64,000 bases of DNA from Armatimonadota bacterium (GTDB taxonomy: Bacteria; Armatimonadota; SYMT01): positions 1,184,001-1,248,000 of the forward strand of contig JAWLHY010000001.1 of assembly GCA_041690135.1 (NCBI GenBank), given 5' to 3'. The notes below the pieces were generated by a model that did no database searches, was not told the origin of the DNA, and was given only the letters and a program-made list of their open reading frames with translations. The position numbers were made by a program, and so were the translations under genes. Position 1 is the stretch's first letter; each line of letters starts with the position of its first letter. Below are positions 1-64,000 of the stretch, in pieces.

Positions 1-780
1 CTCGGCGATCCCGCGGGCCGCGGGCGCTTTCTCCAGTCCTCCCATCTGACGGTCCAGAAGCTTGAGCAGCGAGCGGCGGTCCTGGAGGCGTTCCAGGGAG
101 AGCCCCTGCGGAAGGCTCAGCTCCGGCAGCTTGAAATCGGGGCTGTTCGGGTCCTGGAGGATCAGGAGCGGGTCGTGGGATTTACCCAGGAAGCTCGCAT
201 GCTGGCCCGGCACCACGCTTCCGTCCCGGATGATGGCGGGGTACGCGACAAACGACGGGATCTCCTTCGGCGCGGGCTTCAGGTAATCGACTACCGAGCC
301 GTAGTGGGGAAACAGGTCCGGTGTATCGCGGAGGCGCTGGTCGTCCAGGGGCGGTGGATGTCCCGAAAGCGCGTAGTACCCGGGCGGGTTGTGGTTCAGG
401 AACTTGTGCGTCATCGAACGCACCACCGTGAACCGGTCCATCACCTGCGCCATGCGGGGCAGGTGCTCGCACACGGGCACCTCCGGCAGCTTAGAGGGGA
501 TCGGGCGGAACTGTCCCCGCGCGTGCTCGCTGCCCTCGGGCTTCATGTCGAACGTTTCCAGGTGGCTGGGGCCGCCCCACTGGAAGAGCAGGATGATCGA
601 CTTGGCCGTGGCCGGCAACGATCCGGCGCCGGTACGGGCCAGGGCCTCGGAATGGAGCAGGTCGGGAAGCGAAAGGCCCACGGTGCCCAGGGTCCCCACG
701 GTCAGCAGGTTGCGGCGCGACATCCGGTGGGCTTGCCGGAAGTTCGCGCAGGCAATATCGCGGTGAGTCGGACTGGACAT
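1..780 (-). CDS. DUF1501 domain protein (3' end runs off the window)
   Basis: Own translation from ATG at 780: MSSPTHRDIACANFRQAHRMSRRNLLTVGTLG...SIILLFQWGGPSHLETFDMKPE...RGQFRPI. Twin-Arg-like leader plus the GGPSHxxTFDxKP DUF1501 signature. Not in the ORF track because it is truncated. Confidence 0.9.
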   Translation of the reverse strand, partial: MSSPTHRDIACANFRQAHRMSRRNLLTVGTLGTVGLSLPDLLHSEALARTGAGSLPATAKSIILLFQWGGPSHLETFDMKPEGSEHARGQFRPIPSKLPEVPVCEHLPRMAQVMDRFTVVRSMTHKFLNHNPPGYYALSGHPPPLDDQRLRDTPDLFPHYGSVVDYLKPAPKEIPSFVAYPAIIRDGSVVPGQHASFLGKSHDPLLILQDPNSPDFKLPELSLPQGLSLERLQDRRSLLKLLDRQMGGLEKAPAARGIAE

Positions 781-786
781 GCTCAA

Positions 787-3231
787 TTACCTTCGCAGGA
801 GAAACTCTTTGCTGTTGAGGAGGACCCACAGCAGGTCTTCGTAGGCGGCACGGCGATCGGTGCGGGCGGCGATATACGCGCGGGCACTCGACAGGTCTTC
901 CGCGGTGGGCGTCCGGGAGAGGGCGGTGAGGTAGAGCTCATTAATGATCTCCGGGTCCGGTTTCCCCGATGCGAGTAGTTGGCCGAGACGGTTCTCCGGC
1001 TTCCGCACCCGCTCTTCGATGACCGGGCCCGCTACCAGCGCGAACGATTGCCCGAGAGTCGGCTCGTTGGTTCGCTCGCACTCGCAGACCGACTCGCGCT
1101 GGTGCTGGCCGAAAAGGCGCAGGAAAGCGTGGCGATTCTTGGTCGGCGGCGGAGGCAGTTGGACCGCCCGTGTGCCCTTCGGCTGGCCGGCGAAGTTCTC
1201 CGGCACGCCCGTTACGTCGCTCACGGCATCCAGCAGCACCTCCGCCGGAAGCCTTTGCACAATGGCGCGGGAGAAGTAGCGCTCATCCTCCGAGTTGGTA
1301 ACGTTCGGCTCCGACGACACCTGGTAGGTGCGGCTGTTCATGATCGTCCGCACCAGGTGGCGCAGGTCGAAGCCGTGGGCGACGAAATCCTTCGTTAGGG
1401 CCTCGAACAACTCCGGATTGGACGGGGGGTTGGAGGCGCGCATGTCGTCCACCGGGTCGACCAACCCCTTGCCCATCACGTGGAACCAGATCCGGTTGAC
1501 CATCGCCCGCGCGAAGAAGGGGTTTTCCGGCGCGGTCAGCCACTCGGCCAGGGCCAGGCGACGATCTTCGGCGCGGGTGGCGTCGGGTTGGATGGAGGCG
1601 GGCTGGGGAATGGCGGGGCTGAGCAGGCGCGCCGGAACGACCTGGCGCGTGCGGGGATGCTCCACTTCGCCCTTCGTCGCGACCCCGATCACCTCTTCGC
1701 CGTTCAACTCATGCTTGTCGAAACGGTCTTTGCGGGTGAACTCCCCCTTCCGCTCGATTCGCGCGAAGAAGGCGGCGAAGGCGTAGAAGTCATCCTGCTT
1801 CCAGCGTTCGAACGGGTGGTTGTGGCACTTCGCGCACTGGAGCCGAGCTCCCATAAACACCTGGGCGGTCCCTTCGGCCAGATCGATCGGGTTGCGGGTG
1901 CGCCGATAGTAGTTGGTGGCGGGGTTGGCGTAGGTGCTCCCCGAGGCCGTAAGGAGTTCGCGAGCGAACTGGTCCAGCGGCTTCTTCTGTGCCAGGCTGG
2001 TCCGAATCCAGTCTCGATAGGCCACCCCACCCTTGGGGTCCAGCGAGCGCTCTTCCAGGCGCAGCACGTCGCTCCATTTCAGGGTCCAGTAGTCATCGAA
2101 CTCCGGCCGCTCCAGCAGGTCGTCCACAAGACGGGTGCGTGCCTTCAGGCTTCTCCTGCTCTCGGCCTCCCGGCTCCCCTGCGCGTTATTCGCCGTGCTA
2201 ACCCGACGCTCCGCAGCGCATTCTTCGAGGAAAGTCTTCACTTCCTCCGGCCGGGGGAGCCGGCCCAGGGTATCCAGGTAAGCGCGGCGCGCGAATTCCG
2301 CGTCGGTGGTCAGGCGGGAGGGTTGTAGACGCAAAAGTTTCAGGCGACGGTCGTTGACCTCATCGATCCAGTTGAAGGCCGGAAGCGCGGTCCAGGCGAA
2401 CTCCTTCCGGGCGGGTACCAGGGTGATGCGGACGTTCTCCATCTGGTCCGCGTACCCCACCAGCACCGTGGCATCCGTAGGCTGCCGGGCGGTCACGACA
2501 CCGTCCGGGGAAACCTCCAGGTTCGGATCGCCGGTGTTGTAATAGGCGAGACGGGCGACGTCGCGGGTGGTGCCGTCCGAGAAGCGGGCTCGCACCGAAA
2601 GGCGGACGGTCCGCTGGGGTTCGATGAGGATACGATCGCCCGGGCTCACCTCGAGCCGGACCAGGTCCGGTTCAGTTGGCGGGTCCACGGGCGCGCCGGC
2701 GGCGATCCAGGCGGCCACCGCCCGGTACTCCGCACTGGTGGTGTTGAACCGCATTCCGCCGCCATGCGGCACGGTGGAGGTGGCCTTGAGCAGCAGCAGG
2801 CTGCGACCGGGTTCCAGGCGGTTGATGCGCCGGCTGCCGCCGTGGCGGACGAGGATCGCCGCATCTCCTTCCGGGTCCTCACCCTTGAGCGAGAGCTTTA
2901 GCCCCCCGCGGCCCTCGGCGTTGCCGTGGCAGGTCCCCTGGTTACAGCCGGCCCGAGAGAGAAGGGGTAGCACGTCGTACCGGTAGGAAGGGGTGAACTC
3001 GGCCGGCGCAGGCTTTGGGGCGGCGGTGCGGGGCTGCGAAGGCTTCTTGACTGCCCTCGGCGTTGGCTTTACCGTTTGCTTCGCAAAACGGCTGGCCGGG
3101 GCCGCGATTGCCGGAGCGGCTGCCGCCAGCAGTATTACAGTGGGAAGCAAGCCGGATAGCCAGCGTAGGCGATCGTCGTTCGCGGAATTTGCGAGTGAAA
3201 GGCCCATGACACCCATCGTCTCTTGGATCAA
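787..3231 (-). CDS. DUF1549/DUF1553 (PSCyt2/PSD1) domain protein with Ig-like domain
   Basis: GCNQGTCHG, SLLLLKAT..VPHGGG, FARRAYLDTLGRLP, LQCAKCHNHPFERW, FARAMVNRIW, LLWVLLNSKEF. Lies directly upstream of DUF1501, a typical pairing. Start codon uncertain. Confidence 0.88.
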   Translation of the reverse strand: MIQETMGVMGLSLANSANDDRLRWLSGLLPTVILLAAAAPAIAAPASRFAKQTVKPTPRAVKKPSQPRTAAPKPAPAEFTPSYRYDVLPLLSRAGCNQGTCHGNAEGRGGLKLSLKGEDPEGDAAILVRHGGSRRINRLEPGRSLLLLKATSTVPHGGGMRFNTTSAEYRAVAAWIAAGAPVDPPTEPDLVRLEVSPGDRILIEPQRTVRLSVRARFSDGTTRDVARLAYYNTGDPNLEVSPDGVVTARQPTDATVLVGYADQMENVRITLVPARKEFAWTALPAFNWIDEVNDRRLKLLRLQPSRLTTDAEFARRAYLDTLGRLPRPEEVKTFLEECAAERRVSTANNAQGSREAESRRSLKARTRLVDDLLERPEFDDYWTLKWSDVLRLEERSLDPKGGVAYRDWIRTSLAQKKPLDQFARELLTASGSTYANPATNYYRRTRNPIDLAEGTAQVFMGARLQCAKCHNHPFERWKQDDFYAFAAFFARIERKGEFTRKDRFDKHELNGEEVIGVATKGEVEHPRTRQVVPARLLSPAIPQPASIQPDATRAEDRRLALAEWLTAPENPFFARAMVNRIWFHVMGKGLVDPVDDMRASNPPSNPELFEALTKDFVAHGFDLRHLVRTIMNSRTYQVSSEPNVTNSEDERYFSRAIVQRLPAEVLLDAVSDVTGVPENFAGQPKGTRAVQLPPPPTKNRHAFLRLFGQHQRESVCECERTNEPTLGQSFALVAGPVIEERVRKPENRLGQLLASGKPDPEIINELYLTALSRTPTAEDLSSARAYIAARTDRRAAYEDLLWVLLNSKEFLLRR

Positions 3232-3310
3232 AGTAAACGCCAGGAGTTATGAGCCTCCGCCCGTGCGGAAGTTACAGGGACTGCGGCAACGCGGAAACCG
3301 GGTTGACCGT

Positions 3311-5116
3311 TTAGCGACCTCCCACCTGGGCGTGCCAGCCGGCCGCGTACGCTCCGCCCTGCGCGAGGAGTTCGGCATGCGTGCCGCTCTCGAGAATGCG
3401 GCCTTCGTCCATTACATGGATCACGTCGGCTCGCATCGCGGTGGTGAACCGGTGGGTGATCAGGATGGCGGTCCGTCCGCGCGCGAGGGAGAGGAAGCGT
3501 TCGAGCCAGTCCGCTTCCGCCCAGGCGTCCATGGCGCTGGTCGGCTCATCCAGGATGATGATTTCCGCGTCCCGGTAGAAGGCACGGGCGAGGGCGACGC
3601 GCTGCCATTCGCCGCCGCTTAACTCCATGCCCTTTGGGAACCACTTCCCCAGAATACTGTCGTATCCGGAAGGAAGCCGCTGGATCGGTCCATCCGCACC
3701 GGCCCGCTGGGCCGCTATGTGGACGCGTTCGGCGGAAGCGGGCTGGGCGATTTCGCTGAACCGGATGTTCTCGCTGACCGTGGCGCTGTACTGCACGGGC
3801 GCCTGGAACATGACGGTGATCTTCCGGCGCAACTCGTCGGTCGACAGGTCGCGGAGGTCCACACCGTCCAGCTCGATGCTGCCCGCATCCGGTTCGTAGA
3901 GCCGGCACAGGAGCTTGATGAGCGTGCTCTTGCCTGCGCCGTTGGAGCCGACGATCGCGGTCACCTTGCCGGCGGGGAAGTGGAGATTGAAGCGGTGCAG
4001 CGCCTCCGCATCCGCGCCCGGGTAGCGGAAGGTCACCTCGCGAAAGCAGAGCCCTTCGGCCAGGGTGGCCGGAACCGGACGGGGATGCTCCGGTTTCGTG
4101 ACGGAAGGGCGCAGCGACAGGAAATCGAAGAGATAGCCGAGGTAGAGGGTGTTGGCGTAAATGTTCCGGATACCCTCGAAGAACCCGTGCATCACCCGCT
4201 GGCCCTGGGTGAACGCGCCGAAGAAGAGGGCCAGGTCCCCCAGGGTGATCTCACCGGCGACGGCGCGGCGGAGCATCATCGCCGCGGGCCACGCGGCCAC
4301 GGCCAGTCCCACGCCTACCGCGGCGATCTGGGCCACCCCCTGCTCCCGCGCGAGTCCGAGACGCTCGTTCCGCAGCTTCGACCGGGTCTGCTGGTAACCG
4401 GAGCGGAAGTGATCGCCCAGGCTGAACAGGCGGAGCTCGGCGGCCGCTTCGCGGCAGGTGAGAACCCACTCGTAGTACCAGGCCTTCCGTTCTTCCACGG
4501 TGACCCGGCTCCGCCACTGGTGCTGGCGCAGGCTATACACCAGCACCACCCCCAACAACGGGATTCCGCTTAAGCCAAGCATAACCGGGATCCACCAACC
4601 GAACGGAAGCAGCGTCAATACGATAGCGGCCGTGGTCAACCCATGCTGGAGCAGGGCGCCCAGGCCTTCGAGTACGGCCACGGGACGCTGCGGCGCCTCG
4701 TAACGGGCCCGGTGCAGCTTGTCGAAGTATTCGGGGCTTTCGTAGAAGCTGTAATCCACGGCCACGGCCTGGGCATGGATCAGGCCGGCCACCGTATCGT
4801 GTACGCGCTCCGCCTGGCCGGTACGCACCCACTCCCCTACTGCCCGGGCCACTTCGGTCAGCAGGAAGAGGCTCCCTACCCCCACCGCCAGTAACAGCAC
4901 CTGGTCGACCGGAAAAGCCGTTCCCGGCTCGCGTGCGCTCACCAGCGCGTTCACCAGCCGCCGGGTCAGGAGCAGGCTGAAGACCGGCAGCAGGCCCTGG
5001 ACCACCAGCAGCGCCAGCCAGGCGATGGTCCAGCCCCGGGCGGCATTCCAGACCAGTTGGAGCGCACGGGGAACGTACGGCAACTGGGAGACCGCGGCGA
5101 GAAAACGCTCTCTCAT
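3311..5116 (-). CDS. ABC transporter ATP-binding/permease (lasso cluster D-type exporter)
   Basis: Start MRERFLAA at 5116 (ATGA overlap with the upstream stop). TM domain, then GSNGAGKST, LSGGEWQR, ILDEPT. Confidence 0.92.
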   Translation of the reverse strand: MRERFLAAVSQLPYVPRALQLVWNAARGWTIAWLALLVVQGLLPVFSLLLTRRLVNALVSAREPGTAFPVDQVLLLAVGVGSLFLLTEVARAVGEWVRTGQAERVHDTVAGLIHAQAVAVDYSFYESPEYFDKLHRARYEAPQRPVAVLEGLGALLQHGLTTAAIVLTLLPFGWWIPVMLGLSGIPLLGVVLVYSLRQHQWRSRVTVEERKAWYYEWVLTCREAAAELRLFSLGDHFRSGYQQTRSKLRNERLGLAREQGVAQIAAVGVGLAVAAWPAAMMLRRAVAGEITLGDLALFFGAFTQGQRVMHGFFEGIRNIYANTLYLGYLFDFLSLRPSVTKPEHPRPVPATLAEGLCFREVTFRYPGADAEALHRFNLHFPAGKVTAIVGSNGAGKSTLIKLLCRLYEPDAGSIELDGVDLRDLSTDELRRKITVMFQAPVQYSATVSENIRFSEIAQPASAERVHIAAQRAGADGPIQRLPSGYDSILGKWFPKGMELSGGEWQRVALARAFYRDAEIIILDEPTSAMDAWAEADWLERFLSLARGRTAILITHRFTTAMRADVIHVMDEGRILESGTHAELLAQGGAYAAGWHAQVGGR

Positions 5117-6324
5117 CGGGCGCCGGCTCGTCCAGTAAGGGCTCGGATTGCCGCTGTTGCCGCTCCACGCACCGCCACCCGCACTCCCGTAGCCAGGTGG
5201 CGGCCGTAATAGGGGAGCAGGAAGGCGTCGTCGCCCAGGTGGTAGCGATAACGCATATAGCCGGGCGCGGGAAGCAGCATTCGGACGAGATAAGCCGCTT
5301 GCGAACCCAGGTCCGGCAGTTCGCGTACCCGCAGGAGCCGGGTGAGATAATAGCGCGCGTGATCCACATCCGGTACATCGGTGGAAGGCGGGTGGACCTC
5401 CAGCATCCGACGGAGGTCGATCGGTCTGGCGGCGGCAATTCCCTTTGGCAGTGCGAGGCCCCAGTAGTGACGCAGCGTGGCGAGGACCAGAGCCATCTCT
5501 CGAGCCACCCCCCAGCGACCCGCCGTCCGTTGAATGCTGAGCCAATCGAGGGAATGCGTCGTCGCCATTTCCAGGATATCCACCAGGCTCTTCAGAGGGG
5601 CGAAGCCGGTCTCTAGATGCTTGACGTAATGCACGGCCGTGTGAATGAGGAAGTGCTCCGGACACAGCAACCAGATGCCGGGAGCCGGGTACCCCACCGG
5701 TACCGCCGACCGCCACACTTCCGCCAGCACGACTTCGCGACGGGCGCGTCGCATCAGGTTGACGTGCAACTCTACCGGAAAGCTATCCGGGCGGACGAAA
5801 GGTGCCAGGTGTTCCCTCCGACGTTCGATCAACAGCGCTTCTGCCCGCGATTTGCGGGGCCGGCTTTGCTCCGTGCTGTGGTAGCCGAGATCCGCGAGCA
5901 CCTGTGCTACGACCGATGCACTGTCCGGCTCCACCAGGATATCCAGATCATCCAGCCGGCGCAGACAAAGGGAGCCGTAAACGCTGAAGAGGGCAGCCGC
6001 GCCCTTGAGCGCCAGTACGCGGGTACCGGCGGCAGCCACGGCCTTGCCAAGTTCCTCCAACTGTCGCAGGGCGCAGACGTTTCTAGCGCCCTGGGTAAGA
6101 TGGGCGAATTGCCAGCCTGCCAGCAGTTCGTCCGGACAATCGGTTCGCATGGTCCGGGACGCCCACTCCGACAGGCGCGGGACCAACCCGTGGAGTTCCG
6201 CTGCCGCATCGACCGCCTTCCACTGTTCTGCCGATAAAGCGGACGGCGCACCCCCGCCGTCCGCGGGTACGCAGATGCTCAGAAGCGCGCGGGCTATCGG
6301 GTCCTCACTCAGCACCTTTCCCAT
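5113..6324 (-). CDS. Nucleotidyltransferase family protein (NTP_transf_5-like), lasso tailoring enzyme
   Basis: LALKGAA...RRLDDLDILV...VELH motifs. Start MGKVLSED overlaps the B2 stop codon. Confidence 0.85.
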   Translation of the reverse strand: MGKVLSEDPIARALLSICVPADGGGAPSALSAEQWKAVDAAAELHGLVPRLSEWASRTMRTDCPDELLAGWQFAHLTQGARNVCALRQLEELGKAVAAAGTRVLALKGAAALFSVYGSLCLRRLDDLDILVEPDSASVVAQVLADLGYHSTEQSRPRKSRAEALLIERRREHLAPFVRPDSFPVELHVNLMRRARREVVLAEVWRSAVPVGYPAPGIWLLCPEHFLIHTAVHYVKHLETGFAPLKSLVDILEMATTHSLDWLSIQRTAGRWGVAREMALVLATLRHYWGLALPKGIAAARPIDLRRMLEVHPPSTDVPDVDHARYYLTRLLRVRELPDLGSQAAYLVRMLLPAPGYMRYRYHLGDDAFLLPYYGRHLATGVRVAVRGAATAAIRALTGRAGAR

Positions 6325-6851
6325 CACGCCTTCTCCGCGCCGGGAAGGAACCGGTCCAGCGCGTCGATCCGGTTTCCGTCGGCATCGAACGCCACGACCG
6401 GCACGAAACCGGCGAGTGTTTCTTCCGGTTCGCTTACGGGCTCGTCCTGGACGCACACCCAGGCGTGCCAGGAGGTTGCCGTTTCGCCCAACTTGGCGCC
6501 GACGACCAGTTGGGCTGGTAGCCGCTTCCGCAGAAGCAAAAAGTAGAGTGTAAGGCTGCGCTCCAGGCAGCGCCCTCCAGCACTCCGGGAGAGCGGCTTG
6601 AACATGAGCCAGGCGAGCTTCACCGCCAGGCGTCGTTCGCAGGCGAGTTTGGGGGTCCGGCCGGCCACGCGAGCTACCGCGGGAACCAGACGGGTCAGGG
6701 GAATCCAGCGCTTCAGGCAAGGCATGACCAGGCGCAGCAGCGCCACCTGAGCAGCCAGACCCCACTGCCGCTGCGGAGCGACACAGTCCTGCAGCGCGCG
6801 GATGCGGTGGCGAGTACGGTAGGCGGGGGTGACGAGTAACGCGTGGATCAT
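6324..6851 (-). CDS. Lasso peptide biosynthesis B2 protein (transglutaminase-like leader peptidase)
   Basis: RCLERSL (catalytic Cys), LVVGA, WHAWV (catalytic His). ATGA overlap with the kinase stop. Confidence 0.88.
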   Translation of the reverse strand: MIHALLVTPAYRTRHRIRALQDCVAPQRQWGLAAQVALLRLVMPCLKRWIPLTRLVPAVARVAGRTPKLACERRLAVKLAWLMFKPLSRSAGGRCLERSLTLYFLLLRKRLPAQLVVGAKLGETATSWHAWVCVQDEPVSEPEETLAGFVPVVAFDADGNRIDALDRFLPGAEKA

Positions 6852-7702
6852 GCCGCCCCCTCCTCTGCTCGCAGGCTGGCTTGGGCTACCATTTCGACCA
6901 GTTCCGGCAGATGTTCGAAACCGGGAGTGAAGCGTACGGAATAGACCGGAACCGTGTCCGCCAGCGTGAGATAGTGGTCGATCATACCCACCTTCCGCTG
7001 GTTATCATCCAGGTCGAAACAGTAAGCGTGTTCCAGCAGGGCCGGAAAGGCTTCCGCGGCGGACAGGCGTTGCAGCCGTACTGGGCAGATCGAGTCAGAG
7101 GACTCTTCCCGCTGAAGCACGCAGACGGCGGCAAGCGGAAGATCCTTCGACCCACCTGATTCCTGGTACCACTCCGCCGAGAACGAGTTCGCCGACTCGC
7201 CGAAGTAGGCGCGAGAAGCCGCGCGCAGGCGGAGGGTGAACGGCAGTGACGCGACCCGCGGGGTACCTTCCCCCTGGCGGATCACCACGGCATCGTCGGC
7301 CCACACCGGAAAGCCCGCTCGACCCAGGGCGTAGGCGAGGGTCGACTTGCCGGTCCCGGAGACGGCACAGATGGCCAGCACTCCTCGCGAGCCGATAACG
7401 GCACTGGCATGGAGCGCTTCACAGCCCATAGACTGCAGCACCAGGGGCAACACCGAGTGAAAGAAGGTCTCCCGGATGGCTCCAAGATCTGCCCCCTGCG
7501 TTGGAGTGGCCGTCACAACGCTGCCGTTGAGTGTGTAAGTGTAGGTAGCCAGCCCGGGAAAGTCGATCCGACGTCCATCTTCGCACACCCAACCGTAGGC
7601 GCACACCTCTCCGTCGCTGTCGCGCCACTCTCCCACGGGACGACCCTGCGGGATGGGAAACGATCTCGAAAGGAGCGTTTGTTCAATCGTTAGTTCCAAC
7701 AT
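6848..7702 (-). CDS. HPr-kinase-like lasso precursor kinase (PadeK/PsmK-like)
   Basis: ALHASAV, Walker A SGTGKST, WADD. Likely start MLELTIEQ at 7702; the ORF is open to 7768. Confidence 0.85.
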   Translation of the reverse strand: MLELTIEQTLLSRSFPIPQGRPVGEWRDSDGEVCAYGWVCEDGRRIDFPGLATYTYTLNGSVVTATPTQGADLGAIRETFFHSVLPLVLQSMGCEALHASAVIGSRGVLAICAVSGTGKSTLAYALGRAGFPVWADDAVVIRQGEGTPRVASLPFTLRLRAASRAYFGESANSFSAEWYQESGGSKDLPLAAVCVLQREESSDSICPVRLQRLSAAEAFPALLEHAYCFDLDDNQRKVGMIDHYLTLADTVPVYSVRFTPGFEHLPELVEMVAQASLRAEEGAA

Positions 7703-7782
7703 GGCTTTCTGGATGATCCCGGTATGGGGCGGGCGGGTGAACAGCCAGGATGCTGCCCCGACTGTCACCCGCCCGCGTAGTC

Positions 7783-7944
7783 CTATCTGAGCTCGATTCC
7801 TCGCGGCTTTCGCGGTTCACCGGGATCGCCACCCGTCAGGCTGAGCTTGCCTCCGCCTTGCTGGACGATTTCGCCAACGTGACCGACGTAGGTGAGTTTC
7901 ATCGGCTCCCAATGCTTGGGAGTCTGGTTCTGCTGCTGGTCCAT
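7783..7944 (-). CDS. Putative lasso-type RiPP precursor peptide, 53 aa: MDQQQNQTPKHWEPMKLTYVGHVGEIVQQGGGKLSLTGGDPGEPRKPRGIELR
   Basis: ATG at 7944 preceded by purine-rich AAAGAAAGGGTCGAGAAA, TAG at 7783. Sits between cyclase and kinase, as in paeninodin-type clusters. The WxxMxLxxxG leader resembles the (Y/W)xxPxLxxxG RRE-binding motif. Confidence 0.85.
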   Translation of the reverse strand: MDQQQNQTPKHWEPMKLTYVGHVGEIVQQGGGKLSLTGGDPGEPRKPRGIELR

Positions 7945-7970
7945 TTTCTCGACCCTTTCTTTTCGCGGGA

Positions 7971-9920
7971 TTAGGAGCGTGAGCGGACCCACGCTTCCAG
8001 GTTCAGGACATTCCAGGCCAGTTGTGCATACCGGACCGGGGCGCCTGAAATCTGCTGACTGAGAATCTCTTCGAGTGCGGCCGGTTCGACCACGCCATGG
8101 TCGGCGAGCGCCTGGATGCCGCCCATTCGTTTCCACTGCTGTCCGGCATCGTGAAGAATGCGGGTGGTGAAGAAACTGGTCGCCAGGGCTTTCTTCTGCC
8201 GGCGGAAGCCCTGTCCGGGAAAGCGGCGTTCCAGTGATTCGCGCACCAACCCCTTGCTCCGGTTGCCCCGGTTGAGCACGTCCGGGGGGATGCGGCAGAG
8301 CAGGTCCACCAGGTCGGGGTCCCAGTACGGCTGAGCGTAGCGCGCCCCGATGCGCCGAGAGGCCGTGAACGTCTCCTCCATTTCCAGGGCGATGAGCGGG
8401 TGATCCAGCGTTACGCGGAGTTCCCGAAGGTAGAAGCTCTCCGACTCCGGCTCGGCCGCTGCTGCCGCGGCGATCAGTTGCAGCCGTTCGTCCAGGTCGC
8501 GGCGGAGGTCCAGGTCGGGTGCCAGCCACCCGGGTAGGGCCCGGGCGGCGCGCTGTTTCGCCCGGCGCTCGGAGACCGCCGGAAGGTACGTTTGCACTCC
8601 TTGCGCCAGGGCCGCGCGGGCTCGAGACCGCTTCCAGTATTCGCGGAGAACGGGTCGCAGCCCAAAGGTCCAGAGGACGGCCCGGAGCATGTCCAGTCGG
8701 GCTACCTCGTAGGACCGGTGATTGCTGCGCCAGAGACGATAAAGCCCAAGGAAGTTGAACTCCCGCACCAGGTCGGCGGCGAGTACCGGCGTCACGCCCA
8801 GCCACTCGTCGCCGCCGGCTCCGGTCAGGATGGTGCGACAACCGTTCTCCACGGCCTGGTCTCCGAGGCGCAGATAGGCGGGGAGCCAGAAACTGAGCAG
8901 TGGCGACGGCATGTGGCCCGTGAGTTCCAGAGCCGCTTCCATCAGGTTGCGGTGTCCCGCAGCTTCCTGGATCGGCAGGATCACCTGCGGCAGGTTGAGA
9001 TCGGAGGCGACACCCCGCTGGATCTGCTCTTCGTTGCAGTCTTCATGGGGAAAGACGAGAGAGAAGGCGTGGGGCACCGGAAGCCCCCGTCGCCGGCACG
9101 CCGCCGAGGCTACTGCCGCCACACTGACGCTGTCCAGACCGCCGCTAAGGTAGATTCCTGTTGGGCCGAAACTGATGGACCGCTCGACCACCTGGTCCAG
9201 CAGCGCGTCGAATTGCTCAAGAGCCCCCTCACGCACCCAGTTCACGCGGGTTCCGAGCGGGGCCGGGTCCCAGTAGCGCCGGTAGGTCTCCGTTCGTCCC
9301 TGAATCGCCATGACGTGGCCCGGCGGCACTCTCCGGACGCTCTCATAGAATGTTTCATCCACCTTCGGCCACCGGTGACGCAGGTGGTCCGCGATGGCGG
9401 CGCGGTTGATGCGTTGCGACGCGCCGGGGCTTTGCGTTAGGGCTTCGATGGCGCAGGCGAACCGCACTTCATCGCCCACCCGGGCGTGAAAGAGCGGGGT
9501 GCTGCCCAGCGGGTCCCGCGTGGCTAGAAGCCGGTTCTCCCGAGCGTCATGCACCAGGACCGCGAAGGCTCCTCGAAGCCGGGCGAAGCAGTCCTCGCCC
9601 CACCGGCGGTAGCCCTCCAGGACAATGGAAGCGGCATCAGCACGCGAGGCGCCTTCGAGTTGGAGTTCGCGCGCCAGCGCCTCGCGGTTGTAGAGCGTCC
9701 CCAGCCAGAACACGCGGATCCGGTTGGTGCACGCCTCTTCCCAGGCGGTCCAATCCGGAGCTGATGCCGGAGTTGCTGTGCCGGTAGGACGTGTCGGAGT
9801 GCCAGGGCGGCCGACCAGAACCAGCGGGTCCTGGGGTTGTGACGGCCGGAAGGCAACCCAGGGCTCACCCTGGGGAGTGGCGGCGCGTGGCGGCAAACTG
9901 ATGGATGCGGCGACCGTCAT
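7971..9920 (-). CDS. Asparagine-synthetase-like lasso cyclase (C protein)
   Basis: TRDPLGSTPLF, PP-loop LSGGLDS, TGAGGDEW. Lacks the N-terminal catalytic Cys of glutamine-hydrolysing AsnB. Flanked by RRE and precursor. Confidence 0.88.
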   Translation of the reverse strand: MTVAASISLPPRAATPQGEPWVAFRPSQPQDPLVLVGRPGTPTRPTGTATPASAPDWTAWEEACTNRIRVFWLGTLYNREALARELQLEGASRADAASIVLEGYRRWGEDCFARLRGAFAVLVHDARENRLLATRDPLGSTPLFHARVGDEVRFACAIEALTQSPGASQRINRAAIADHLRHRWPKVDETFYESVRRVPPGHVMAIQGRTETYRRYWDPAPLGTRVNWVREGALEQFDALLDQVVERSISFGPTGIYLSGGLDSVSVAAVASAACRRRGLPVPHAFSLVFPHEDCNEEQIQRGVASDLNLPQVILPIQEAAGHRNLMEAALELTGHMPSPLLSFWLPAYLRLGDQAVENGCRTILTGAGGDEWLGVTPVLAADLVREFNFLGLYRLWRSNHRSYEVARLDMLRAVLWTFGLRPVLREYWKRSRARAALAQGVQTYLPAVSERRAKQRAARALPGWLAPDLDLRRDLDERLQLIAAAAAAEPESESFYLRELRVTLDHPLIALEMEETFTASRRIGARYAQPYWDPDLVDLLCRIPPDVLNRGNRSKGLVRESLERRFPGQGFRRQKKALATSFFTTRILHDAGQQWKRMGGIQALADHGVVEPAALEEILSQQISGAPVRYAQLAWNVLNLEAWVRSRS

Positions 9921-9921
9921 G

Positions 9922-10194
9922 TCAGGCCCTCCGCACCAGGTCGTTCTGGATCAGTTGCTCCAGCGTGGTTTCGACTTCACGGCGGAGCTCGCTCTCATCC
10001 ACCTGGTATTCGCCCTGGAGGCGAGACGGGATCAACTCCGGTGCTACTCCGGCCTGCGTCAGCTCCCAGAGGCGCCCCGCCGTCTCGTTCAGTCCGTATA
10101 TCCGGTTGGTTTCCAGGTGAACCAGGACCGTTTCGGCACCCACCCGGCGCGCGACGACCGCCGGGTTGGCGTACACTCGCTGCTGAAGATCCAT
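9922..10194 (-). CDS. PqqD-family RiPP recognition element (lasso B1)
   Basis: 90 aa: VVARRVGAETVLVHLETNRIYGLNETAGRLWEL...EYQVDESELRREVETTLEQL, a classic PqqD pattern. Confidence 0.92.
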   Translation of the reverse strand: MDLQQRVYANPAVVARRVGAETVLVHLETNRIYGLNETAGRLWELTQAGVAPELIPSRLQGEYQVDESELRREVETTLEQLIQNDLVRRA

Positions 10195-10540
10195 GAAAAC
10201 CCCTCTCCACGGCGCATCGCGACGCCGTCTCGTCTTGCCAAACGACCTGACCACTCGGAGCCGACCGATCGATCGACTGCCGAGCCGTACTGCGTCCGTC
10301 ACAGGTCGGATAGGAGGATCGGTGGATTGGGGCTAAACTAGGGGTGAGACCGGCACCTGTCTGTCTCACCACGGTCGGAGGGCTCCCCCAAGCTCTCCGG
10401 CCGTCCCCTCTTCCGTTCTCCGTTCGGGTCATTCCCAGGGTGGAGAGATCCAAACCCCTAAGGTAGGACAATTCACGGGGGGCTTCGTCCGGGCTACGGC
10501 CAGGCTAGGGTCATGCTTGAGCGGAGAGCTTACAGAAACG

Positions 10541-10580
10541 CGAACACCGCCCGGATGGCAGTGCATCCGGGCGGTGTTCG
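10541..10580 (-). terminator. Probable intrinsic terminator
   Basis: Perfect 17-bp inverted repeat CGAACACCGCCCGGATG-gcagtg-CATCCGGGCGGTGTTCG, followed on the minus strand by CGTTTCTGT, 26 nt after the stop of 10607-10885. Confidence 0.7.
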
Positions 10581-10606
10581 TAGGTATGGGTTAGGGGTGG
10601 GCTGGC

Positions 10607-10885
10607 CTACGACGGTCTCGTCTGGGCAGCTCGAACTTCAGACTCCGTCGCCTGGCGCTCGATCATATGCCATTCGAGGCAGCGGCCGTCATCGAAGTGG
10701 ACCCGCCAGACTGCAAACTTCTGATCGGGCGAGGTGATGCTGCACGTGAGGGACTTGACCCGGCGCACTTTGCCGCTGAGGTCGGACCCCATTTCACGGG
10801 TATCGAAGTTTTTGATCTTCACCCACATTCCGGGGCGATACGGTGGGATGCGTGTTACCTGCTGGGGCTTGTCGCGCTGGACCAC
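10607..10885 (-). CDS. Small hypothetical protein (~92 aa)
   Basis: Protein-like composition (YRPGMWVKIKN...WRVHFDDG), strong SD-like AGAGGGGG upstream and a terminator hairpin downstream. Start uncertain. Confidence 0.55.
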   Translation of the reverse strand: MVQRDKPQQVTRIPPYRPGMWVKIKNFDTREMGSDLSGKVRRVKSLTCSITSPDQKFAVWRVHFDDGRCLEWHMIERQATESEVRAAQTRPS

Positions 10886-11146
10886 CCGGCGTGATTTCGT
10901 GTGTTCTATGGCAACCCCCTCTTTTCGAAACTAAGGTCGTCGGAAGTATCGCCGGCGCCCCATCCGACGAGGATGATAGGACCGCCTGCACTGACCATAG
11001 GTTAGCCTCTAAGAGGCGGAGCGGCACTAGAAATGACACTCCTTGACACCCCCCGTGAATCAAAAAGCCGGGCGTGGAGAATCTCCAGAATCGCCCGGCT
11101 GAATCTCGAATCGCGTGGCTGAAAAGTTCGGCTCAAACGGCCCCTG

Positions 11147-12985
11147 CTAGCGGGTTCCGGCCAGTTCCGCGTGCTTTTCCGCGCGTCTTCGCTGTGTCTT
11201 GTCAAGGGTTTTCTTGCGGATGCGGACCGTCTTGGGAGTCACCTCCACCAGTTCGTCCGGCCCGATGTACTCCAGCGACCGGTCCAGCGACATCTGGATC
11301 GGCGGCGTGAGACGGATCCCTTCATCGGCGGTGCTGCTGCGCATGTTGGTGAGGTGCTTGCGCTTGCAGACGTTCACGTCCAGGTCGCCCTCGCGGACGT
11401 GCTGGCCCACGACCATCCCCTCATACACGTCCACGCCGGGGCCGATGAACAGCTTTCCGCGCGGTTCGGCGTTGCTGAGCCCGAACGGGGTGGTGCTGCC
11501 CGCTTCCGTGGCCACCAGTGACCCGCTCCGGTTGCTCTGGATCACCCCCGCAAACGGCCGGTAGCCGCTGAACTCGGAGTTCATGATCCCGGTGCCGCGC
11601 GTTTCCGTGAGGAAGTCCGTCCGGAAGCCGATGAGCCCGCGCGTGGGGATATCGAACTCGACGTGAACCTCGCCGTTTGGCTTGTACGTCATGTCCTGCA
11701 TCTCCGCGCGCCGGCGACCGAGCATCTCCACCACCGTGCCCAGGTAGTCTTCCGCCACGTCCACTGTAAGGCGCTCGTACGGCTCGCAGAGCTTTCCGTC
11801 GAACTCCTTGTAGATCACTTCCGGCTGCGAGACCTGCAGCTCGTACCCCTCGCGCCTCATCGTTTCGATGAGGATCGCCAGGTGCAGTTCGCCGCGTCCC
11901 GCCACGCTCCAGGCGTCGGGGCTCTCCGTCTGCTCGATGCGGAGCGCCACGTTCGACTCCAACTCGCGGTAGAGGCGGGTGCGGACGTGCGGAGAGGTGC
12001 AGAACTGCCCTTCCCGGCCCGCAAACGGGCTGGTGTTCACGCTGAACGTCATGCGCAGCGTGGGCTCTTCCACCTGGGTTACGGGCAGGGCCTTTGGGTT
12101 GGCCGCGTCGGCCAGGGTTTCCCCGACGTTCACGGCCGCCACGCCGGTAACGGCGATGATGTCCCCTGCGACCCCCTCTTCGGCTTCCTGGCGCCGCAGG
12201 CCGTTGTGGGTAAAGACCTGCACGACTTTCCCGGAATTGGCGCGACCGTCCCGGTCGAAGTGGACCACCTGCTGGTTCGGCCGGATCTTGCCCGCGTAAA
12301 CGCGTCCCACGGCCACGCGACCCCGGTGCGTGTCATAGTCGATTGACGTGACCAGCATCTGGAACGGCAGGTTCACATCGACGGTCGGCGCGGGGATCTT
12401 CTCCAGGATGGTGTCGAACAGGGGGCGCAGGTCTTCACCCGGCTGGGCGAGATCGAGGGTGGCGATCCCTTGTAGAGCACTGGTGTAGACGATTGGAAAA
12501 TCGAGCTGTTCGTCATTCGCGTCGAGCGAAACGAAGAGGTCGAACGTCTGATCGATCACCCAGTCCGGCCGGGAATTCGGGCGGTCGATCTTGTTAACCA
12601 CCACCACCGCCTTCAAGCCGAGCGCGAGCGCCTTGGTCAGGACGAACTTGGTCTGCGGCATGGGGCCGTCCACCGCATCGACGAGCAGCAGCACGCCGTC
12701 CACCATGTTCAGGACGCGCTCGACCTCTCCGCCGAAGTCGGCGTGGCCCGGCGTATCGACGATGTTGATTTTGACACCCTGGTAGGTGACCGAGGTGTTC
12801 TTGGCCATAATGGTGATGCCGCGCTCGCGCTCGAGGTCGAGGCGGTCCATCACCCGCTCTTCCACCTGTTCGTTCTCGCGGAATACGTTCCCCTGGCTGA
12901 GCATGCCGTCTACGAGGGTTGTCTTCCCGTGATCGACGTGGGCGATGATGGCGACGTTTCGGATAGGGTTCTGTGAAACTGGCAT
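11147..12985 (-). CDS. typA: Translational GTPase TypA/BipA
   Basis: [59 protein letters not shown]. Confidence 0.97.
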
Positions 12986-13126
12986 AAATAGCGACTCGTA
13001 CCCTACGCCTCGGGCGCCGTACAGCATCACGGGCAGGACCGGCAAAGGGTGCGCGCGTATTCTAACAGTCCTGGTCTCCTCGCGCAATCACGGCCCGTAC
13101 CCCACGCCCGCTGGAGGGAAAGTTTA

Positions 13127-13609
13127 ATGTCATCCGATCCCTACTGGAAGCTGCGAGCCCCCGACCCGACGCCGGAGGATGAGATCTGCCGGTGCGAGCC
13201 GCTGGAGGGCATCGTGCTTTGCACGCGCCTGACGGAGAACCCGCTCTGCTGCGTGCAATGCAATGGAGAGGTCCCGCCGGAAAGCATTGGGTTCGACGGC
13301 AGGCTCGCTGAAGAGATCGCTCGCTGGCGGTCGGTGAGCGATGCGCTGTACCGCCTCTGGCTCGACTCAGGAGAGTACGAGGCCTGGGCGGCGGTGCGGC
13401 TGTTGGACCCGGCGGGGCAGGTGAACGTGGATGGCATGCGGATCACCGCCGCGCTGCACCGTTTAGTCCCGACCTACTACCGCTGGTTCCGGGATACGGA
13501 GGATGGGGAGGTCCCTACCCGGTGCCCCGTCTGTTCGGGACCCCTGGAGGACTCCATCCGGGAAGGCGACCTTGCGTGTGGAGCGTGCCGGATAGTTATC
13601 CAGCGCTAG
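13127..13609 (+). CDS. Zn-ribbon-containing protein (DUF2310-like)
   Basis: CxC, CxxC, LWLDSGEYE, CPVC, CGAC. SD GGAGGG upstream of ATG at 13127. Confidence 0.7.
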   Translation: MSSDPYWKLRAPDPTPEDEICRCEPLEGIVLCTRLTENPLCCVQCNGEVPPESIGFDGRLAEEIARWRSVSDALYRLWLDSGEYEAWAAVRLLDPAGQVNVDGMRITAALHRLVPTYYRWFRDTEDGEVPTRCPVCSGPLEDSIREGDLACGACRIVIQR

Positions 13610-13935
13610 CTAGCAAATTCCGCAAGAAGAAAACAGCTTCTCCCTTCGACAGAGCACACCATTGGAGCACACCAGCGTAGAAGAGACTGCGTGCATAGGA
13701 TTGGGGAGGGCACGTCCGCAAACCATCGGTTAACGGCACCAGTAGGGAACGTCTCGCAGTAGCGTTCCGCCGACTTGGAGCCGATCCCGTCCCGCCAACT
13801 CGTGGCTGCCTGGATCCAGAGCCGGTCCGGTTCGGCCTAAAGGGATCAGCTTTAGAGATTTCGGAATGGAACGGCGTCACATTCCCTACCGCACAGGTCA
13901 CCAGAGTCGCGTCTGACCCAGAGGTGGCCTGCGAG

Positions 13936-14340
13936 CTATTTGAATTCCCGGCCGCCTGCCAGGCGACTCACCGCCGCGCAGAGTTGTTTGAAAGCTTCAC
14001 TCTTATTGGGACCGGTGCCGTCGGGAGGGTAAGTGTTCTTCCCGGACGACCGGAAGGAATGCTCGCCGTGGGAGATCTCCACGGTCCACCGCATTCCCCG
14101 GCTGAACTTGCCGGGCTCGTACTCGCGGTCCCAATCCCACACGGGGATGGCGTCCAGGGCCGCCCAGAACTCCTGCCAGGCCTCCTCGGTGGGTTGAAGT
14201 TCCACCGTCTTCTTCCCTTTGTACTCGTAGTCCCAGCGGTCGTAGAATAGCTTCCCCTGCTCCCAACGGATTCCATACGAGAACTGGATGAAGCCACCCA
14301 CGAAGACTCGCAGGTGGCGTGGCTCGAATTCGCCCGGCAT
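13936..14340 (-). CDS. Hypothetical protein (134 aa, Trp-rich)
   Basis: Protein-like sequence (WQEFW..LD.I.VWDW...SGKNTYP), SD GGAAAG upstream. Confidence 0.7.
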   Translation of the reverse strand: MPGEFEPRHLRVFVGGFIQFSYGIRWEQGKLFYDRWDYEYKGKKTVELQPTEEAWQEFWAALDAIPVWDWDREYEPGKFSRGMRWTVEISHGEHSFRSSGKNTYPPDGTGPNKSEAFKQLCAAVSRLAGGREFK

Positions 14341-14458
14341 CTATTTTTCTTTTCCTTCCGACAAGCAATCTGGTGCAGAGTGCGAGACAGTCCGCTTCAC
14401 TGCTACTTTGTAATTCTCGGAAGGGTTGGGTGCTTCGTTGCAACTCTTGTAAGCACTT

Positions 14459-16168
14459 CTATCGGTGATGCAGCCACTCCAGGAGGCGATCGAGTGACCA
14501 GGTGTTGATCACGTCTTCCGGCTCCAGCCAGGCGCGTCGGGCCTGCGAGATACCCCACCGGATCATTTGTAGGTGCTCCGGCCGATGGGCGTCCGGATTG
14601 ATGGAGATGGGGATGCCGCGCTCTTTGGCCTGGCGTGCGTATTCTTCGTTTAGGTCGAGGCGGTCGGGGAAGGCATTGATCTCCAGCGCGACCCGGTTGG
14701 CCAGGGCGGCATCCATCACCCGGTCCATGTCCACGGCATAGGGGTCCCGCGTGCCCAGGATTCGCCCCGTGGGGTGCGCGAGGATGTCGACGACCCCCGA
14801 CTCCAGCGCCCGGAGGATCCGCTGGGTCATCGTTTCCAGGTCCTGCTTCTGGTTCACGTGGACGCTGGCAACGACCACATCCAGTTCATTCAGGAGCTCG
14901 AGGGGCAGGTCCAGGCTCCCGTCCGGAAGGATGTCGCACTCGATCCCCTTGAGCACGCGAAAACCATCCGTGAAGGTGGCGTTCAGGGCGTCGATCTCCG
15001 CCATCTGGAGGCGGAGCCGTTCTTCATCCAGCCCGCGGGCGATGGCCAGGTTCTTGGAGTGGTCCGTATTGCCGTGGAAGGCATAGCCGGCGGCGTGTGC
15101 TGCTTCCGCCATGCGCGCGATGGGTGCCGCACCGTCGCTCCAGGTGCTGTGCGCGTGGAGCGCGCCGCGGATGTCGTCGACTTCGATCAGGCGGGGCAGC
15201 TTCCCCGTCCGGGCGGCCTCGATTTCGCCGTGTCCTTCCCGCAACTCCGGGGCGATCCAGGGAAGCCCGAGCGCTCGGTAAACGGCGGCATCAGGCTCCT
15301 CTTCCGCGGCCGGCTGCGAAAGCTCAAGGCTTTCCAAAGACAGCCCCTGACCGGCGGCATGCTCCAGTAACTGCTCGTTGTGCTGCCGGGAACCGGTCCG
15401 CCGCTGTAACAGAACCGGGAAGCGCTCACGGGAGGAGACCCACAGGCTGGCGTGCATTCCGTTGGCGGTTTCGATGACGGCGTGCTCCTCGTCGCGCTCT
15501 ATGACCCGAGTCGCCTCGCCCAGGGTTCCGAACGCGTCCAGCACCGCTGCCGGTTGGGTGGCCGCGGCAGCCAGATCGATGTTGCCGACCGTATCCTGCC
15601 GCCGCCGCAGGCTCCCGGCAAGCGACACCTGTGCGGCCGTCCCGGAGGCCTGCAGAGCCCGGATAAGCCCTTCGGCATAGGGCAGCGCGACCCCGATGGG
15701 ACGGCGGAGCAGCCGCCGGCGGTGGGCGATAATGGCCTCCAGGAGCTTGGCTTCCGACTTCTCCCCCAGGCCGCCGATGCCCTGGAGCCGGTGGGACTGG
15801 GCCGCGTCTTCCAACTCGGCCAGGTTGCGGATCCCCAGCTCGCGCCAGACGGCCTGGATCTTCTTGGGGCCGAAACCGGGCAGATGGAGGACCTCGATGA
15901 GGCTTTCGGGCACCTGTTCCTTCAAGCGCTCGTACAGGTCGCAGGTGCCGGTTGCGATGATGTCGCGCGTCTTGGCCGCGATGGCCTCCCCCACCCCAGG
16001 GATGTTCTGCAACTCGCCCCGTTCCGCCAGCACCTCCAGGCTCTCGGTCATCTCCTGCATGGTCTGGGCGGCGTTGCGGTAGGCGCGGATCTTGAAGGCA
16101 TTCTCCCCCTGGATTTCCATCAGATCGGCGATGCGGGAGAAGACACGGGCAATGGCGTAGTTGTTCAT
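14459..16168 (-). CDS. polX: PolX-PHP (DNA polymerase X/3'-5' exonuclease) with degenerate polymerase active site
   Basis: GENAFKIRAY, HhH IPGVGEAIA, AGSLRR, IAPELRE. PHP motifs LHAHSTWSDG, TDHS, GIECDI, AHPTGR, PDAH. Confidence 0.93.
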   Translation of the reverse strand: MNNYAIARVFSRIADLMEIQGENAFKIRAYRNAAQTMQEMTESLEVLAERGELQNIPGVGEAIAAKTRDIIATGTCDLYERLKEQVPESLIEVLHLPGFGPKKIQAVWRELGIRNLAELEDAAQSHRLQGIGGLGEKSEAKLLEAIIAHRRRLLRRPIGVALPYAEGLIRALQASGTAAQVSLAGSLRRRQDTVGNIDLAAAATQPAAVLDAFGTLGEATRVIERDEEHAVIETANGMHASLWVSSRERFPVLLQRRTGSRQHNEQLLEHAAGQGLSLESLELSQPAAEEEPDAAVYRALGLPWIAPELREGHGEIEAARTGKLPRLIEVDDIRGALHAHSTWSDGAAPIARMAEAAHAAGYAFHGNTDHSKNLAIARGLDEERLRLQMAEIDALNATFTDGFRVLKGIECDILPDGSLDLPLELLNELDVVVASVHVNQKQDLETMTQRILRALESGVVDILAHPTGRILGTRDPYAVDMDRVMDAALANRVALEINAFPDRLDLNEEYARQAKERGIPISINPDAHRPEHLQMIRWGISQARRAWLEPEDVINTWSLDRLLEWLHHR

Positions 16169-16947
16169 GGCTGGACGTCGTCGAGGAATTGCAGGGAGTT
16201 GAGCGGAGTCTCGAGCTGATGCCGGAGGTAGGGAATCATGCACCGGGTGAGATCCCTACGGATGGATTCGGTCCACTCGGCGCTGGCGGCCTGCACCAGC
16301 GGCATCCGCATCAGGCGCCGCATGGCCTGGAGCGACCCCGGCCCCAGCGAGAGGCTGCCGGGCGTGGCGCGGGCGTGATGGGCGCACAGCATTCCGCCCC
16401 GGAGGGGGTGGAAGGCGGAGTCGGCGTCTTCCACGGGGCTGCCGTCGAAAACGCACTGCTGAAGCTGCGGCTCGTAACCCAGCAGGGTCATGGCCTGGAG
16501 CTCGAAGGCGCGCGCCAGCAGGTCCGGGTTCTTGCCCACCTCGAGTACGCCTAGCGCCGCCACGAGGACGTCCCAGAGCGCGGGCATGGGCTGGCGCTCT
16601 TCGATGCCGGTGCTCACGATTTCCAGGAAGTGGGAAGCATAGCCGATGCGTACGAGGTCCTTGCGGATGTCGGAGAAGGAATTCTCTACCTGCGCCTGGG
16701 TCAGCACATCCAGGTTCTGACCTTGCGCCAGGAGGCCGCTGAACCAGGTGAACAGCTCCGTCGCGCCCGCCATCCGGCTCCGCGGGCTGCGGACCCCTTT
16801 GACGATCGCGTTCAATTTGCCGCGCTCGCGAGTGAAGAGCGTGAGCACCCGGTCCGTTTCGCCGATATTCAGCCGGCGCAGCACCACCGCCTCGGCCCGG
16901 TACACGCGGCCTCCCGGCGCGCCGGTCCCTCCAGATCCCATTGCCAT
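16165..16947 (-). CDS. recO: DNA repair protein RecO
   Basis: EAVVLRRLNIGETDRVLTLFTRERGKLNAIVKG, LGYEPQLQQC, GGMLC. Stop overlaps the polX ATG. Confidence 0.93.
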   Translation of the reverse strand: MAMGSGGTGAPGGRVYRAEAVVLRRLNIGETDRVLTLFTRERGKLNAIVKGVRSPRSRMAGATELFTWFSGLLAQGQNLDVLTQAQVENSFSDIRKDLVRIGYASHFLEIVSTGIEERQPMPALWDVLVAALGVLEVGKNPDLLARAFELQAMTLLGYEPQLQQCVFDGSPVEDADSAFHPLRGGMLCAHHARATPGSLSLGPGSLQAMRRLMRMPLVQAASAEWTESIRRDLTRCMIPYLRHQLETPLNSLQFLDDVQP

Positions 16948-16993
16948 TCTTTGTGATCCCCCGGCAGATCTTACCGGCCCGGTGCGGGAGCGT

Positions 16994-17659
16994 TCATTTC
17001 TCTTCCCAGCCGCTGTGGCTGGGCGCCGACGACGAGGCGCGCAGGTGCGATACGTCGTTGGCGCCGGCCAGAATCGGCCCGCGAGACGTGAACAGCACCC
17101 GGCTGACCGACGTGTTCTCGACCCGGATCTTCGGATAGACCTCCAGCGGGAGGCCCAGCAGTCCCACCAGCATGATTCGCACGGGACCTCCGTGCGCAAC
17201 CACCGCCACCGTTTGTCCCGGGTGCCGCGGAAGATGTTCGCGGAGCGCCGCCATGCATCGCTCCGACAGGTCTTCCAGCGTCTCGCCTCCGGGCGGGCGA
17301 TGGCGGATAGCGTCGGTGCGCCACAGATGGTAGGCCTCCGGATAAGCTGCCGCTACTTCCGCGGCGGTGAGCCCTTCGAATACGCCAAAACGAGCTTCCC
17401 GCAGCCGGGGATCGCTTCGGACTTCCGTCCCGCGATCCTCGACCAGTAACTCCGCGGTTCGGTGGGAACGCTTCAGATCGCTCGTATACACCGCATCCAG
17501 CGGTTCCGAATGCAGCCAACTGCCAAGCCGCCGGGCCTGCTCTTCGCCGCGCGGTGTCAACGGTACATCGTGGTGCCCCTGGATCCGGTTGTCCAGGTTC
17601 CACTGCGTCTCACCATGCCGGATCAGCAACACCTGCGTACCGGGTGCTATTTCGTTCAC
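16994..17659 (-). CDS. Histidine phosphatase superfamily protein (PGM/CobC-like)
   Basis: LIRHGETQWN, SDLKRS, LRE, PGGET, VAHGG. Confidence 0.9.
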   Translation of the reverse strand: MNEIAPGTQVLLIRHGETQWNLDNRIQGHHDVPLTPRGEEQARRLGSWLHSEPLDAVYTSDLKRSHRTAELLVEDRGTEVRSDPRLREARFGVFEGLTAAEVAAAYPEAYHLWRTDAIRHRPPGGETLEDLSERCMAALREHLPRHPGQTVAVVAHGGPVRIMLVGLLGLPLEVYPKIRVENTSVSRVLFTSRGPILAGANDVSHLRASSSAPSHSGWEEK

Positions 17660-17678
17660 GACTACTTCTTCCAGGAAA

Positions 17679-18752
17679 CTAGAGGTCGCTGGGCCGCAGG
17701 CGCGCGATCTCCGAACCGTCCGGCCGAATGCGCAGACGTCCGAAGTGCACCATCCGAACCTCGGCGACGGATTTGGCCGGCGTCAGGACGGACAACACGG
17801 CCCTATCGAAGTTAATCCCCTGCAGCAGGCCGATGTCCACCAGGCGTCCATCCGCCCCCACCAGGCCAACGAGCAGGTTCTGGAGGGAAGCGGCCGGGCA
17901 GACGGTGACCCGCCGGCGTCGGAAGATCTCCTGCAGGGCGGCGAGGCCGGCCCGATGCGGGGTGCGGGTTACGCAGAGGTAGATTCCATCCGGTGTGTTC
18001 TCCCCGTGGGGCACTTCCGTCCGCAGGGCCGCCGCGGCAGCCTGGAGGTCGCGCGCCGGCAAGGGAGTTCCGGTATAGAGCCAGGCATCGAAGACCCGCA
18101 CCAGTCCCGCATCCAGGTCGTGGATTCGCGCTCCCGTGAAGTGGCGCCGCATCCGGTTGCCGCGCTGGATGCGGCGATAGACCTGGGATTTGTTCCGAAC
18201 CTCGCGGGCGCTGCGTACCGCGAGCACCGGCGCGGGCGAGGAGATGCGCAGCAGCCCGCCCAGGCGCTCCAGTTCCTGCTCCCGCTGGACCAGGACCACC
18301 AGGTCCGGCTCCAGCGCCGCCAGCTTTGCCAGCTTGAGCTTCTCCGCCATCCTGCCGGCGACCATACCGGAGGTGTCGACGATGACGAGGTCATCTTTCC
18401 GGTCCAGGCAGTGGCGGACCAACTGGCGCGTGCCCTGGACCACGGCGAGCAGGTGCCCCACCGGGGCGGTATCCCCCACGAAGGCCATGGCGCGGGGTTT
18501 CAGCTCATTGAGCGCGGCGACAGGGCTCTCGAGGCGCACGGCTCCCATCGTGCCGGGCGGACCGACTTCTCCCTGCCCCAGGTCCGTATCGAGAATCGCG
18601 GCATGGCGGCCCGCTTCTACGGCGGCGTTGGCCGCCGCGAGGGCGAGTGTGGTTTTGCCGACGTCGGTAGCGCCCACCAGCATGACCACACCTTTCTGGC
18701 GCGCGATCAGATCGACGGCTTCGGTCCAATCGAGTGAAGTGTGCGGTTGCAT
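17679..18752 (-). CDS. Clp1/Grc3-family polynucleotide 5'-kinase
   Basis: Walker A GATDVGKTT, DTDLGQGEVGPPG, IVDTSG, lid RRIQR. Confidence 0.85.
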   Translation of the reverse strand: MQPHTSLDWTEAVDLIARQKGVVMLVGATDVGKTTLALAAANAAVEAGRHAAILDTDLGQGEVGPPGTMGAVRLESPVAALNELKPRAMAFVGDTAPVGHLLAVVQGTRQLVRHCLDRKDDLVIVDTSGMVAGRMAEKLKLAKLAALEPDLVVLVQREQELERLGGLLRISSPAPVLAVRSAREVRNKSQVYRRIQRGNRMRRHFTGARIHDLDAGLVRVFDAWLYTGTPLPARDLQAAAAALRTEVPHGENTPDGIYLCVTRTPHRAGLAALQEIFRRRRVTVCPAASLQNLLVGLVGADGRLVDIGLLQGINFDRAVLSVLTPAKSVAEVRMVHFGRLRIRPDGSEIARLRPSDL

Positions 18753-18800
18753 CGGAGCGATGAGAAAGGCGGGTGCCGGAGGGGTCTGGCGGAGAGCGGT

Positions 18801-19772
18801 TTAGAACAAGGAAAGTTGTCCGGCCGGCGCCCGGAGGGGTTCGGCCCACAGCCCCTGCTTGCGCAAGTCGCCCGCGAATTCCTCGGCGAACCCGTGGTGG
18901 GTATAGACGGTGGAAGCGCCGGTGCGGCGGACGTACTCCAGCAGGTCATCGTAGTCGGCGTGATCCGAGAGCGGGAAAGCGGCATCCGTCCCGAACCGCC
19001 AGCGTGCGCCGGAATCTAATGCCCAGCCCGAGATGTAAGCGGTGCGGGTTTTCCCCAGGTTCTGGAACCACTGGGCCTTGCGGCACTGCGAACTGCACAG
19101 GAGCACCCCGTCGAGGCGCTGCCCCGGTTGGAACTTCTGATACGGCGGGAACTTCACTCCGAAGTTGCGGTATAGGTCGGACATGTCCCAGTGCGCCGAG
19201 TGAAGGTAGATCGGGAACTCTTCCCCCTGCAGGCACGCCAGTACTTCCTGCCCCTTGCCAAGACTGTAGCAGAAGAGGACCGGCGCCCGTCCTTCCTCCA
19301 GCGCCTGCCGGCAGAAACCGCGGATCGCCTCCACCACCTCCGCGGTTTCCGGGAAGCGATACCGGGGCCGGCCAAAGGTGGTCTCCATTATCACCACGTC
19401 CGCGGCGGGGACCTCTGTCGGTTCCACACTGAGCCCGGCTCGAAGCTTGAAATCGCCCGAGTAGAGCAGCCGTACCCCCGCCCACTCCACCAGGGCCTGC
19501 GCCGAACCCAGCACGTGGCCTGCGGGGAACAGCGTCACTCGCGCCTCGCCGAGTTCTTCGGTCTTTCCATACGGGAGCGCCCGGAACCGGCAGCGGGTGA
19601 TGCCCCGCAGCCGCATCATGGCCGCGGTAGGCACTGTAGACAGCACATGCTCGTGGCGCTGGATGTGGTCCGCATGGGCATGAGAGACCACGGCGAGGGG
19701 CCGCGGCGAGTGAGCGTCCAACCAGAGACCCGGTCCGGGTAGATGGATTCCGCGGTCGAAGAGAACTTGCAT
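18801..19772 (-). CDS. MBL-fold beta-CASP nuclease (ligase-associated/SNM1-like exonuclease)
   Basis: SHAHADH, AGHVLGSA, YSGDF, ETTFG, YSLGKGQE, LSDHAD. SD GAGGAG before ATG at 19772. C-terminus QLSLF. Confidence 0.88.
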   Translation of the reverse strand: MQVLFDRGIHLPGPGLWLDAHSPRPLAVVSHAHADHIQRHEHVLSTVPTAAMMRLRGITRCRFRALPYGKTEELGEARVTLFPAGHVLGSAQALVEWAGVRLLYSGDFKLRAGLSVEPTEVPAADVVIMETTFGRPRYRFPETAEVVEAIRGFCRQALEEGRAPVLFCYSLGKGQEVLACLQGEEFPIYLHSAHWDMSDLYRNFGVKFPPYQKFQPGQRLDGVLLCSSQCRKAQWFQNLGKTRTAYISGWALDSGARWRFGTDAAFPLSDHADYDDLLEYVRRTGASTVYTHHGFAEEFAGDLRKQGLWAEPLRAPAGQLSLF

Positions 19773-19820
19773 TTGATACTCCTCGACCATCCTACCCGCA
19801 GTCGCCGGGGCTGTCCAGAT

Positions 19821-19988
19821 GGGCCTTGGGCCTTGGGAAGAGGGCCTTGGGAAGAGGGCATGAAGGTTGGGGTCTGAATGCGATCCATCACCCACCGCCT
19901 GAACGTTTACGCCCCCATAGGGGGGCCCAACGCCCAACGCCTGAACGTTTACCCCCCACAGGGGGGCCTGAACGCCCAACGCCCCATA
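19821..19988. repeat. Intergenic short tandem repeats
   Basis: GGGCCTTGGGAAGA x2 plus a partial copy. Two imperfect ~41-42-bp units CGCCTGAACGTTTAC-CCCCCAnAGGGGGG-CC..AACGCCCAA, each with a CCCCC/GGGGG mini-hairpin. Confidence 0.75.
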
Positions 19989-19990
19989 CG

Positions 19991-20686
19991 TTACTGCGCC
20001 TGCCCCGGAGTCACGGATACGATGACTTTCTGGAACGCGGGCTTGAGAGTGGTCCAGTCTTCTTCCAGGCAGTAGGTCACCACGCGAACCCGGCGTTCGC
20101 CGCCCAGCAGCGTGGCGCGCATGCCTTTGATCTTGCCGCCGAACATCCCCCCATCCGCTGTGAATTCGGAGAACCGGGCGTCGCCGGCGGCGCTCTGGAA
20201 GGATTGCATCTGGCCGTCGGCATACTCGCGGTAGCCGTTGAGCTCCATGATGCTCTCCACTTCTTCCGCGTCGGCCATGTGGACTTTCTCCACCGGCGGC
20301 CGGTTCAGCTCTTTGGCCGCGGCGCCCATATCGGGACCGCCCGGCACTGAGAGGCCGCCCATATCGATGGGTGACTTGGAAATGTCTCCCATCAGTGACC
20401 CTTCCAGGTCGGAGCTCACGCGGATCTTCGCGCCTCCCTGCGTAAAAGTAGCGGCGGCGCGGACGCCACCTAAAGCCCCACCGTCCACCTGCCAGCCTTC
20501 CGGTTGCAGGCACTTGAACGATTGGTCTTTGGCCGTATAGCTCTTGAACTGCGCAGGGGCCTTCGTCACCCGTTCGGGTCGCGCGGCCATCACCACATAC
20601 GCGCCGCCCCCGAACACGACGACCAGACAGAGCAGCGTCAGCCCCATGGCCAGCGGCCAGGGATTACCGGATCTGGGTTCACCCAT
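19991..20686 (-). CDS. Hypothetical membrane-anchored protein
   Basis: N-terminal TM helix, GC3-rich coding pattern, SD AGAGG. Confidence 0.75.
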   Translation of the reverse strand: MGEPRSGNPWPLAMGLTLLCLVVVFGGGAYVVMAARPERVTKAPAQFKSYTAKDQSFKCLQPEGWQVDGGALGGVRAAATFTQGGAKIRVSSDLEGSLMGDISKSPIDMGGLSVPGGPDMGAAAKELNRPPVEKVHMADAEEVESIMELNGYREYADGQMQSFQSAAGDARFSEFTADGGMFGGKIKGMRATLLGGERRVRVVTYCLEEDWTTLKPAFQKVIVSVTPGQAQ

Positions 20687-20706
20687 CTAAAACACCTCTT
20701 ACTTTT

Positions 20707-21402
20707 TCAATTCCGTTCGTGCCAGGCATCCTTGACGCGCCGGACGTACTCGGCCAGGCTGGCAGTGGGGTCGTCTTCGAGGATGTACGGCACTCCGATC
20801 ACGAAGATGTCGGCGCCGCGGCGGGCCGCGCTGATACCGTCCGCTACACTGAACGTGCCGACGCCGATGGGGATGCGCATCCGGCCGGCGATTTCATCAA
20901 TGAATAGGGTGGGGTCGCGGTCGGGGATTTCCGCGCGCTGATCGGCTCCGTAGTGGATGTAGGCTGAGTCCACGCCCATCGCCTCGACCTCTCGGGCGCG
21001 GCGCGCCCCTTCAGGGTGGGCGTAAAGGTCGCAGAGGATGCGTACGCCACAATCGCGGCCGGCCTGGATCGCCGTGCGCAGGCTGGCGTCCGAGGCCACC
21101 CCGCAGATCGTGGCGATCCGACCGCCCTGCTCCGCCGTTGCGATGACATACTTCCGGACACCATCCATCATCTTGAAATCGGCGAGGACCGGATGATCCG
21201 GAAACTCCCGTGCCAGTGCCCCAATTACGGGCACTCCCTGGAACGTGAGTAAGGGTGTGCCCACTTCCAACCAATCGACCCCGGCCTTCGCGGCGGCTTC
21301 AGCCACCTTCAATGCGCGGTCGGTCGTCAGGACATCGATGGCGACCTGAACGACGGGCGGCTTGATTTCCAGTGGCGTAACGTGCGGTGCCTCCCCTGGC
21401 AT
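20707..21402 (-). CDS. 3-hexulose-6-phosphate synthase / KGPDC (OMPDC-HUMPS) family protein
   Basis: VQVAID, WLEVGTPL, VLADFKMMDG, GADIFVIG. Confidence 0.82.
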   Translation of the reverse strand: MPGEAPHVTPLEIKPPVVQVAIDVLTTDRALKVAEAAAKAGVDWLEVGTPLLTFQGVPVIGALAREFPDHPVLADFKMMDGVRKYVIATAEQGGRIATICGVASDASLRTAIQAGRDCGVRILCDLYAHPEGARRAREVEAMGVDSAYIHYGADQRAEIPDRDPTLFIDEIAGRMRIPIGVGTFSVADGISAARRGADIFVIGVPYILEDDPTASLAEYVRRVKDAWHERN

Positions 21403-21623
21403 GGCGACCCTCGGGTTTCGATGCGGAGATTGTGCGATAGGTTCTGGTGAAAGTTCACTGCCGGGCAGGGGTTTGCCTTCTTTGACAATGAAATGGGGCG
21501 AGGCTGGGCGGCGTATTAGAATTGGTTAAGCTTTCGCCCCAAGGGAGGGAAGGTCCAGGGTGTAGGCCGTATTCCTACCTAGAAGGTCCTGTTCCCGTAC
21601 GATGCTTTGCCGAGGAGGAACCC

Positions 21624-22223
21624 ATGTCTGAGAGCTCCGGTCCCACCTGTTCGATCGCTCGCGACAGCGGCGGCAGTGTGATGACGCGTCTCAACGGCAT
21701 CTGGCACAAGCCGGCGCTGCAATTCTTTACCGTCATCGTCCTCGCCCACTGGGCGGAGCATCTCGCCCAGGCGTTCCAGATTTACGCGCTGCGCTGGCCG
21801 ATACCCGATTCGCGGGGAGTTCTGGGGCTCTGGTACCCCTGGCTGGTGAAGTCCGAATTGCTCCACTATGCCTACGCTATCGTGATGCTCGTGGGAATCT
21901 GGATGCTGCGACCGGGCTTCGGGGGAACCTCGGCCAAGTGGTGGACCGCCGCGCTGGCGATCCAGTTCTGGCATCATATCGAGCATGCGCTGTTGCAGGG
22001 GCAGGCGATCGTGGGTCAGAACCTCTTTGGTTCGCCGGTGCCGATGAGTATCGCCCAGCTCTGGGTGCCGCGCGTGGAGCTCCACCTGCTCTATAACACC
22101 ATCGTCTTCATTCCGATGGTGGTTGGGATGTACTACCACATGTTTCCGCCGACCGGGGAAGAGGCGCACACGAGCTGCACCTGCGCGTGTGTGGTTCGGC
22201 GACGCACCGCGGAGGCAACGTAA
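21624..22223 (+). CDS. His/Glu-rich integral membrane protein (duplicated HxxEH...E(x)LH motif)
   Basis: HWAEH/ELLH and HHIEH/VELH in about four TM helices. SD GAGGAGG before ATG at 21624. Confidence 0.8.
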   Translation: MSESSGPTCSIARDSGGSVMTRLNGIWHKPALQFFTVIVLAHWAEHLAQAFQIYALRWPIPDSRGVLGLWYPWLVKSELLHYAYAIVMLVGIWMLRPGFGGTSAKWWTAALAIQFWHHIEHALLQGQAIVGQNLFGSPVPMSIAQLWVPRVELHLLYNTIVFIPMVVGMYYHMFPPTGEEAHTSCTCACVVRRRTAEAT

Positions 22224-22226
22224 CAC

Positions 22227-22625
22227 GTGCTCCGTCGTTTCAGGCCGGCACTCTTGGCCGGCGCCTTCTTGCTGGCACTGGGGGTGGGTGGCTGTGGCCG
22301 TCCCACCCCCAACGAGGCTCCGGTGCAGGTGGAGCTCGCAGTGGAGCCGCAACCGCCAGCCCAGGGACCCGCGAAGGTGACGGTCACCCTGGCGGATGGC
22401 GAGGGCGCCCCGGTCACGGGAGCCGAAGTCAAGCTGGAAGGGAACATGTCCCACCCTGGCATGGTACCGGTGTTCGCCGATGCCCGTGAATTGGAGCCGG
22501 GCCGCTACCAGGCCGACCTGGAGTTCACCATGGGCGGGGATTGGTACATCATCGTCACGGCAAAGTTGCCGGATCAGCGGCGGATCGAACGCCAATTCCC
22601 TGTTCCGGGAGTCCGCCCGCGATGA
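22227..22625 (+). CDS. YtkA/FixH-family lipoprotein (putative Cu chaperone)
   Basis: Lipobox VGGC, PVTGAEV, MSHPGM, PGRY, TMGGDW. Confidence 0.82.
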   Translation: MLRRFRPALLAGAFLLALGVGGCGRPTPNEAPVQVELAVEPQPPAQGPAKVTVTLADGEGAPVTGAEVKLEGNMSHPGMVPVFADARELEPGRYQADLEFTMGGDWYIIVTAKLPDQRRIERQFPVPGVRPR

Positions 22626-24124
22626 GCGGAACTTCTGTCCGGCGTCCTTGCCTGGCCGAACCGGACGAAAGGACATCCACCGCCTCCGGATTCGACCTGC
22701 TTCAGGTGCCGTGGGTCAGTCGCTTTCTCCAGTGGCGTCATGCACGCGCCGCGCTCCAATGGCCGCTGCTGGGGGTGGCACTGGTGATGGTGCTCCATGG
22801 CCTATTCGGGCCGACCCTGGCGCCGAAGAACCTGTCCACGCTCCTGGCCTGGGTGCATTACCGGGGCTTTTTGATGGTCGCGTTGATGGCGGCCGGTAAT
22901 CTCTTCTGCTTCGGCTGTCCTTTTGTTCTGGTCCGCGATCTCGGCCGGCGAGTGTTCCGGCCGTCGCGAAACTGGCCACGGCGCCTTCGGAACAAGTGGC
23001 TGGCGGTGGGACTGCTGGTCGCGGTTTTCTTCGTGTATGAAGCGTTCGATCTGTGGGGCTCGCCCTACTGGACCGCCGTCCTGATCCTCGCCTATTTCGC
23101 CGGGGCGTTGGTGATCGACGGCGTATTCAAGCACGCCTCGTTCTGCAAGTTTGTCTGCCCGATCGGTCAGTTCAGCTTCGCCGCGTCGACCCTATCGCCC
23201 TTGGAGGTGCAGGTGCGCAACCCGCGGGTGTGCGAAGCGTGTGCCACCAAAGATTGCATCCGCGGTCGACCGGATCCGGATAACCCCTTTCGCATCCTCC
23301 AGCGCGGGTGTGAGCTCGCCCTCTTCCAGCCGCGGAAGACTGGGAACATGGACTGCACGTTCTGCCTGGACTGCGTGCACGCGTGCCCACACGACAACGT
23401 GGGCGTGATGAGCCGTGTCCCAGGCAGCGAGCTCTGGATCGATCCGCTCCGGTCGGGAATCGGACGGTTCTCGCAGCGCAAGGACCTGTCCGTGCTGATG
23501 GTAGTGTTCGTTTTCGGCGCCCTGCTCAATGCGTTCGGAATGGTGAGCCCCGTCTATGCCGTGCAGGCCTACCTGGCACGCGTGCTCCACCTCACCAGCG
23601 AGGCTGCGGTCCTGGGAGTGTTGTTTGCGCTGGTGCTGGTTCTGGAGCCGGTCCTGTTGCTCGGCTTGGCTGCGTGGGCGACCCGACGCTGGGCGGGAGA
23701 GCGGGCGCCGGGCGGCGGCGAGGGCCTGCTCCAGCTTGCCGCGCGGTACTCCTACGGGTTGGTGCCGCTCGGCTGTGGCGTGTGGCTGGCGCATTACGGC
23801 TTCCACCTGCTCACCGGGTTGTGGACCTTCGTACCCGTGGCGCAGCATGCACTGGTGCAGATGGGCATACCCTGGCTCGGCGAGCCCCAGTGGGGTATGG
23901 GCGGGCTCCCGGCTTCGCGGGTCTACCCGTTGGAAATCGGGATTCTTACCCTGGGCTTTCTGGGTACGCTCCTGGTGACCTATCGCATTGCGGAAAGCGA
24001 CCGGCCCAGGCGAGCCCCTGCGGCGTTCTTTCCCTGGGCGCTTCTTGCCGGCCTTCTGTTCGCCTCCGCCATCTGGCTGCTCTCGCAGCCGATGGAGATG
24101 CGGGGCACGTTCCTGGGAGGCTAG
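22622..24124 (+). CDS. 4Fe-4S-binding polytopic membrane protein (FesM/NapH/FixG-like)
   Basis: CFGCP and CKFVCP membrane motifs, CEACATKDC, CTFCLDCVHACP. ATGA overlap with the upstream gene. Confidence 0.85.
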   Translation: MSGTSVRRPCLAEPDERTSTASGFDLLQVPWVSRFLQWRHARAALQWPLLGVALVMVLHGLFGPTLAPKNLSTLLAWVHYRGFLMVALMAAGNLFCFGCPFVLVRDLGRRVFRPSRNWPRRLRNKWLAVGLLVAVFFVYEAFDLWGSPYWTAVLILAYFAGALVIDGVFKHASFCKFVCPIGQFSFAASTLSPLEVQVRNPRVCEACATKDCIRGRPDPDNPFRILQRGCELALFQPRKTGNMDCTFCLDCVHACPHDNVGVMSRVPGSELWIDPLRSGIGRFSQRKDLSVLMVVFVFGALLNAFGMVSPVYAVQAYLARVLHLTSEAAVLGVLFALVLVLEPVLLLGLAAWATRRWAGERAPGGGEGLLQLAARYSYGLVPLGCGVWLAHYGFHLLTGLWTFVPVAQHALVQMGIPWLGEPQWGMGGLPASRVYPLEIGILTLGFLGTLLVTYRIAESDRPRRAPAAFFPWALLAGLLFASAIWLLSQPMEMRGTFLGG

Positions 24125-24126
24125 GG

Positions 24127-24669
24127 ATGCGGTCTTTGCCTCGGATGTGGACGCAGGGGACAGTGAAGTGGACGCTGACCTTGATGGTGGTGCTGGGGTC
24201 GGGAGGACTTCGCCCGGCCGTCGCCCACGAGGGTCCTCCCTACCCCATCCTGGTCGATCGCCGGGCGGGCCCTTATACCCTCTCGGTTTGGGCGGACCCC
24301 GATGTGGGAATCGGCACCTTCTACATCACCCCCGAGAGCGCCGTCCCCGCCGATCTGGCGGTGGAACTGTGGGTGCAGCCCGCAGATCGGAGAATCCCCG
24401 AAGTCCGCTTCCCCGCCGTCCGTCGGGAGGGTCGTGGCCCGCTCCTATACGTGGCCGAAGCCCGGTTCGCTACAGAGGAGCGGTGGCGGACCCGAGTCGT
24501 GCTGCGAAGTTCGGAAGGCACGGGGGAGATCGAGACGGAAGTGGAGGTGACTCCGCCCGGGCTCGGACCGTTTGATCTGCTCCTCTATGCCGCACCATTC
24601 GCGGCGATCGCCTTCCTGTGGATCAAGGCGGTCATGAACCGGCGCAGTCGGCAGAGTGCCTTACCTTAG
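24127..24669 (+). CDS. Exported protein with predicted mature N-terminal His and C-terminal TM anchor
   Basis: Signal peptide ...AVA|HEGPPYP, WADPDVG, C-terminal hydrophobic helix. Starts 2 nt after the upstream stop. Confidence 0.75.
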   Translation: MRSLPRMWTQGTVKWTLTLMVVLGSGGLRPAVAHEGPPYPILVDRRAGPYTLSVWADPDVGIGTFYITPESAVPADLAVELWVQPADRRIPEVRFPAVRREGRGPLLYVAEARFATEERWRTRVVLRSSEGTGEIETEVEVTPPGLGPFDLLLYAAPFAAIAFLWIKAVMNRRSRQSALP

Positions 24670-24822
24670 AAGAGATTAATCTTCCGCCGATCGACCGCCG
24701 GATGGATTAGCATGGTCGCAAGCTCCACCTCGGAAAAGGCTGTGGGGCGAGGGTGGGAATGGGGCCTCGCGGGCGGACGTGCCCGGCACATCGGGCTATG
24801 GGCAGGGTCATGGTGGACAGCT

Positions 24823-27800
24823 ATGCGCGGAAGGATTGATGCTTGCGGGCGGTGGAAGGCGAACGCGGCGGTCGGCACCATCCCCCTATTGGGCTGTTTG
24901 CTGCTGGCTGGCTGCCCCTCCGCAGAGCAGACAGCCCAAAAGCGGATCGCGCGGGACCCCCAACTGTATGCGCAGGTCGTCACGGCGTTCCACACGGGTG
25001 TGGTGGCTATGCAGGCGAACGATCAGGAGCGTGCAGCGGCCCAGTTGACGCGCGCGACCGAGCTAGCGCCCCACGAAGCGGCGGCTTGGGCCAATCTCGG
25101 TCTGCAGCGGCTGCGAGCGCAGAAGTTCGCACCTGCCGCCGAAGCCCTGGAACGCGCCCGACGGCTGGCGCCGCGTAATGGCGACATCCTGGTCTACTCC
25201 GCGCTTCTCGCCAGGACCCAGGGGAATCCCGAAGAGGCGGCCCGGTACTTGAAGGAAGCCATTGCCGCGGACCCGAGCAATGCGGAAGCCCACGCCCGGC
25301 TGATCGAGCAACTGGAAATGCTATCGGCCCCTGGGAGTGAAGAGGAGATCGCGCGTCACTACGAGCGGATTCTGGAGATCGATCCCGGTAATCTGGTGGC
25401 GCAGCTCGGCCTGGCGCGGCTGGCAGCCAGATCCGGTGATCGGGAAGCGCTGCTGAAGCGCCTGGAAGGCCTGGAAACATCCGCGTCATCGTGGCCCGCG
25501 GAGGCCCAGCAGCGGTTGCAGGCCATCCGCGCGAAGGCGGCCGCGAGTAACCCGCGGTCGGTCGGCACGGACATTCAGATCCTGACCAACGTTCTCAAGG
25601 GCACCGCCCCTTACCGGGAAAGCCAGCGGCTGTTGGGGCAGGGCACCGGCACGCAGGTGGGGACGCCGCTCCAGCGGTTCCTGGTTCTTCCGCAGCCTCC
25701 GGCCACCCCGGCTCCCGCCGACGACAGCCTGGCCTTTAAAGAAGAGTCCCTCACCCCGGAAAACGCTCCCTGGGCCACGGTGTTTCGCCTCCAGCCGACG
25801 GCGCCTCCCGGTGCAACGGGCGAACCGGTTCCCCAGTCAGCTGCGGGCTCGGACGCACCGCCGACGTTGGTTTTCCCCGCCTCCGGCAGCCTGGCTTTGG
25901 GTGCCGGTACGGGCAGGAAGGTCCCTTTTCCCGGGGTCCCCACTTCACCGGACACCGTTCAGCCCATCGATTGGAACGATGACTGGCGGCCCGACTTGCT
26001 CCTGGCCGGGAACGGGGGCGTGCGGCTCCTCCACCAGAATGCACCGGGAGAGTGGATCGACATCACGGCTCAGTCCGGTGTTCCCCTGGGGGTGACGGGC
26101 GCGAGCTATTCCGGTGCATGGGTCGCCGACTTCGACCTCGACGGGGACCTGGATGGGGTGCTCGGCACCGCGGACCGGGAACCAGTGGTCCTCCGCAATA
26201 ATGGAGACGACTCGTGGTCGGTGGCGCGTCCTTTCGGCGGCGTGCGGGGCCTACGAGATTGGGTCTGGGGCGACCTGGATGGCGACGGAGACCCGGATGC
26301 GGCGCTCATCGATGGCCGGAGGCAACTGGTGGTGCTGGTGAATGAGCGCGGCGGGCACTTCCGGACGGCGTCACTGGGGGAAGCCGGCGGCGGCGCCCTG
26401 GCCCTGGCTCTAGCCGATGCCGATCACCAGGGGACCCTTGATGTACTGGTTCTCCGCGGCAGCGGGACCATCGAAGCGGTTTCCAGCCAGGACGACTCCA
26501 CCTGGCGCGCCTCCGAGCTGGTCCGCTGGTCCGGTGCACCGGCACAGGGGCCCGCCCGGGTACTCTGGGAAGACCTGGACAACAACGGCGGCGCCGACCT
26601 GGTGGCATCGGGGCCGGACGGCACGCAGATCTGGCTTCAGGACGCCGGTCGCAAACTCCAACCGTTGGCCGAACAGTTGAATGCCCAGGTATACGCCATC
26701 CACGACATGAATGATGATGGGCGTCTCGACCTGGTGGGCATTTCCAACAACCGTCCCGTCCGCCTGCTGAATCAGGGTACGAAGGACTACCACTGGCAGG
26801 TGCTCCGGCCCCGGAACCAGTTCGTGCGCGAAGGTGACAGTAAGATCAACTCCTTCGGCATTGGGGGTGAGGCGGAGATCCGTGCCGGGCTCCTCGTCCA
26901 GAAGATGCCCATCGATAGCCCACGCGTCCACTTTGGTCTCGGGACCTCTGTCCGGGCCGATGTCGCGAGGATCACCTGGCCGAACGGACAGGTGCAGGGG
27001 GAGTTCGACCTGGTGGCCGACGGCGCGCCTCTGGCGGTCCAGCGGCTGACCGGCTCGTGCCCGTGGCTGTTCGCGCACGACGGGAAATCGGTGAAGTTTG
27101 TAACCGATGTGCTCTGGAAGTCTCCTCTCGGCCTCCGGATCAACGCACAGGATACCGCCGGTGTATCCCAGACGCGTGATTGGGTGAAAGTGCGAGGCGA
27201 CCAGCTAGCGCCGGTGGAAGGTTATTACGATCTGCGGGTCACGGCAGAACTGTGGGAGACCGACTTCTTCGATTACACGTCGCTGCTGGTAGTGGACCAC
27301 CCGGCGGAGACGGAGGTTTTCGTCGATGAGCGTTTCTCGATCCCGCAGCCCCCGCTTGAGGTCCTGGTCGCCGAACCGCCCGTGCCCGTCAGCCGGGCCC
27401 GAGACGAGCAGGGCCGGGACGTTACCGCCATGGTGACTCGCCTCGATGGCCAGTACCTCGACACTTTCCCGCTGGGCCAGTATCAGGGTGTCGCGCAGGA
27501 CCACTATGTCGAGGTGGAACTGCCTCGGGAAAGGGTGGGCCAGGACGGGCGCTCCCCATGGCTGCTCGGCCAGGGGTGGGTTTTCCCCACCGATAGTTCG
27601 ATCAACGTGGCGATCAGCCAGGGTCGCCACCCGCGCCCGGAAGGGTTGAGCCTGGAGGCCCCCGACGGTCGCGGGGGCTGGAAGACGGTGCGAACAGGTC
27701 TTGGCTTTCCGGCTGGGAAGTACAAAACCGTGCGGATCGATCTAGCCGGCGTTTTTCCTCCGGGCTATAAGGGTCCCCACCGCCTCCGGCTGCGCACCAA

Positions 27801-28392
27801 CATGGAAATCTACTGGGACTATCTGGGTGTGACTCGGCTGGCGAAGGCCGGCGCTTCCACGGTCCGCACGCAAGAGCTCTTGCCTGAGACGGCAGAACTA
27901 CGGTACCGGGGATTCTCGAAGCTGTTCCACCCCAAGCGCTCCACACCGGAGACTCCGCTCTACGATGAAATCGCCGGCACTGCTCCCCACTGGCTCGATC
28001 TGGTGGGCTTCTACACCCGCTTTGGGGATGTGCGGGAGTTGGTGACGAAGGTGGAGGATCGCTACGTAATCATGAATGCGGGCGATGAGCTCCGGCTTCG
28101 GTTCCGCGCGCCGGCCCCGCCGCCGGCCGGTTGGAAACGGGACTTCATCTTTGTGAGCGATGGCTGGGATAAGGACGGGAACTTCAACACCAGTTTCTCG
28201 AACACCGTTCTTCCGCTTCCCGCCCACGGTCGGCCCGCCTACGATACGCCCCCGGTTCCCCTCGAGCGGGATCCCGTCTACCGGCGCTACCCGGAGGACT
28301 GGTTGAAGTTCCACACGCGCTACGTCTCCACGGATGAATTCCGGAATATCCTGCGACCACCCGCCGCGACCGCTGGCGAGCGCCGCCCCTAG
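24823..28392 (+). CDS. TPR + FG-GAP repeat + ASPIC/UnbV lipoprotein (CRTAC1-like)
   Basis: Lipobox LAGC, TPR helices, multiple DxDxDGxxD repeats, VHFGLG..ITWPNG, GSCPWLF C-terminal domain. Start uncertain; the ORF is open to 24712. Confidence 0.85.
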   Translation: MRGRIDACGRWKANAAVGTIPLLGCLLLAGCPSAEQTAQKRIARDPQLYAQVVTAFHTGVVAMQANDQERAAAQLTRATELAPHEAAAWANLGLQRLRAQKFAPAAEALERARRLAPRNGDILVYSALLARTQGNPEEAARYLKEAIAADPSNAEAHARLIEQLEMLSAPGSEEEIARHYERILEIDPGNLVAQLGLARLAARSGDREALLKRLEGLETSASSWPAEAQQRLQAIRAKAAASNPRSVGTDIQILTNVLKGTAPYRESQRLLGQGTGTQVGTPLQRFLVLPQPPATPAPADDSLAFKEESLTPENAPWATVFRLQPTAPPGATGEPVPQSAAGSDAPPTLVFPASGSLALGAGTGRKVPFPGVPTSPDTVQPIDWNDDWRPDLLLAGNGGVRLLHQNAPGEWIDITAQSGVPLGVTGASYSGAWVADFDLDGDLDGVLGTADREPVVLRNNGDDSWSVARPFGGVRGLRDWVWGDLDGDGDPDAALIDGRRQLVVLVNERGGHFRTASLGEAGGGALALALADADHQGTLDVLVLRGSGTIEAVSSQDDSTWRASELVRWSGAPAQGPARVLWEDLDNNGGADLVASGPDGTQIWLQDAGRKLQPLAEQLNAQVYAIHDMNDDGRLDLVGISNNRPVRLLNQGTKDYHWQVLRPRNQFVREGDSKINSFGIGGEAEIRAGLLVQKMPIDSPRVHFGLGTSVRADVARITWPNGQVQGEFDLVADGAPLAVQRLTGSCPWLFAHDGKSVKFVTDVLWKSPLGLRINAQDTAGVSQTRDWVKVRGDQLAPVEGYYDLRVTAELWETDFFDYTSLLVVDHPAETEVFVDERFSIPQPPLEVLVAEPPVPVSRARDEQGRDVTAMVTRLDGQYLDTFPLGQYQGVAQDHYVEVELPRERVGQDGRSPWLLGQGWVFPTDSSINVAISQGRHPRPEGLSLEAPDGRGGWKTVRTGLGFPAGKYKTVRIDLAGVFPPGYKGPHRLRLRTNMEIYWDYLGVTRLAKAGASTVRTQELLPETAELRYRGFSKLFHPKRSTPETPLYDEIAGTAPHWLDLVGFYTRFGDVRELVTKVEDRYVIMNAGDELRLRFRAPAPPPAGWKRDFIFVSDGWDKDGNFNTSFSNTVLPLPAHGRPAYDTPPVPLERDPVYRRYPEDWLKFHTRYVSTDEFRNILRPPAATAGERRP

Positions 28393-28431
28393 ATCCGCAG
28401 TAGCCGCCGGTGCGGCGTAGAGTACTCGACG

Positions 28432-30231
28432 ATGAAGCAACATCCGGTCGCCCGAATCGTTTTGACCACCGCGTTTGTGGGGTTGCTGGCTTCCGCCGCC
28501 GTCCTGTCCCGCGTCTATGCCCGCAAGGACCCTGCGAGCGTAAGCCCCCAGGCAGCGGCGGATGCGGTAGCCCGGTACGGTTTCCGCCTGGAGGAAGTCT
28601 CCCGAAAGGCGGGCCTGGATTTCACGCACAGCACGCCCACGCTTCACGCCTCTCTGGCGCACATCATGCCGCAAATCGCGTCCATGGGCGCGGGGGTCTC
28701 CATCGTAGATTTTGACCGCGACGGCTGGAACGACCTGTACGTGACGAACAGCGGCGAAGGGAGTAAGAACCGGCTCTACCGAAACCTGAAAGAGGGCCGC
28801 TTCGAAGACGTGGCCGAGGCCATGGGGGTGGCGGACCTCAACAGCGCCGGAACGGGCGTGTCGATGGGAGCCGTGTGGGGCGACTACGACAACGACGGCT
28901 TCGAAGACCTGTTTGTCTACAAGTGGGGCCGCCCGGAGCTATTCCACAACGAAGGCGGAAAAGCGTTCAAGCGGGTCACCGATGGGGCGGGGCTGCCCGC
29001 GTGGGCCAACTGCAACAGCGCCGTATGGTTCGATTACGACCGTGACGGCAATCTCGACCTTTTCCTGGGCGGCTATTTTCGGGAAGATCTGGACCTCTGG
29101 AACCTGAAGTCCACCCGGATGATGCCCGAGAGCTTTGAATACGCCCGGAACGGTGGCCGGAAGTACTTGCTGCGCAACCTCGGGGAAGGAAAATTCCAGG
29201 ACGTAACCGCGGAAACCGGTTTGGAAAGCCGGCGCTGGGCACTGGCGGTGGGCGCGGCCGATCTTCGCGGGACCGGTTATCCCGATCTGGTAATCGCCAA
29301 CGACTATGGGGTCTCCGAACTGTTCGTCAATGAAGGCGGGAAGCGTTTTCGCGACATCGGTAAGGAATCCGGGATTGGCGAGCGTCCGAAGAGTGGGATG
29401 AACGTTGCCTTTGGAGATATTCAGAACAACGGGAAGTACGCTCTCTACATCACCAACATCAGCGAGGAGGGGGTTCTCGTCCAGGGCAACAACCTCTGGG
29501 TGCCGCATGAAGGCAGCACGGGGAAGAACCCGAAATACGATAACCTGGCGGAGGTGATGGGCGTCGCTCTCGGTGGTTGGAGCTTCGGCGCGCAGTTCGG
29601 TGACCTGAACAACGATGGCCTGCTCGACCTGTTCCTGACTAACGGTTACGTTTCGGATGGTGAGCAGAGCTATTGGTACGACTTTTCCAAGATCGCGGGC
29701 GGGAACACGGCGATCATCGGCGATGCGAAGAACTGGCCGCCGATGGAAGGCCGCAGCCTCTCGGGCTATCAGCGAAAGCATGTGTGGCTCAACGACGGCG
29801 CCGGCAAGTTCAACGACGTGGCTTCTCTCGTCGGCGTTAGCGAGACGTTCGACGGTCGCGCCGTGGCGATGGCGGACTTCTGGAATCGCGGAGCGCTCGA
29901 CGTGGTGGTGGCGCACCAGAAGGGTCCCCTGCTGCTATACAAGAACACCGTCCGGCCGGAGCACGACTGGATCGAGTTCGAGTTGGAGGGAAGCCGGAGC
30001 AACCGCAGCGCTATCGGCGCGGAGGTCCGGGTATTCTGGTCGGGGCAGCAGCAGGTTCAGCAGGTCGCCGGGGCTAGCGGTTTCTGCGCCCAGAACCAGC
30101 GTCGCCTCCACTTCGGCCTGGGCGCGGATGCGAAGATCGAAAAGGTCGTGGTCCGCTGGCCCTCGGGAAAAGAGCAGACCCTCCCCGCCCCTGAACTCCG
30201 CACTCTGCACCGATTGAAGGAGCCGGTATGA
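28432..30231 (+). CDS. CRTAC1-family FG-GAP/ASPIC-UnbV protein (enediyne E4/UnbV-like)
   Basis: MGAGVSIVDFDRDGWNDLYVTNS, repeated DYDNDG, SNRSAIGAEV, LHFGLG, VRWPSG. Confidence 0.88.
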   Translation: MKQHPVARIVLTTAFVGLLASAAVLSRVYARKDPASVSPQAAADAVARYGFRLEEVSRKAGLDFTHSTPTLHASLAHIMPQIASMGAGVSIVDFDRDGWNDLYVTNSGEGSKNRLYRNLKEGRFEDVAEAMGVADLNSAGTGVSMGAVWGDYDNDGFEDLFVYKWGRPELFHNEGGKAFKRVTDGAGLPAWANCNSAVWFDYDRDGNLDLFLGGYFREDLDLWNLKSTRMMPESFEYARNGGRKYLLRNLGEGKFQDVTAETGLESRRWALAVGAADLRGTGYPDLVIANDYGVSELFVNEGGKRFRDIGKESGIGERPKSGMNVAFGDIQNNGKYALYITNISEEGVLVQGNNLWVPHEGSTGKNPKYDNLAEVMGVALGGWSFGAQFGDLNNDGLLDLFLTNGYVSDGEQSYWYDFSKIAGGNTAIIGDAKNWPPMEGRSLSGYQRKHVWLNDGAGKFNDVASLVGVSETFDGRAVAMADFWNRGALDVVVAHQKGPLLLYKNTVRPEHDWIEFELEGSRSNRSAIGAEVRVFWSGQQQVQQVAGASGFCAQNQRRLHFGLGADAKIEKVVVRWPSGKEQTLPAPELRTLHRLKEPV

Positions 30232-31103
30232 CCACCGAACCTGCCAGCGTGACGGTTTCCACCCCGGCGACGGCCGGCGGTGAGGCGGTCGTCCCCGAAA
30301 AGAGCAAGCCGAAGTTCGATCAGCGTTTCGTGGCGCCGATCTTCATCACGCTGGTGCTCATCGGCGCGCACTTCTCTGTCGGCGCCCTGGAGAGCCCGTG
30401 GAAGACGGCGCTGGCCATTGTCAGCTCGATTCTGACGGAGATCCTGCTCGGCCGGATCTTCACGGGCAAGACCCCTCACCTGGCCAGCGCGTACATCTCC
30501 GGCATCAGCGTGGGCATCCTGGTCCGATCGCCCTTCTTCTGGCCCTATGCCCTGTGCAGCATCATCAGCATCGCCTCCAAGTACGTGCTGCGGGTACAGG
30601 ACCGGCACCTCTGGAACCCGTCGAACTTCGGCATTGCGGCATTGCTGTTCCTGGCTCCCCAGGCTGTCGCCAGTCTCAGCATCCAGTGGGGCAACTCCAT
30701 TGGCGCTATGCTGGTGATCTGGACCCTCGGGTCGATCATCATCTACCGTTTGAAACGGTTCCACATCTGCGTCACCTACGTGATCTCTTTCCTGTTGCTG
30801 GCCGGTCTCCGCACCGCCATCACTGGGCACAGCTTCTGGGCCGAGGTCGCGCCGATTACGGGTCCGATGTACCAGTTGTTCACCTTCTTCATGATCACCG
30901 ACCCCAAGACTACGGTGAGTTCGAAGAAGGGGCAGATCGTGGTGGTGGTGCTGGTGGCCGTGGTCGAGTGCATCTTCCGGTTGTTCCAGAATGTTCACGC
31001 ACCCTACTACGCATTGTTCCTGGTGGGCCCCGCGGCGAACTATCTCGAGATCGTGATGAAGAAGCGCGACGGAGCCGCGCCTGCCAACTTGCAAACGGCA
31101 TAA
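30228..31103 (+). CDS. RnfD/NqrB-like membrane protein (enediyne E5/UnbU-like)
   Basis: SKYVLR..RHLWNPSNFG and FFMITDPKTT. ATGA overlap with the UnbV-like gene. Confidence 0.8.
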   Translation: MTTEPASVTVSTPATAGGEAVVPEKSKPKFDQRFVAPIFITLVLIGAHFSVGALESPWKTALAIVSSILTEILLGRIFTGKTPHLASAYISGISVGILVRSPFFWPYALCSIISIASKYVLRVQDRHLWNPSNFGIAALLFLAPQAVASLSIQWGNSIGAMLVIWTLGSIIIYRLKRFHICVTYVISFLLLAGLRTAITGHSFWAEVAPITGPMYQLFTFFMITDPKTTVSSKKGQIVVVVLVAVVECIFRLFQNVHAPYYALFLVGPAANYLEIVMKKRDGAAPANLQTA

Positions 31104-31177
31104 GCTGGTTAGCTTCCGGTTGACATCGTAATTCGCGCGGTCGGCCGCTGTACAGTGCAGAGGCGCAGGCAGCAAAT

Positions 31178-31816
31178 ATGGCTTCGGAACCCGTGTATCG
31201 GAGTTACGGCGACTGGGACTTCGTCGAATTCCAGGGGGTTATCACTTCTCTCCCGGCTGCCCACATCGAGGATCACCGCCGGGTGCTCGAGCGCGATGGA
31301 AGCACCGCGGAGAGATGGGGACTTGAGGCGTTTCTAAACCACGAGCATCCCGCAAGTTCACAAGCGTCGAGTCGAGAGGGCGTACGCAGCCTGCTGGATA
31401 TGGCGGCCGAAATGGGCGAGGCACTCCAGCACGCCTGGCCGGACCGCCACTTTCATGTTTTCTGCGTGCTGGGGAGCGACTACCTGACGTTCTACCAGGC
31501 GGACGCGGATGCGGATGCTCCCGCCACGGAAGTCAGCGAGTCTCGCCCCGCCCATTCGGTGTGGTCCAACGATCCGGACCTCCGGTGGTGTGATGCCTGC
31601 GGCGGCGACCAGGCATTCACTCCAGTGGCAGTGTCCGACCCGGAGTTTCCGATGCTGGCATGGGCATGTTGCCGGGTCTGTGGTCATGAGATGGTTGCGA
31701 CCGAGTGCCGCGTCACGTTCCGTGTTGGGCCAGGGATTCAACAGGATTTCGTGATCGGTGGCTACGTTCCCCAACCTCACGCCCCTACCTGGAAGGTCGC
31801 GAATCGCCAGGTGTAA
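31178..31816 (+). CDS. Hypothetical protein with C-terminal CxxC...CxxC Zn-ribbon
   Basis: 212-aa ORF with CDACGG and CRVCGH. Confidence 0.6.
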   Translation: MASEPVYRSYGDWDFVEFQGVITSLPAAHIEDHRRVLERDGSTAERWGLEAFLNHEHPASSQASSREGVRSLLDMAAEMGEALQHAWPDRHFHVFCVLGSDYLTFYQADADADAPATEVSESRPAHSVWSNDPDLRWCDACGGDQAFTPVAVSDPEFPMLAWACCRVCGHEMVATECRVTFRVGPGIQQDFVIGGYVPQPHAPTWKVANRQV

Positions 31817-31910
31817 GGGTTTCGGGGCAGAACTTTAACTTTCTTGATCAGGTTCTGCACCGTTCACGGATCCCGCTTAGCCAACTCGTAGCAGGCTCAA
31901 GAGCGCGGGG

Positions 31911-31970
31911 TTCCAACTTTCAACCTTCAACTTTTGACTTTCAACCTTCAACCTGCCAACCTGCCAACCC
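31911..31970. repeat. Heptamer/octamer tandem repeat (TTCAACC / TGCCAACC)
   Basis: ttccaact-ttcaacc-ttcaact-tttgact-ttcaacc-ttcaacc-tgccaacc-tgccaacc. The same motif recurs at 33207-33375. Confidence 0.8.
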
Positions 31971-31997
31971 TGATCCAGTACGGGCGAACCGTACCCC

Positions 31998-32870
31998 TCA
32001 CGGACTACAAGAGTAGACATCGTACTGGTTGTCCCGGTCGGAGACCCAGGTGAGGGTACGCCCGTCCGGCTTCCAGGCGGGTGAGAAGTCATAACCGGGG
32101 TAGTCGCTCACGTTGCGGAGACCGGACCCGTCCAGATTGACCACGTAAATCTCCGGGTTGGTGTCTCGCATGCTCACGAAGGCCATCCGCTTGCCGTCCG
32201 GAGACCAGGCCGGGCTCACGTCGGTGGCGGGATGTTCCGTGAGGCGCTTGACGTCGGTGCCGTCCGCCGCCATCACGTAGATCTCGAAGTTGCCGTCCCG
32301 GTTGCTGTTGAAGGCGATCTGCTTCCCATCCGGCGACCAGCGAGGATACTGCTTGAGGCTGGGGTCGGAGGTAAGGCGCCGGAGATTGCCGCCATCAGGG
32401 GCGGCCTGGTAGATCTCCTGTGTCTTGTCTTTGGTAGTGGTAAAGAGGAGGCTCTTCCCGTCGGGCGACCAGGCCGGGAAGTTCTCGAACGATTTACCGG
32501 GAATAGGCACCAGGTGCTTGCGCGCGGAGCCGTCCTCCGCCATCTCATGAATGTCCAGTTCCCCATCGGTACCGGACTGCGTGACGTGGATGAACACCAG
32601 ACGTTTGCCGTCCGGCGACCAGGATGGCGACCGCTCCACGGGATCCTTCGTTAACACTCGCCAAGCGGCCGCACTGGGGTCGAATTCCAACACGGCAATC
32701 CCGATCCGGCCCGTCTGGTGATAATAGCTACAGGCCAGCTTCTTACCATCGGGCGACCAGGCCAGGTCTTCCTTTCGCTTGCCATCGTGCGTGAGGCGAG
32801 TGATGGGGCTTGCGGCTGTGATGGGTCCGAAGCCCAATGCCACCATGAGGGTGCAGAGGGCGCCAACCAT
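31998..32870 (-). CDS. TolB-like PD40 beta-propeller protein
   Basis: Six P.WSPDGK-type repeats and SNRDGNFEIYVM. Signal-like N-terminus; start uncertain. Confidence 0.9.
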   Translation of the reverse strand: MVGALCTLMVALGFGPITAASPITRLTHDGKRKEDLAWSPDGKKLACSYYHQTGRIGIAVLEFDPSAAAWRVLTKDPVERSPSWSPDGKRLVFIHVTQSGTDGELDIHEMAEDGSARKHLVPIPGKSFENFPAWSPDGKSLLFTTTKDKTQEIYQAAPDGGNLRRLTSDPSLKQYPRWSPDGKQIAFNSNRDGNFEIYVMAADGTDVKRLTEHPATDVSPAWSPDGKRMAFVSMRDTNPEIYVVNLDGSGLRNVSDYPGYDFSPAWKPDGRTLTWVSDRDNQYDVYSCSP

Positions 32871-32964
32871 TACGGCAACAGCCCGCTGATTATGCTGGGG
32901 CGGGGTCAATCTCTTTGACGTTTCGTGCGGCACTCGGGTCAGTTTCACAGTTGTTGCCCTCTGC

Positions 32965-33048
32965 CGCCCCTCCGGGGCTCGTTCGAGTTGGCGTCAAATT
33001 CCGGGGGTTTGCCACCCCCGGCTATCCTCTCTCCGCCCCTCCGGGGCT
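32965..33048. repeat. REP-like palindromic element
   Basis: Two identical CGCCCCTCCGGGGCT palindromes (32965-32979, 33034-33048) flanking the hairpin CCGGGGG-tttgcca-CCCCCGG (33001-33021). Confidence 0.7.
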
Positions 33049-33206
33049 ACAAAGTCGGCAATCGCCGCACACTGAGCTGTGCAGGTTCCGTAATGCGCTG
33101 CAAGCTTCCAAACCTTGAGCCGCCGAGGGGGTGCCAGATCACGTCAGGACCCTCTTGCACCCACCTGCAATTTCCGGATCCCTAACCCCTGTCCCCCGAG
33201 GGGGGC

Positions 33207-33375
33207 TTCAACCTGCCAACCTACAAGCCTGCAGCAACCCGTGGCAATGCGTACCCGCACCAGTTCCAAGGGTCCCAACTTTCAACCTTCAACCTGCCAA
33301 CCTGCAACTTTTTTGTAACCCCTGGCGATACCGTACCCCAACAGTTTCCAGGTCCCCAACCTTCAACCTTCCAAC
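33207..33375. repeat. Imperfect 81-bp tandem duplication built on TTCAACC motifs
   Basis: Units start at 33207 and 33288 (TTCAACCTGCCAACCT...AACCC.TGGC.AT.CGTACCC...CAGTT...CCCAAC.TTCAACC), with a third partial start at 33369. Confidence 0.75.
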
Positions 33376-33405
33376 TCAGATCCAGCCCTCGCCAATAAGT
33401 ACCCA

Positions 33406-34731
33406 CTAAAGTAGCTCCTGGATGGGTTCGCCTTCCACCGGTAGACCGAGCGCCAGCACATCGGTGCGGGTGATGCCGACCGCCTCGAGCATCGTGAGGC
33501 AGAAATCGGCGGGGGTAACCGGTCGGGAAGCGGGGTATTCGCCGCGGTCATCACTGATGCCCACGACCTGGCCGCCGCGAACACCCGCTCCGGCCATCAG
33601 GGCGGAGTAGCAGTTCTGCCAGTGGTCACGCCCGGCGTTGGGATTGATCTTGGGGGTCCGCCCGAACTCACCGGCCGCCACTACGAGCGTGTCTTCCAGC
33701 AGGCCTCGCTGGCTAAGGTCGTCCAGGAGCGCCGCACATGCCTGGTCGAAGGGCCAGCACTGCCGTTCGGCCAGCATTTCGAAGTTGCGGTAGTGGTTAT
33801 CCCAACCGCCGTCGCCGGCGTCTTCCTCCGCCTCCACGTGCTGGCTCCAGTTGACCTGGACGAACGGAACGCCCGCCTCCACCAGGCGGCGGGCCAGCAG
33901 GCAACTCTGGCCGAAGCGGTGGCGGCCATAGTTGTTCCGGAGTTTGTCGCTCTCGCGGCCCAGGTCGAACACCTGGCGCCCCTCGCCACTGGTCATCAGG
34001 GAGAAGGCCTGCCGGTAAAAGCGGTCGAGCGCCTCCGTTTCCCGGTTCTGCAGCAAATCCGCCCCGGCAGCCTCCCGCAGCAGCTTCTGCCGCCGTTCGA
34101 TGCGGTCGCCGCCGAGGCCGTCCGGAGGAGCCACTTCTCCCAGCAGAACTCCTACCGCCGGATCGTACTTCACCCGGAACGGATCGTACACGGCGCCCAG
34201 GAGGCCGCCACCCTCTCCCTGAATGGGCCGATGGCCCTGGTGGAGACGGTCCCCGATCGTTACGAACGACGAGAGCACGGGGTGCATCCCGCGAATGCGG
34301 GCCGCCACCGCGCCGACGTGCGGATAGACCACCCCCGCCTGCGGATTCCGGCCGGTCATCTGGATGGTGCCGGCCAGGCCGTGGTCGTTGGTTCCGTGGT
34401 GAAGCGTGCGGACCAGGGAATAGTGGTGAGCGCGGCGGGACAGTCGCGGAAGCAGCTCGGTGACGCGGATGCCGGAGACATTGGTCTCGATAGGTTGGTA
34501 AGGACCGCGGTACTCGGCGGGGGCTTCCGGCTTCGGGTCGAAGGTGTCCAGGTGCGGCGGGCCGCCCCACAGCCAAAGGAGAATGATGGAGCGCGGCCGG
34601 TCGAGATGTGCGGCCAGGGCGGCATGCTGGGGCAGCGAAAGGCCAAGAGCGCTCAGGAAACCGGCCTGGACGAGCGCGCGGCGGGTGATGCCCCGGCAGT
34701 TTCTCTGTCTGGTCTCGCCAATCAGCAACAT
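33406..34731 (-). CDS. DUF1501 domain protein
   Basis: ITRRALV, IILLWLWGGPPHLDTFDPKP, FGQSCLLARRLVEAGV, GEFGRTPKIN..AGRDHW. Confidence 0.92.
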   Translation of the reverse strand: MLLIGETRQRNCRGITRRALVQAGFLSALGLSLPQHAALAAHLDRPRSIILLWLWGGPPHLDTFDPKPEAPAEYRGPYQPIETNVSGIRVTELLPRLSRRAHHYSLVRTLHHGTNDHGLAGTIQMTGRNPQAGVVYPHVGAVAARIRGMHPVLSSFVTIGDRLHQGHRPIQGEGGGLLGAVYDPFRVKYDPAVGVLLGEVAPPDGLGGDRIERRQKLLREAAGADLLQNRETEALDRFYRQAFSLMTSGEGRQVFDLGRESDKLRNNYGRHRFGQSCLLARRLVEAGVPFVQVNWSQHVEAEEDAGDGGWDNHYRNFEMLAERQCWPFDQACAALLDDLSQRGLLEDTLVVAAGEFGRTPKINPNAGRDHWQNCYSALMAGAGVRGGQVVGISDDRGEYPASRPVTPADFCLTMLEAVGITRTDVLALGLPVEGEPIQELL

Positions 34732-34967
34732 ACGCAGTTTGAACCCCAGCCCAACAGCCAGTTTCAGCAAAGAGCAGGCGAACGAGGGTCTTTGGATTCA
34801 CACGAACGAGACCGATAATCTCTCGGACCGCGCGCAATCGGGAATAATCCTTCTAAAGAACGAGCCGAAAGCAGGGGATCAGGCCGGCTTCCTGTAAGTC
34901 TCAGATCAAAGGCGCGTTTGAAGGTAGCTGCTCCGAGTCGTTCGCCCCGCGTCGAAAGGAAGCTGTT

Positions 34968-36956
34968 TTGTCACTCGCCTCCGCAGCCCGAATCCACAGC
35001 CCCAGGCGTTCCTTTACCAGTGAGGTGTTTTGCCTGGTCCGCCCTGTGCTGTTGGCCGGCGTTGCCAATGCGCTGCTTTTCTTCTCCGTGGATCGCACCC
35101 AGCCCTGGACGGTAATCTCCGCGGTGATGGGTATGGCGTTGCTAGGGGCGGTTTTGACCCGGCAACTGAACCAGATCCTGTCCCTCGAACGCGAAGTGGC
35201 CCAGAAGGCGGACCAGCTTTCCGTGTTCACGGAGATCGTGTCGTCGCTGAACGCCAACTCCAACCTCGGCAGCACCCTGGGCACGGTTCTGGATCGCCTT
35301 CGGGCCACCATGCAGGCCGATGCGGCAGCAGTCTGGTTGCCGGCTGCGGACGATAACGGACGGCTGGTCCTGGTCGAAGAGAGGGGTCTGCCGGATCCCG
35401 AGCAGGAGGGCGAAATTCTGCACCTGCTCGAGGCCGCGGTAAACCAGAGCGGGTCGCGACTGCTCCGCCATACGTTGGTGTTCCACGACCTTCCCGGCGG
35501 TGGGTCCTCCGCGCGCTGCCTGACCGTGCGGATGGGCTGGGAGGGGGAAGACCTGGGCTATATTTCACTGATGAAGGCGGAAGGAGAGTTCACGGACGCG
35601 GAGGGGGCCATCCTTTCCGCGGTGGGGAACGACATCGCCGGAGCCCTGCGCAGCATCCGGCTGCTGAGTGAGGCCCGACGCTTGGCGGATAAGGACCCGG
35701 TGACTGGTCTCTTCAACCACCGTACCGCCTATCGACGCCTCCACACGGAGCTGGAGCGGCACATTCGCACGGACAAGCCCATGTCCGTGCTGATGATGGA
35801 TCTGGACAACTTCAAGCTCTTCAACGACACCTACGGCCATCCGGCGGGCGATGAAGTGTTGAAGCGCGTCTCCAGCCTGCTGCGGAAGTCCTGCCGGGAA
35901 ACGGATACTGTCGCCCGCTATGGCGGGGATGAGTTCCTGGTCATCCTACCGGAGACCAGTCTTCGGCAGGCAGTGCGCTGCGCGGAGCGGATCCAGGCTA
36001 ACCTGGCGCGCGAGCGTTTTCGCTGCGAGGACTCGGCCCCCCTCCCCATCGGGTTCAGTTACGGCATTGCATCTTTTCCCGACGATGCCCGCGAGGTGAT
36101 GGAGCTGGTTTCCACCGCGGACGCCAACCTCTACCAGTCCAAAACGGCCGGAGGTAACCAGATTACCGCCCGAGGTAACGCGCCAACCGACAACAGCCTG
36201 GTGTACGTCAAGGGCTTCGACCTGTTCCGCGCGATGGTGGCCGCCATCGACAACAAAGACGGTTATACTCGCAAGCACAGTGAGGAAGTGACCAGTTATT
36301 CGCTGGAGATTGCCAAAGCCATGGAACTGGGCGACGAGATGCTCCAGACGATCCAGGTTTCCGGACTGCTCCACGACGTGGGCAAGATCGGAGTGCCGGA
36401 CCACATCCTGCGTAAGCCCGGGCGGCTGACCGACGAGGAGTTCCACGTGATGCAGCAGCATCCGGTGTTCGGCGCGCTCATCGTGGGGGCGATCCCCGGG
36501 ATGGATCACGTGGTCCTGGGGGTTCGGCATCACCACGAGCGCTTTGACGGACGGGGTTATCCGGACCGGTTAGCCGGAGACCAGATCCCGCTCATCGGAC
36601 GGATCATGGCGGTGGCGGATGCCTACTCCGCCATGACGACCACCCGTCCCTACCGGAAAGGCCTGACGGAACGCCAGGCCCTGGGTGAGATCCAGAAGGG
36701 GTTGGGTACGCAGTTCGATCCCGAGATCGGAGCATTGTTCATCCGGCTGCGCGAATCAGCGGTTGAGAAAGACGGCGACTGCAGAGCCGATGAATCTGCG
36801 GCTTCACCCGTAAAGACAAAGGGAGCCCGACGTAAGACCTCGCCCAAGACCGAATCTGCGAGGGTGAACGGAGAGGGGGAGGTGCTCCCGACGATGGAAG
36901 CATCTCTGGAACGGCCCCAGGCGACCGGCACGGAGGCCGCTCCTGCGGCCTGCTGA
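34968..36956 (+). CDS. Membrane GAF-GGDEF-HD-GYP c-di-GMP synthase/phosphodiesterase
   Basis: Two TM helices, DLDNFKLFNDTYGH, I-site RETD, RYGGDEF, LHDVGKIG, HHERFDGRGYP. Start uncertain. Confidence 0.92.
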   Translation: MSLASAARIHSPRRSFTSEVFCLVRPVLLAGVANALLFFSVDRTQPWTVISAVMGMALLGAVLTRQLNQILSLEREVAQKADQLSVFTEIVSSLNANSNLGSTLGTVLDRLRATMQADAAAVWLPAADDNGRLVLVEERGLPDPEQEGEILHLLEAAVNQSGSRLLRHTLVFHDLPGGGSSARCLTVRMGWEGEDLGYISLMKAEGEFTDAEGAILSAVGNDIAGALRSIRLLSEARRLADKDPVTGLFNHRTAYRRLHTELERHIRTDKPMSVLMMDLDNFKLFNDTYGHPAGDEVLKRVSSLLRKSCRETDTVARYGGDEFLVILPETSLRQAVRCAERIQANLARERFRCEDSAPLPIGFSYGIASFPDDAREVMELVSTADANLYQSKTAGGNQITARGNAPTDNSLVYVKGFDLFRAMVAAIDNKDGYTRKHSEEVTSYSLEIAKAMELGDEMLQTIQVSGLLHDVGKIGVPDHILRKPGRLTDEEFHVMQQHPVFGALIVGAIPGMDHVVLGVRHHHERFDGRGYPDRLAGDQIPLIGRIMAVADAYSAMTTTRPYRKGLTERQALGEIQKGLGTQFDPEIGALFIRLRESAVEKDGDCRADESAASPVKTKGARRKTSPKTESARVNGEGEVLPTMEASLERPQATGTEAAPAAC

Positions 36957-36993
36957 TTCTGCGCCCGAAGGGTTCTCTGAGCTTAAATATCTG

Positions 36994-38277
36994 ATGCAAG
37001 TCAAACTCGATTACGGCCGCGACGGCCTCGATGTCCAGATTCCCGATCGCAATCTGGAAGCCATCCTCACCCTGAACCATGCGCGGCCAGTGGCGGACGG
37101 CGGTATGGCCGTGCGCGACGCACTGCAGCGGCCGGTCGGCTGCCCGCCGTTAGCAGCCCTGGCGCGTGGCCGCGAATCCGCCTGCGTGGTCATTTCCGAC
37201 ATCACCCGACCCGTGCCCAACCGCGTGATTCTGCCACCCCTCCTGGGCACGTTGGAGATGTGCGGGATCCCTCGCGAGAAGATCACGATTCTCGTGGCCA
37301 CCGGTACCCACCGGGCCTGTACGGCTGCCGAATTGGAGGAGATGGTCGGGCCCAACATCGTGGCGGGCTACCGGATTGAGAACCACGATGCGCGGGACCC
37401 AGAAACACACCGCTACCTGGGTGAGACTCCACGGGGCGTGCCGATGTGGGTCGATACTCGCTTTCTCGACGCCGACCTGAAGATCTCGGTGGCGTTGATC
37501 GAACCCCATTTCATGGCCGGCTTTTCCGGCGGCCGCAAGTCGATCTGCCCCGGAATCTGCTCGATGGAAACGGTCAAGGTCTGGCACGGTCCCCGGTTCA
37601 TTGGGCACGAACGTTCGGATAGCGGGTCGGTAGACGGCAATCCCGTCCACGAGGACGCGCTCTACGTGGCAGGGAAGGCCGGCCTGGAGTTCATTTGCGA
37701 TGTCACCATCGATGCTGCTCGCAGCATCACCGGGGTGTATGCGGGTAGCCCGGAAGCGGCCTGGCTCAAAGGGGTGGGCGCGGTACGGAGCGTGGCGCAG
37801 GCGGAGTTGGAGCAGCCTGCGGATATCGTGGTGACGAGCACGGCTGGTTACCCGCTGGACCAGACCTTCTATCAGGCGGTAAAGGGAATGGTGGGAGCCC
37901 TTCCGGCGCTCAAGGAGGGCGGAACGATCATCATCGCCTCCGAGTGTGCCGAGGGGATCGGCGGTGACGAGTTTACGCGCACCCTGCTGGAGAACGACGA
38001 TCTGGAAGCGGTGGTCGAGAAGACCTACGATCCTGCGTTCTTCGTTCCGGACCAGTGGCAGGTCCATGAGTTGCTTAAAGCGGTGCGGAAGGCCGAGATC
38101 CTGATGTTTACCGAGGGCATCTCCGCGGACCAGCTCTCCCGTTGCTTTGTCACCCCCATCTCCACGGTGGAAGAGGGCATCCGGCAGGCGATTGAGAAGC
38201 ACGGCTTCCGCTCCCGGATTGCGGTGATCCCCAAAGGACCCTATGTGATGCCCGTGGTAAAGGGATCCGACCAGTAA
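36994..38277 (+). CDS. larA: Nickel-pincer-dependent lactate racemase (LarA) family protein
   Basis: SDITRP, ATGTHR, IEPHFMAGFSGGRKSICPG, FYQAVKG. Substrate not assignable from sequence alone. Confidence 0.88.
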   Translation: MQVKLDYGRDGLDVQIPDRNLEAILTLNHARPVADGGMAVRDALQRPVGCPPLAALARGRESACVVISDITRPVPNRVILPPLLGTLEMCGIPREKITILVATGTHRACTAAELEEMVGPNIVAGYRIENHDARDPETHRYLGETPRGVPMWVDTRFLDADLKISVALIEPHFMAGFSGGRKSICPGICSMETVKVWHGPRFIGHERSDSGSVDGNPVHEDALYVAGKAGLEFICDVTIDAARSITGVYAGSPEAAWLKGVGAVRSVAQAELEQPADIVVTSTAGYPLDQTFYQAVKGMVGALPALKEGGTIIIASECAEGIGGDEFTRTLLENDDLEAVVEKTYDPAFFVPDQWQVHELLKAVRKAEILMFTEGISADQLSRCFVTPISTVEEGIRQAIEKHGFRSRIAVIPKGPYVMPVVKGSDQ

Positions 38278-38349
38278 CGCCTACCGCCAGGGGGAAGGGG
38301 CGCTGGCCATCCGGGCGCGGCTCGTGAAAACGGTCGCGCTCCGGATATT

Positions 38350-38724
38350 CTAGACGGACCAGCGAATTTCATCGAGGGGCTTATCCGTTCCCGCTCGGCG
38401 CTCCTGATCCCACGCGCGGAAGCGATCCTCCAACCACTTTTCCTGGGCCTCGGTCAGACCGACCCAACGCATCCCCACGCGCCCCTCGCACGACCAGACC
38501 ACCTCCGCCTCCAGTTCCTGCGTCCAGTGGACCAGGGCGTCCGTGAGCAGGAGCTGCAGGCGATCCCCGCTGCGGAGTGGGGATCGGGACGTCAGGCTGA
38601 CACCGCCGTGGCTGACGTCGTGGATCTGTGCCGCCAAGCTGCTGACGCGGAGGGGCGGCGCCGGGATGCGCGGATGCTGCCGGCGGGCAGCCCCCCGGAG
38701 ATCTCTACCTTCACTTGCGGACAT
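38350..38724 (-). CDS. PilZ domain protein
   Basis: RRQHPR (RxxxR) and DVSHGG (DxSxxG), EAEVVW. Start may be upstream (38787). Confidence 0.85.
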   Translation of the reverse strand: MSASEGRDLRGAARRQHPRIPAPPLRVSSLAAQIHDVSHGGVSLTSRSPLRSGDRLQLLLTDALVHWTQELEAEVVWSCEGRVGMRWVGLTEAQEKWLEDRFRAWDQERRAGTDKPLDEIRWSV

Positions 38725-38969
38725 ACCGGGTGCTCTTCCAAAAAGGGCGTGAGCGTCCGTCCGGTGTACCGGATGGACGACAACCAAACGTCTTTCTCTC
38801 TTTCTCCCGAGCCGCCCCCATCTCCTCCTTTCGATGGAAGCTGTGTGCGTCGTTTCACGGTCTTCTCACTTCGGGTAGCATCTGTTGCGCAACTCGGGGT
38901 TCGCTCCCTTCACAAGTCAGGACGGCTCCGGGCGCGCGGCATATTCCGGCGGGGGAGAGGGAGTAGGGC

Positions 38970-40148
38970 GTGCGCACCACGAAGAGGTTGCCGTGGGCCA
39001 GATGGGGACTGATTCTGACCGCGTTACTGGCGGCGGGCTGGTTGCTCTGGGCGGGCCGGGGCATCTGGTTTCCGGTGTCCATCGCCTTTGTGATTGCGAT
39101 GGTGCTCGACCCGTATGTCGATCGTCTGGAGAACCGTGGCTTCTCCCGCAGTAGAGCGACCGGATTGGTGTTCCTGCTTTTCCTCACGCTGACGGCGGGC
39201 CCGGTCCTTCTGTTGACACCGGTGCTCAGCCAGCAGGCTACCTCCATCGCCGGCGACCTTGGAGGCCTGTTCCCTGATTCGGGGGAGCCTGACCTGGTGC
39301 CTGCCATCCGGCGGGTGCTGACGCGGTTGGAAGCCCATCCGGCCCTGCGCGACGCGCTTCTCGACGCCGCGCGCACGGGTACCGAGCGGCTCTCGACCAC
39401 TCTCCAAAGGACCTCCGAACTCGTGCTTCTCTGGGCGCCGAACCTGGTATGGTTCCTGGTGGTTCCCGTGCTGGCGTTCTATCTTCTGAACGACTTTCAC
39501 CGGATCTACGCCAAGGCGATTCTGCTGGTTCCGGCTCGACATCGTCCGGAGACGCAGGAAATTATCGCGGAGATAAGTGCGCTCTTCGGGAAGTATATTC
39601 GCGGTCTTGCCTTCCTTTGCGCTCTGCTGGGACTGGGGATCGCGGGTTTGCTGCTCGGCCTGGGTGTGCGGTACTGGCAGTTTCTCGGCCTGATTGGCGG
39701 TGTACTCTACGCGGTGCCGGTGGTCGGGCCGCTCTGCACCCTGGGATTGGTGGCCCTGGTGACGCTGGTCACCGGTTCGACATCGCAACTGCTCCTGGCC
39801 ACCGGTTCGCTGGTTTTGCTCACCCACGGTCTCTTCGACCAGATCTTGACGCCCCGGGTGCTGGGCCGGCAGGTGGGTCTGCATCCCGTCTTTACTATCC
39901 TGGCGCTTTTGCTGGGCTTCCAGATCTGGGGGATTACGGGGATGCTGGTGGCGGTGCCCTTGGCGGCCAGTATCCAGACCATCATCGTGCATCTGGTGCC
40001 CAAGCTGGGCGTGGAACTGGACCTCCGCTCCCTTCAGGAACTCCAGGAGACGGAAGAAGCCACCCGGGAGGCGCACCAGCATGCGGAAGAGCATTCCCTG
40101 GACGAGCACTTCCGTTTGAACGCGGTTGTGGAGAACGTGGAGCGTTGA
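38970..40148 (+). CDS. AI-2E (PerM) family transporter
   Basis: LDPYVDRLE, FYLLND, LTPRVLGRQVGLHP, GMLVAVPLAA. Confidence 0.9.
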   Translation: MRTTKRLPWARWGLILTALLAAGWLLWAGRGIWFPVSIAFVIAMVLDPYVDRLENRGFSRSRATGLVFLLFLTLTAGPVLLLTPVLSQQATSIAGDLGGLFPDSGEPDLVPAIRRVLTRLEAHPALRDALLDAARTGTERLSTTLQRTSELVLLWAPNLVWFLVVPVLAFYLLNDFHRIYAKAILLVPARHRPETQEIIAEISALFGKYIRGLAFLCALLGLGIAGLLLGLGVRYWQFLGLIGGVLYAVPVVGPLCTLGLVALVTLVTGSTSQLLLATGSLVLLTHGLFDQILTPRVLGRQVGLHPVFTILALLLGFQIWGITGMLVAVPLAASIQTIIVHLVPKLGVELDLRSLQELQETEEATREAHQHAEEHSLDEHFRLNAVVENVER

Positions 40149-40220
40149 AGAGCGGCTCACGCCCTGCTCGGATCAGCGCTTCCTGTTGAGAGAGTGCATG
40201 CCGAACGGCGGGGGAAATGC

Positions 40221-40276
40221 AAGAATGGGGGAATGAGTGCGGCTCCGAACGTAGCCGCACTCATTCCCCCATTCTT
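40221..40276. terminator. Long hairpin, probable bidirectional terminator between convergent genes
   Basis: Perfect 24-bp inverted repeat AAGAATGGGGGAATGAGTGCGGCT / AGCCGCACTCATTCCCCCATTCTT with an 8-nt loop. Confidence 0.7.
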
Positions 40277-40322
40277 TACTTCATCCACTCGCCAGGGTCT
40301 TCCACTCCACCCGACCCATGGG

Positions 40323-41402
40323 TTAGCGGTTGACGATGACGTTGCATTCCTTGCGGACGGAGCGCTTCGCGCCGCTCAAGTCGCGGACCGTAAGGGTGAC
40401 CAGGTACGGTTGCGGCTCACCCGGACGCCCGGGGGCATCCGGGCTAGGCTTGAAGAAAGCCTTGTGAACGACCTGGCCGATGGCGTCTTCCTGAAGACCG
40501 TCGCTCTTGTCGAAGTCCCACACATACTGCAGGGGAGAAAGACCTCCCGTGGCCTGCGCGCGGAACTCGATCAACTCGCCTACGGACCGTTCTTCATCGT
40601 CGACGGGGTCCGCATTGATGGGCTCGTCGTCTACGGTGGTGCGAATCTCCCCGATCCAGAACGTGTCCTTGTAGTTGCCGAAAACGCGGATCTCCTGAAT
40701 CTTGGCGGTATCGACTTTGTCCAGGCCGTTGAACTTGACGAACGGGATGGCCACGGAATACCAACCATCCTGCGCGGACGGCAGCATCAGGTTGGGGAAG
40801 TCGGTGGCGGTGAAGGTCCCCTCTTCGCACTTGATCTGGACCTTGACGAAATCAGTATCGGGCCGCAGTTGCTCTTCCGCGGGCGCGGCTCCCGGCGCTC
40901 CCGGAAAGCCCCCTCCTGGGAACGCGCCCGGAAAGCCGCCGATCTCCCCGGGGGCTCCTCCCTCGGCAAAGGCGCCACCGCTCCCCGGGCTTGCCGGGGC
41001 TCCCCCTGAACCCGGATAACCCATTTCCGGATTGTTGTTCTCCTGCTGCCGTTCCTTCTTCTTGCCGGGCTGGAACTTCACGACAAACTCGAGGAAGCCG
41101 AACGGGTCATTCTTAACGGCGGAGATATCTTTGGGCTCCTCAAACTCGATTCGGCCGCCGGCATAGTAACCGTTGGTTTCGACTTTGATGGAGGCTTCTC
41201 CAATGGTCTTGTAGGTCGCGTCCGCGGTGGCCATTCCGCTACCCCAGCCACCCAGTTTGATCCCTTCGGCGCCGGCCGCACCGCCGACATACAGGTCGAT
41301 CTGACCCGTGCCGCCCTGGGCCTGTCCCGGCACGCTGCCGGCGAGACCTACACCCAGTCCCAGCAGGCCAGCCATCCAGATCGATGCGTGAGCTCGTCGC
41401 AT
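40323..41402 (-). CDS. Secreted hypothetical protein with Gly/Pro-rich insert and C-terminal PKD-like domain
   Basis: Signal peptide, beta-rich body, LQYVWDFD...YLVTLTVRD PKD-like pattern. Confidence 0.75.
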   Translation of the reverse strand: MRRAHASIWMAGLLGLGVGLAGSVPGQAQGGTGQIDLYVGGAAGAEGIKLGGWGSGMATADATYKTIGEASIKVETNGYYAGGRIEFEEPKDISAVKNDPFGFLEFVVKFQPGKKKERQQENNNPEMGYPGSGGAPASPGSGGAFAEGGAPGEIGGFPGAFPGGGFPGAPGAAPAEEQLRPDTDFVKVQIKCEEGTFTATDFPNLMLPSAQDGWYSVAIPFVKFNGLDKVDTAKIQEIRVFGNYKDTFWIGEIRTTVDDEPINADPVDDEERSVGELIEFRAQATGGLSPLQYVWDFDKSDGLQEDAIGQVVHKAFFKPSPDAPGRPGEPQPYLVTLTVRDLSGAKRSVRKECNVIVNR

Positions 41403-41463
41403 GGTATCCGTCTCCGTCTGTTCAGTCTCGGCTCTGCAGCCGCCAATTCACAATACGCTGCGC

Positions 41464-42243
41464 TCAGTGAGCGCGTTCCTGAATCCGCCGCAGCGCCACG
41501 GTCTTTCCCGTCGCCGCATCCAGTTCCGCCACCAGGCCGCACAGGAGCGCGGGCTTATCCGGCACCTCGAAACGCACGGGCATCCGCGTTAAGAACCGTT
41601 CGATTACTGTTTGCTTCTCGACGCCGATGACACTATCCTCCGGACCGGTCATGCCGAGATCCGTCAGAAAGCCCGTGCCGCCCGCCAGGACCCGCTCATC
41701 GGCGGTCTGCACGTGGGTATGCGTGCCGAACACCAGGCTGGCACGCCCGTCCACGTAGTGCGCGAACGCCGCCTTTTCGGAAGTGCTTTCTGCGTGGAAA
41801 TCCACTACGACGAGCGACGTTTCCCGCCGCACCTCCTCATAGATCGTGTCGAACGTCCGGAAGGGGCACTCGAGGGGTTCCAACCCCGCCAGTCCCAGCA
41901 GGTTGATCACCGCGATCCGCCCGGTCCGTCCATCAAACACGCCCCAGCCGGAACCGGGGGTGAGGCCCGGAAAATTAGCGGGACGCAGCAGGCGCTCTTC
42001 CTGCTCGATGTAGGAGTAAATCGTCCGGTGCTTCCAAATATGGTTTCCGCTGGTGAGGCAACCCGCCCCACCCTCCAGGAGTTCGTCGGCGATCTCGGGG
42101 GTAATGCCGAACCCTCCGGCGGCGTTCTCGCAGTTAACGATGGTGAAGTCCGCCCGGTGCACCCGGGCCAGGTCCCGTCCCAACTGCTGAAAAGCCCGGC
42201 GCCCCGGCTTTCCCACGATATCGCCGATGGCGAATACGCGCAC
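41464..42243 (-). CDS. ymdB: YmdB/TIGR00282 metallophosphoesterase
   Basis: GDIVGKPGR, NCENAAGGFG, TSGNH, DFHAESTSEK, GTHTHVQTAD, TDLGMTGP. Confidence 0.95.
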   Translation of the reverse strand: MRVFAIGDIVGKPGRRAFQQLGRDLARVHRADFTIVNCENAAGGFGITPEIADELLEGGAGCLTSGNHIWKHRTIYSYIEQEERLLRPANFPGLTPGSGWGVFDGRTGRIAVINLLGLAGLEPLECPFRTFDTIYEEVRRETSLVVVDFHAESTSEKAAFAHYVDGRASLVFGTHTHVQTADERVLAGGTGFLTDLGMTGPEDSVIGVEKQTVIERFLTRMPVRFEVPDKPALLCGLVAELDAATGKTVALRRIQERAH

Positions 42244-42310
42244 GCACTACCCACACTTTCTCAATTAGACTCCGCCGAACGCGGCAGGGTTTCATCTTAC
42301 CACAGACGCA

Positions 42311-44401
42311 TTACTGGCCCCGGTACCGGTTAAGCGGCCAGTCCCGGAGCAGCGCCAGGCGCGTCTCTAATTCGTTGATCTCCCGGCCCAGGGCGTCTAC
42401 CGTCGGCATATCGGAGCGCCGGACCGCGGCGAGGCGCAGCCCGCGCAGGTGCACCAGGCGAGTGAGGTCATCCAGGGGTAGTTTCAACAACTCCTTCCGC
42501 GCGGCCTCCGCCTGCACGGGTGACTTCAAGTCCAGTTCGTAGATTCCCACGAGGCTGTATAGCGCGATCTCGCGCCAGAAGGTATCGGCGTACTTCTGTT
42601 CCAGGCGCTTGAGTTGGTCGATGGCGCGCCGGAACTCTCCCTGGGCGACCTGGGCCGCGGCTTCGTTGAACTCGTCTTCCGCTTTGCGCAGGTACTGCCC
42701 TCGCCGGGAGAGCTCCGTCACCGGGGAGGCTTCGGCCCCCAATGCCACGAGTGCCGCGGTGTTCGGCGCCAGCTTCAGCTCGACGACGGCCTCTCCCTCG
42801 CGGATCGGGTGCGCGATCACCTCTACCTGCGGCTTGTGCGGAGAAGTTTCCGCAAGCGCCCGCCCCAACTCGGGCGGCGCGGGTCGTGGCGATCCGGCGG
42901 CTACCCAGGCTTCGTACGGAGTGTTCAGGGTCGTATCGATCCGGTAGACCCGCAGGGGAAGCTGCAGCAGGTTCTTCGCCATCCCCGTGAAACGGACCCG
43001 GACGGTGGTAGCCTCGCCGGTCCCGGGCAGAATCGAAGGGTCGTAACGGTACACCAGCGCTTGCCCGCCATTGCGACCGGGCCCGTTGCGGGTCGCCAGC
43101 ACTCCCAGGTCGGCGCTGCTCTCCGTTTTGAGGCGCTCCGAGCCCATGCGGGAAAGCAGCATGTAAAGTCGGAAGGCCGGCAAGGGGAGTGCGTTCCGAC
43201 CGACGAGCGAGATCAAGGGTCGAAACCCGTCGAAGTGGTCGTCGATCAGGTCGCCTGCTCGGAAGACCATGTCCACGCCGCGGGCGGAGCGGGCGCTGGC
43301 ATCGACGAGGGCGGCGAGCCGGGCAGCCTCGTAGGCGGTGTGCGCGCGGGACCCTTCCACCTGGCCGCTACCACACTCACTCAGGATGAAGCGCAGGCCC
43401 TTGAGCTCCGGGTAATCCCGTTCGACCAGGGTGCGCAGTTCTTCGTTCCACCGGACGATATCCGTGGTCGGGCCGTAGCGGTGCCAGGAAACGAAGCTGA
43501 GGCGGGCCCCCTTTCCCCCAGTAACGGAGTTCTTGCCTCGCGCGCAGTGGGAGAGAAAGTGCCGTAGAAAGCTCACGTCACCCGCCAGTCCCGGTCCGCC
43601 GATCCGGATGCCGGGATCCACGCTGTCCGCGGCGGCGGCGAAGTGGTCGTAGAGGCGGTTGAACGGCTGCACGTGCTCCGCCCCTACCGGCTCCGTGAAC
43701 GGCGCCTCGCGACCGCCGGCCCAGGAGCCGAGGTGGTCCGGCTGGTCCCACACCTCGAAGTACCAGGTGCGCACTTCTTGCGCGCCGTACGTCTTCACCA
43801 GGCGCCGGAGCATCTGGGTGATCAGGTCCTGATAGCGACCGTAATCCGCGGGACGGTTGGCGGCGGCGCCGCCCTCGTTCCGCCGGATGGGTCCCTCCAG
43901 CAGCACGTCCGGAAGGCCGCCGCAGACGATGAACGGCTTCACTCCCGAGGCGAGCAGGGTATCCAGGACCCGCTCCAGCGCCTCCCAGCGGTAGAGGATC
44001 TCCCCGTTCGGCCCCTTTCCGGCCACCCGGCAGCCGGAGAACCACTCCGTGCGGCTCTTGGGTACCCCGTCCCCCAGCCAGTTGTAGCAGCGTACATAGG
44101 ATAAGGCGCCGGTCGCGCGGGCCCAGGAGAAGGCGGAGTCGGCGAGGTTGGAAGTCGCTTGCGCATAGACGGCGTCGCAGGTGATATTGGTGTAAGCGGC
44201 CGCCCGGAATGGCCCCTCCACCTGGGAAGTGTGCACCTTCACCTCGACGGGCTGTTTGGCTTCGTTGGCGGCCACACCGGCGCCGGGCGCGGCGGCGGCA
44301 CCGACTGTCGCGGCTGCCAGGGCAACCAGCGCAACTACCGGGTACAAGTCTCTAACCTTCAACTTTGGCCCTCTGGCCCCCGCAGGGGACTTCACCTTCA
44401 A
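42311..44401 (-). CDS. Secreted GH39 (beta-xylosidase/iduronidase-like) protein with C-terminal TPR-like helices
   Basis: YVRCYNWL, LDTLLASGVKPFI, YGAQEVRTWYFEVWDQPD, RIGGPG, SFVSWHRY, ILSEC. Start uncertain. Confidence 0.8.
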   Translation of the reverse strand: MKVKSPAGARGPKLKVRDLYPVVALVALAAATVGAAAAPGAGVAANEAKQPVEVKVHTSQVEGPFRAAAYTNITCDAVYAQATSNLADSAFSWARATGALSYVRCYNWLGDGVPKSRTEWFSGCRVAGKGPNGEILYRWEALERVLDTLLASGVKPFIVCGGLPDVLLEGPIRRNEGGAAANRPADYGRYQDLITQMLRRLVKTYGAQEVRTWYFEVWDQPDHLGSWAGGREAPFTEPVGAEHVQPFNRLYDHFAAAADSVDPGIRIGGPGLAGDVSFLRHFLSHCARGKNSVTGGKGARLSFVSWHRYGPTTDIVRWNEELRTLVERDYPELKGLRFILSECGSGQVEGSRAHTAYEAARLAALVDASARSARGVDMVFRAGDLIDDHFDGFRPLISLVGRNALPLPAFRLYMLLSRMGSERLKTESSADLGVLATRNGPGRNGGQALVYRYDPSILPGTGEATTVRVRFTGMAKNLLQLPLRVYRIDTTLNTPYEAWVAAGSPRPAPPELGRALAETSPHKPQVEVIAHPIREGEAVVELKLAPNTAALVALGAEASPVTELSRRGQYLRKAEDEFNEAAAQVAQGEFRRAIDQLKRLEQKYADTFWREIALYSLVGIYELDLKSPVQAEAARKELLKLPLDDLTRLVHLRGLRLAAVRRSDMPTVDALGREINELETRLALLRDWPLNRYRGQ

Positions 44402-44431
44402 ACCTCAATACCGGCCCCGCGAAGGCCCTTA

Positions 44432-44605
44432 AGGCTCGCGCGAAAATGAACTATACAGTTTCGGCCTGCGCGCACGGCGAGAGAGTATAGTTCCACTTCC
44501 CGTGAAACGTGGAGCGAGTGATCTGTACGGCGGTCAGTTCCGCGTCGGTCATAAGGACGCCCGGCGGGTAGTTCCGCGCTGTAGTCCAGCTCCTGCAGCA
44601 AGCCT
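44432..44605 (-). mobile_element. ISAzo13-family transposase 3' remnant with probable terminal inverted repeat
   Basis: Frameshifted GLLQELD / RNYPPGVLMTDAELTAVQITRSTFHGKWNYTLSP resembles the ISAzo13 transposase C-terminus (LD...YPxG...FHGEWNYTI.P). Candidate element end AGGCTCGCGCGAAAAT at 44432. Confidence 0.72.
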
Positions 44606-44669
44606 GCCACCGTGCGGGCCTTGATGGATCCGCTTTCGGGAGCACTATACCCGTTCCGGAATGGCCCAG

Positions 44670-45296
44670 TCAGAGGCCTCTCCAGCCTCGCTCCGGTCCG
44701 CGGCGCCTGCCAGGGGCTCGCTCCGGGAACTCTACCTTGCTGTAGACCCGCGGCAGCGAGAGGACGCAACCGATGGAGGCCAGCGCCAGTACCCCGTCCG
44801 CGTCGCCACACTCGCCATACACCCAGTCCGATCCTTCCTCCTGCCGGACGAACCGTTCGATCCGCGCCCGGTCCGAGGCAACGAGGACATACTCCCGAAG
44901 CGACTCCAGCGTCTGATAGTGGGCGAACTTGTCGCCCCGGTCGTACGCTTCCGTGGTTTCGGAGAGCACTTCGATGATCACAACGGGATTGAGCAGCGTG
45001 CGCCGGTCTTCGGGGTCGGCGTGGGGGTCTCCACAGACCACGGTCACGTCCGGGTAGGTGTACAGGCCCGTGCTGGGGATTTTCACTCGTTGGTCACTCG
45101 GATAGACCCGGCACGGCCGCTCCTCGAGCTGATTGCCCAATTCCCGGATCAGGTTGCCGACGATCAGGTTGTGTTCGAGAGTGCCGCCCGCCATCGCGAA
45201 GACTTCACCGTCGAAGTACTCGCTCTTCTCGTCCGCCCGCGCATCCAGTTCCAGGTACTCTTGCGGGGACACCCACTCCCGAATGGGCTCGAACAT
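44670..45296 (-). CDS. Uma2 (DUF820) family putative endonuclease
   Basis: EYFDGEVFAMAGG, YPDVTVVCG, IIEVLSETTEAYDRGDKF..Y..LESLREYVLV. Confidence 0.92.
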   Translation of the reverse strand: MFEPIREWVSPQEYLELDARADEKSEYFDGEVFAMAGGTLEHNLIVGNLIRELGNQLEERPCRVYPSDQRVKIPSTGLYTYPDVTVVCGDPHADPEDRRTLLNPVVIIEVLSETTEAYDRGDKFAHYQTLESLREYVLVASDRARIERFVRQEEGSDWVYGECGDADGVLALASIGCVLSLPRVYSKVEFPERAPGRRRGPERGWRGL

Positions 45297-45541
45297 GCCT
45301 GTCTCCTCTCGCTGCGGTATTCTGCACAGCCGTTCAACTCGAGAAACTTCAACCTCGCGCCCTCTCCAACCTGCTCGGCCCGCCTGCACTCTACGGAAGG
45401 CATTCAACAACCCAGGCACGCCCCGGAGAGGCGAGCTTACTTCGCATGCTATCCGGCGGTATGACAGGACCTACGCCAGACGGCGTCGCTGCTGCCCGAA
45501 AACGTCCAAAACTGTCCAACTTGCCCCTCCTGAAGGTCCCA

Positions 45542-46408
45542 TCAGCCCTTAATGGCGCCGGCGGTGAGCCCCGCGCTGATCTGGCGCTGGAAGAACAGAT
45601 AGACAAGCATGGTCGGCAGCATGACCATGAAGAGGGCGGCGAACAGCGCCCCCCAGTCGGCGCTGTACTGCTGGCGCTGCGTAATTTGTGCCAGGCCGAG
45701 AGGGAGCGTGTAGCGGGCACGGTCGGTGATCAGCACCAGGGCCAGAGGGTACTCGTTCCAGATGCCGATGACGTTGAAGACGCCGGCCACCACCAGGCCG
45801 GGCTTGGCGAGGGGCAACATCACGCGGAGGAAGGTCTGCCAGCGGCCGGCCCCGTCGATGGCCGCGGCCTCGGCAAGTTCCTCCGGCAGGCTGCGGAAGA
45901 ATCCGCTGAGGACGAATACCGTGAACGGCAGCGAGTAGGCGACGTAGACGGCGATGAGGCCGGCGTAGTGGTCCGTGTTGATGAACCCGCGCGGGGCAAT
46001 CACGGGAACGCGGGTTTGGTTGAGCAGCAGGAACAACGGCACCACGGCGAGGAAGATCGGGAATACCATCCCGCCGATGAAGGCGTTCATCAGGGTGCCC
46101 GCGCCCCGGAAGCGGAAGCGGGTTAGGCCGTAGGTGGTCATCGAGCCGACGGCCAGGATGAGCAGGACGCTGACCACCGTGAGGAAGACGCTGTTCAGGA
46201 AGTAGGGGCCGAGGCCCGGCTCTCCCGACATCCCGAACCAGGCGTTGCGGAAGTTGACCCACTGGGGCTCCGTGGGCGGCGCCCAGGCGCTCCGGAAGAT
46301 CTCCTCCGTGCTCTTCAGCGAGGTGTACGACAACCACGCCAGCGGGAAAAGGATGACCAGTGAGTAGAGACCCAGCGCCAGGTAGACGAGCGGGTTGACG
46401 CGTCGCAT
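45542..46408 (-). CDS. Carbohydrate ABC transporter permease (MalG-like)
   Basis: Start MRRVNPL overlaps the upstream stop. EAA loop ELAEAAAIDGA, WNEY, GLTAGAIKG. Confidence 0.92.
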   Translation of the reverse strand: MRRVNPLVYLALGLYSLVILFPLAWLSYTSLKSTEEIFRSAWAPPTEPQWVNFRNAWFGMSGEPGLGPYFLNSVFLTVVSVLLILAVGSMTTYGLTRFRFRGAGTLMNAFIGGMVFPIFLAVVPLFLLLNQTRVPVIAPRGFINTDHYAGLIAVYVAYSLPFTVFVLSGFFRSLPEELAEAAAIDGAGRWQTFLRVMLPLAKPGLVVAGVFNVIGIWNEYPLALVLITDRARYTLPLGLAQITQRQQYSADWGALFAALFMVMLPTMLVYLFFQRQISAGLTAGAIKG

Positions 46409-47325
46409 CACTCGGTCCTCCAGACCCGCTGGAGCAGGGTCGTGATGATCATCACCATTACGAAGTTCACCGCGCCGATGGCGGTGGAGTAGCCGAACTG
46501 CTGTTCCACAAAGCCCTTCTGGTACAGGTAGGTCAGCGCGACCTCGGTCGCGTTGGCGGTGCTGCTGGGCGGGGCCATGATCCACACCAGCGCGAAGATA
46601 TTCATCGAGTTGATGATGAGGTAGATGACGGAAAGCCGCACGATCTCGTTGAGCAGCGGCATCGTTACGTGCCAGAAGCGCTGGGTCTCGGTGGCCCCGT
46701 CGATGGCGGCGGCCTCGATCACATCCGCGGGGATGTTCTGGATCCCGGCCCGGAAGAGCAGGATATAGAAGCCGAGCACGTACCACACGTATGTGGCCGC
46801 CACGGAGGGCAGCACCCGCTTGGGATCGGCGAGCCACACAATGGTGTCGCCCGCATCCAGCACTCCCACGGCGCGCAGAGTGGCGTTGATGAGGCCCCAG
46901 TTGGGGTTGTAAAGGAACATCCAGAGCGTGGAGACCGCCACCACGGAGACCACGTTGGGGAAGAGGAAGAGCGCGCGGAAGAACTCCCCACCCCATAGCT
47001 TGCCGCGGTCGCCCGCCGCGGGGTTCGCCAGGATGTTGGCGAAGAACAACGAAAGCGTGAGGACCGCCGCGGCCACCATCAGGAAAAAGGTGAAGTTGTG
47101 GGAGAGTGCCCCCCGGAACCGGTCGTCCCGAGCGATCTGGGCGAAGTTCTCCAGGCCCACGAAGACCATGTTGCCGGAGACGCCACGCCAACGGTGGACC
47201 GCCACGTAGAACGACTGCGCCATCGGCCACAGCACGAGCAGGCCGTAAAGGAGGAGACCGGGTGCCAGCAGCGTGGCCACGAAGCCCACGGTGCCCCAGT
47301 TGATGCGGCGGCGCTTCGGTTTCAT
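46408..47325 (-). CDS. Carbohydrate ABC transporter permease (MalF-like)
   Basis: FVGLENF, VIEAAAIDGA..QRFWHVTMPLL, FGYSTAI. Confidence 0.92.
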   Translation of the reverse strand: MKPKRRRINWGTVGFVATLLAPGLLLYGLLVLWPMAQSFYVAVHRWRGVSGNMVFVGLENFAQIARDDRFRGALSHNFTFFLMVAAAVLTLSLFFANILANPAAGDRGKLWGGEFFRALFLFPNVVSVVAVSTLWMFLYNPNWGLINATLRAVGVLDAGDTIVWLADPKRVLPSVAATYVWYVLGFYILLFRAGIQNIPADVIEAAAIDGATETQRFWHVTMPLLNEIVRLSVIYLIINSMNIFALVWIMAPPSSTANATEVALTYLYQKGFVEQQFGYSTAIGAVNFVMVMIITTLLQRVWRTE

Positions 47326-47679
47326 CTACAGCGCCCGCCCGCAGTGCCGGCAGCGAAACGTGCCGGCCGGGTAGACCTCATTGCACCAGCCACAATACGG
47401 CGCCCCTTCTTCGCCCTCCGGCAAATGGTCTTGGTAAGCTTCATCTTCGGAGGGCAGCGGTTCTTCCCAGAGTCGGTTCAAGTCGTAGCGGTCCTCGCGC
47501 CGGCGCACCCACCAGGCAACGATTCCGCCTAGCCCTGCCACTCCCAGCCCCAGCATTAGCAGGAGGCGGCCTCGGCCGGGCAGGGGCGCCAGTGCCGCAA
47601 AACCGGCCAGCACCAGGCAGGCCAGGCCCGCCATCAGGGGCGTGTAGCTGCCTCGATTGTTGCGGAGATCGGAAAACAT
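47326..47679 (-). CDS. Small membrane protein with C-terminal Zn-ribbon
   Basis: Two TM helices, CGWC...CRHC. Abuts both neighbours with no spacer. Confidence 0.75.
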   Translation of the reverse strand: MFSDLRNNRGSYTPLMAGLACLVLAGFAALAPLPGRGRLLLMLGLGVAGLGGIVAWWVRRREDRYDLNRLWEEPLPSEDEAYQDHLPEGEEGAPYCGWCNEVYPAGTFRCRHCGRAL

Positions 47680-49440
47680 CTAGGGGTGTTTTACCGCTTT
47701 CAAATGCACGGTGTGTTCTATCACAGGCTGTCCCGCCGGCAGCGGAAGCCGCACCCACAGGTGGCCGGCCTTCCCGTCGTAGCCTGCTTCCGCAGCGGTG
47801 GGGCCTTCGAACTGCAAAGCAGAGGCGGCTCCCCTGACAACGATCTTCGGCAGTTTCCCTCCGGCGGCCTGCACGCGCTGCTCGGCATCCACCGCCAATA
47901 CCAGGGCATCCGCGGTTTCCGTTGGTGCGGCCGACCAGCGCCAGCCGCCGAGACGGATGGGTAGGGACAGGCGCAGCGACCCCGCCGGCCCCTCCCCTGT
48001 GCGCCGGGCGATCATACGGAGGCTGACCCCGTCTTCTGCCGGCGAAAAGAGAAGAGATAGCGCTCCTTCCGGTCCTTCCACCTTAAGGAAGCGACTCTCC
48101 TTTTGCTCCGTGAGGGGCGCCTGCAGTGGCACCACGCCCTTGCCCTCCAGGTGGAGCGTGGCGCCGCCCGGCCGCATTCCGGCGGAGAGCGGCTCACCCA
48201 GGAGTGACAGGCCGGCGATCCCCCCTTCCGGCGTAAGAAGCAACTGCAGGTCGTTCCCGACCGGGATCCACCGCCCTCGGGAACGGCGTCCTCCCCCACC
48301 GGCGCCTCCCGGCCGTCCCATCCCCGCTGCCTGCGCCAGGAACATGGCAATCATCGGGCGCCGGGCCTGGTACTCCGCTTCAGGGAGGGCGCGGATGGTA
48401 TCCAGGGCCTTCAGGAGGTTTTCCGCGGACCCAGCGCCGGGAGAGGGCATGCCCGGGGATTTCGGGTCCGGCCTGGGCGGTACGCCACCGGGCGGGGTCG
48501 GGGGAGCGGCTCCAGGCGCCGGAGGCGTCTCGCTTGCAGGCGGCTGTGCCGCCTTGACGGCCTCTTTCGGGAACGCCGGGGCTTTCTTGATGGCTGCGCT
48601 GATGGCGCCGAACTGGCGCTCGAGCGTGCTCCAATCTCCCGACTTCTGGGCTTCCTGGAAGGCCGGGCCGAGCGGCTTCGTGAGGGCCAGTACCGCGCGC
48701 AAGTCGCGCTTTTGCTCGTGGGCGGCAAGGATTTCATCCAGGAGGGACTGGAGCCGCTCCAGCATCGGTCCTTCGGCCCGACCGGAGGTTGCCGCCGCCA
48801 TCTGTGGCAGTTGGGATCGGAAGGCGCGGAGCTTCCGGATTTCCTCGTCTTGCCGGGCGAAAGCCGCTGTCGCCGGTGACTTCCGGGCCATCGCGGGATC
48901 GATGGGGGCTTTGAAGCCCGGTCGGAGGGTGGCGCTGCGGACCTGGTTGGCGGCCTCGGCAAAGGCCGCCAGGGCCTGATCTTTGTTGCCGGAGCGCGCG
49001 GCGTCGGCGACTTCCACCAGTTTGTTCTGGGCCGGAGCCAGGTCGTATCCCTGCGCCTGTTTGCGGACCAGTTCCTTCAGGACTTCCTGCACCTTCCGCC
49101 GTTCCGGCGAGTTGGGTGGCCAAAGCTGGTCGAGCGGCAGTCCGGGACCGGATTTCTCGGGTGAGGTCGCTTCGGCGTCCTCTGCTTCCAGTGCCCGCAG
49201 GCGCTTTAGCGCGGCATCGAACTCTCCGTTCGCGAGCGCGGTCCGGATTTCCGGACGGGCCTGGCGTACCAGGGCAGCCTGTGTCGGGTCCTCCTTCTCC
49301 TCCCGCTCGTCCAGCGCCACGTAGCGGTTCACAGCATCCCGCGCATCGTGGTAGCGGGCCTGCTGCCACAGGGCGCCCACCCCGCACAGGACTCCGGAGG
49401 TCACCAGGCCGGCGGTCAACCAGCATTCGCGCGGGGTCAT
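47680..49440 (-). CDS. Hypothetical membrane-anchored protein (helical N-half, Pro-rich linker, beta-rich C-half)
   Basis: Start MTPREC at 49440 (ATGA overlap), N-terminal TM helix. Confidence 0.72.
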   Translation of the reverse strand: MTPRECWLTAGLVTSGVLCGVGALWQQARYHDARDAVNRYVALDEREEKEDPTQAALVRQARPEIRTALANGEFDAALKRLRALEAEDAEATSPEKSGPGLPLDQLWPPNSPERRKVQEVLKELVRKQAQGYDLAPAQNKLVEVADAARSGNKDQALAAFAEAANQVRSATLRPGFKAPIDPAMARKSPATAAFARQDEEIRKLRAFRSQLPQMAAATSGRAEGPMLERLQSLLDEILAAHEQKRDLRAVLALTKPLGPAFQEAQKSGDWSTLERQFGAISAAIKKAPAFPKEAVKAAQPPASETPPAPGAAPPTPPGGVPPRPDPKSPGMPSPGAGSAENLLKALDTIRALPEAEYQARRPMIAMFLAQAAGMGRPGGAGGGGRRSRGRWIPVGNDLQLLLTPEGGIAGLSLLGEPLSAGMRPGGATLHLEGKGVVPLQAPLTEQKESRFLKVEGPEGALSLLFSPAEDGVSLRMIARRTGEGPAGSLRLSLPIRLGGWRWSAAPTETADALVLAVDAEQRVQAAGGKLPKIVVRGAASALQFEGPTAAEAGYDGKAGHLWVRLPLPAGQPVIEHTVHLKAVKHP

Positions 49441-51296
49441 CGCTCTTCCCTCCGGCTCCGCCGCCGACGCCGTTGGGGAGTATCTCCCGGTGGGGGCGGC
49501 GCTGTCTTGAGCATCAGTTCGCGCGCCTCCGTGGAAAGGAAGAAGCGGCTGAGCGGCCGGGAGTTCTCGGCCAGCACCTTTCCCTTTCCGTCCAACGCCG
49601 TTACCTCGTACTCGTATTGCATCACCAGCGCTTGGGGCGGGATGTCCGGCACCAGCGTGCCAAGCGGGCAATCGACGGAAGTGCTCTTCACCTTTTCCGC
49701 CGACCACAGCACCGGGTCGTCCCGGAACGCATTCCGCTTCTCCCGGGGAACCCGTCGCAGGAAGGCGCCGCGCATGAACCGAACCGGCCGCACGCGCACC
49801 GCGTATCCGGCGGCTCCTGGCCAACGTTCCCACTCCAGGCGAATAGCCTCACCCGTGGGCGGTGCCTCTCCGAACGTACGGGTCGAAAGGGCGGTCCTCA
49901 GGCGCAGTGGAGGGAGTTGCACCGGCTTATCCTGCACCACGACCCGCTGGGGAAAGCCGGATCCGCCGCGGGGGTCCATTCCCTCGGGTAGGATGGGGAC
50001 CGCGTTCTCTGCTCGCGCGGGCAGCACGACCATCGGCAGATAGATGCCTGCCGGTACGCCGCTGATCCGGAAGCGGCCCCGGCGGTCCGTGCGTCCCCGG
50101 TAGGTGGTGCCCTCCAGCGTCCGCGGGAGGGCGCGGGGCCCGGGCCGACCGTGCCGGCGCTCCGAGAGGATGACCTCCACGCCTTCGAGCGGCTTTCCCT
50201 TCAGGCTGACTTCCCCGGAGACCGGAAATTCGCGGGCTCGCGGGGCGGGACCGGGCAGCTCGACCTTGAGGGCTTCGAAAAGGTCGGCCACCCAGAGCTG
50301 GTTGCGAACTTCCTCCAACTGCTCCCGGCGCTCTCGCAGGTCGTTCTTTTGCTCGTCGTCCAGACCCCGATACGCTTGTACTCGTGCGGCTTCGCGCTCG
50401 GCAACCCCGGCCAACTCGCGGGCCGGGCCCACCTGCTGTAGCTGCAGTTCCAGGCCGGAGAGGTCCAGCCGGAACCCCAGGATCGACAGGGTGGCGCGGG
50501 CCGGGAGGGCCTGCCCCGCATAACGCTCCCGGGCCGCCCGTTCCGCTGCTTCGAGCGCTCGCTGTTTGTAGCGGCGTGCCTGCTGCAGCCGCCCCGCCTC
50601 GCGCGCCGCGCGGTAAAGGGCCTCCGCCGCTTCCTCCGCTTGCGGGCTGCGGGGGTACTCGGCCAGCAGGCGCCGGTAGATTGTCAGGCTTTCCGAACGT
50701 CGCCCGGCCTGGGCCTCTGCGCGCGCCACCCGTTCGAGGGCCAGCGGCGCTTGCGGGCTGGTGGGGTACTCGTCCGCCAGCCGCCGCGAAAGTTCGGCCG
50801 CCCGCTGGTCGTCCGGGACTCCGGCCGCCAGCCATCCCTTTTCGTTCAGGGTGGCAAAAAGCCACTTTGGTTCCTCTCGCGAGCCGACCAGCCCCAGGAA
50901 TGAGGCCCCCTGGCTGTAGAGGAACCCGTCTTCCAGCGCCTCTTCCGCGAAGAGGCTGAAGGGATAACGGTCTGGAAGCGCGCTCAACTGCTGTTCGCGG
51001 TCGCGGCAGTAGTCGGCCAGGGCGGCCTGGGTGTTGGTGCTGACCAGCGTGCCCAGGGACGGAAGTTCCCCAATGAAGGCGCGGAAGTCGGGACCGAAGA
51101 TCCAGGTCTGATACAGGAGCGCGTCGAGCAGAAACTGCTGCTGGTAGTAGGGGATGGGAATCCGCCCCTTGAATTTGGTGACGTCGTGGGTCTGGGCGTA
51201 GAACAGCTTGTAGGCGGCGCCGAGCCAGAAGTAGCCCAGAACCAGCAACATCAGCTTGGCCAGCGTCCGCGCCCAGCTTTGCAGTCTTCGCGCCAT
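49437..51296 (-). CDS. Membrane-anchored TPR protein with carboxypeptidase-regulatory-like beta domain
   Basis: LADEYPTSPQA / LLAEYPRSPQA TPR-like repeats; GKPLEGVEV...TDRRGRFRISGVPAGIY. Confidence 0.78.
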   Translation of the reverse strand: MARRLQSWARTLAKLMLLVLGYFWLGAAYKLFYAQTHDVTKFKGRIPIPYYQQQFLLDALLYQTWIFGPDFRAFIGELPSLGTLVSTNTQAALADYCRDREQQLSALPDRYPFSLFAEEALEDGFLYSQGASFLGLVGSREEPKWLFATLNEKGWLAAGVPDDQRAAELSRRLADEYPTSPQAPLALERVARAEAQAGRRSESLTIYRRLLAEYPRSPQAEEAAEALYRAAREAGRLQQARRYKQRALEAAERAARERYAGQALPARATLSILGFRLDLSGLELQLQQVGPARELAGVAEREAARVQAYRGLDDEQKNDLRERREQLEEVRNQLWVADLFEALKVELPGPAPRAREFPVSGEVSLKGKPLEGVEVILSERRHGRPGPRALPRTLEGTTYRGRTDRRGRFRISGVPAGIYLPMVVLPARAENAVPILPEGMDPRGGSGFPQRVVVQDKPVQLPPLRLRTALSTRTFGEAPPTGEAIRLEWERWPGAAGYAVRVRPVRFMRGAFLRRVPREKRNAFRDDPVLWSAEKVKSTSVDCPLGTLVPDIPPQALVMQYEYEVTALDGKGKVLAENSRPLSRFFLSTEARELMLKTAPPPPGDTPQRRRRRSRREER

Positions 51297-51300
51297 CGGC

Positions 51301-52008
51301 TCAGTCCCCCTCCACCAGGTGCTCGACCCGGCGCGTGACGCTCCAGAAGACCACCGCCGCAACCACCAGCAGGGCCCCCTTGCTCACCCACCACCAGTCC
51401 ACGTACGGGGTCGTTTGCAGCGCGCCGGCCTCGATGGCGATCAGGCGGTCGGTATAGCTATTCAGGTTCAGGAGAGGGTTCACCTGAATCCCCAGGATGG
51501 CGACCATCAATGCCGTCAGGAGATTGGCCACCCAGACCGCCATGGCCACCATGTAGCCGATGAAGACGTTCCCGAAGCGAACGTGGGTCCAGAGCGACAC
51601 CACTGCCAGAACCAGGGCCGTCGGGAACGCGGCCAGGAGGAGCGTGCCGAACGGCAGCGGCTGGATCCCGAAGTGCAACGCCCCCAGAATCCCCGCCCCG
51701 ATCAGGAGTGCGATCCCGAGTGACACCGCGAGCCGATAGGCTACGGTGACCCAGAGCGGGCTTCGCTTCGAGCGGAGCAGCTCGTGCGCGCCGCGTTTTA
51801 GCTCCGCATCCAGCACCCCCGCGGAAAAGAATGCGGCGATCACCGGCACCAGGTGCTCCGCCAGTGACCCGGCATCCGAGACCTTGAAAGCGTCCGCGTT
51901 CCGGAACTGGTGGAACAACACCATCCCGACGAGCAGGGCCACCAGGATGCCGGTCCAGAGGAGCGTCGGCCCCACGATCTTCAGGTTATAGCGGATTAGC
52001 GAGAACAT
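51301..52008 (-). CDS. ABC-2-type permease-like membrane protein
   Basis: About six TM helices, ELKRGAHELLRS motif, located downstream of an ABC ATPase. Confidence 0.75.
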   Translation of the reverse strand: MFSLIRYNLKIVGPTLLWTGILVALLVGMVLFHQFRNADAFKVSDAGSLAEHLVPVIAAFFSAGVLDAELKRGAHELLRSKRSPLWVTVAYRLAVSLGIALLIGAGILGALHFGIQPLPFGTLLLAAFPTALVLAVVSLWTHVRFGNVFIGYMVAMAVWVANLLTALMVAILGIQVNPLLNLNSYTDRLIAIEAGALQTTPYVDWWWVSKGALLVVAAVVFWSVTRRVEHLVEGD

Positions 52009-52018
52009 CAGGGGTCCC

Positions 52019-53422
52019 TTAACGGGTCGGCGGAGGGGTGCTCCCACCCGGTGTAAGTCCTTCCGGCGCGCCATCCGGGCCACTACCCGAAATACCGGCG
52101 GTGGGGTCCGTTTCGCCGTCAAGCGACCTTCGAATCTCCAGCTTCAGGTTTTCCCAACTCCTTTCGTCCAGCGGTAGGCCACGGGTAATCTCACGTCCAT
52201 CCTCATCCAGCAATAATGCCAGCGGCGTAGTGTTGATCCCCAGGCTCCAGGCGAGAACGGAATGCGGCTCGCGGACGTTGAAGTCGCCGCTGGAGGGCCC
52301 GCCCCAATCCGTGACCACCGGGAATTCCGTCCGGGCCAGGCGGCTCACGTCGTCAGCGCCGTTCAGGTCTTCCGATAGGCAGATTCCCACCACGCGGAGC
52401 TCGTCTTGCGCAAAGTGCGCCGGTAGTCCGGAAAGGCGGGTCAGCATCGCAGGTACGCCGCCATCTTTGGGCTGGAAGAAGACCATCAGCAGCGGTCGGC
52501 CCCGCTGGGTCGCCAGGGATACCCGGTGGCCGCGAGTGTCCACCCAGGCGAAGTTCGGCACCGGTGCGCCCCGGCGGTGACGGTTGCCCAGGCGTTTCCA
52601 AGAGGCCGCAACCCGCTCCTTCCCCGGAAGCGCCAGCGCGAGCCAGCCGGCGTGCACGGCGCTGCCCGTCAGGCACAGGACCAGAAGCGAAGCGAGCGCC
52701 ACAGTGGCGGGTGCGGCCTTTGCCCGGCGCCGGCCCTGGTAGCCGAGCAGCATTCCGAGCAGGGTTGCCAGGGTGAGGCCCAAGAACAGGCCGGCGTTCT
52801 GACTGAGATCGATCCGGAAGGCCGAAGGATAGAGGGCCCGACCCGAGTAGAGCGCGAACCAGAGCAGCCCGGCCAGCCCCGCCCCCAGGACGAGTACCCG
52901 GGTGAGCACCACCAGGCAGAAGGCCAGGGTGGTAAGAAAGAGAATCGGCGGCAGGCCCCGGATGAAGGAAAGCGCGTAAACCTCGAGTTGTACCGGCGGT
53001 TTGGCATGGATCTTCTGCCCCGCCATCGCGGCGGCGTACTCCAGTGCGAGGGGCACCAGCACCGCGACCACCATGCCCATCCAGCGGCCCAGAATGATCT
53101 CTTCGGAGCCGGTGAGCTTGCTGTCCGTGATCTCCGTTACTTCGTACCGGACGGGGCGGTGGGCCAGGCTGGCGGTCAAGAAGAGCAGAAGAATGGCTGC
53201 CAGGGGAGCTACCTGATGCGAGAGGTCCCAAGCGATGGGGAACGACGAGGGGTCGGGTTGGGTACGCGCCGTAAGGTAGCCCAACGCGGCCAGCACCAGC
53301 CCCATCACCCACGGAGCGGGCGTGGCGAGGTTGAGGCGGGCCTCCAGGAGAGCTGTAGCCTGGCAGCGTTGCCCCGCCGCGATGAAGTTCCGCAGGCGGT
53401 GCCCGGGACCGCTAGGGACCAA
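52019..53422 (-). CDS. ABC-2-type permease fused to a CxxC-less TlpA/redoxin domain
   Basis: TTG start at 53422 after GGAGGAGG. About seven TM helices, then PVPNFAWVDTRGHRVSLATQRGRPLLMVFF...VVGI...FPVVTD...GINTTPLALLLDEDG. Confidence 0.75.
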   Translation of the reverse strand: MVPSGPGHRLRNFIAAGQRCQATALLEARLNLATPAPWVMGLVLAALGYLTARTQPDPSSFPIAWDLSHQVAPLAAILLLFLTASLAHRPVRYEVTEITDSKLTGSEEIILGRWMGMVVAVLVPLALEYAAAMAGQKIHAKPPVQLEVYALSFIRGLPPILFLTTLAFCLVVLTRVLVLGAGLAGLLWFALYSGRALYPSAFRIDLSQNAGLFLGLTLATLLGMLLGYQGRRRAKAAPATVALASLLVLCLTGSAVHAGWLALALPGKERVAASWKRLGNRHRRGAPVPNFAWVDTRGHRVSLATQRGRPLLMVFFQPKDGGVPAMLTRLSGLPAHFAQDELRVVGICLSEDLNGADDVSRLARTEFPVVTDWGGPSSGDFNVREPHSVLAWSLGINTTPLALLLDEDGREITRGLPLDERSWENLKLEIRRSLDGETDPTAGISGSGPDGAPEGLTPGGSTPPPTR

Positions 53423-54323
53423 CGGTAACCTCCTCCGCAGCGGTAGCAGCCGGAACACCTTCGCCCATGATCCAGACGTAGGCGTCTTCCAGGGATGGGG
53501 TGCGAGGCTCCACTCCGGCGAAGTCGACGGCATCGGCTACCAGGCGGACCACCACGCCCCCCGCTTCCCGCTGCACTTCGGTCACGGCGTACCGCTCCCG
53601 CAGCCACGCCAGCCAGGCATCGTCCGTCAGTACCTGCCAGGTTTTGCCGCGGACCTGCTCGATCATCTCCGCCGTGGAGCCGTTGAAGATAATTTTGCCC
53701 CGCTTCATCACGGCGATCGTCTGTGCCGTGCTCGATACGTCGGCCACGATGTGCGTGGAAAGGATAATGATCCGGTCCCCGCTGAGCTCGGAGAGGAGGT
53801 TCCGCACGCGGATCCGTTCTTCCGGATCCAGTCCGGCGGTCGGTTCGTCGAAGATCACCAGCCGGGGCTCGTGAATGATCGCCTGAGCGATCCCCAGGCG
53901 GCGCTTCATGCCGCCGGAGAGCGCCCCCACCTTTCGCTTCCGGAACTCCGTGAGGTTCACCCGTTCCAGTACTTCGTCGATCCGCTGGCGGCGGATTTTC
54001 CCTCGCGTCAACCCGGCGAGAAGCCCCATGTAGTCCAGGCACTCCACCACCGATAGCGAGGGGTAAAGACCGAAGTCCTGCGGGAGGTAACCCAACTGCG
54101 CGCGGACCGCGGGCTTGTCGTAGCGGATGTCGTGCCCGTCCACCAGGGCCGTCCCCGAGGTGGGCTCCAGGAGCGTTGCCAGCATCCGCATAAAGGTCGT
54201 TTTCCCGGCCCCGTTCGGACCGAGCAGCCCCACCACGCCCTGCTCCAGCTTCAGATTCATCGGGTGGACGGCGGTCACGTTTCCGGGGTAGGTCTTGGTC
54301 AGGTTGATCGTGAGAACTTGCAA
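53412..54323 (-). CDS. ABC exporter ATP-binding subunit
   Basis: TTG start after GGAGG. GPNGAGKTT, LSGGMKRR, FDEPTAGLDP, STH. Confidence 0.93.
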   Translation of the reverse strand: MQVLTINLTKTYPGNVTAVHPMNLKLEQGVVGLLGPNGAGKTTFMRMLATLLEPTSGTALVDGHDIRYDKPAVRAQLGYLPQDFGLYPSLSVVECLDYMGLLAGLTRGKIRRQRIDEVLERVNLTEFRKRKVGALSGGMKRRLGIAQAIIHEPRLVIFDEPTAGLDPEERIRVRNLLSELSGDRIIILSTHIVADVSSTAQTIAVMKRGKIIFNGSTAEMIEQVRGKTWQVLTDDAWLAWLRERYAVTEVQREAGGVVVRLVADAVDFAGVEPRTPSLEDAYVWIMGEGVPAATAAEEVTVGP

Positions 54324-54516
54324 GCGGGCAACCTCCGTCCAGAAGCAGACTTCAATATAGACGCCGCTGAGCATAACAGGTGACTGTGGTTTAGCACGGT
54401 TGGGCATTGGGAGCGCGGATGTCCCGTCCGCCGGGAAAAAGGCGAAACTCGCGCGCTACCAGAAGCTACTCAATTCATCGTAAGAAGGTCGGTGTCTCGA
54501 AGATGAGGGTGCGGTC

Positions 54517-55887
54517 TTGCTCAACCTGGGCTTTCAAACGGAACGGACGTGCAGCGGGCTCTCCCGCCGCGAGGTCATCAAGGTCGGCTCGCTCGGCATG
54601 CTGGGGCTGTCGCTCCCGCACGCGGTGCAGGCGGCGGAGGCCGGCGCGGGCAACGACCTCTCCGTGCTGCTCCTGTTCCTCCGCGGCGGCGTCTCACATC
54701 TGGATACGTGGGATATGAAGCCGGAGGCTCCCCTCGCCACGGCCCGGGGAGAATTCAAGCCGATTCCGACCAACGTTTCCGGAATCCAGATGTGTGACTT
54801 GTTGCCCCAGACGGCGCGCCAGGCGGACAAGCTCACTATTTTGCGTGGAGCCCATCACACCGAGGGCGAACACGACAACGCGATGCAGTGGGTGCTCACC
54901 GGGCAGCCCCGCTCCGCCGATGGGACCATCTTCCCCAACCTGGGTGCGGTCATCGGCAAGTATAAGCCCGGCCCTTCCCTGTTGCCGCAGGCCATCCACG
55001 TAGGGACGCCGAACCTAGGTAACCCGATGGCCCCGCCGGCCGCCCCGGAACAGCGCGGCCTCAGCGCCGGGTTTATGGGCGCCGCTCACACCCCATTCAT
55101 GCTCCGTGACGTGGAGAAATTGAAGGAAGAGGAGTGGCTGCAGGCGGGAGTGGACGTCCCCATTGCACGCCTGGACCGGCGCCGGAGCCTCCTGAAGGCG
55201 ATGGACCGCATCCAGGGCAGCATCGAGTCCTATGGGCTCTCCGCCCACGATGCTGCCTATGAGCGAGCCTTCTCCATCGTGACGTCCCCGGGCGCAAAGC
55301 GGGCCTTCAACCTGGACGAGGAAGCGCCGGCCCTCCGCGACCGGTACGGGCGTCACGAATGGGGGCAGAGTTGTCTTCTTGGGCGCCGCCTGATCGAGGC
55401 GGGAGTGCGCTACGTCCAGGTGAACTGGTCCGCGCGTGGCTGGGATGCCATCACCAAAAAGGACGACTTCTTCACGCGCAGCACCTTTGACTCGCACTTC
55501 GGGCACTTTCCCTGGATGCGGCGGCAGCTTCCGCGCCTCGACCCCGGCCTCGCGACCCTCCTCGCCGACATGGATGACCGCGGGCTGCTAAAGCGTACGC
55601 TCGTTATCGTCCTGACGGAATTTGGGCGCGGTGCGGGCGTCAATGGCGACGGTGGCCGCGAGCACTGGACCAAGGCCTTCACGGTCCTGATGGCCGGCGG
55701 CGGCCTCCCGGGCGGCCGTATTCTCGGCGCTACCGACGCCAATGGCCAGGAAGTGGTCTCCGGCCGGTTCGGTCCCCAGGAGTTGCTCAACTCCGTCTAC
55801 CACCTCTGCGGCCTGGACGTGCCCGTCACCCTCCGCCTGGCCGGAATCGTCCGTGATTCATCCGAAGGCATCCCCGGCCTCGTGTAG
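54517..55887 (+). CDS. DUF1501 domain protein
   Basis: LSRREVI, FLRGGVSHLDTWDMKP, GQSCLLGRRLIEAGV, TEFGR..GGREHW. Confidence 0.92.
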   Translation: MLNLGFQTERTCSGLSRREVIKVGSLGMLGLSLPHAVQAAEAGAGNDLSVLLLFLRGGVSHLDTWDMKPEAPLATARGEFKPIPTNVSGIQMCDLLPQTARQADKLTILRGAHHTEGEHDNAMQWVLTGQPRSADGTIFPNLGAVIGKYKPGPSLLPQAIHVGTPNLGNPMAPPAAPEQRGLSAGFMGAAHTPFMLRDVEKLKEEEWLQAGVDVPIARLDRRRSLLKAMDRIQGSIESYGLSAHDAAYERAFSIVTSPGAKRAFNLDEEAPALRDRYGRHEWGQSCLLGRRLIEAGVRYVQVNWSARGWDAITKKDDFFTRSTFDSHFGHFPWMRRQLPRLDPGLATLLADMDDRGLLKRTLVIVLTEFGRGAGVNGDGGREHWTKAFTVLMAGGGLPGGRILGATDANGQEVVSGRFGPQELLNSVYHLCGLDVPVTLRLAGIVRDSSEGIPGLV

Positions 55888-56445
55888 TTCGGCAGTCGGG
55901 GACTAGAAAGGTAGCACAGGCCCTCGTGGCCGTTGGTGACGGTGCCGGCACCTGAATACTTGTACTCGTTTCCGACCACGGCCGACCCTGTCCTGGACCT
56001 GGCGATTGTGCATGCCGGTAACCGCTCGAAGCCCTGATCATGGTGGCTCGTTCTGGTGCGCGTGCTTGCAGTGCCATCCGGGACGGATCAATTGGTGTTG
56101 ACAGGGCAAGGTATGCCAGTACCGTTCCGCTATCCGGATTTGGGCGGACCTACTCATAGGTAGTGCGAGTGTGCACTACGGCCGCCGTCCGTAACCACTG
56201 GTTTGTGTGGTTCCCCCTTCGAGCAACCGCCGGTTTCCGAGACGGGTGCCGTCCGTGACCAGGACGAAGGCGTTTTGCACCTTGTGTTCGCACCGTAACC
56301 AACGGGCACGAGGCCCTCTACTACCTTCCGGGGCCACGACCATTGCGGAGGGAGGCGACTATGGTTAATCGCGCAAGAAATTGGGGGCGCGGTGGCAGGC
56401 TGGCGTACTGGGGCTCGTTGGTGTGTTGAACATCCATCAGTCAGT

Positions 56446-57345
56446 TCAGGTGCGGTGAGCGGTATCCCAGGTGCGGTAAGGCTCTTCAACAGGCGGCGGA
56501 AGAGCCCGCAGACGGGTCAGCTCCGCCTGGAGTTCCGTCGCCTCCCCTACGCCCACAAGGTCCTGCGTGAGCCGCTGCCAGCGAACGCGAAGGTCGGGAT
56601 CCAGTTGCCTGGGGAGTGTGGCCCGCAGGGTGGTCCAATGCTCGCGGACGGCGGCCGCCAGGAGAGCGTGCCCCTGGTACCGCGCGAGGGCCAGAATGCC
56701 GGATAGGGCCGCGGTGCCGCGGGGGTTCCGCAGCGAATCCCGGGTCCACTCCGGCAACACGGGCGGTAGCGAGGGCCGGAAGGGCGATTTCCCGGAAGGT
56801 AGGCCGATCATACCCGGTATCTGCCCCAGGTACTTCCGGTAGGGATCTTTGCCGGTCCGGGTCGCGACACCCGTGAGGAAGTAGAGCAGGGCCGCTGCGG
56901 AAGGGTGCTGATCCCCGGGATGGACGTCCAGCCGTTCCGGCGGCACCTGGATGAGCTTCTCCGCGAGTCTCTCGGCCAGCGTGGACGCTCTGCGGCCGCC
57001 CCTTGTCGCCAGTTCCAGAAGCCCTCGACCCAGCTCGGCGGTACCCCAGTACTCGTCCACTCCCCGGGTGGAGGCTCCCAGGCGATCTGCCGCACCATAG
57101 ACCCCCAGGTAACCATCCGGTTCCTGTGATTCCACCAGGTGCCGCAGCAGACTCTCCATGCGATCCGAAGGCGCATTCCGGCCAGGCCGGGTGCCTGCCT
57201 GCAGCCACAGCCCCAGCCGTTCCAGTGCCGGCGTGTTCCCCGTGCGATCCCGAACCCCCCTGGCCCAGGAAACTTCGGGACTTTCGGCTCCTGCTGGTCG
57301 GGTGACCAGGCAGGCTGCCGCCAGAATCAGGTCTCTGCGTTGCAT
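56446..57345 (-). CDS. Tat-exported helical protein, distantly GH127-like alpha-barrel fragment
   Basis: MQRRDLILAAA leader, LVESQEPDGYLG motif, about 300 aa. Confidence 0.55.
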   Translation of the reverse strand: MQRRDLILAAACLVTRPAGAESPEVSWARGVRDRTGNTPALERLGLWLQAGTRPGRNAPSDRMESLLRHLVESQEPDGYLGVYGAADRLGASTRGVDEYWGTAELGRGLLELATRGGRRASTLAERLAEKLIQVPPERLDVHPGDQHPSAAALLYFLTGVATRTGKDPYRKYLGQIPGMIGLPSGKSPFRPSLPPVLPEWTRDSLRNPRGTAALSGILALARYQGHALLAAAVREHWTTLRATLPRQLDPDLRVRWQRLTQDLVGVGEATELQAELTRLRALPPPVEEPYRTWDTAHRT

Positions 57346-57499
57346 CGGGTTTTTTCTTCCAAGGTGGGAATGGTTCGAGCTCGTTGGCCACCAGCCAGCA
57401 ACGTGAACGAGAAGCTTCCGCCCCTGATTTGAGAGCACCCGCTTGCAGAGCCTACAAGTGCACGCGTGTTCTCTCGTCAACCTGTCCTACTGTCGCTTA

Positions 57500-57538
57500 T
57501 TAAGGCAGGGCTAAGGCTCCGTTCAGGGACCGTTTAGA
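57500..57538 (+). promoter_or_regulatory. Four 11-bp-phased direct repeats, OmpR/PhoB-type operator candidate
   Basis: TTAAGG (57500), CTAAGG (57511), TTCAGG (57522), TTTAGA (57533) in the divergent intergenic region. Confidence 0.55.
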
Positions 57539-57626
57539 CAGCCGGTTTACACTCCTAACGAAGTTGGAAGGCCGGAGCGCCCGCTTGCATAGGTGGCTCG
57601 GCCCTTTCCTCAAAGGAGTCTACCGA

Positions 57627-58574
57627 ATGTCAGCCAACCTGACCGCACAGCGGCGGAAGGGCTTTACGCTCATCGAGTTGCTCGTGGTGATTGCCATTAT
57701 CGCCATCCTCGCCGCCATTCTCTTCCCCGTTTTCGCCCAGGCTCGCGAAGCGGCTCGAAAGGCGAGCTGCCTGAATAACGTCAAGCAGATGGGTAGCGCC
57801 ATCATCATGTATGCCCAGGACTACGACGGAACCTTTCCGCAGGCGTACTACTACAACAACGACAGCAACTCCGGCGGCGGTTACTCGCAGTGGTCCGGCA
57901 CCGTGCAGCCGTATGTAAAGAACTGGCAGATGTTCGTCTGCCCGAGCGACAAGGTCAAAGGTCTGGCTCCCACCAACTTCGCCGGCAACAACATGGGCTT
58001 CGGCACCCCTCCCGGCCAGACGGCGCAGAACGCCATCCAGGATCTCCAGGCCCCGCGCCTCTCCTACACCGCCAACGCCGCGGTGATGCCCCGCAAGCGC
58101 CGTTCGGCCGACCCCGCCAACGTGGTCTATGAATCGATGCTCGACGCGCCGGCCGACACCATCCTGGTGGCCGAAATGACCGATATCCCGCCCTGTATTA
58201 ACGACAGCTCGGCGGCTTCCGGCGTGGCCTACAAGTCGCACCGCTCCACCAACGCGGTGGTCATGGCGGGTGGCGGCACCTTCACCGGCGAATCCGAAGC
58301 TCCCGGCACTCCCCTCGAAGCGATCACCCCGGCCCAGGCACGGTCCGCCCTGCAGACCTGCCAGACGGCCAGTTCCAACGGCTTGCCGCACATTGCCTAT
58401 ACCGCGCCGTTCCGACACGCGGACGGGTCCAACTACCTTTACTGCGACGGCCACGCCAAGTTCTCCAAGCTGGACGCGACACTGAACCCCAACGCTTTCC
58501 AGTGGGGCAAGCGGATGTACTCGCACGGCAACGCCCCGATCTACAAGCCCGGCACGACCACCCCGGTCCAGTAG
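57627..58574 (+). CDS. DUF1559 / prepilin-type N-terminal methylation protein with H-X9-DG motif
   Basis: [71 protein letters not shown]. Confidence 0.95.
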
Positions 58575-58592
58575 TCCCCATCTCAAGACCCA

Positions 58593-58622
58593 GGTGAGGA
58601 GGGCCCTCGGACTCTCCTCACC
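58593..58622 (+). other. Intergenic stem-loop after the DUF1559 gene
   Basis: GGTGAGGAG...CTCCTCACC with no U-tract; more likely an mRNA-stabilising or processing hairpin than a terminator. Confidence 0.45.
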
Positions 58623-58639
58623 CCACGGAGGTGAAAGCA

Positions 58640-58837
58640 ATGCCGCAGTTCAAGCCCTGGCATGAATGGGACGTCCCTCCGCCCTGGATGTGTGCGGTGA
58701 TGGGGATCGTGATCATTGGCGTTTTCACCGGCGTGATGTGGCAGGTGAGCGAACGCAAGTCGGCGGCACTCAAAGCCACCCTGACTCCTGCTGTGGCCCC
58801 CGCCCGCAGCGATCCCAACGATCCAGACAGCTTCTAG
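58640..58837 (+). CDS. Small single-TM protein (65 aa)
   Basis: SD GGAGGTG before ATG at 58640, one TM helix. Confidence 0.7.
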   Translation: MPQFKPWHEWDVPPPWMCAVMGIVIIGVFTGVMWQVSERKSAALKATLTPAVAPARSDPNDPDSF

Positions 58838-59007
58838 GGTCGCGAGGTCGCCCGGATGTCAAGCAGCCAAGGCAGGCAGGTGAGTGTATCTTGGGCGCGA
58901 CCTGTGAAAGCCCGGTCGTGCTTTTTTACGTATCCAGCTGCAGGAATTGACTGACACCGTCACCAACCCGCTTGAGACGCAGGACGGCGCCAGACGGGAG
59001 TAGGACG

Positions 59008-60066
59008 ATGATGCACGCAGGCTTGATTGGGGCCAGCAGCTTCGGCAGACACCACCTCCAGGGCTATCAGAATTCGCCGCACGTTGAGGCGGTGATCCTG
59101 GCGGGCCGGAACCGGGGAAAGTTGGAAGAGCTGCAGCGCCAGTTCCCCAAGGTCCGGGCGGTCACCACCGATTACCACGACCTGATTGCGGATCCCCGGA
59201 TCGATCTCATCGATATCGTTCTGCCGCATGACCTGCACCTTCCGGTCGCGCTGGAAGCGTTCGCGCACGGCAAGCATGTGCTGGTTGAGAAACCGCCCGC
59301 CCGCACGGTGGCGGAGTTCGAGGCGATGATCGCGGCCGCGGAGACGGTCGGGAAGCGCCTGTTCGTGGTAATGAACCTGCTCTTCACGCCCATGCACCGG
59401 GTGGTCCGGCAGGTGATTGACGCGGGACGGATCGGGCGGCCATTCCTTTCCTTCGAGACGGCTGTCCGCAATGCTCTAGCGATCTATGAAAACTCCGACT
59501 ACTGGAGAGCCGACCGCGAGCGCTGTGGCGGCGGACTTCAGATCGACGGAGGCTTTCACGGGGTCTACCGGCAGCTCTACTTCCTCGAAAGCCTCGGCGC
59601 ACCCACGTCACTGATGGCCGACAATGCGCAGATTGGGGTATATATGCCCTCAAAAGGGGAGGATTTCTCCACGCTGACCCTGGCCTACCAGAACGGCGCT
59701 CGCATCCACCTGATGAACCAGTGGACGGCCCGTGCACCTATGGGAGAGGTGCCCAGCGGCGTTCTGGGCACCGGGGGGGCGCTCGTCTTCACCGGTTCGC
59801 ATGCGACCCCCCTGGTCCTTCGCCGGCCCGAACGGGCGGATGAGGCGATCCCCGTGCCGGACGGACCGAGCGGGTTCGCCGAGTCGGTCACGGCGTGTGT
59901 CGAACATTACGTCGAGTGCCTGGCCACCGGACGGGAGCCTTACGTCGGTCTGGATCTGCCAATGCTAACGCTGGAGATCATTACCGCCGCCTACCGCGCG
60001 GCGGTAGAGGGGCGGAGAGTAGCTCTGAAGACCGGTTTCCGCACCCGGTTTCCCGCGGAGTGCTGA
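59008..60066 (+). CDS. Gfo/Idh/MocA family oxidoreductase
   Basis: GLIGASSFG, GKHVLVEKP, GGGLQIDGGFH. Confidence 0.9.
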   Translation: MMHAGLIGASSFGRHHLQGYQNSPHVEAVILAGRNRGKLEELQRQFPKVRAVTTDYHDLIADPRIDLIDIVLPHDLHLPVALEAFAHGKHVLVEKPPARTVAEFEAMIAAAETVGKRLFVVMNLLFTPMHRVVRQVIDAGRIGRPFLSFETAVRNALAIYENSDYWRADRERCGGGLQIDGGFHGVYRQLYFLESLGAPTSLMADNAQIGVYMPSKGEDFSTLTLAYQNGARIHLMNQWTARAPMGEVPSGVLGTGGALVFTGSHATPLVLRRPERADEAIPVPDGPSGFAESVTACVEHYVECLATGREPYVGLDLPMLTLEIITAAYRAAVEGRRVALKTGFRTRFPAEC

Positions 60067-60098
60067 GGCACTGCGCGCGCAACCGTACCGGCTGGGGA

Positions 60099-61145
60099 CT
60101 ACGACGCCAGGGCCACCGGAACGTGCTCCGCGGCGCGGCGACGGGTTTCATCGGCACGGAAGTACCATTCCGCCTCGCGCACGTCATCCGCCGAGCCGAT
60201 CACGAGTGGCACGCGTTGGTGCAGGGAGGCCGGCTGGAGTTCCAAAATCGGCAGATGACCGGTGCTGGCGCGGCCTCCCGCCTGTTCCGCGATGAAGGCC
60301 AGGGGCGCCGCTTCGTAGAGCAGGCGCAGCTTGCCGTTCGGGTTCTTGGTGTCCCCCGGATAGAGGAAAATGCCACCCTTCAAGAGGTTGCGGTGGAAGT
60401 CCGCCACCAGGCTGCCGACGTAACGAGAAGTGCAGGGCCCGCCCACGCGGTCGGGGCTCCGCAGCGCGTCGACGTAAGCGCGCACGCCCGGAGTCCACTG
60501 GTGTCGGTTGCCCTCATTGACGCTGTACATCCGGCCCTTGGCGGGAGTGCGGATGTTCGGGTGACTCAGGATGAACTCACCGATGGTGGGGTCCAGGGTA
60601 AAGCCGTGCACCCCGTTGCCCGAACTGTAGACGAAGATGGTGCTGCTGCCATACACCACGTAGCCCGCGGCGATCTGCCGGGACCCCCGTTGTAGGAGAT
60701 CCTCCTCGGTTCCCGGCCCCTCGGTGGTCACACGCCGATGGATGCTGAAGATGGTCCCGACGCTGATGTTGAAGTCGATGTTGCTCGAACCGTCGAGCGG
60801 ATCGAAGGCCAGGGTGTAGCGACCGGTGGATGCTTCGTCCACGGGCAGCGGAAGGAGGTCCGGAAGTTCCTCGCTGGCCAGCGCGCAGAGGTGGCCGCTG
60901 TGCATCACTGTGCGGCAGAGGAGATCGTTAGCGAGCAGGTCGAGCTTCTGCTGCGTTTCGCCGTGCGTGTTGCTGCTGTTCGCCGCGCCGAGCACATTGG
61001 TGAGACCGGCCCGCCGCACTTCCCGGGTGATAACCTTGGCAGCCGTGGCGATCGACGTCATCAGGCCGGTAAAGTAGCCGCTCCGTCCCAACCTCCGCTG
61101 CTCGCTGATCAAATGATGCTCCAGGGTAACCAGGTGCGCGTTCAT
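60099..61145 (-). CDS. fbp: Class 1 fructose-1,6-bisphosphatase
   Basis: GETQQKLD, ASEE, FDPLDGSSNID, RYVGSLVADFHRNLLKGGIFLYP, GKLRLLYEAAP. Confidence 0.96.
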   Translation of the reverse strand: MNAHLVTLEHHLISEQRRLGRSGYFTGLMTSIATAAKVITREVRRAGLTNVLGAANSSNTHGETQQKLDLLANDLLCRTVMHSGHLCALASEELPDLLPLPVDEASTGRYTLAFDPLDGSSNIDFNISVGTIFSIHRRVTTEGPGTEEDLLQRGSRQIAAGYVVYGSSTIFVYSSGNGVHGFTLDPTIGEFILSHPNIRTPAKGRMYSVNEGNRHQWTPGVRAYVDALRSPDRVGGPCTSRYVGSLVADFHRNLLKGGIFLYPGDTKNPNGKLRLLYEAAPLAFIAEQAGGRASTGHLPILELQPASLHQRVPLVIGSADDVREAEWYFRADETRRRAAEHVPVALAS

Positions 61146-61415
61146 CGGTCTCCTCCCGCCTCTCGAAGGCAGCTCGTGTAGGTGATGCACTAAGCCTACC
61201 TCCTATAGAGGTCCACCCTTTTACGCCTCCGTGAAACCTGAATGAAGTGCGTGTTAACAGCAGGTTACTTCGTGCGGTGCGACCTCCGGACACCTGGGAG
61301 CTAACAACACTCCGCAATCTTTGTCGTCAGCGTAATCCCTGGTCGCCAAAAAGCGAGGGGGCAGCGGGCCCAGGTGCGCGGGCCCCCCGCGTTCCTTCCG
61401 AGGCTATCGCGCGCT

Positions 61416-61994
61416 TTAGATTTCGTCCTCGCGGAAGATCCGATCGGTGAGCGCGCGGACCGCCTGCTGTTCGATGACCGCCGCGTGCCGCTCCTTCTCC
61501 CGAAGGATCGGTTTCACCACCTCGTCGAGCCGCCGGTCTCCCGCGGCGTAGGCGGCACGTTGAAGTGCGATCCAACTGATGCGCGAAAGTCGCTCCGCGG
61601 TGATCAGTTCGCCAAGATCGCTTTTACCGTCCGCCTTCTCCGCGCGCGGCAAGCCTGCATCCGGCGCCAGCTCCCGGTACAGCGCTTCCAGGGCGCCCCG
61701 GTGGGAAGTGACCTGATTCTGCACTCCGCTCAGCACTTCGTCGGGTGCTTGCTGCAGCAGGGACTGAAGGCCGGCGAGGAGTCGCTGTTCGCGATCCAGG
61801 GCGTCGCGCACCAGCCCTGCCACTGCCGCCGCATCGATGGGGCTCTGGATCCGGATCGGTCCCTTCACCTCCAGCGGAAAGCTGACGAAGGCCTCGGATC
61901 GCTGCGCACCGCCGCCCTGCCCCTCCCCCTTCCGGGGAATGCGACCGCCGCGCCCTGATCGGCCGCGACCGCCACGTCTTCGCTGATCTGCCAT
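61416..61994 (-). CDS. Hypothetical protein with basic N-terminus and ferritin-like helical domain
   Basis: Helical pattern with E..H pairs (ILREKERH), SD GAGGTG. Confidence 0.65.
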   Translation of the reverse strand: MADQRRRGGRGRSGRGGRIPRKGEGQGGGAQRSEAFVSFPLEVKGPIRIQSPIDAAAVAGLVRDALDREQRLLAGLQSLLQQAPDEVLSGVQNQVTSHRGALEALYRELAPDAGLPRAEKADGKSDLGELITAERLSRISWIALQRAAYAAGDRRLDEVVKPILREKERHAAVIEQQAVRALTDRIFREDEI

Positions 61995-62002
61995 GCTTCA
62001 CC

Positions 62003-64000
62003 TCACTCCGTCTGCGCCGGAGTCTCCGGCTCCTGTCCCGGCGCGGGATTTGTCTCGGTCTCTCCGCGAGAAGCGGCTGCTTCATCCGCGGCGGGCGGTG
62101 ACTCGACCTCCCCCGCGGCCGGCTCCGTCTGTTCAGCTGGCTCCGTCTGTTCGGCCGGCTCCCCCGTCGTATCCGGAACCGCGGTTTCCTCTACCGGGGC
62201 AGCCGGCGTGGTATCGCCTTCCTCTGCCGGCCCGGTCGGAACCGGATCCGTGGTTGCCGCGGGGGATTCCTCGGGCGCGGACTCGTCAACCGGCGCGGGA
62301 ACTTGGCCGGCTTCCGCGGGGGGCGCGGCGACCTGTTCTTCTTCCGCGGAGCCTTCCGTGGCCGAGACGATGTTCTGGTCGGGAGCGCCTGCCCCGGCTT
62401 CATCGGTCGCCGCTTCAGCCGGCTCGCCTTCCGCGGGGCCGCCGGCTTCAGGGGCCGCGGGTGCCGGCTCCCCTTCGGGAACCAACTCACGACCAGCTTC
62501 GGGGGCCGGTCCGGCGGCCGCGGACTCTTCTGCCGTGGCCTCCGAGCCGGAAGTCTCCGGCACGTCGTCGGCACTTTCCGCCACCACTTCGTCCGGGATT
62601 TCCGCCTCCGCGACTGCCTCCGAGGCTTCGGCGCTCTCCGCCGGAGTTTCGGGCGTCGGCGTCTCTTCCGGTTCCGTCACTTCCGGAGTGGGTTCCACCG
62701 GTTGTTCGGCTGCCAACGGCTCGGCGGACTCCTTCGGGGCCGGTTCTTCCGTCGGCCGGGCGGACTGGGCTGTTGGGGTGGAAACCAGAAGCATTGGCCG
62801 GATGCGGGTGATCCGCCAGACCACACCCGTTCCGCCGAACGCTTCGATTCCGTACTCGCGGTTGAGGTGGATCTCCCCCAGGTCCACTACGTACAGCACT
62901 TCCCCGGTGGGATCAAACGCCACGTCGAACGGTCGTTCGAGACCACCGCTGTGGTTAGCGGCGGAGGAAGGAGCCGCCTGTTTGTTGACCAGGAAGTCCG
63001 TGACCGCTCCGGAGCGCATATCCACCCGAACCACCCGGTACCCGCTCGGGGCCACGTCCTCGCCGGGGTAGGCCGCGGCGCTCCACTCTCCGGTAAGGGC
63101 CACAAAGGCTTCGCCGACAAAGCCGAAGCCTTCCGCCGTGGAGAACCCGAGCCGGCCGATTCCCGCGCGTGCGGGGAATACGGTGAGCGGCGAAGCGGAG
63201 ACCGTTGGGGCGTTCGCCAGCAACGGACGCGGCTGGGGATGACCGGGCAGGCGGAACCGGGCTTCCGTAACCGGAATGCCGCTGGCATGGTCCGGCCAAC
63301 CGTAATACTCGCCCGACCGAATCTCCCACAGGTTGTCGGGGGCTCCCGCGATGGGGCGACTCCCCCGCTCTTCCATACCGCCTTCCGTGGCGAAGATTCG
63401 CCCGTCCGGCGCACAGGCGACCCCGACCGGGTTGCGGAGGCCCCAGGCGAGCCGCTCCGGTTCGGACGCGTCCGGCGCCAGGCAGTAGACGGCGCCGCCG
63501 CAGCGTTGGGCGCCGCCCAGCTTCTCGCCCGGCTCGCTGCGGACCGAGTACGGCTTGAAGCCCCCGGTGGTAACCCGCGCCGCGCCGGCCGGCGTCGTCC
63601 GCGAGGTCACGTAGTTGATCCCGGTCAACTGCACGTCGACACCGGGAATATCCGCGTGCTGGGGATTCCGGGCGACCCAACCCCGCGCGATGTTGTCCAA
63701 CCCCACTACGCCGCTGTTCGTCCGCGTGCCCAACCCGAACAGCAAAGCGCCGTTAGCGTCCTGTGAAAGTCCGCTCAGGCCGTAGTCTCCCCCTCCCGGG
63801 AGACCCTCCACCAGGATCTTGACTTCTCCCTCCGCAGTCACCCGCAAGATGCGGGGAGAGGGACCGTCTTCTGCAATCAGCAGTTCGCCTTCCCGGTACA
63901 CCAGCCCGACAATCGGGTTCTCAAGTCTGCCGATTTCGGAGACGGACTGGTCCGGGTCCACCCGCAAGACCCTGGGTACGGCCACTACCGAGCCGGCGAC
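62003..64000 (-). CDS. Glucose/sorbosone-dehydrogenase-like beta-propeller with long acidic Pro/Ala/Glu tail (5' end off window)
   Basis: GLGTRTNSGVVG, AWGLRNPVG, YYGWPD, GLERPFDVAFDP, LYVVDLG. The frame stays open to the window edge. Confidence 0.8.
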   Translation of the reverse strand, partial: VAGSVVAVPRVLRVDPDQSVSEIGRLENPIVGLVYREGELLIAEDGPSPRILRVTAEGEVKILVEGLPGGGDYGLSGLSQDANGALLFGLGTRTNSGVVGLDNIARGWVARNPQHADIPGVDVQLTGINYVTSRTTPAGAARVTTGGFKPYSVRSEPGEKLGGAQRCGGAVYCLAPDASEPERLAWGLRNPVGVACAPDGRIFATEGGMEERGSRPIAGAPDNLWEIRSGEYYGWPDHASGIPVTEARFRLPGHPQPRPLLANAPTVSASPLTVFPARAGIGRLGFSTAEGFGFVGEAFVALTGEWSAAAYPGEDVAPSGYRVVRVDMRSGAVTDFLVNKQAAPSSAANHSGGLERPFDVAFDPTGEVLYVVDLGEIHLNREYGIEAFGGTGVVWRITRIRPMLLVSTPTAQSARPTEEPAPKESAEPLAAEQPVEPTPEVTEPEETPTPETPAESAEASEAVAEAEIPDEVVAESADDVPETSGSEATAEESAAAGPAPEAGRELVPEGEPAPAAPEAGGPAEGEPAEAATDEAGAGAPDQNIVSATEGSAEEEQVAAPPAEAGQVPAPVDESAPEESPAATTDPVPTGPAEEGDTTPAAPVEETAVPDTTGEPAEQTEPAEQTEPAAGEVESPPAADEAAASRGETETNPAPGQEPETPAQTE

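Follow-up and report, generated by a model that had tools for sequence, protein, structure and literature searches.

A conserved seven-gene envelope cluster pairs a putative copper capture and redox module with a UnbV/UnbU-type module

What might seven tightly packed genes for envelope proteins, including relatives of the enediyne proteins UnbV and UnbU, do together? In the window, by which we mean the whole stretch of 64,000 nucleotides analysed, seven open reading frames (g1 to g7) all lie on the + strand and span positions 21624-31103. An earlier note had read them as one self-contained system in which the first four genes supply metal and electrons to a propeller/UnbU-like complex. The ORFs and the letters at their junctions confirmed the co-orientation and tight spacing that it described: from g1 to g7 the junctions are 3 nt, ATGA, 2 nt, 42 nt, 39 nt and ATGA, the fourth being 42 nt with a g5 start at 24712 and 153 nt with a start at 24823. 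The ATG start of g1 is preceded by GAGGAGGA. Pfam matches and motifs agreed with the domain calls made for the cluster genes. No Rfam match was obtained for positions 21000-32000 of the window or upstream of g1 in two other loci (L048 and L012), and a promoter and terminator scan gave no signal above shuffled sequences. A search of the available literature found no description of the seven-gene cluster, and annotation is absent for two of the seven families. The seven genes are two separable modules, A (g1-g4) and B (g5-g7), and not one.

Comparison of 80 loci, mostly acidobacterial, mostly from one class and close kin, revealed module A followed by B, contiguous on one strand and in the window's gene order, at 60 of the 80, all in other genomes. 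This places the conservation of the cluster far beyond chance, but since the loci are close kin the count does not represent 60 independent events. Thus, the first four and the last three genes do cluster in other genomes, and the picture of a conserved, undescribed envelope cluster is supported. Linked modules occur in three different orders; in L105 B precedes A (g5-g6-g7-g1-g2-g3-g4), and in L104 a divergent g6'/g7' pair (27-29% identity) lies directly before g1-g4. The idea of a single self-contained system was not borne out. Module A occurs without B at 5/80 loci. Of five genomes whose A locus is without B, four carry g6-g7 orthologues elsewhere. Among 301 genomes of the window's phylum (assigned as planctomycete from hallmark domains), a g7 match was present in 46 and an orthologous g3 in 3, and most of the 46 carry B without A. 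The modules lie 1.9 Mb apart in G101 and 0.6 Mb apart in G120, and in two genomes of unestablished assembly completeness (G405 and G549) g3 was found and g7 was not. Furthermore, Terriglobia clusters are usually two genes longer, carrying an AlgE-type porin and a third propeller.

Such separability bears on the possibility that A and B are neighbours by descent or co-regulation only, without a shared function, which we regard as quite unlikely. Each module is also found alone, the 80 loci largely represent a single class, and in an AU test of g6 a clade uniting the window with the acidobacterial rows was not rejected (p 0.576; the held-together tree was 2.9 log-likelihood units better), so that one ancestral arrangement may have spread by descent or transfer. 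On the same result we dropped the proposal that A and B were brought together in the window separately from their union in Acidobacteriota. In a quick g6 tree the window grouped with its own family (SH-aLRT 93), and in the g3 tree it fell outside the Terriglobia clade, a placement without resolution there. Mere neighbourhood is difficult to reconcile, however, with three different linked orders, with the divergent UnbV/UnbU pair of L104 that is likewise linked to A, with a natural fusion of g1 to a propeller (P0272), and with a g7-like sequence merged with or adjacent to g1 (P0395).

The first gene of module B, g5 (24823-28392, + strand, alternative ATG start 24712), encodes a TPR/FG-GAP/ASPIC lipoprotein with Pfam matches to TPR families, FG-GAP_3 (5e-20, 72.3 bits) and UnbV_ASPIC (8e-7, 29.3 bits); it ends in a C-terminal part of about 450 aa without a recognised family, for which an Atlas search gave no lead. 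The arrangement of FG-GAP repeats followed by a UnbV_ASPIC motif is also present in g6 (28432-30231, + strand), an exported CRTAC1/UnbV-type FG-GAP propeller (FG-GAP_3, 2e-40, 137.7 bits; UnbV_ASPIC, 1e-20, 73.7 bits). Only two His residues of g6, H66 and H560, are invariant, and the propeller accordingly shows no evident metal site. We therefore rejected a model of g6 as a NosZ-like propeller built around a His-rich copper hub. The last gene, g7 (30228-31103, + strand), encodes an integral membrane protein of the UnbU type that belongs distantly to the RnfD/NqrB superfamily. The label UnbU-like proved correct: blastp aligned g7 with Streptomyces UnbU over 265 aa at 31% identity (E 1e-20), and g6 with Streptomyces UnbV over 588 aa at 28% identity (E 1e-54). 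In tblastn, g7 matched genes whose annotation reads RnfD or enediyne biosynthesis protein (UnbU) at 27.8-31.4% identity and 75-90% coverage, and the order CRTAC1 then UnbU recurs in L081 and L082. The g7 match to PF03116 (NQR2_RnfD_RnfE; 34.8 bits, cut-off 27.7, E 1.5e-8) covers residues 158-279, in the C-terminal half only, and the NCBIfam models rnfD and RsxD scored 23.5 bits (cut-off 207) and 24.3 bits (cut-off 415). RnfD and NqrB possess an S/T-G-A-T motif with the threonine for covalent FMN; this motif was not seen in the unaligned g7 sequence by eye.

Module A opens with g1 (21624-22223, + strand), a four-helix membrane protein of 199 aa whose family is not described. Alignment of 42 sequences identified the conserved residues H42-x-x-E45-H46, E78-x-x-H81, H117-x-x-E120-H121 and R150-x-E152-x-H154, and this His/Glu cluster is located at one end, the periplasmic helix ends, of a confident four-helix AF2 model (pLDDT 93). 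A Pfam search found no family for g1, g3 or g4; DUF6008 (PF19471) gave a weak match in 4 of the 42 g1 relatives (best E 1.6e-4) and none in g1 itself. Foldseek yielded no match for g1 at E 1e-3 or better, and the best VIA match (Z 9.4) was a generic helical bundle, below the level that is meaningful for bundles in this tool. In natural fusions, g1 is joined to an FG-GAP/UnbV_ASPIC propeller (P0272), to a CopC domain (P0398; PF04234, 5e-13) and to a g4-like domain (P0288). A role resembling that of CopD is suggested for this new family of small membrane proteins. Three other proteins, P0394 (g1 with the C-terminal end of DUF1702), P0395 and P0397, have the appearance of merged ORFs and were therefore taken only as hints of adjacency. 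Public metagenomes contain 5269 g1 relatives at E up to 0.001, and named g1 and g3 relatives come mostly from Acidobacteriota. The second gene, g2 (22227-22625, + strand), encodes a YtkA-family lipoprotein (PF13115; 57.7 bits, cut-off 25.9, E 1.9e-15) with a lipobox Cys and the sequence MSHPGM, an instance of a conserved M-x-H-x-G-M.

The product of g3 (22622-24124, + strand) is a 500-aa polytopic polyferredoxin of the NapH/CcoG/'FesM' type. Two CX2-3CP and two 4Fe-4S-type Cys motifs are conserved in 81 sequences, and the C-terminus forms a conserved extra membrane domain of hydrophobic helices. The score against the NapH/MauN profile was 35 bits, far under the cut-off of 213; public names of the relatives (6041 metagenomic proteins at E up to 0.001) include FesM, polyferredoxin, ferredoxin and 4Fe-4S binding protein. 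Since YtkA/CtaK has a role in oxidase biogenesis, module A might serve, in the manner of FixGH/Cta, the assembly of a haem-copper oxidase or of some other known cuproenzyme whose genes lie elsewhere. FixG/CcoG-like proteins also act in oxidase biogenesis, as stated for CcoG in the available part of PMC7558416. An oxidase-assembly context, which the earlier note had treated as decisive against its own reading, was looked for and none was found: the 37 other window ORFs contain no oxidase, rnf or nqr family, and the cluster genes include no further rnf or nqr subunit, confirming that no terminal oxidase or further rnf/nqr gene is nearby, and no ccoH, ccoI, ccoS, FixI or FixS family is present among the window ORFs. 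Moreover, the conserved neighbours across the 80 loci are propellers, UnbU and porin, and g3 has extra membrane helices in place of CcoG's C-terminal Ig-like domain, which leaves such an assembly role extremely unlikely.

The fourth gene, g4 (24127-24669, + strand), encodes an exported beta-sandwich protein with a C-terminal membrane anchor. Its signal peptide ends in ..AVA directly before a His that is invariant in 40/40 aligned orthologues, bearing out the predicted N-terminal His; the mature protein begins with the motif H-x-G-P-P-F/Y-P-I. The best fold matches of the g4 AF2 model (pLDDT 85) are copper or copper/iron proteins, namely CrdA, HftA, Tp34 and FtrA/P19. The match to CrdA reached a Foldseek E of 6.5e-6 and a VIA Z of 11.8 (rmsd 2.3 over 100 residues), and the P19/FtrA fold scored Z 9.8-10.7, barely over generic FN3 (up to 9.7); this latter likeness would fit iron as well as copper. 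No sequence match of g4 to CopC, YtkA or P19 was found, and neither g4 nor any of 39 aligned orthologues matched CopC (PF04234) at E up to 1. The possibility that g4 is a paralogue of the YtkA protein g2 was rejected (hhalign probability 6%); an Atlas search gave a weak YtkA lead (14% of the members in the cluster ranked 25th).

The copper flavour ascribed to the first four genes thus gained evidence from the g4 folds, the g1-CopC fusion and the YtkA Met/His motif. Our preferred reading, held tentatively and at a little under an even chance, is that a CopC/CopD-plus-CcoG-like copper capture and redox unit is functionally coupled to a UnbV/UnbU machine. Module A would capture a copper-type metal, iron being less likely, and control its redox state, in the manner of CopC/CopD (YcnJ) joined to a CcoG-type reductase. 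The two periplasmic beta-sandwich proteins would bind the metal, g2 via its Met/His site and g4 via its free N-terminal His; g3 would relay electrons between the metal and the cytoplasmic side, thereby setting the metal's redox state; and g1 would offer the metal a His/Glu-lined periplasmic site for its receipt or onward transfer. Module B would be a UnbV/UnbU (enediyne E4/E5)-type pair of propeller and membrane protein with an additional TPR-propeller lipoprotein, and A an optional add-on providing B with a metal centre, reducing power or both.

The metal and redox character of A is indicated by the g2 motif, the g4 His and fold, the P0398 and P0288 fusions, the g3 motifs and the His/Glu residues of g1. 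Coupling to B is suggested by contiguity at 60/80 loci, the alternative orders of L105 and L104, the P0272 fusion and the g6-g7 orthologues found elsewhere in genomes whose A stands apart. The homologies, motifs, folds, gene orders, fusions and the separability of the modules were observed directly, whereas the metal, the direction of its supply, physical contacts and the substrate are inferences. Against this reading stand B in genomes without A, A without B at 5/80 loci, the lack of an evident metal site in g6, and the lack of any copper-specific regulator, riboswitch or ATPase; in addition, a shared origin of the window and acidobacterial clusters was not rejected in the AU test. Overall, the earlier proposal is supported in part: the conserved cluster, the UnbU-like partner and the copper flavour stood, the single self-contained unit did not, and a supply of metal and electrons from A to B is putative.

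The AlgE-type porin lies directly before g1 in 34/80 loci and is still paired with g1 in L109 and L110, where g1 has left the cluster. These porin-g1 pairs fit a plain uptake role and count against the preferred reading. They are consistent with an autonomous metal importer analogous to FtrABCD/P19-FTR1 or CopCD, comprising an outer-membrane porin, the periplasmic binders g2 and g4, g1 as permease of the inner membrane and g3 for the electrons. Module B would then be a device of its own for periplasmic capture or processing and would team up with any importer at hand, here A and elsewhere an SsuA-type ABC importer. The P19/FtrA/FetP-like fold of g4 and the polyferredoxin g3 would suit this role. 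Moreover, an SsuA-family ABC importer flanks B in 6/12 planctomycete loci and in L084, and searches for the binding protein of this importer found none in G000, G333 or 5/5 Terriglobia genomes with A then B, whereas it is present in 3/4 genomes with A and B apart. However, these numbers are small and the genomes related, and G101 has A in the genome and also the ABC set adjoining B. A pure importer gives no reason for the g1-propeller fusion, g1 has only four helices, and no FTR1, CopD or cupredoxin family was detected in the cluster or the other window ORFs. We consider this explanation possible but doubtful.

An oxidative variant is unlikely in our view. Here g1 and g4, through His/Glu and the N-terminal His, would form a novel membrane-bound copper redox centre, with g2 as chaperone and g3 as electron wire, that oxidises a membrane-borne hydrocarbon or lipid via UnbV/UnbU. 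If true, the chemistry would be of the type performed by E4/E5 on the enediyne polyene; the system would open a first route to the mechanism of E4/E5 and stand for a new envelope metalloenzyme class that is common in soil Acidobacteriota.

Acidobacteriota are a dominant soil phylum, and A and B are found next to each other in numerous soil bacteria. UnbV/UnbU homologues are still-unexplained conserved partners of enediyne polyketide synthases; that the pair exists outside any PKS context, where it is repeatedly linked with either a copper-style redox module or an SsuA-type importer, gives a fresh and testable way into its role.

Among known systems, the UnbV (E4)/UnbU (E5) pair of the enediyne minimal PKSE cassette is homologous to g6/g7, with order and tight junction kept and motifs such as RH-x-x-NPSNFG and MITDP-x-TT in common. 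The cassette also contains PKSE, thioesterase and DUF1702 (UnbL), whereas the window ORFs include no PKS, PKSE, thioesterase or DUF1702, a UnbL query had no match in the window, and the pair is accompanied instead by module A and a TPR-propeller lipoprotein. The available text of PMC9992847 calls three extra genes of the PKSE cassette 'of unknown function'. Human CRTAC1 (PDB 9etn), the only solved structure matched by the g6 sequence (6.8e-12, about 100 residues), shares the FG-GAP propeller with ASPIC motif but is a eukaryotic matrix protein without a membrane partner.

Like CcoG/FixG (ccoGHIS), NapH and NosR, g3 is a membrane protein with two 4Fe-4S-type and CX2-3CP motifs, and as in the CcoG/FixG case it adjoins a FixH/YtkA-like Ig-fold protein, g2; the window locus, however, has no oxidase, nap or nos context. 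In the part of PMC7558416 available, CcoG is a membrane protein with two 4Fe-4S clusters, a cupric reductase in a ccoGHIS context with a C-terminal periplasmic Ig-like domain, instead of which g3 has a multi-helix domain. Close g3 relatives bear the public name FesM, as does a protein of Synechococcus sp. PCC 7002 that is a membrane iron-sulfur protein according to the accessible portion of PMC9003380; the latter is cyanobacterial, whereas the cluster-bearing organisms here are non-phototrophs.

The iron uptake systems FtrABCD, P19-FTR1 and FetMP resemble module A, at fold level only, in combining a P19/FtrA-like protein and a membrane polyferredoxin in one operon, but the FTR1 permease and cupredoxin are missing from the window. 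FtrD is the polyferredoxin of FtrABCD. Finally, in CopC/CopD (PcoC/PcoD), as in A, a beta-sandwich metal binder lies beside or is fused to a His-bearing membrane protein, although g1, with four helices, does not match the CopD family, nor g4 the CopC family. The copper importer YcnJ, a PcoC-PcoD fusion in the portion of PMC7558416 consulted, is mirrored by the fusions of g1 with CopC (P0398) and of a g4-like domain with g1 (P0288).

The seven genes (window 21624-31103, numbered g1 to g7) fall into a module A (g1-g4: a His/Glu membrane protein, a YtkA lipoprotein, a polyferredoxin and an anchored beta-sandwich protein) and a module B (g5-g7: a TPR-propeller lipoprotein, an UnbV-type propeller and an UnbU-type membrane protein). 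The seven plus-strand open reading frames with tight junctions described in the earlier note were borne out, the successive junctions being 3 nt, ATGA, 2 nt, 42 or 153 nt (for a g5 start at 24712 or 24823, respectively), 39 nt and ATGA. Pfam matches likewise upheld its domain calls for four of the genes: YtkA in g2; TPR, FG-GAP and UnbV_ASPIC in g5; FG-GAP and UnbV_ASPIC in g6; and RnfD/NqrB in the C-terminal half alone of g7. The same search placed g1, g3 and g4 in no Pfam family. The g3 protein carries two CX2-3CP and two 4Fe-4S-type motifs, its NapH/MauN match lies far under the cut-off, and close relatives are named FesM, polyferredoxin, ferredoxin or 4Fe-4S binding protein in public sources. 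The mature N-terminus of g4 is a histidine, invariant in 40/40 aligned orthologues. The absence of a neighbouring terminal oxidase, rnf or nqr gene, also claimed, held for 37 other window ORFs, among which are found PSD1, PSCyt2, DUF1501 and DUF1559 domains; from these we take the window's organism to be a planctomycete. Directly 3' of g7, a 212-aa ORF (31178-31816, + strand) with several Cys pairs matched no family and was conserved in none of the 80 loci described below. A lasso-peptide-like gene set occupies 3311-10302 on the minus strand, comprising an ABC transporter (3311-5716), a transglutaminase-like core (6324-6851), an asparagine-synthase-like gene (7971-9920) and a PqqD-like gene (9922-10302).

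Relatives at E <=0.001 numbered 6041 for g3 (among 8000 scored candidates) and 5269 for g1 (among 5344), and an exhaustive g1 search gave 533 cluster representatives at the same threshold. Among the 120 matches listed for each, identity to the query was 57-84% for g3 and 66-92% for g1, and nearly all organism-named relatives were acidobacterial. Scanning one genome per species yielded at least 579 encoding stretches, of which the best 80 loci, close kin and all but two titled Acidobacteriota, were retained. Across these 80, g4 was matched in 80, g2 in 74 and g1 in 72, and A was followed by B on the same strand in 60. B lay elsewhere within the locus in four, a contig end was too near to judge linkage in 11, and A occurred without B in five, each with at least 7.3 kb of downstream sequence. 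Four of these five genomes carry g6-g7 orthologues elsewhere; in the fifth the g6-g7 pair is just 30-35% identical. In 5/5 genomes with no g1 at the locus the gene is encoded elsewhere, directly following an AlgE-type porin in two of three regions fetched. A quick tree and an AU test disagree on an independent origin of the window's A-B arrangement.

The acidobacterial cluster is usually longer than seven genes: an AlgE-type porin (PF13372) directly precedes g1 in 34/80 loci, and a third CRTAC1-type propeller (FG-GAP/UnbV_ASPIC) follows g7 in 45/80 (examples at L003:7088-8785, L010:7454-8824 and L001:17570-19408, plus orthologues). Neither was found in the window; its genome encodes, on a separate contig (locus L112, 7592-10048), an AlgE-type porin of 45% identity, which is followed by a 137-aa globin gene and has PAS/GAF sensor kinases beside it. 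Loci L003, L018, L042, L048, L049, L074 and others share a conserved DNA motif some 60-100 nt ahead of g1. It reads TAATAyAA..yTATTGACC, followed after 15-17 nt by the CRP-like palindrome TGTGATCGTGGTCACA; ACTATTGA occurs in 33/70 upstream regions and ATTATTGA in 20/70, and a perfect TGTGA-N6-TCACA in 11/69 as against 4/1380 control windows. The window's own region upstream of g1 lacks this motif, and no Rfam family matched upstream of g1 in L048 or L012. In a subgroup of seven loci (L012, L013, L015, L021, L022, L046, L055) the g1 leader instead contains GTGGGA ... TCCCAC ... GGGGTGGGA just before the ATG, elements that, judged by eye, might pair into alternative hairpins and so hide the ribosome-binding site.

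Three natural fusions bear on the topology of g1: P0272 (801 aa) joins g1 to an extra helix, a beta-rich stretch and an FG-GAP/UnbV_ASPIC propeller; P0288 (436 aa) has g1 preceded by an exported, anchored g4-like domain that begins with an N-terminal His; and P0398 (362 aa) extends g1 by a CopC domain (5e-13) flanked by one helix on either side. Because of these fusions and the positive-inside rule, both ends of g1 are predicted to be cytoplasmic, so that the conserved residues H42, E45, H46, E78, H81, H117, E120, H121, E152 and H154 would lie at the periplasmic helix ends of the confident four-helix model. Fold searches gave no specific structural relative of g1. The g4 model is a beta-sandwich with an anchor helix (pLDDT 85). 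Its best fold matches just exceed generic FN3 domains (Z up to 9.7); they are CrdA of H. pylori, at a Foldseek E of 6.5e-6 and a VIA Z of 11.8, together with a DUF4426 protein, and HftA, Tp34 and FtrA/P19 at Z 9.8-10.9. An excerpt of PMC7558416 describes CcoG as a Cu(II)-reducing membrane protein carrying two 4Fe-4S clusters, and YcnJ as a PcoC-PcoD fusion implicated in copper import. Module A may be a CopC/CopD-plus-CcoG-like unit for copper (or iron) capture and redox chemistry, coupled to the UnbV/UnbU machine, a tentative reading to which we give slightly less than an even chance.

The two modules are separable. Among 301 genomes of the window's phylum, a g3 orthologue (at least 61% identity) was found in just three, namely the window's own, G101 and G120, whereas six genomes of the window's family gave none; g7 was matched in 46 of the 301, including five of the same six. 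In 12 fetched planctomycete B loci, g6 directly precedes g7 in ten; in the remaining two a paralogous propeller separates them, g6 being a few kb upstream. The g5 gene is within the locus in eight, and module A genes are in none. A and B are 1.9 Mb apart in G101 and 0.6 Mb in G120. Given these separations and the planctomycete loci, B therefore works without A. A second survey, which sampled 251 genomes evenly around genome G001, gave five g3 orthologues. Genome G333 has the order g5-g6-g7-g1-g2-g3-g4; in G339 the genes directly before g1-g4 are a g6'/g7' pair that is divergent, at 27-29% identity; and g7 was not found in G405 or G549, in both of which g3 lies on a short contig. The neighbourhood of B is sugar-catabolic in some planctomycetes, with NanE- and ROK-like genes directly after g5 (L094), a DHDPS/NanA-like gene directly before g6 (L102) and glycoside hydrolases beside B (L093, L095).

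An SsuA-family ABC set (binding protein, ABC ATPase, permease) flanks B in six of the 12 planctomycete loci (L090, L091, L092, L093, L097, L101) and in L084, a Bryobacteraceae locus where the binding protein adjoins B; the family match of the binding protein, at 140 bits, is below the 163.5 cut-off. This favours the main rival reading, in which A would be an importer in its own right and B a capture device pairing with importers. So does the distribution of the binding protein in small and related samples: it was not found in the window's genome, in 5/5 Terriglobia genomes with A then B or in G333, but was found in three of four genomes with A and B apart, an apparent exclusion of the SsuA-type importer by linked A. 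Non-anammox Planctomycetota, according to an excerpt of PMC12758564, have a CRTAC1-family FG-GAP gene that is next to homologues of hydrazine-synthase subunits or sits between them, with two ABC substrate-binding genes downstream, another propeller-plus-ABC pairing. We regard the self-standing importer as rather unlikely, and tentatively prefer a metal capture and redox unit coupled to the UnbV/UnbU machine.

Streptomyces UnbU shares 31% identity with g7 (E 1e-20), and UnbV shares 28% with g6 across 588 residues (E 1e-54); UnbV and UnbU correspond to enediyne E4 and E5. The three extra genes of the enediyne cassette are termed 'of unknown function' in an excerpt of PMC9992847. In plasmid records, enediyne cassettes run DUF1702-DUF1702-CRTAC1-UnbU-PKS-thioesterase, and their CRTAC1-UnbU order is the same as that of g6-g7.
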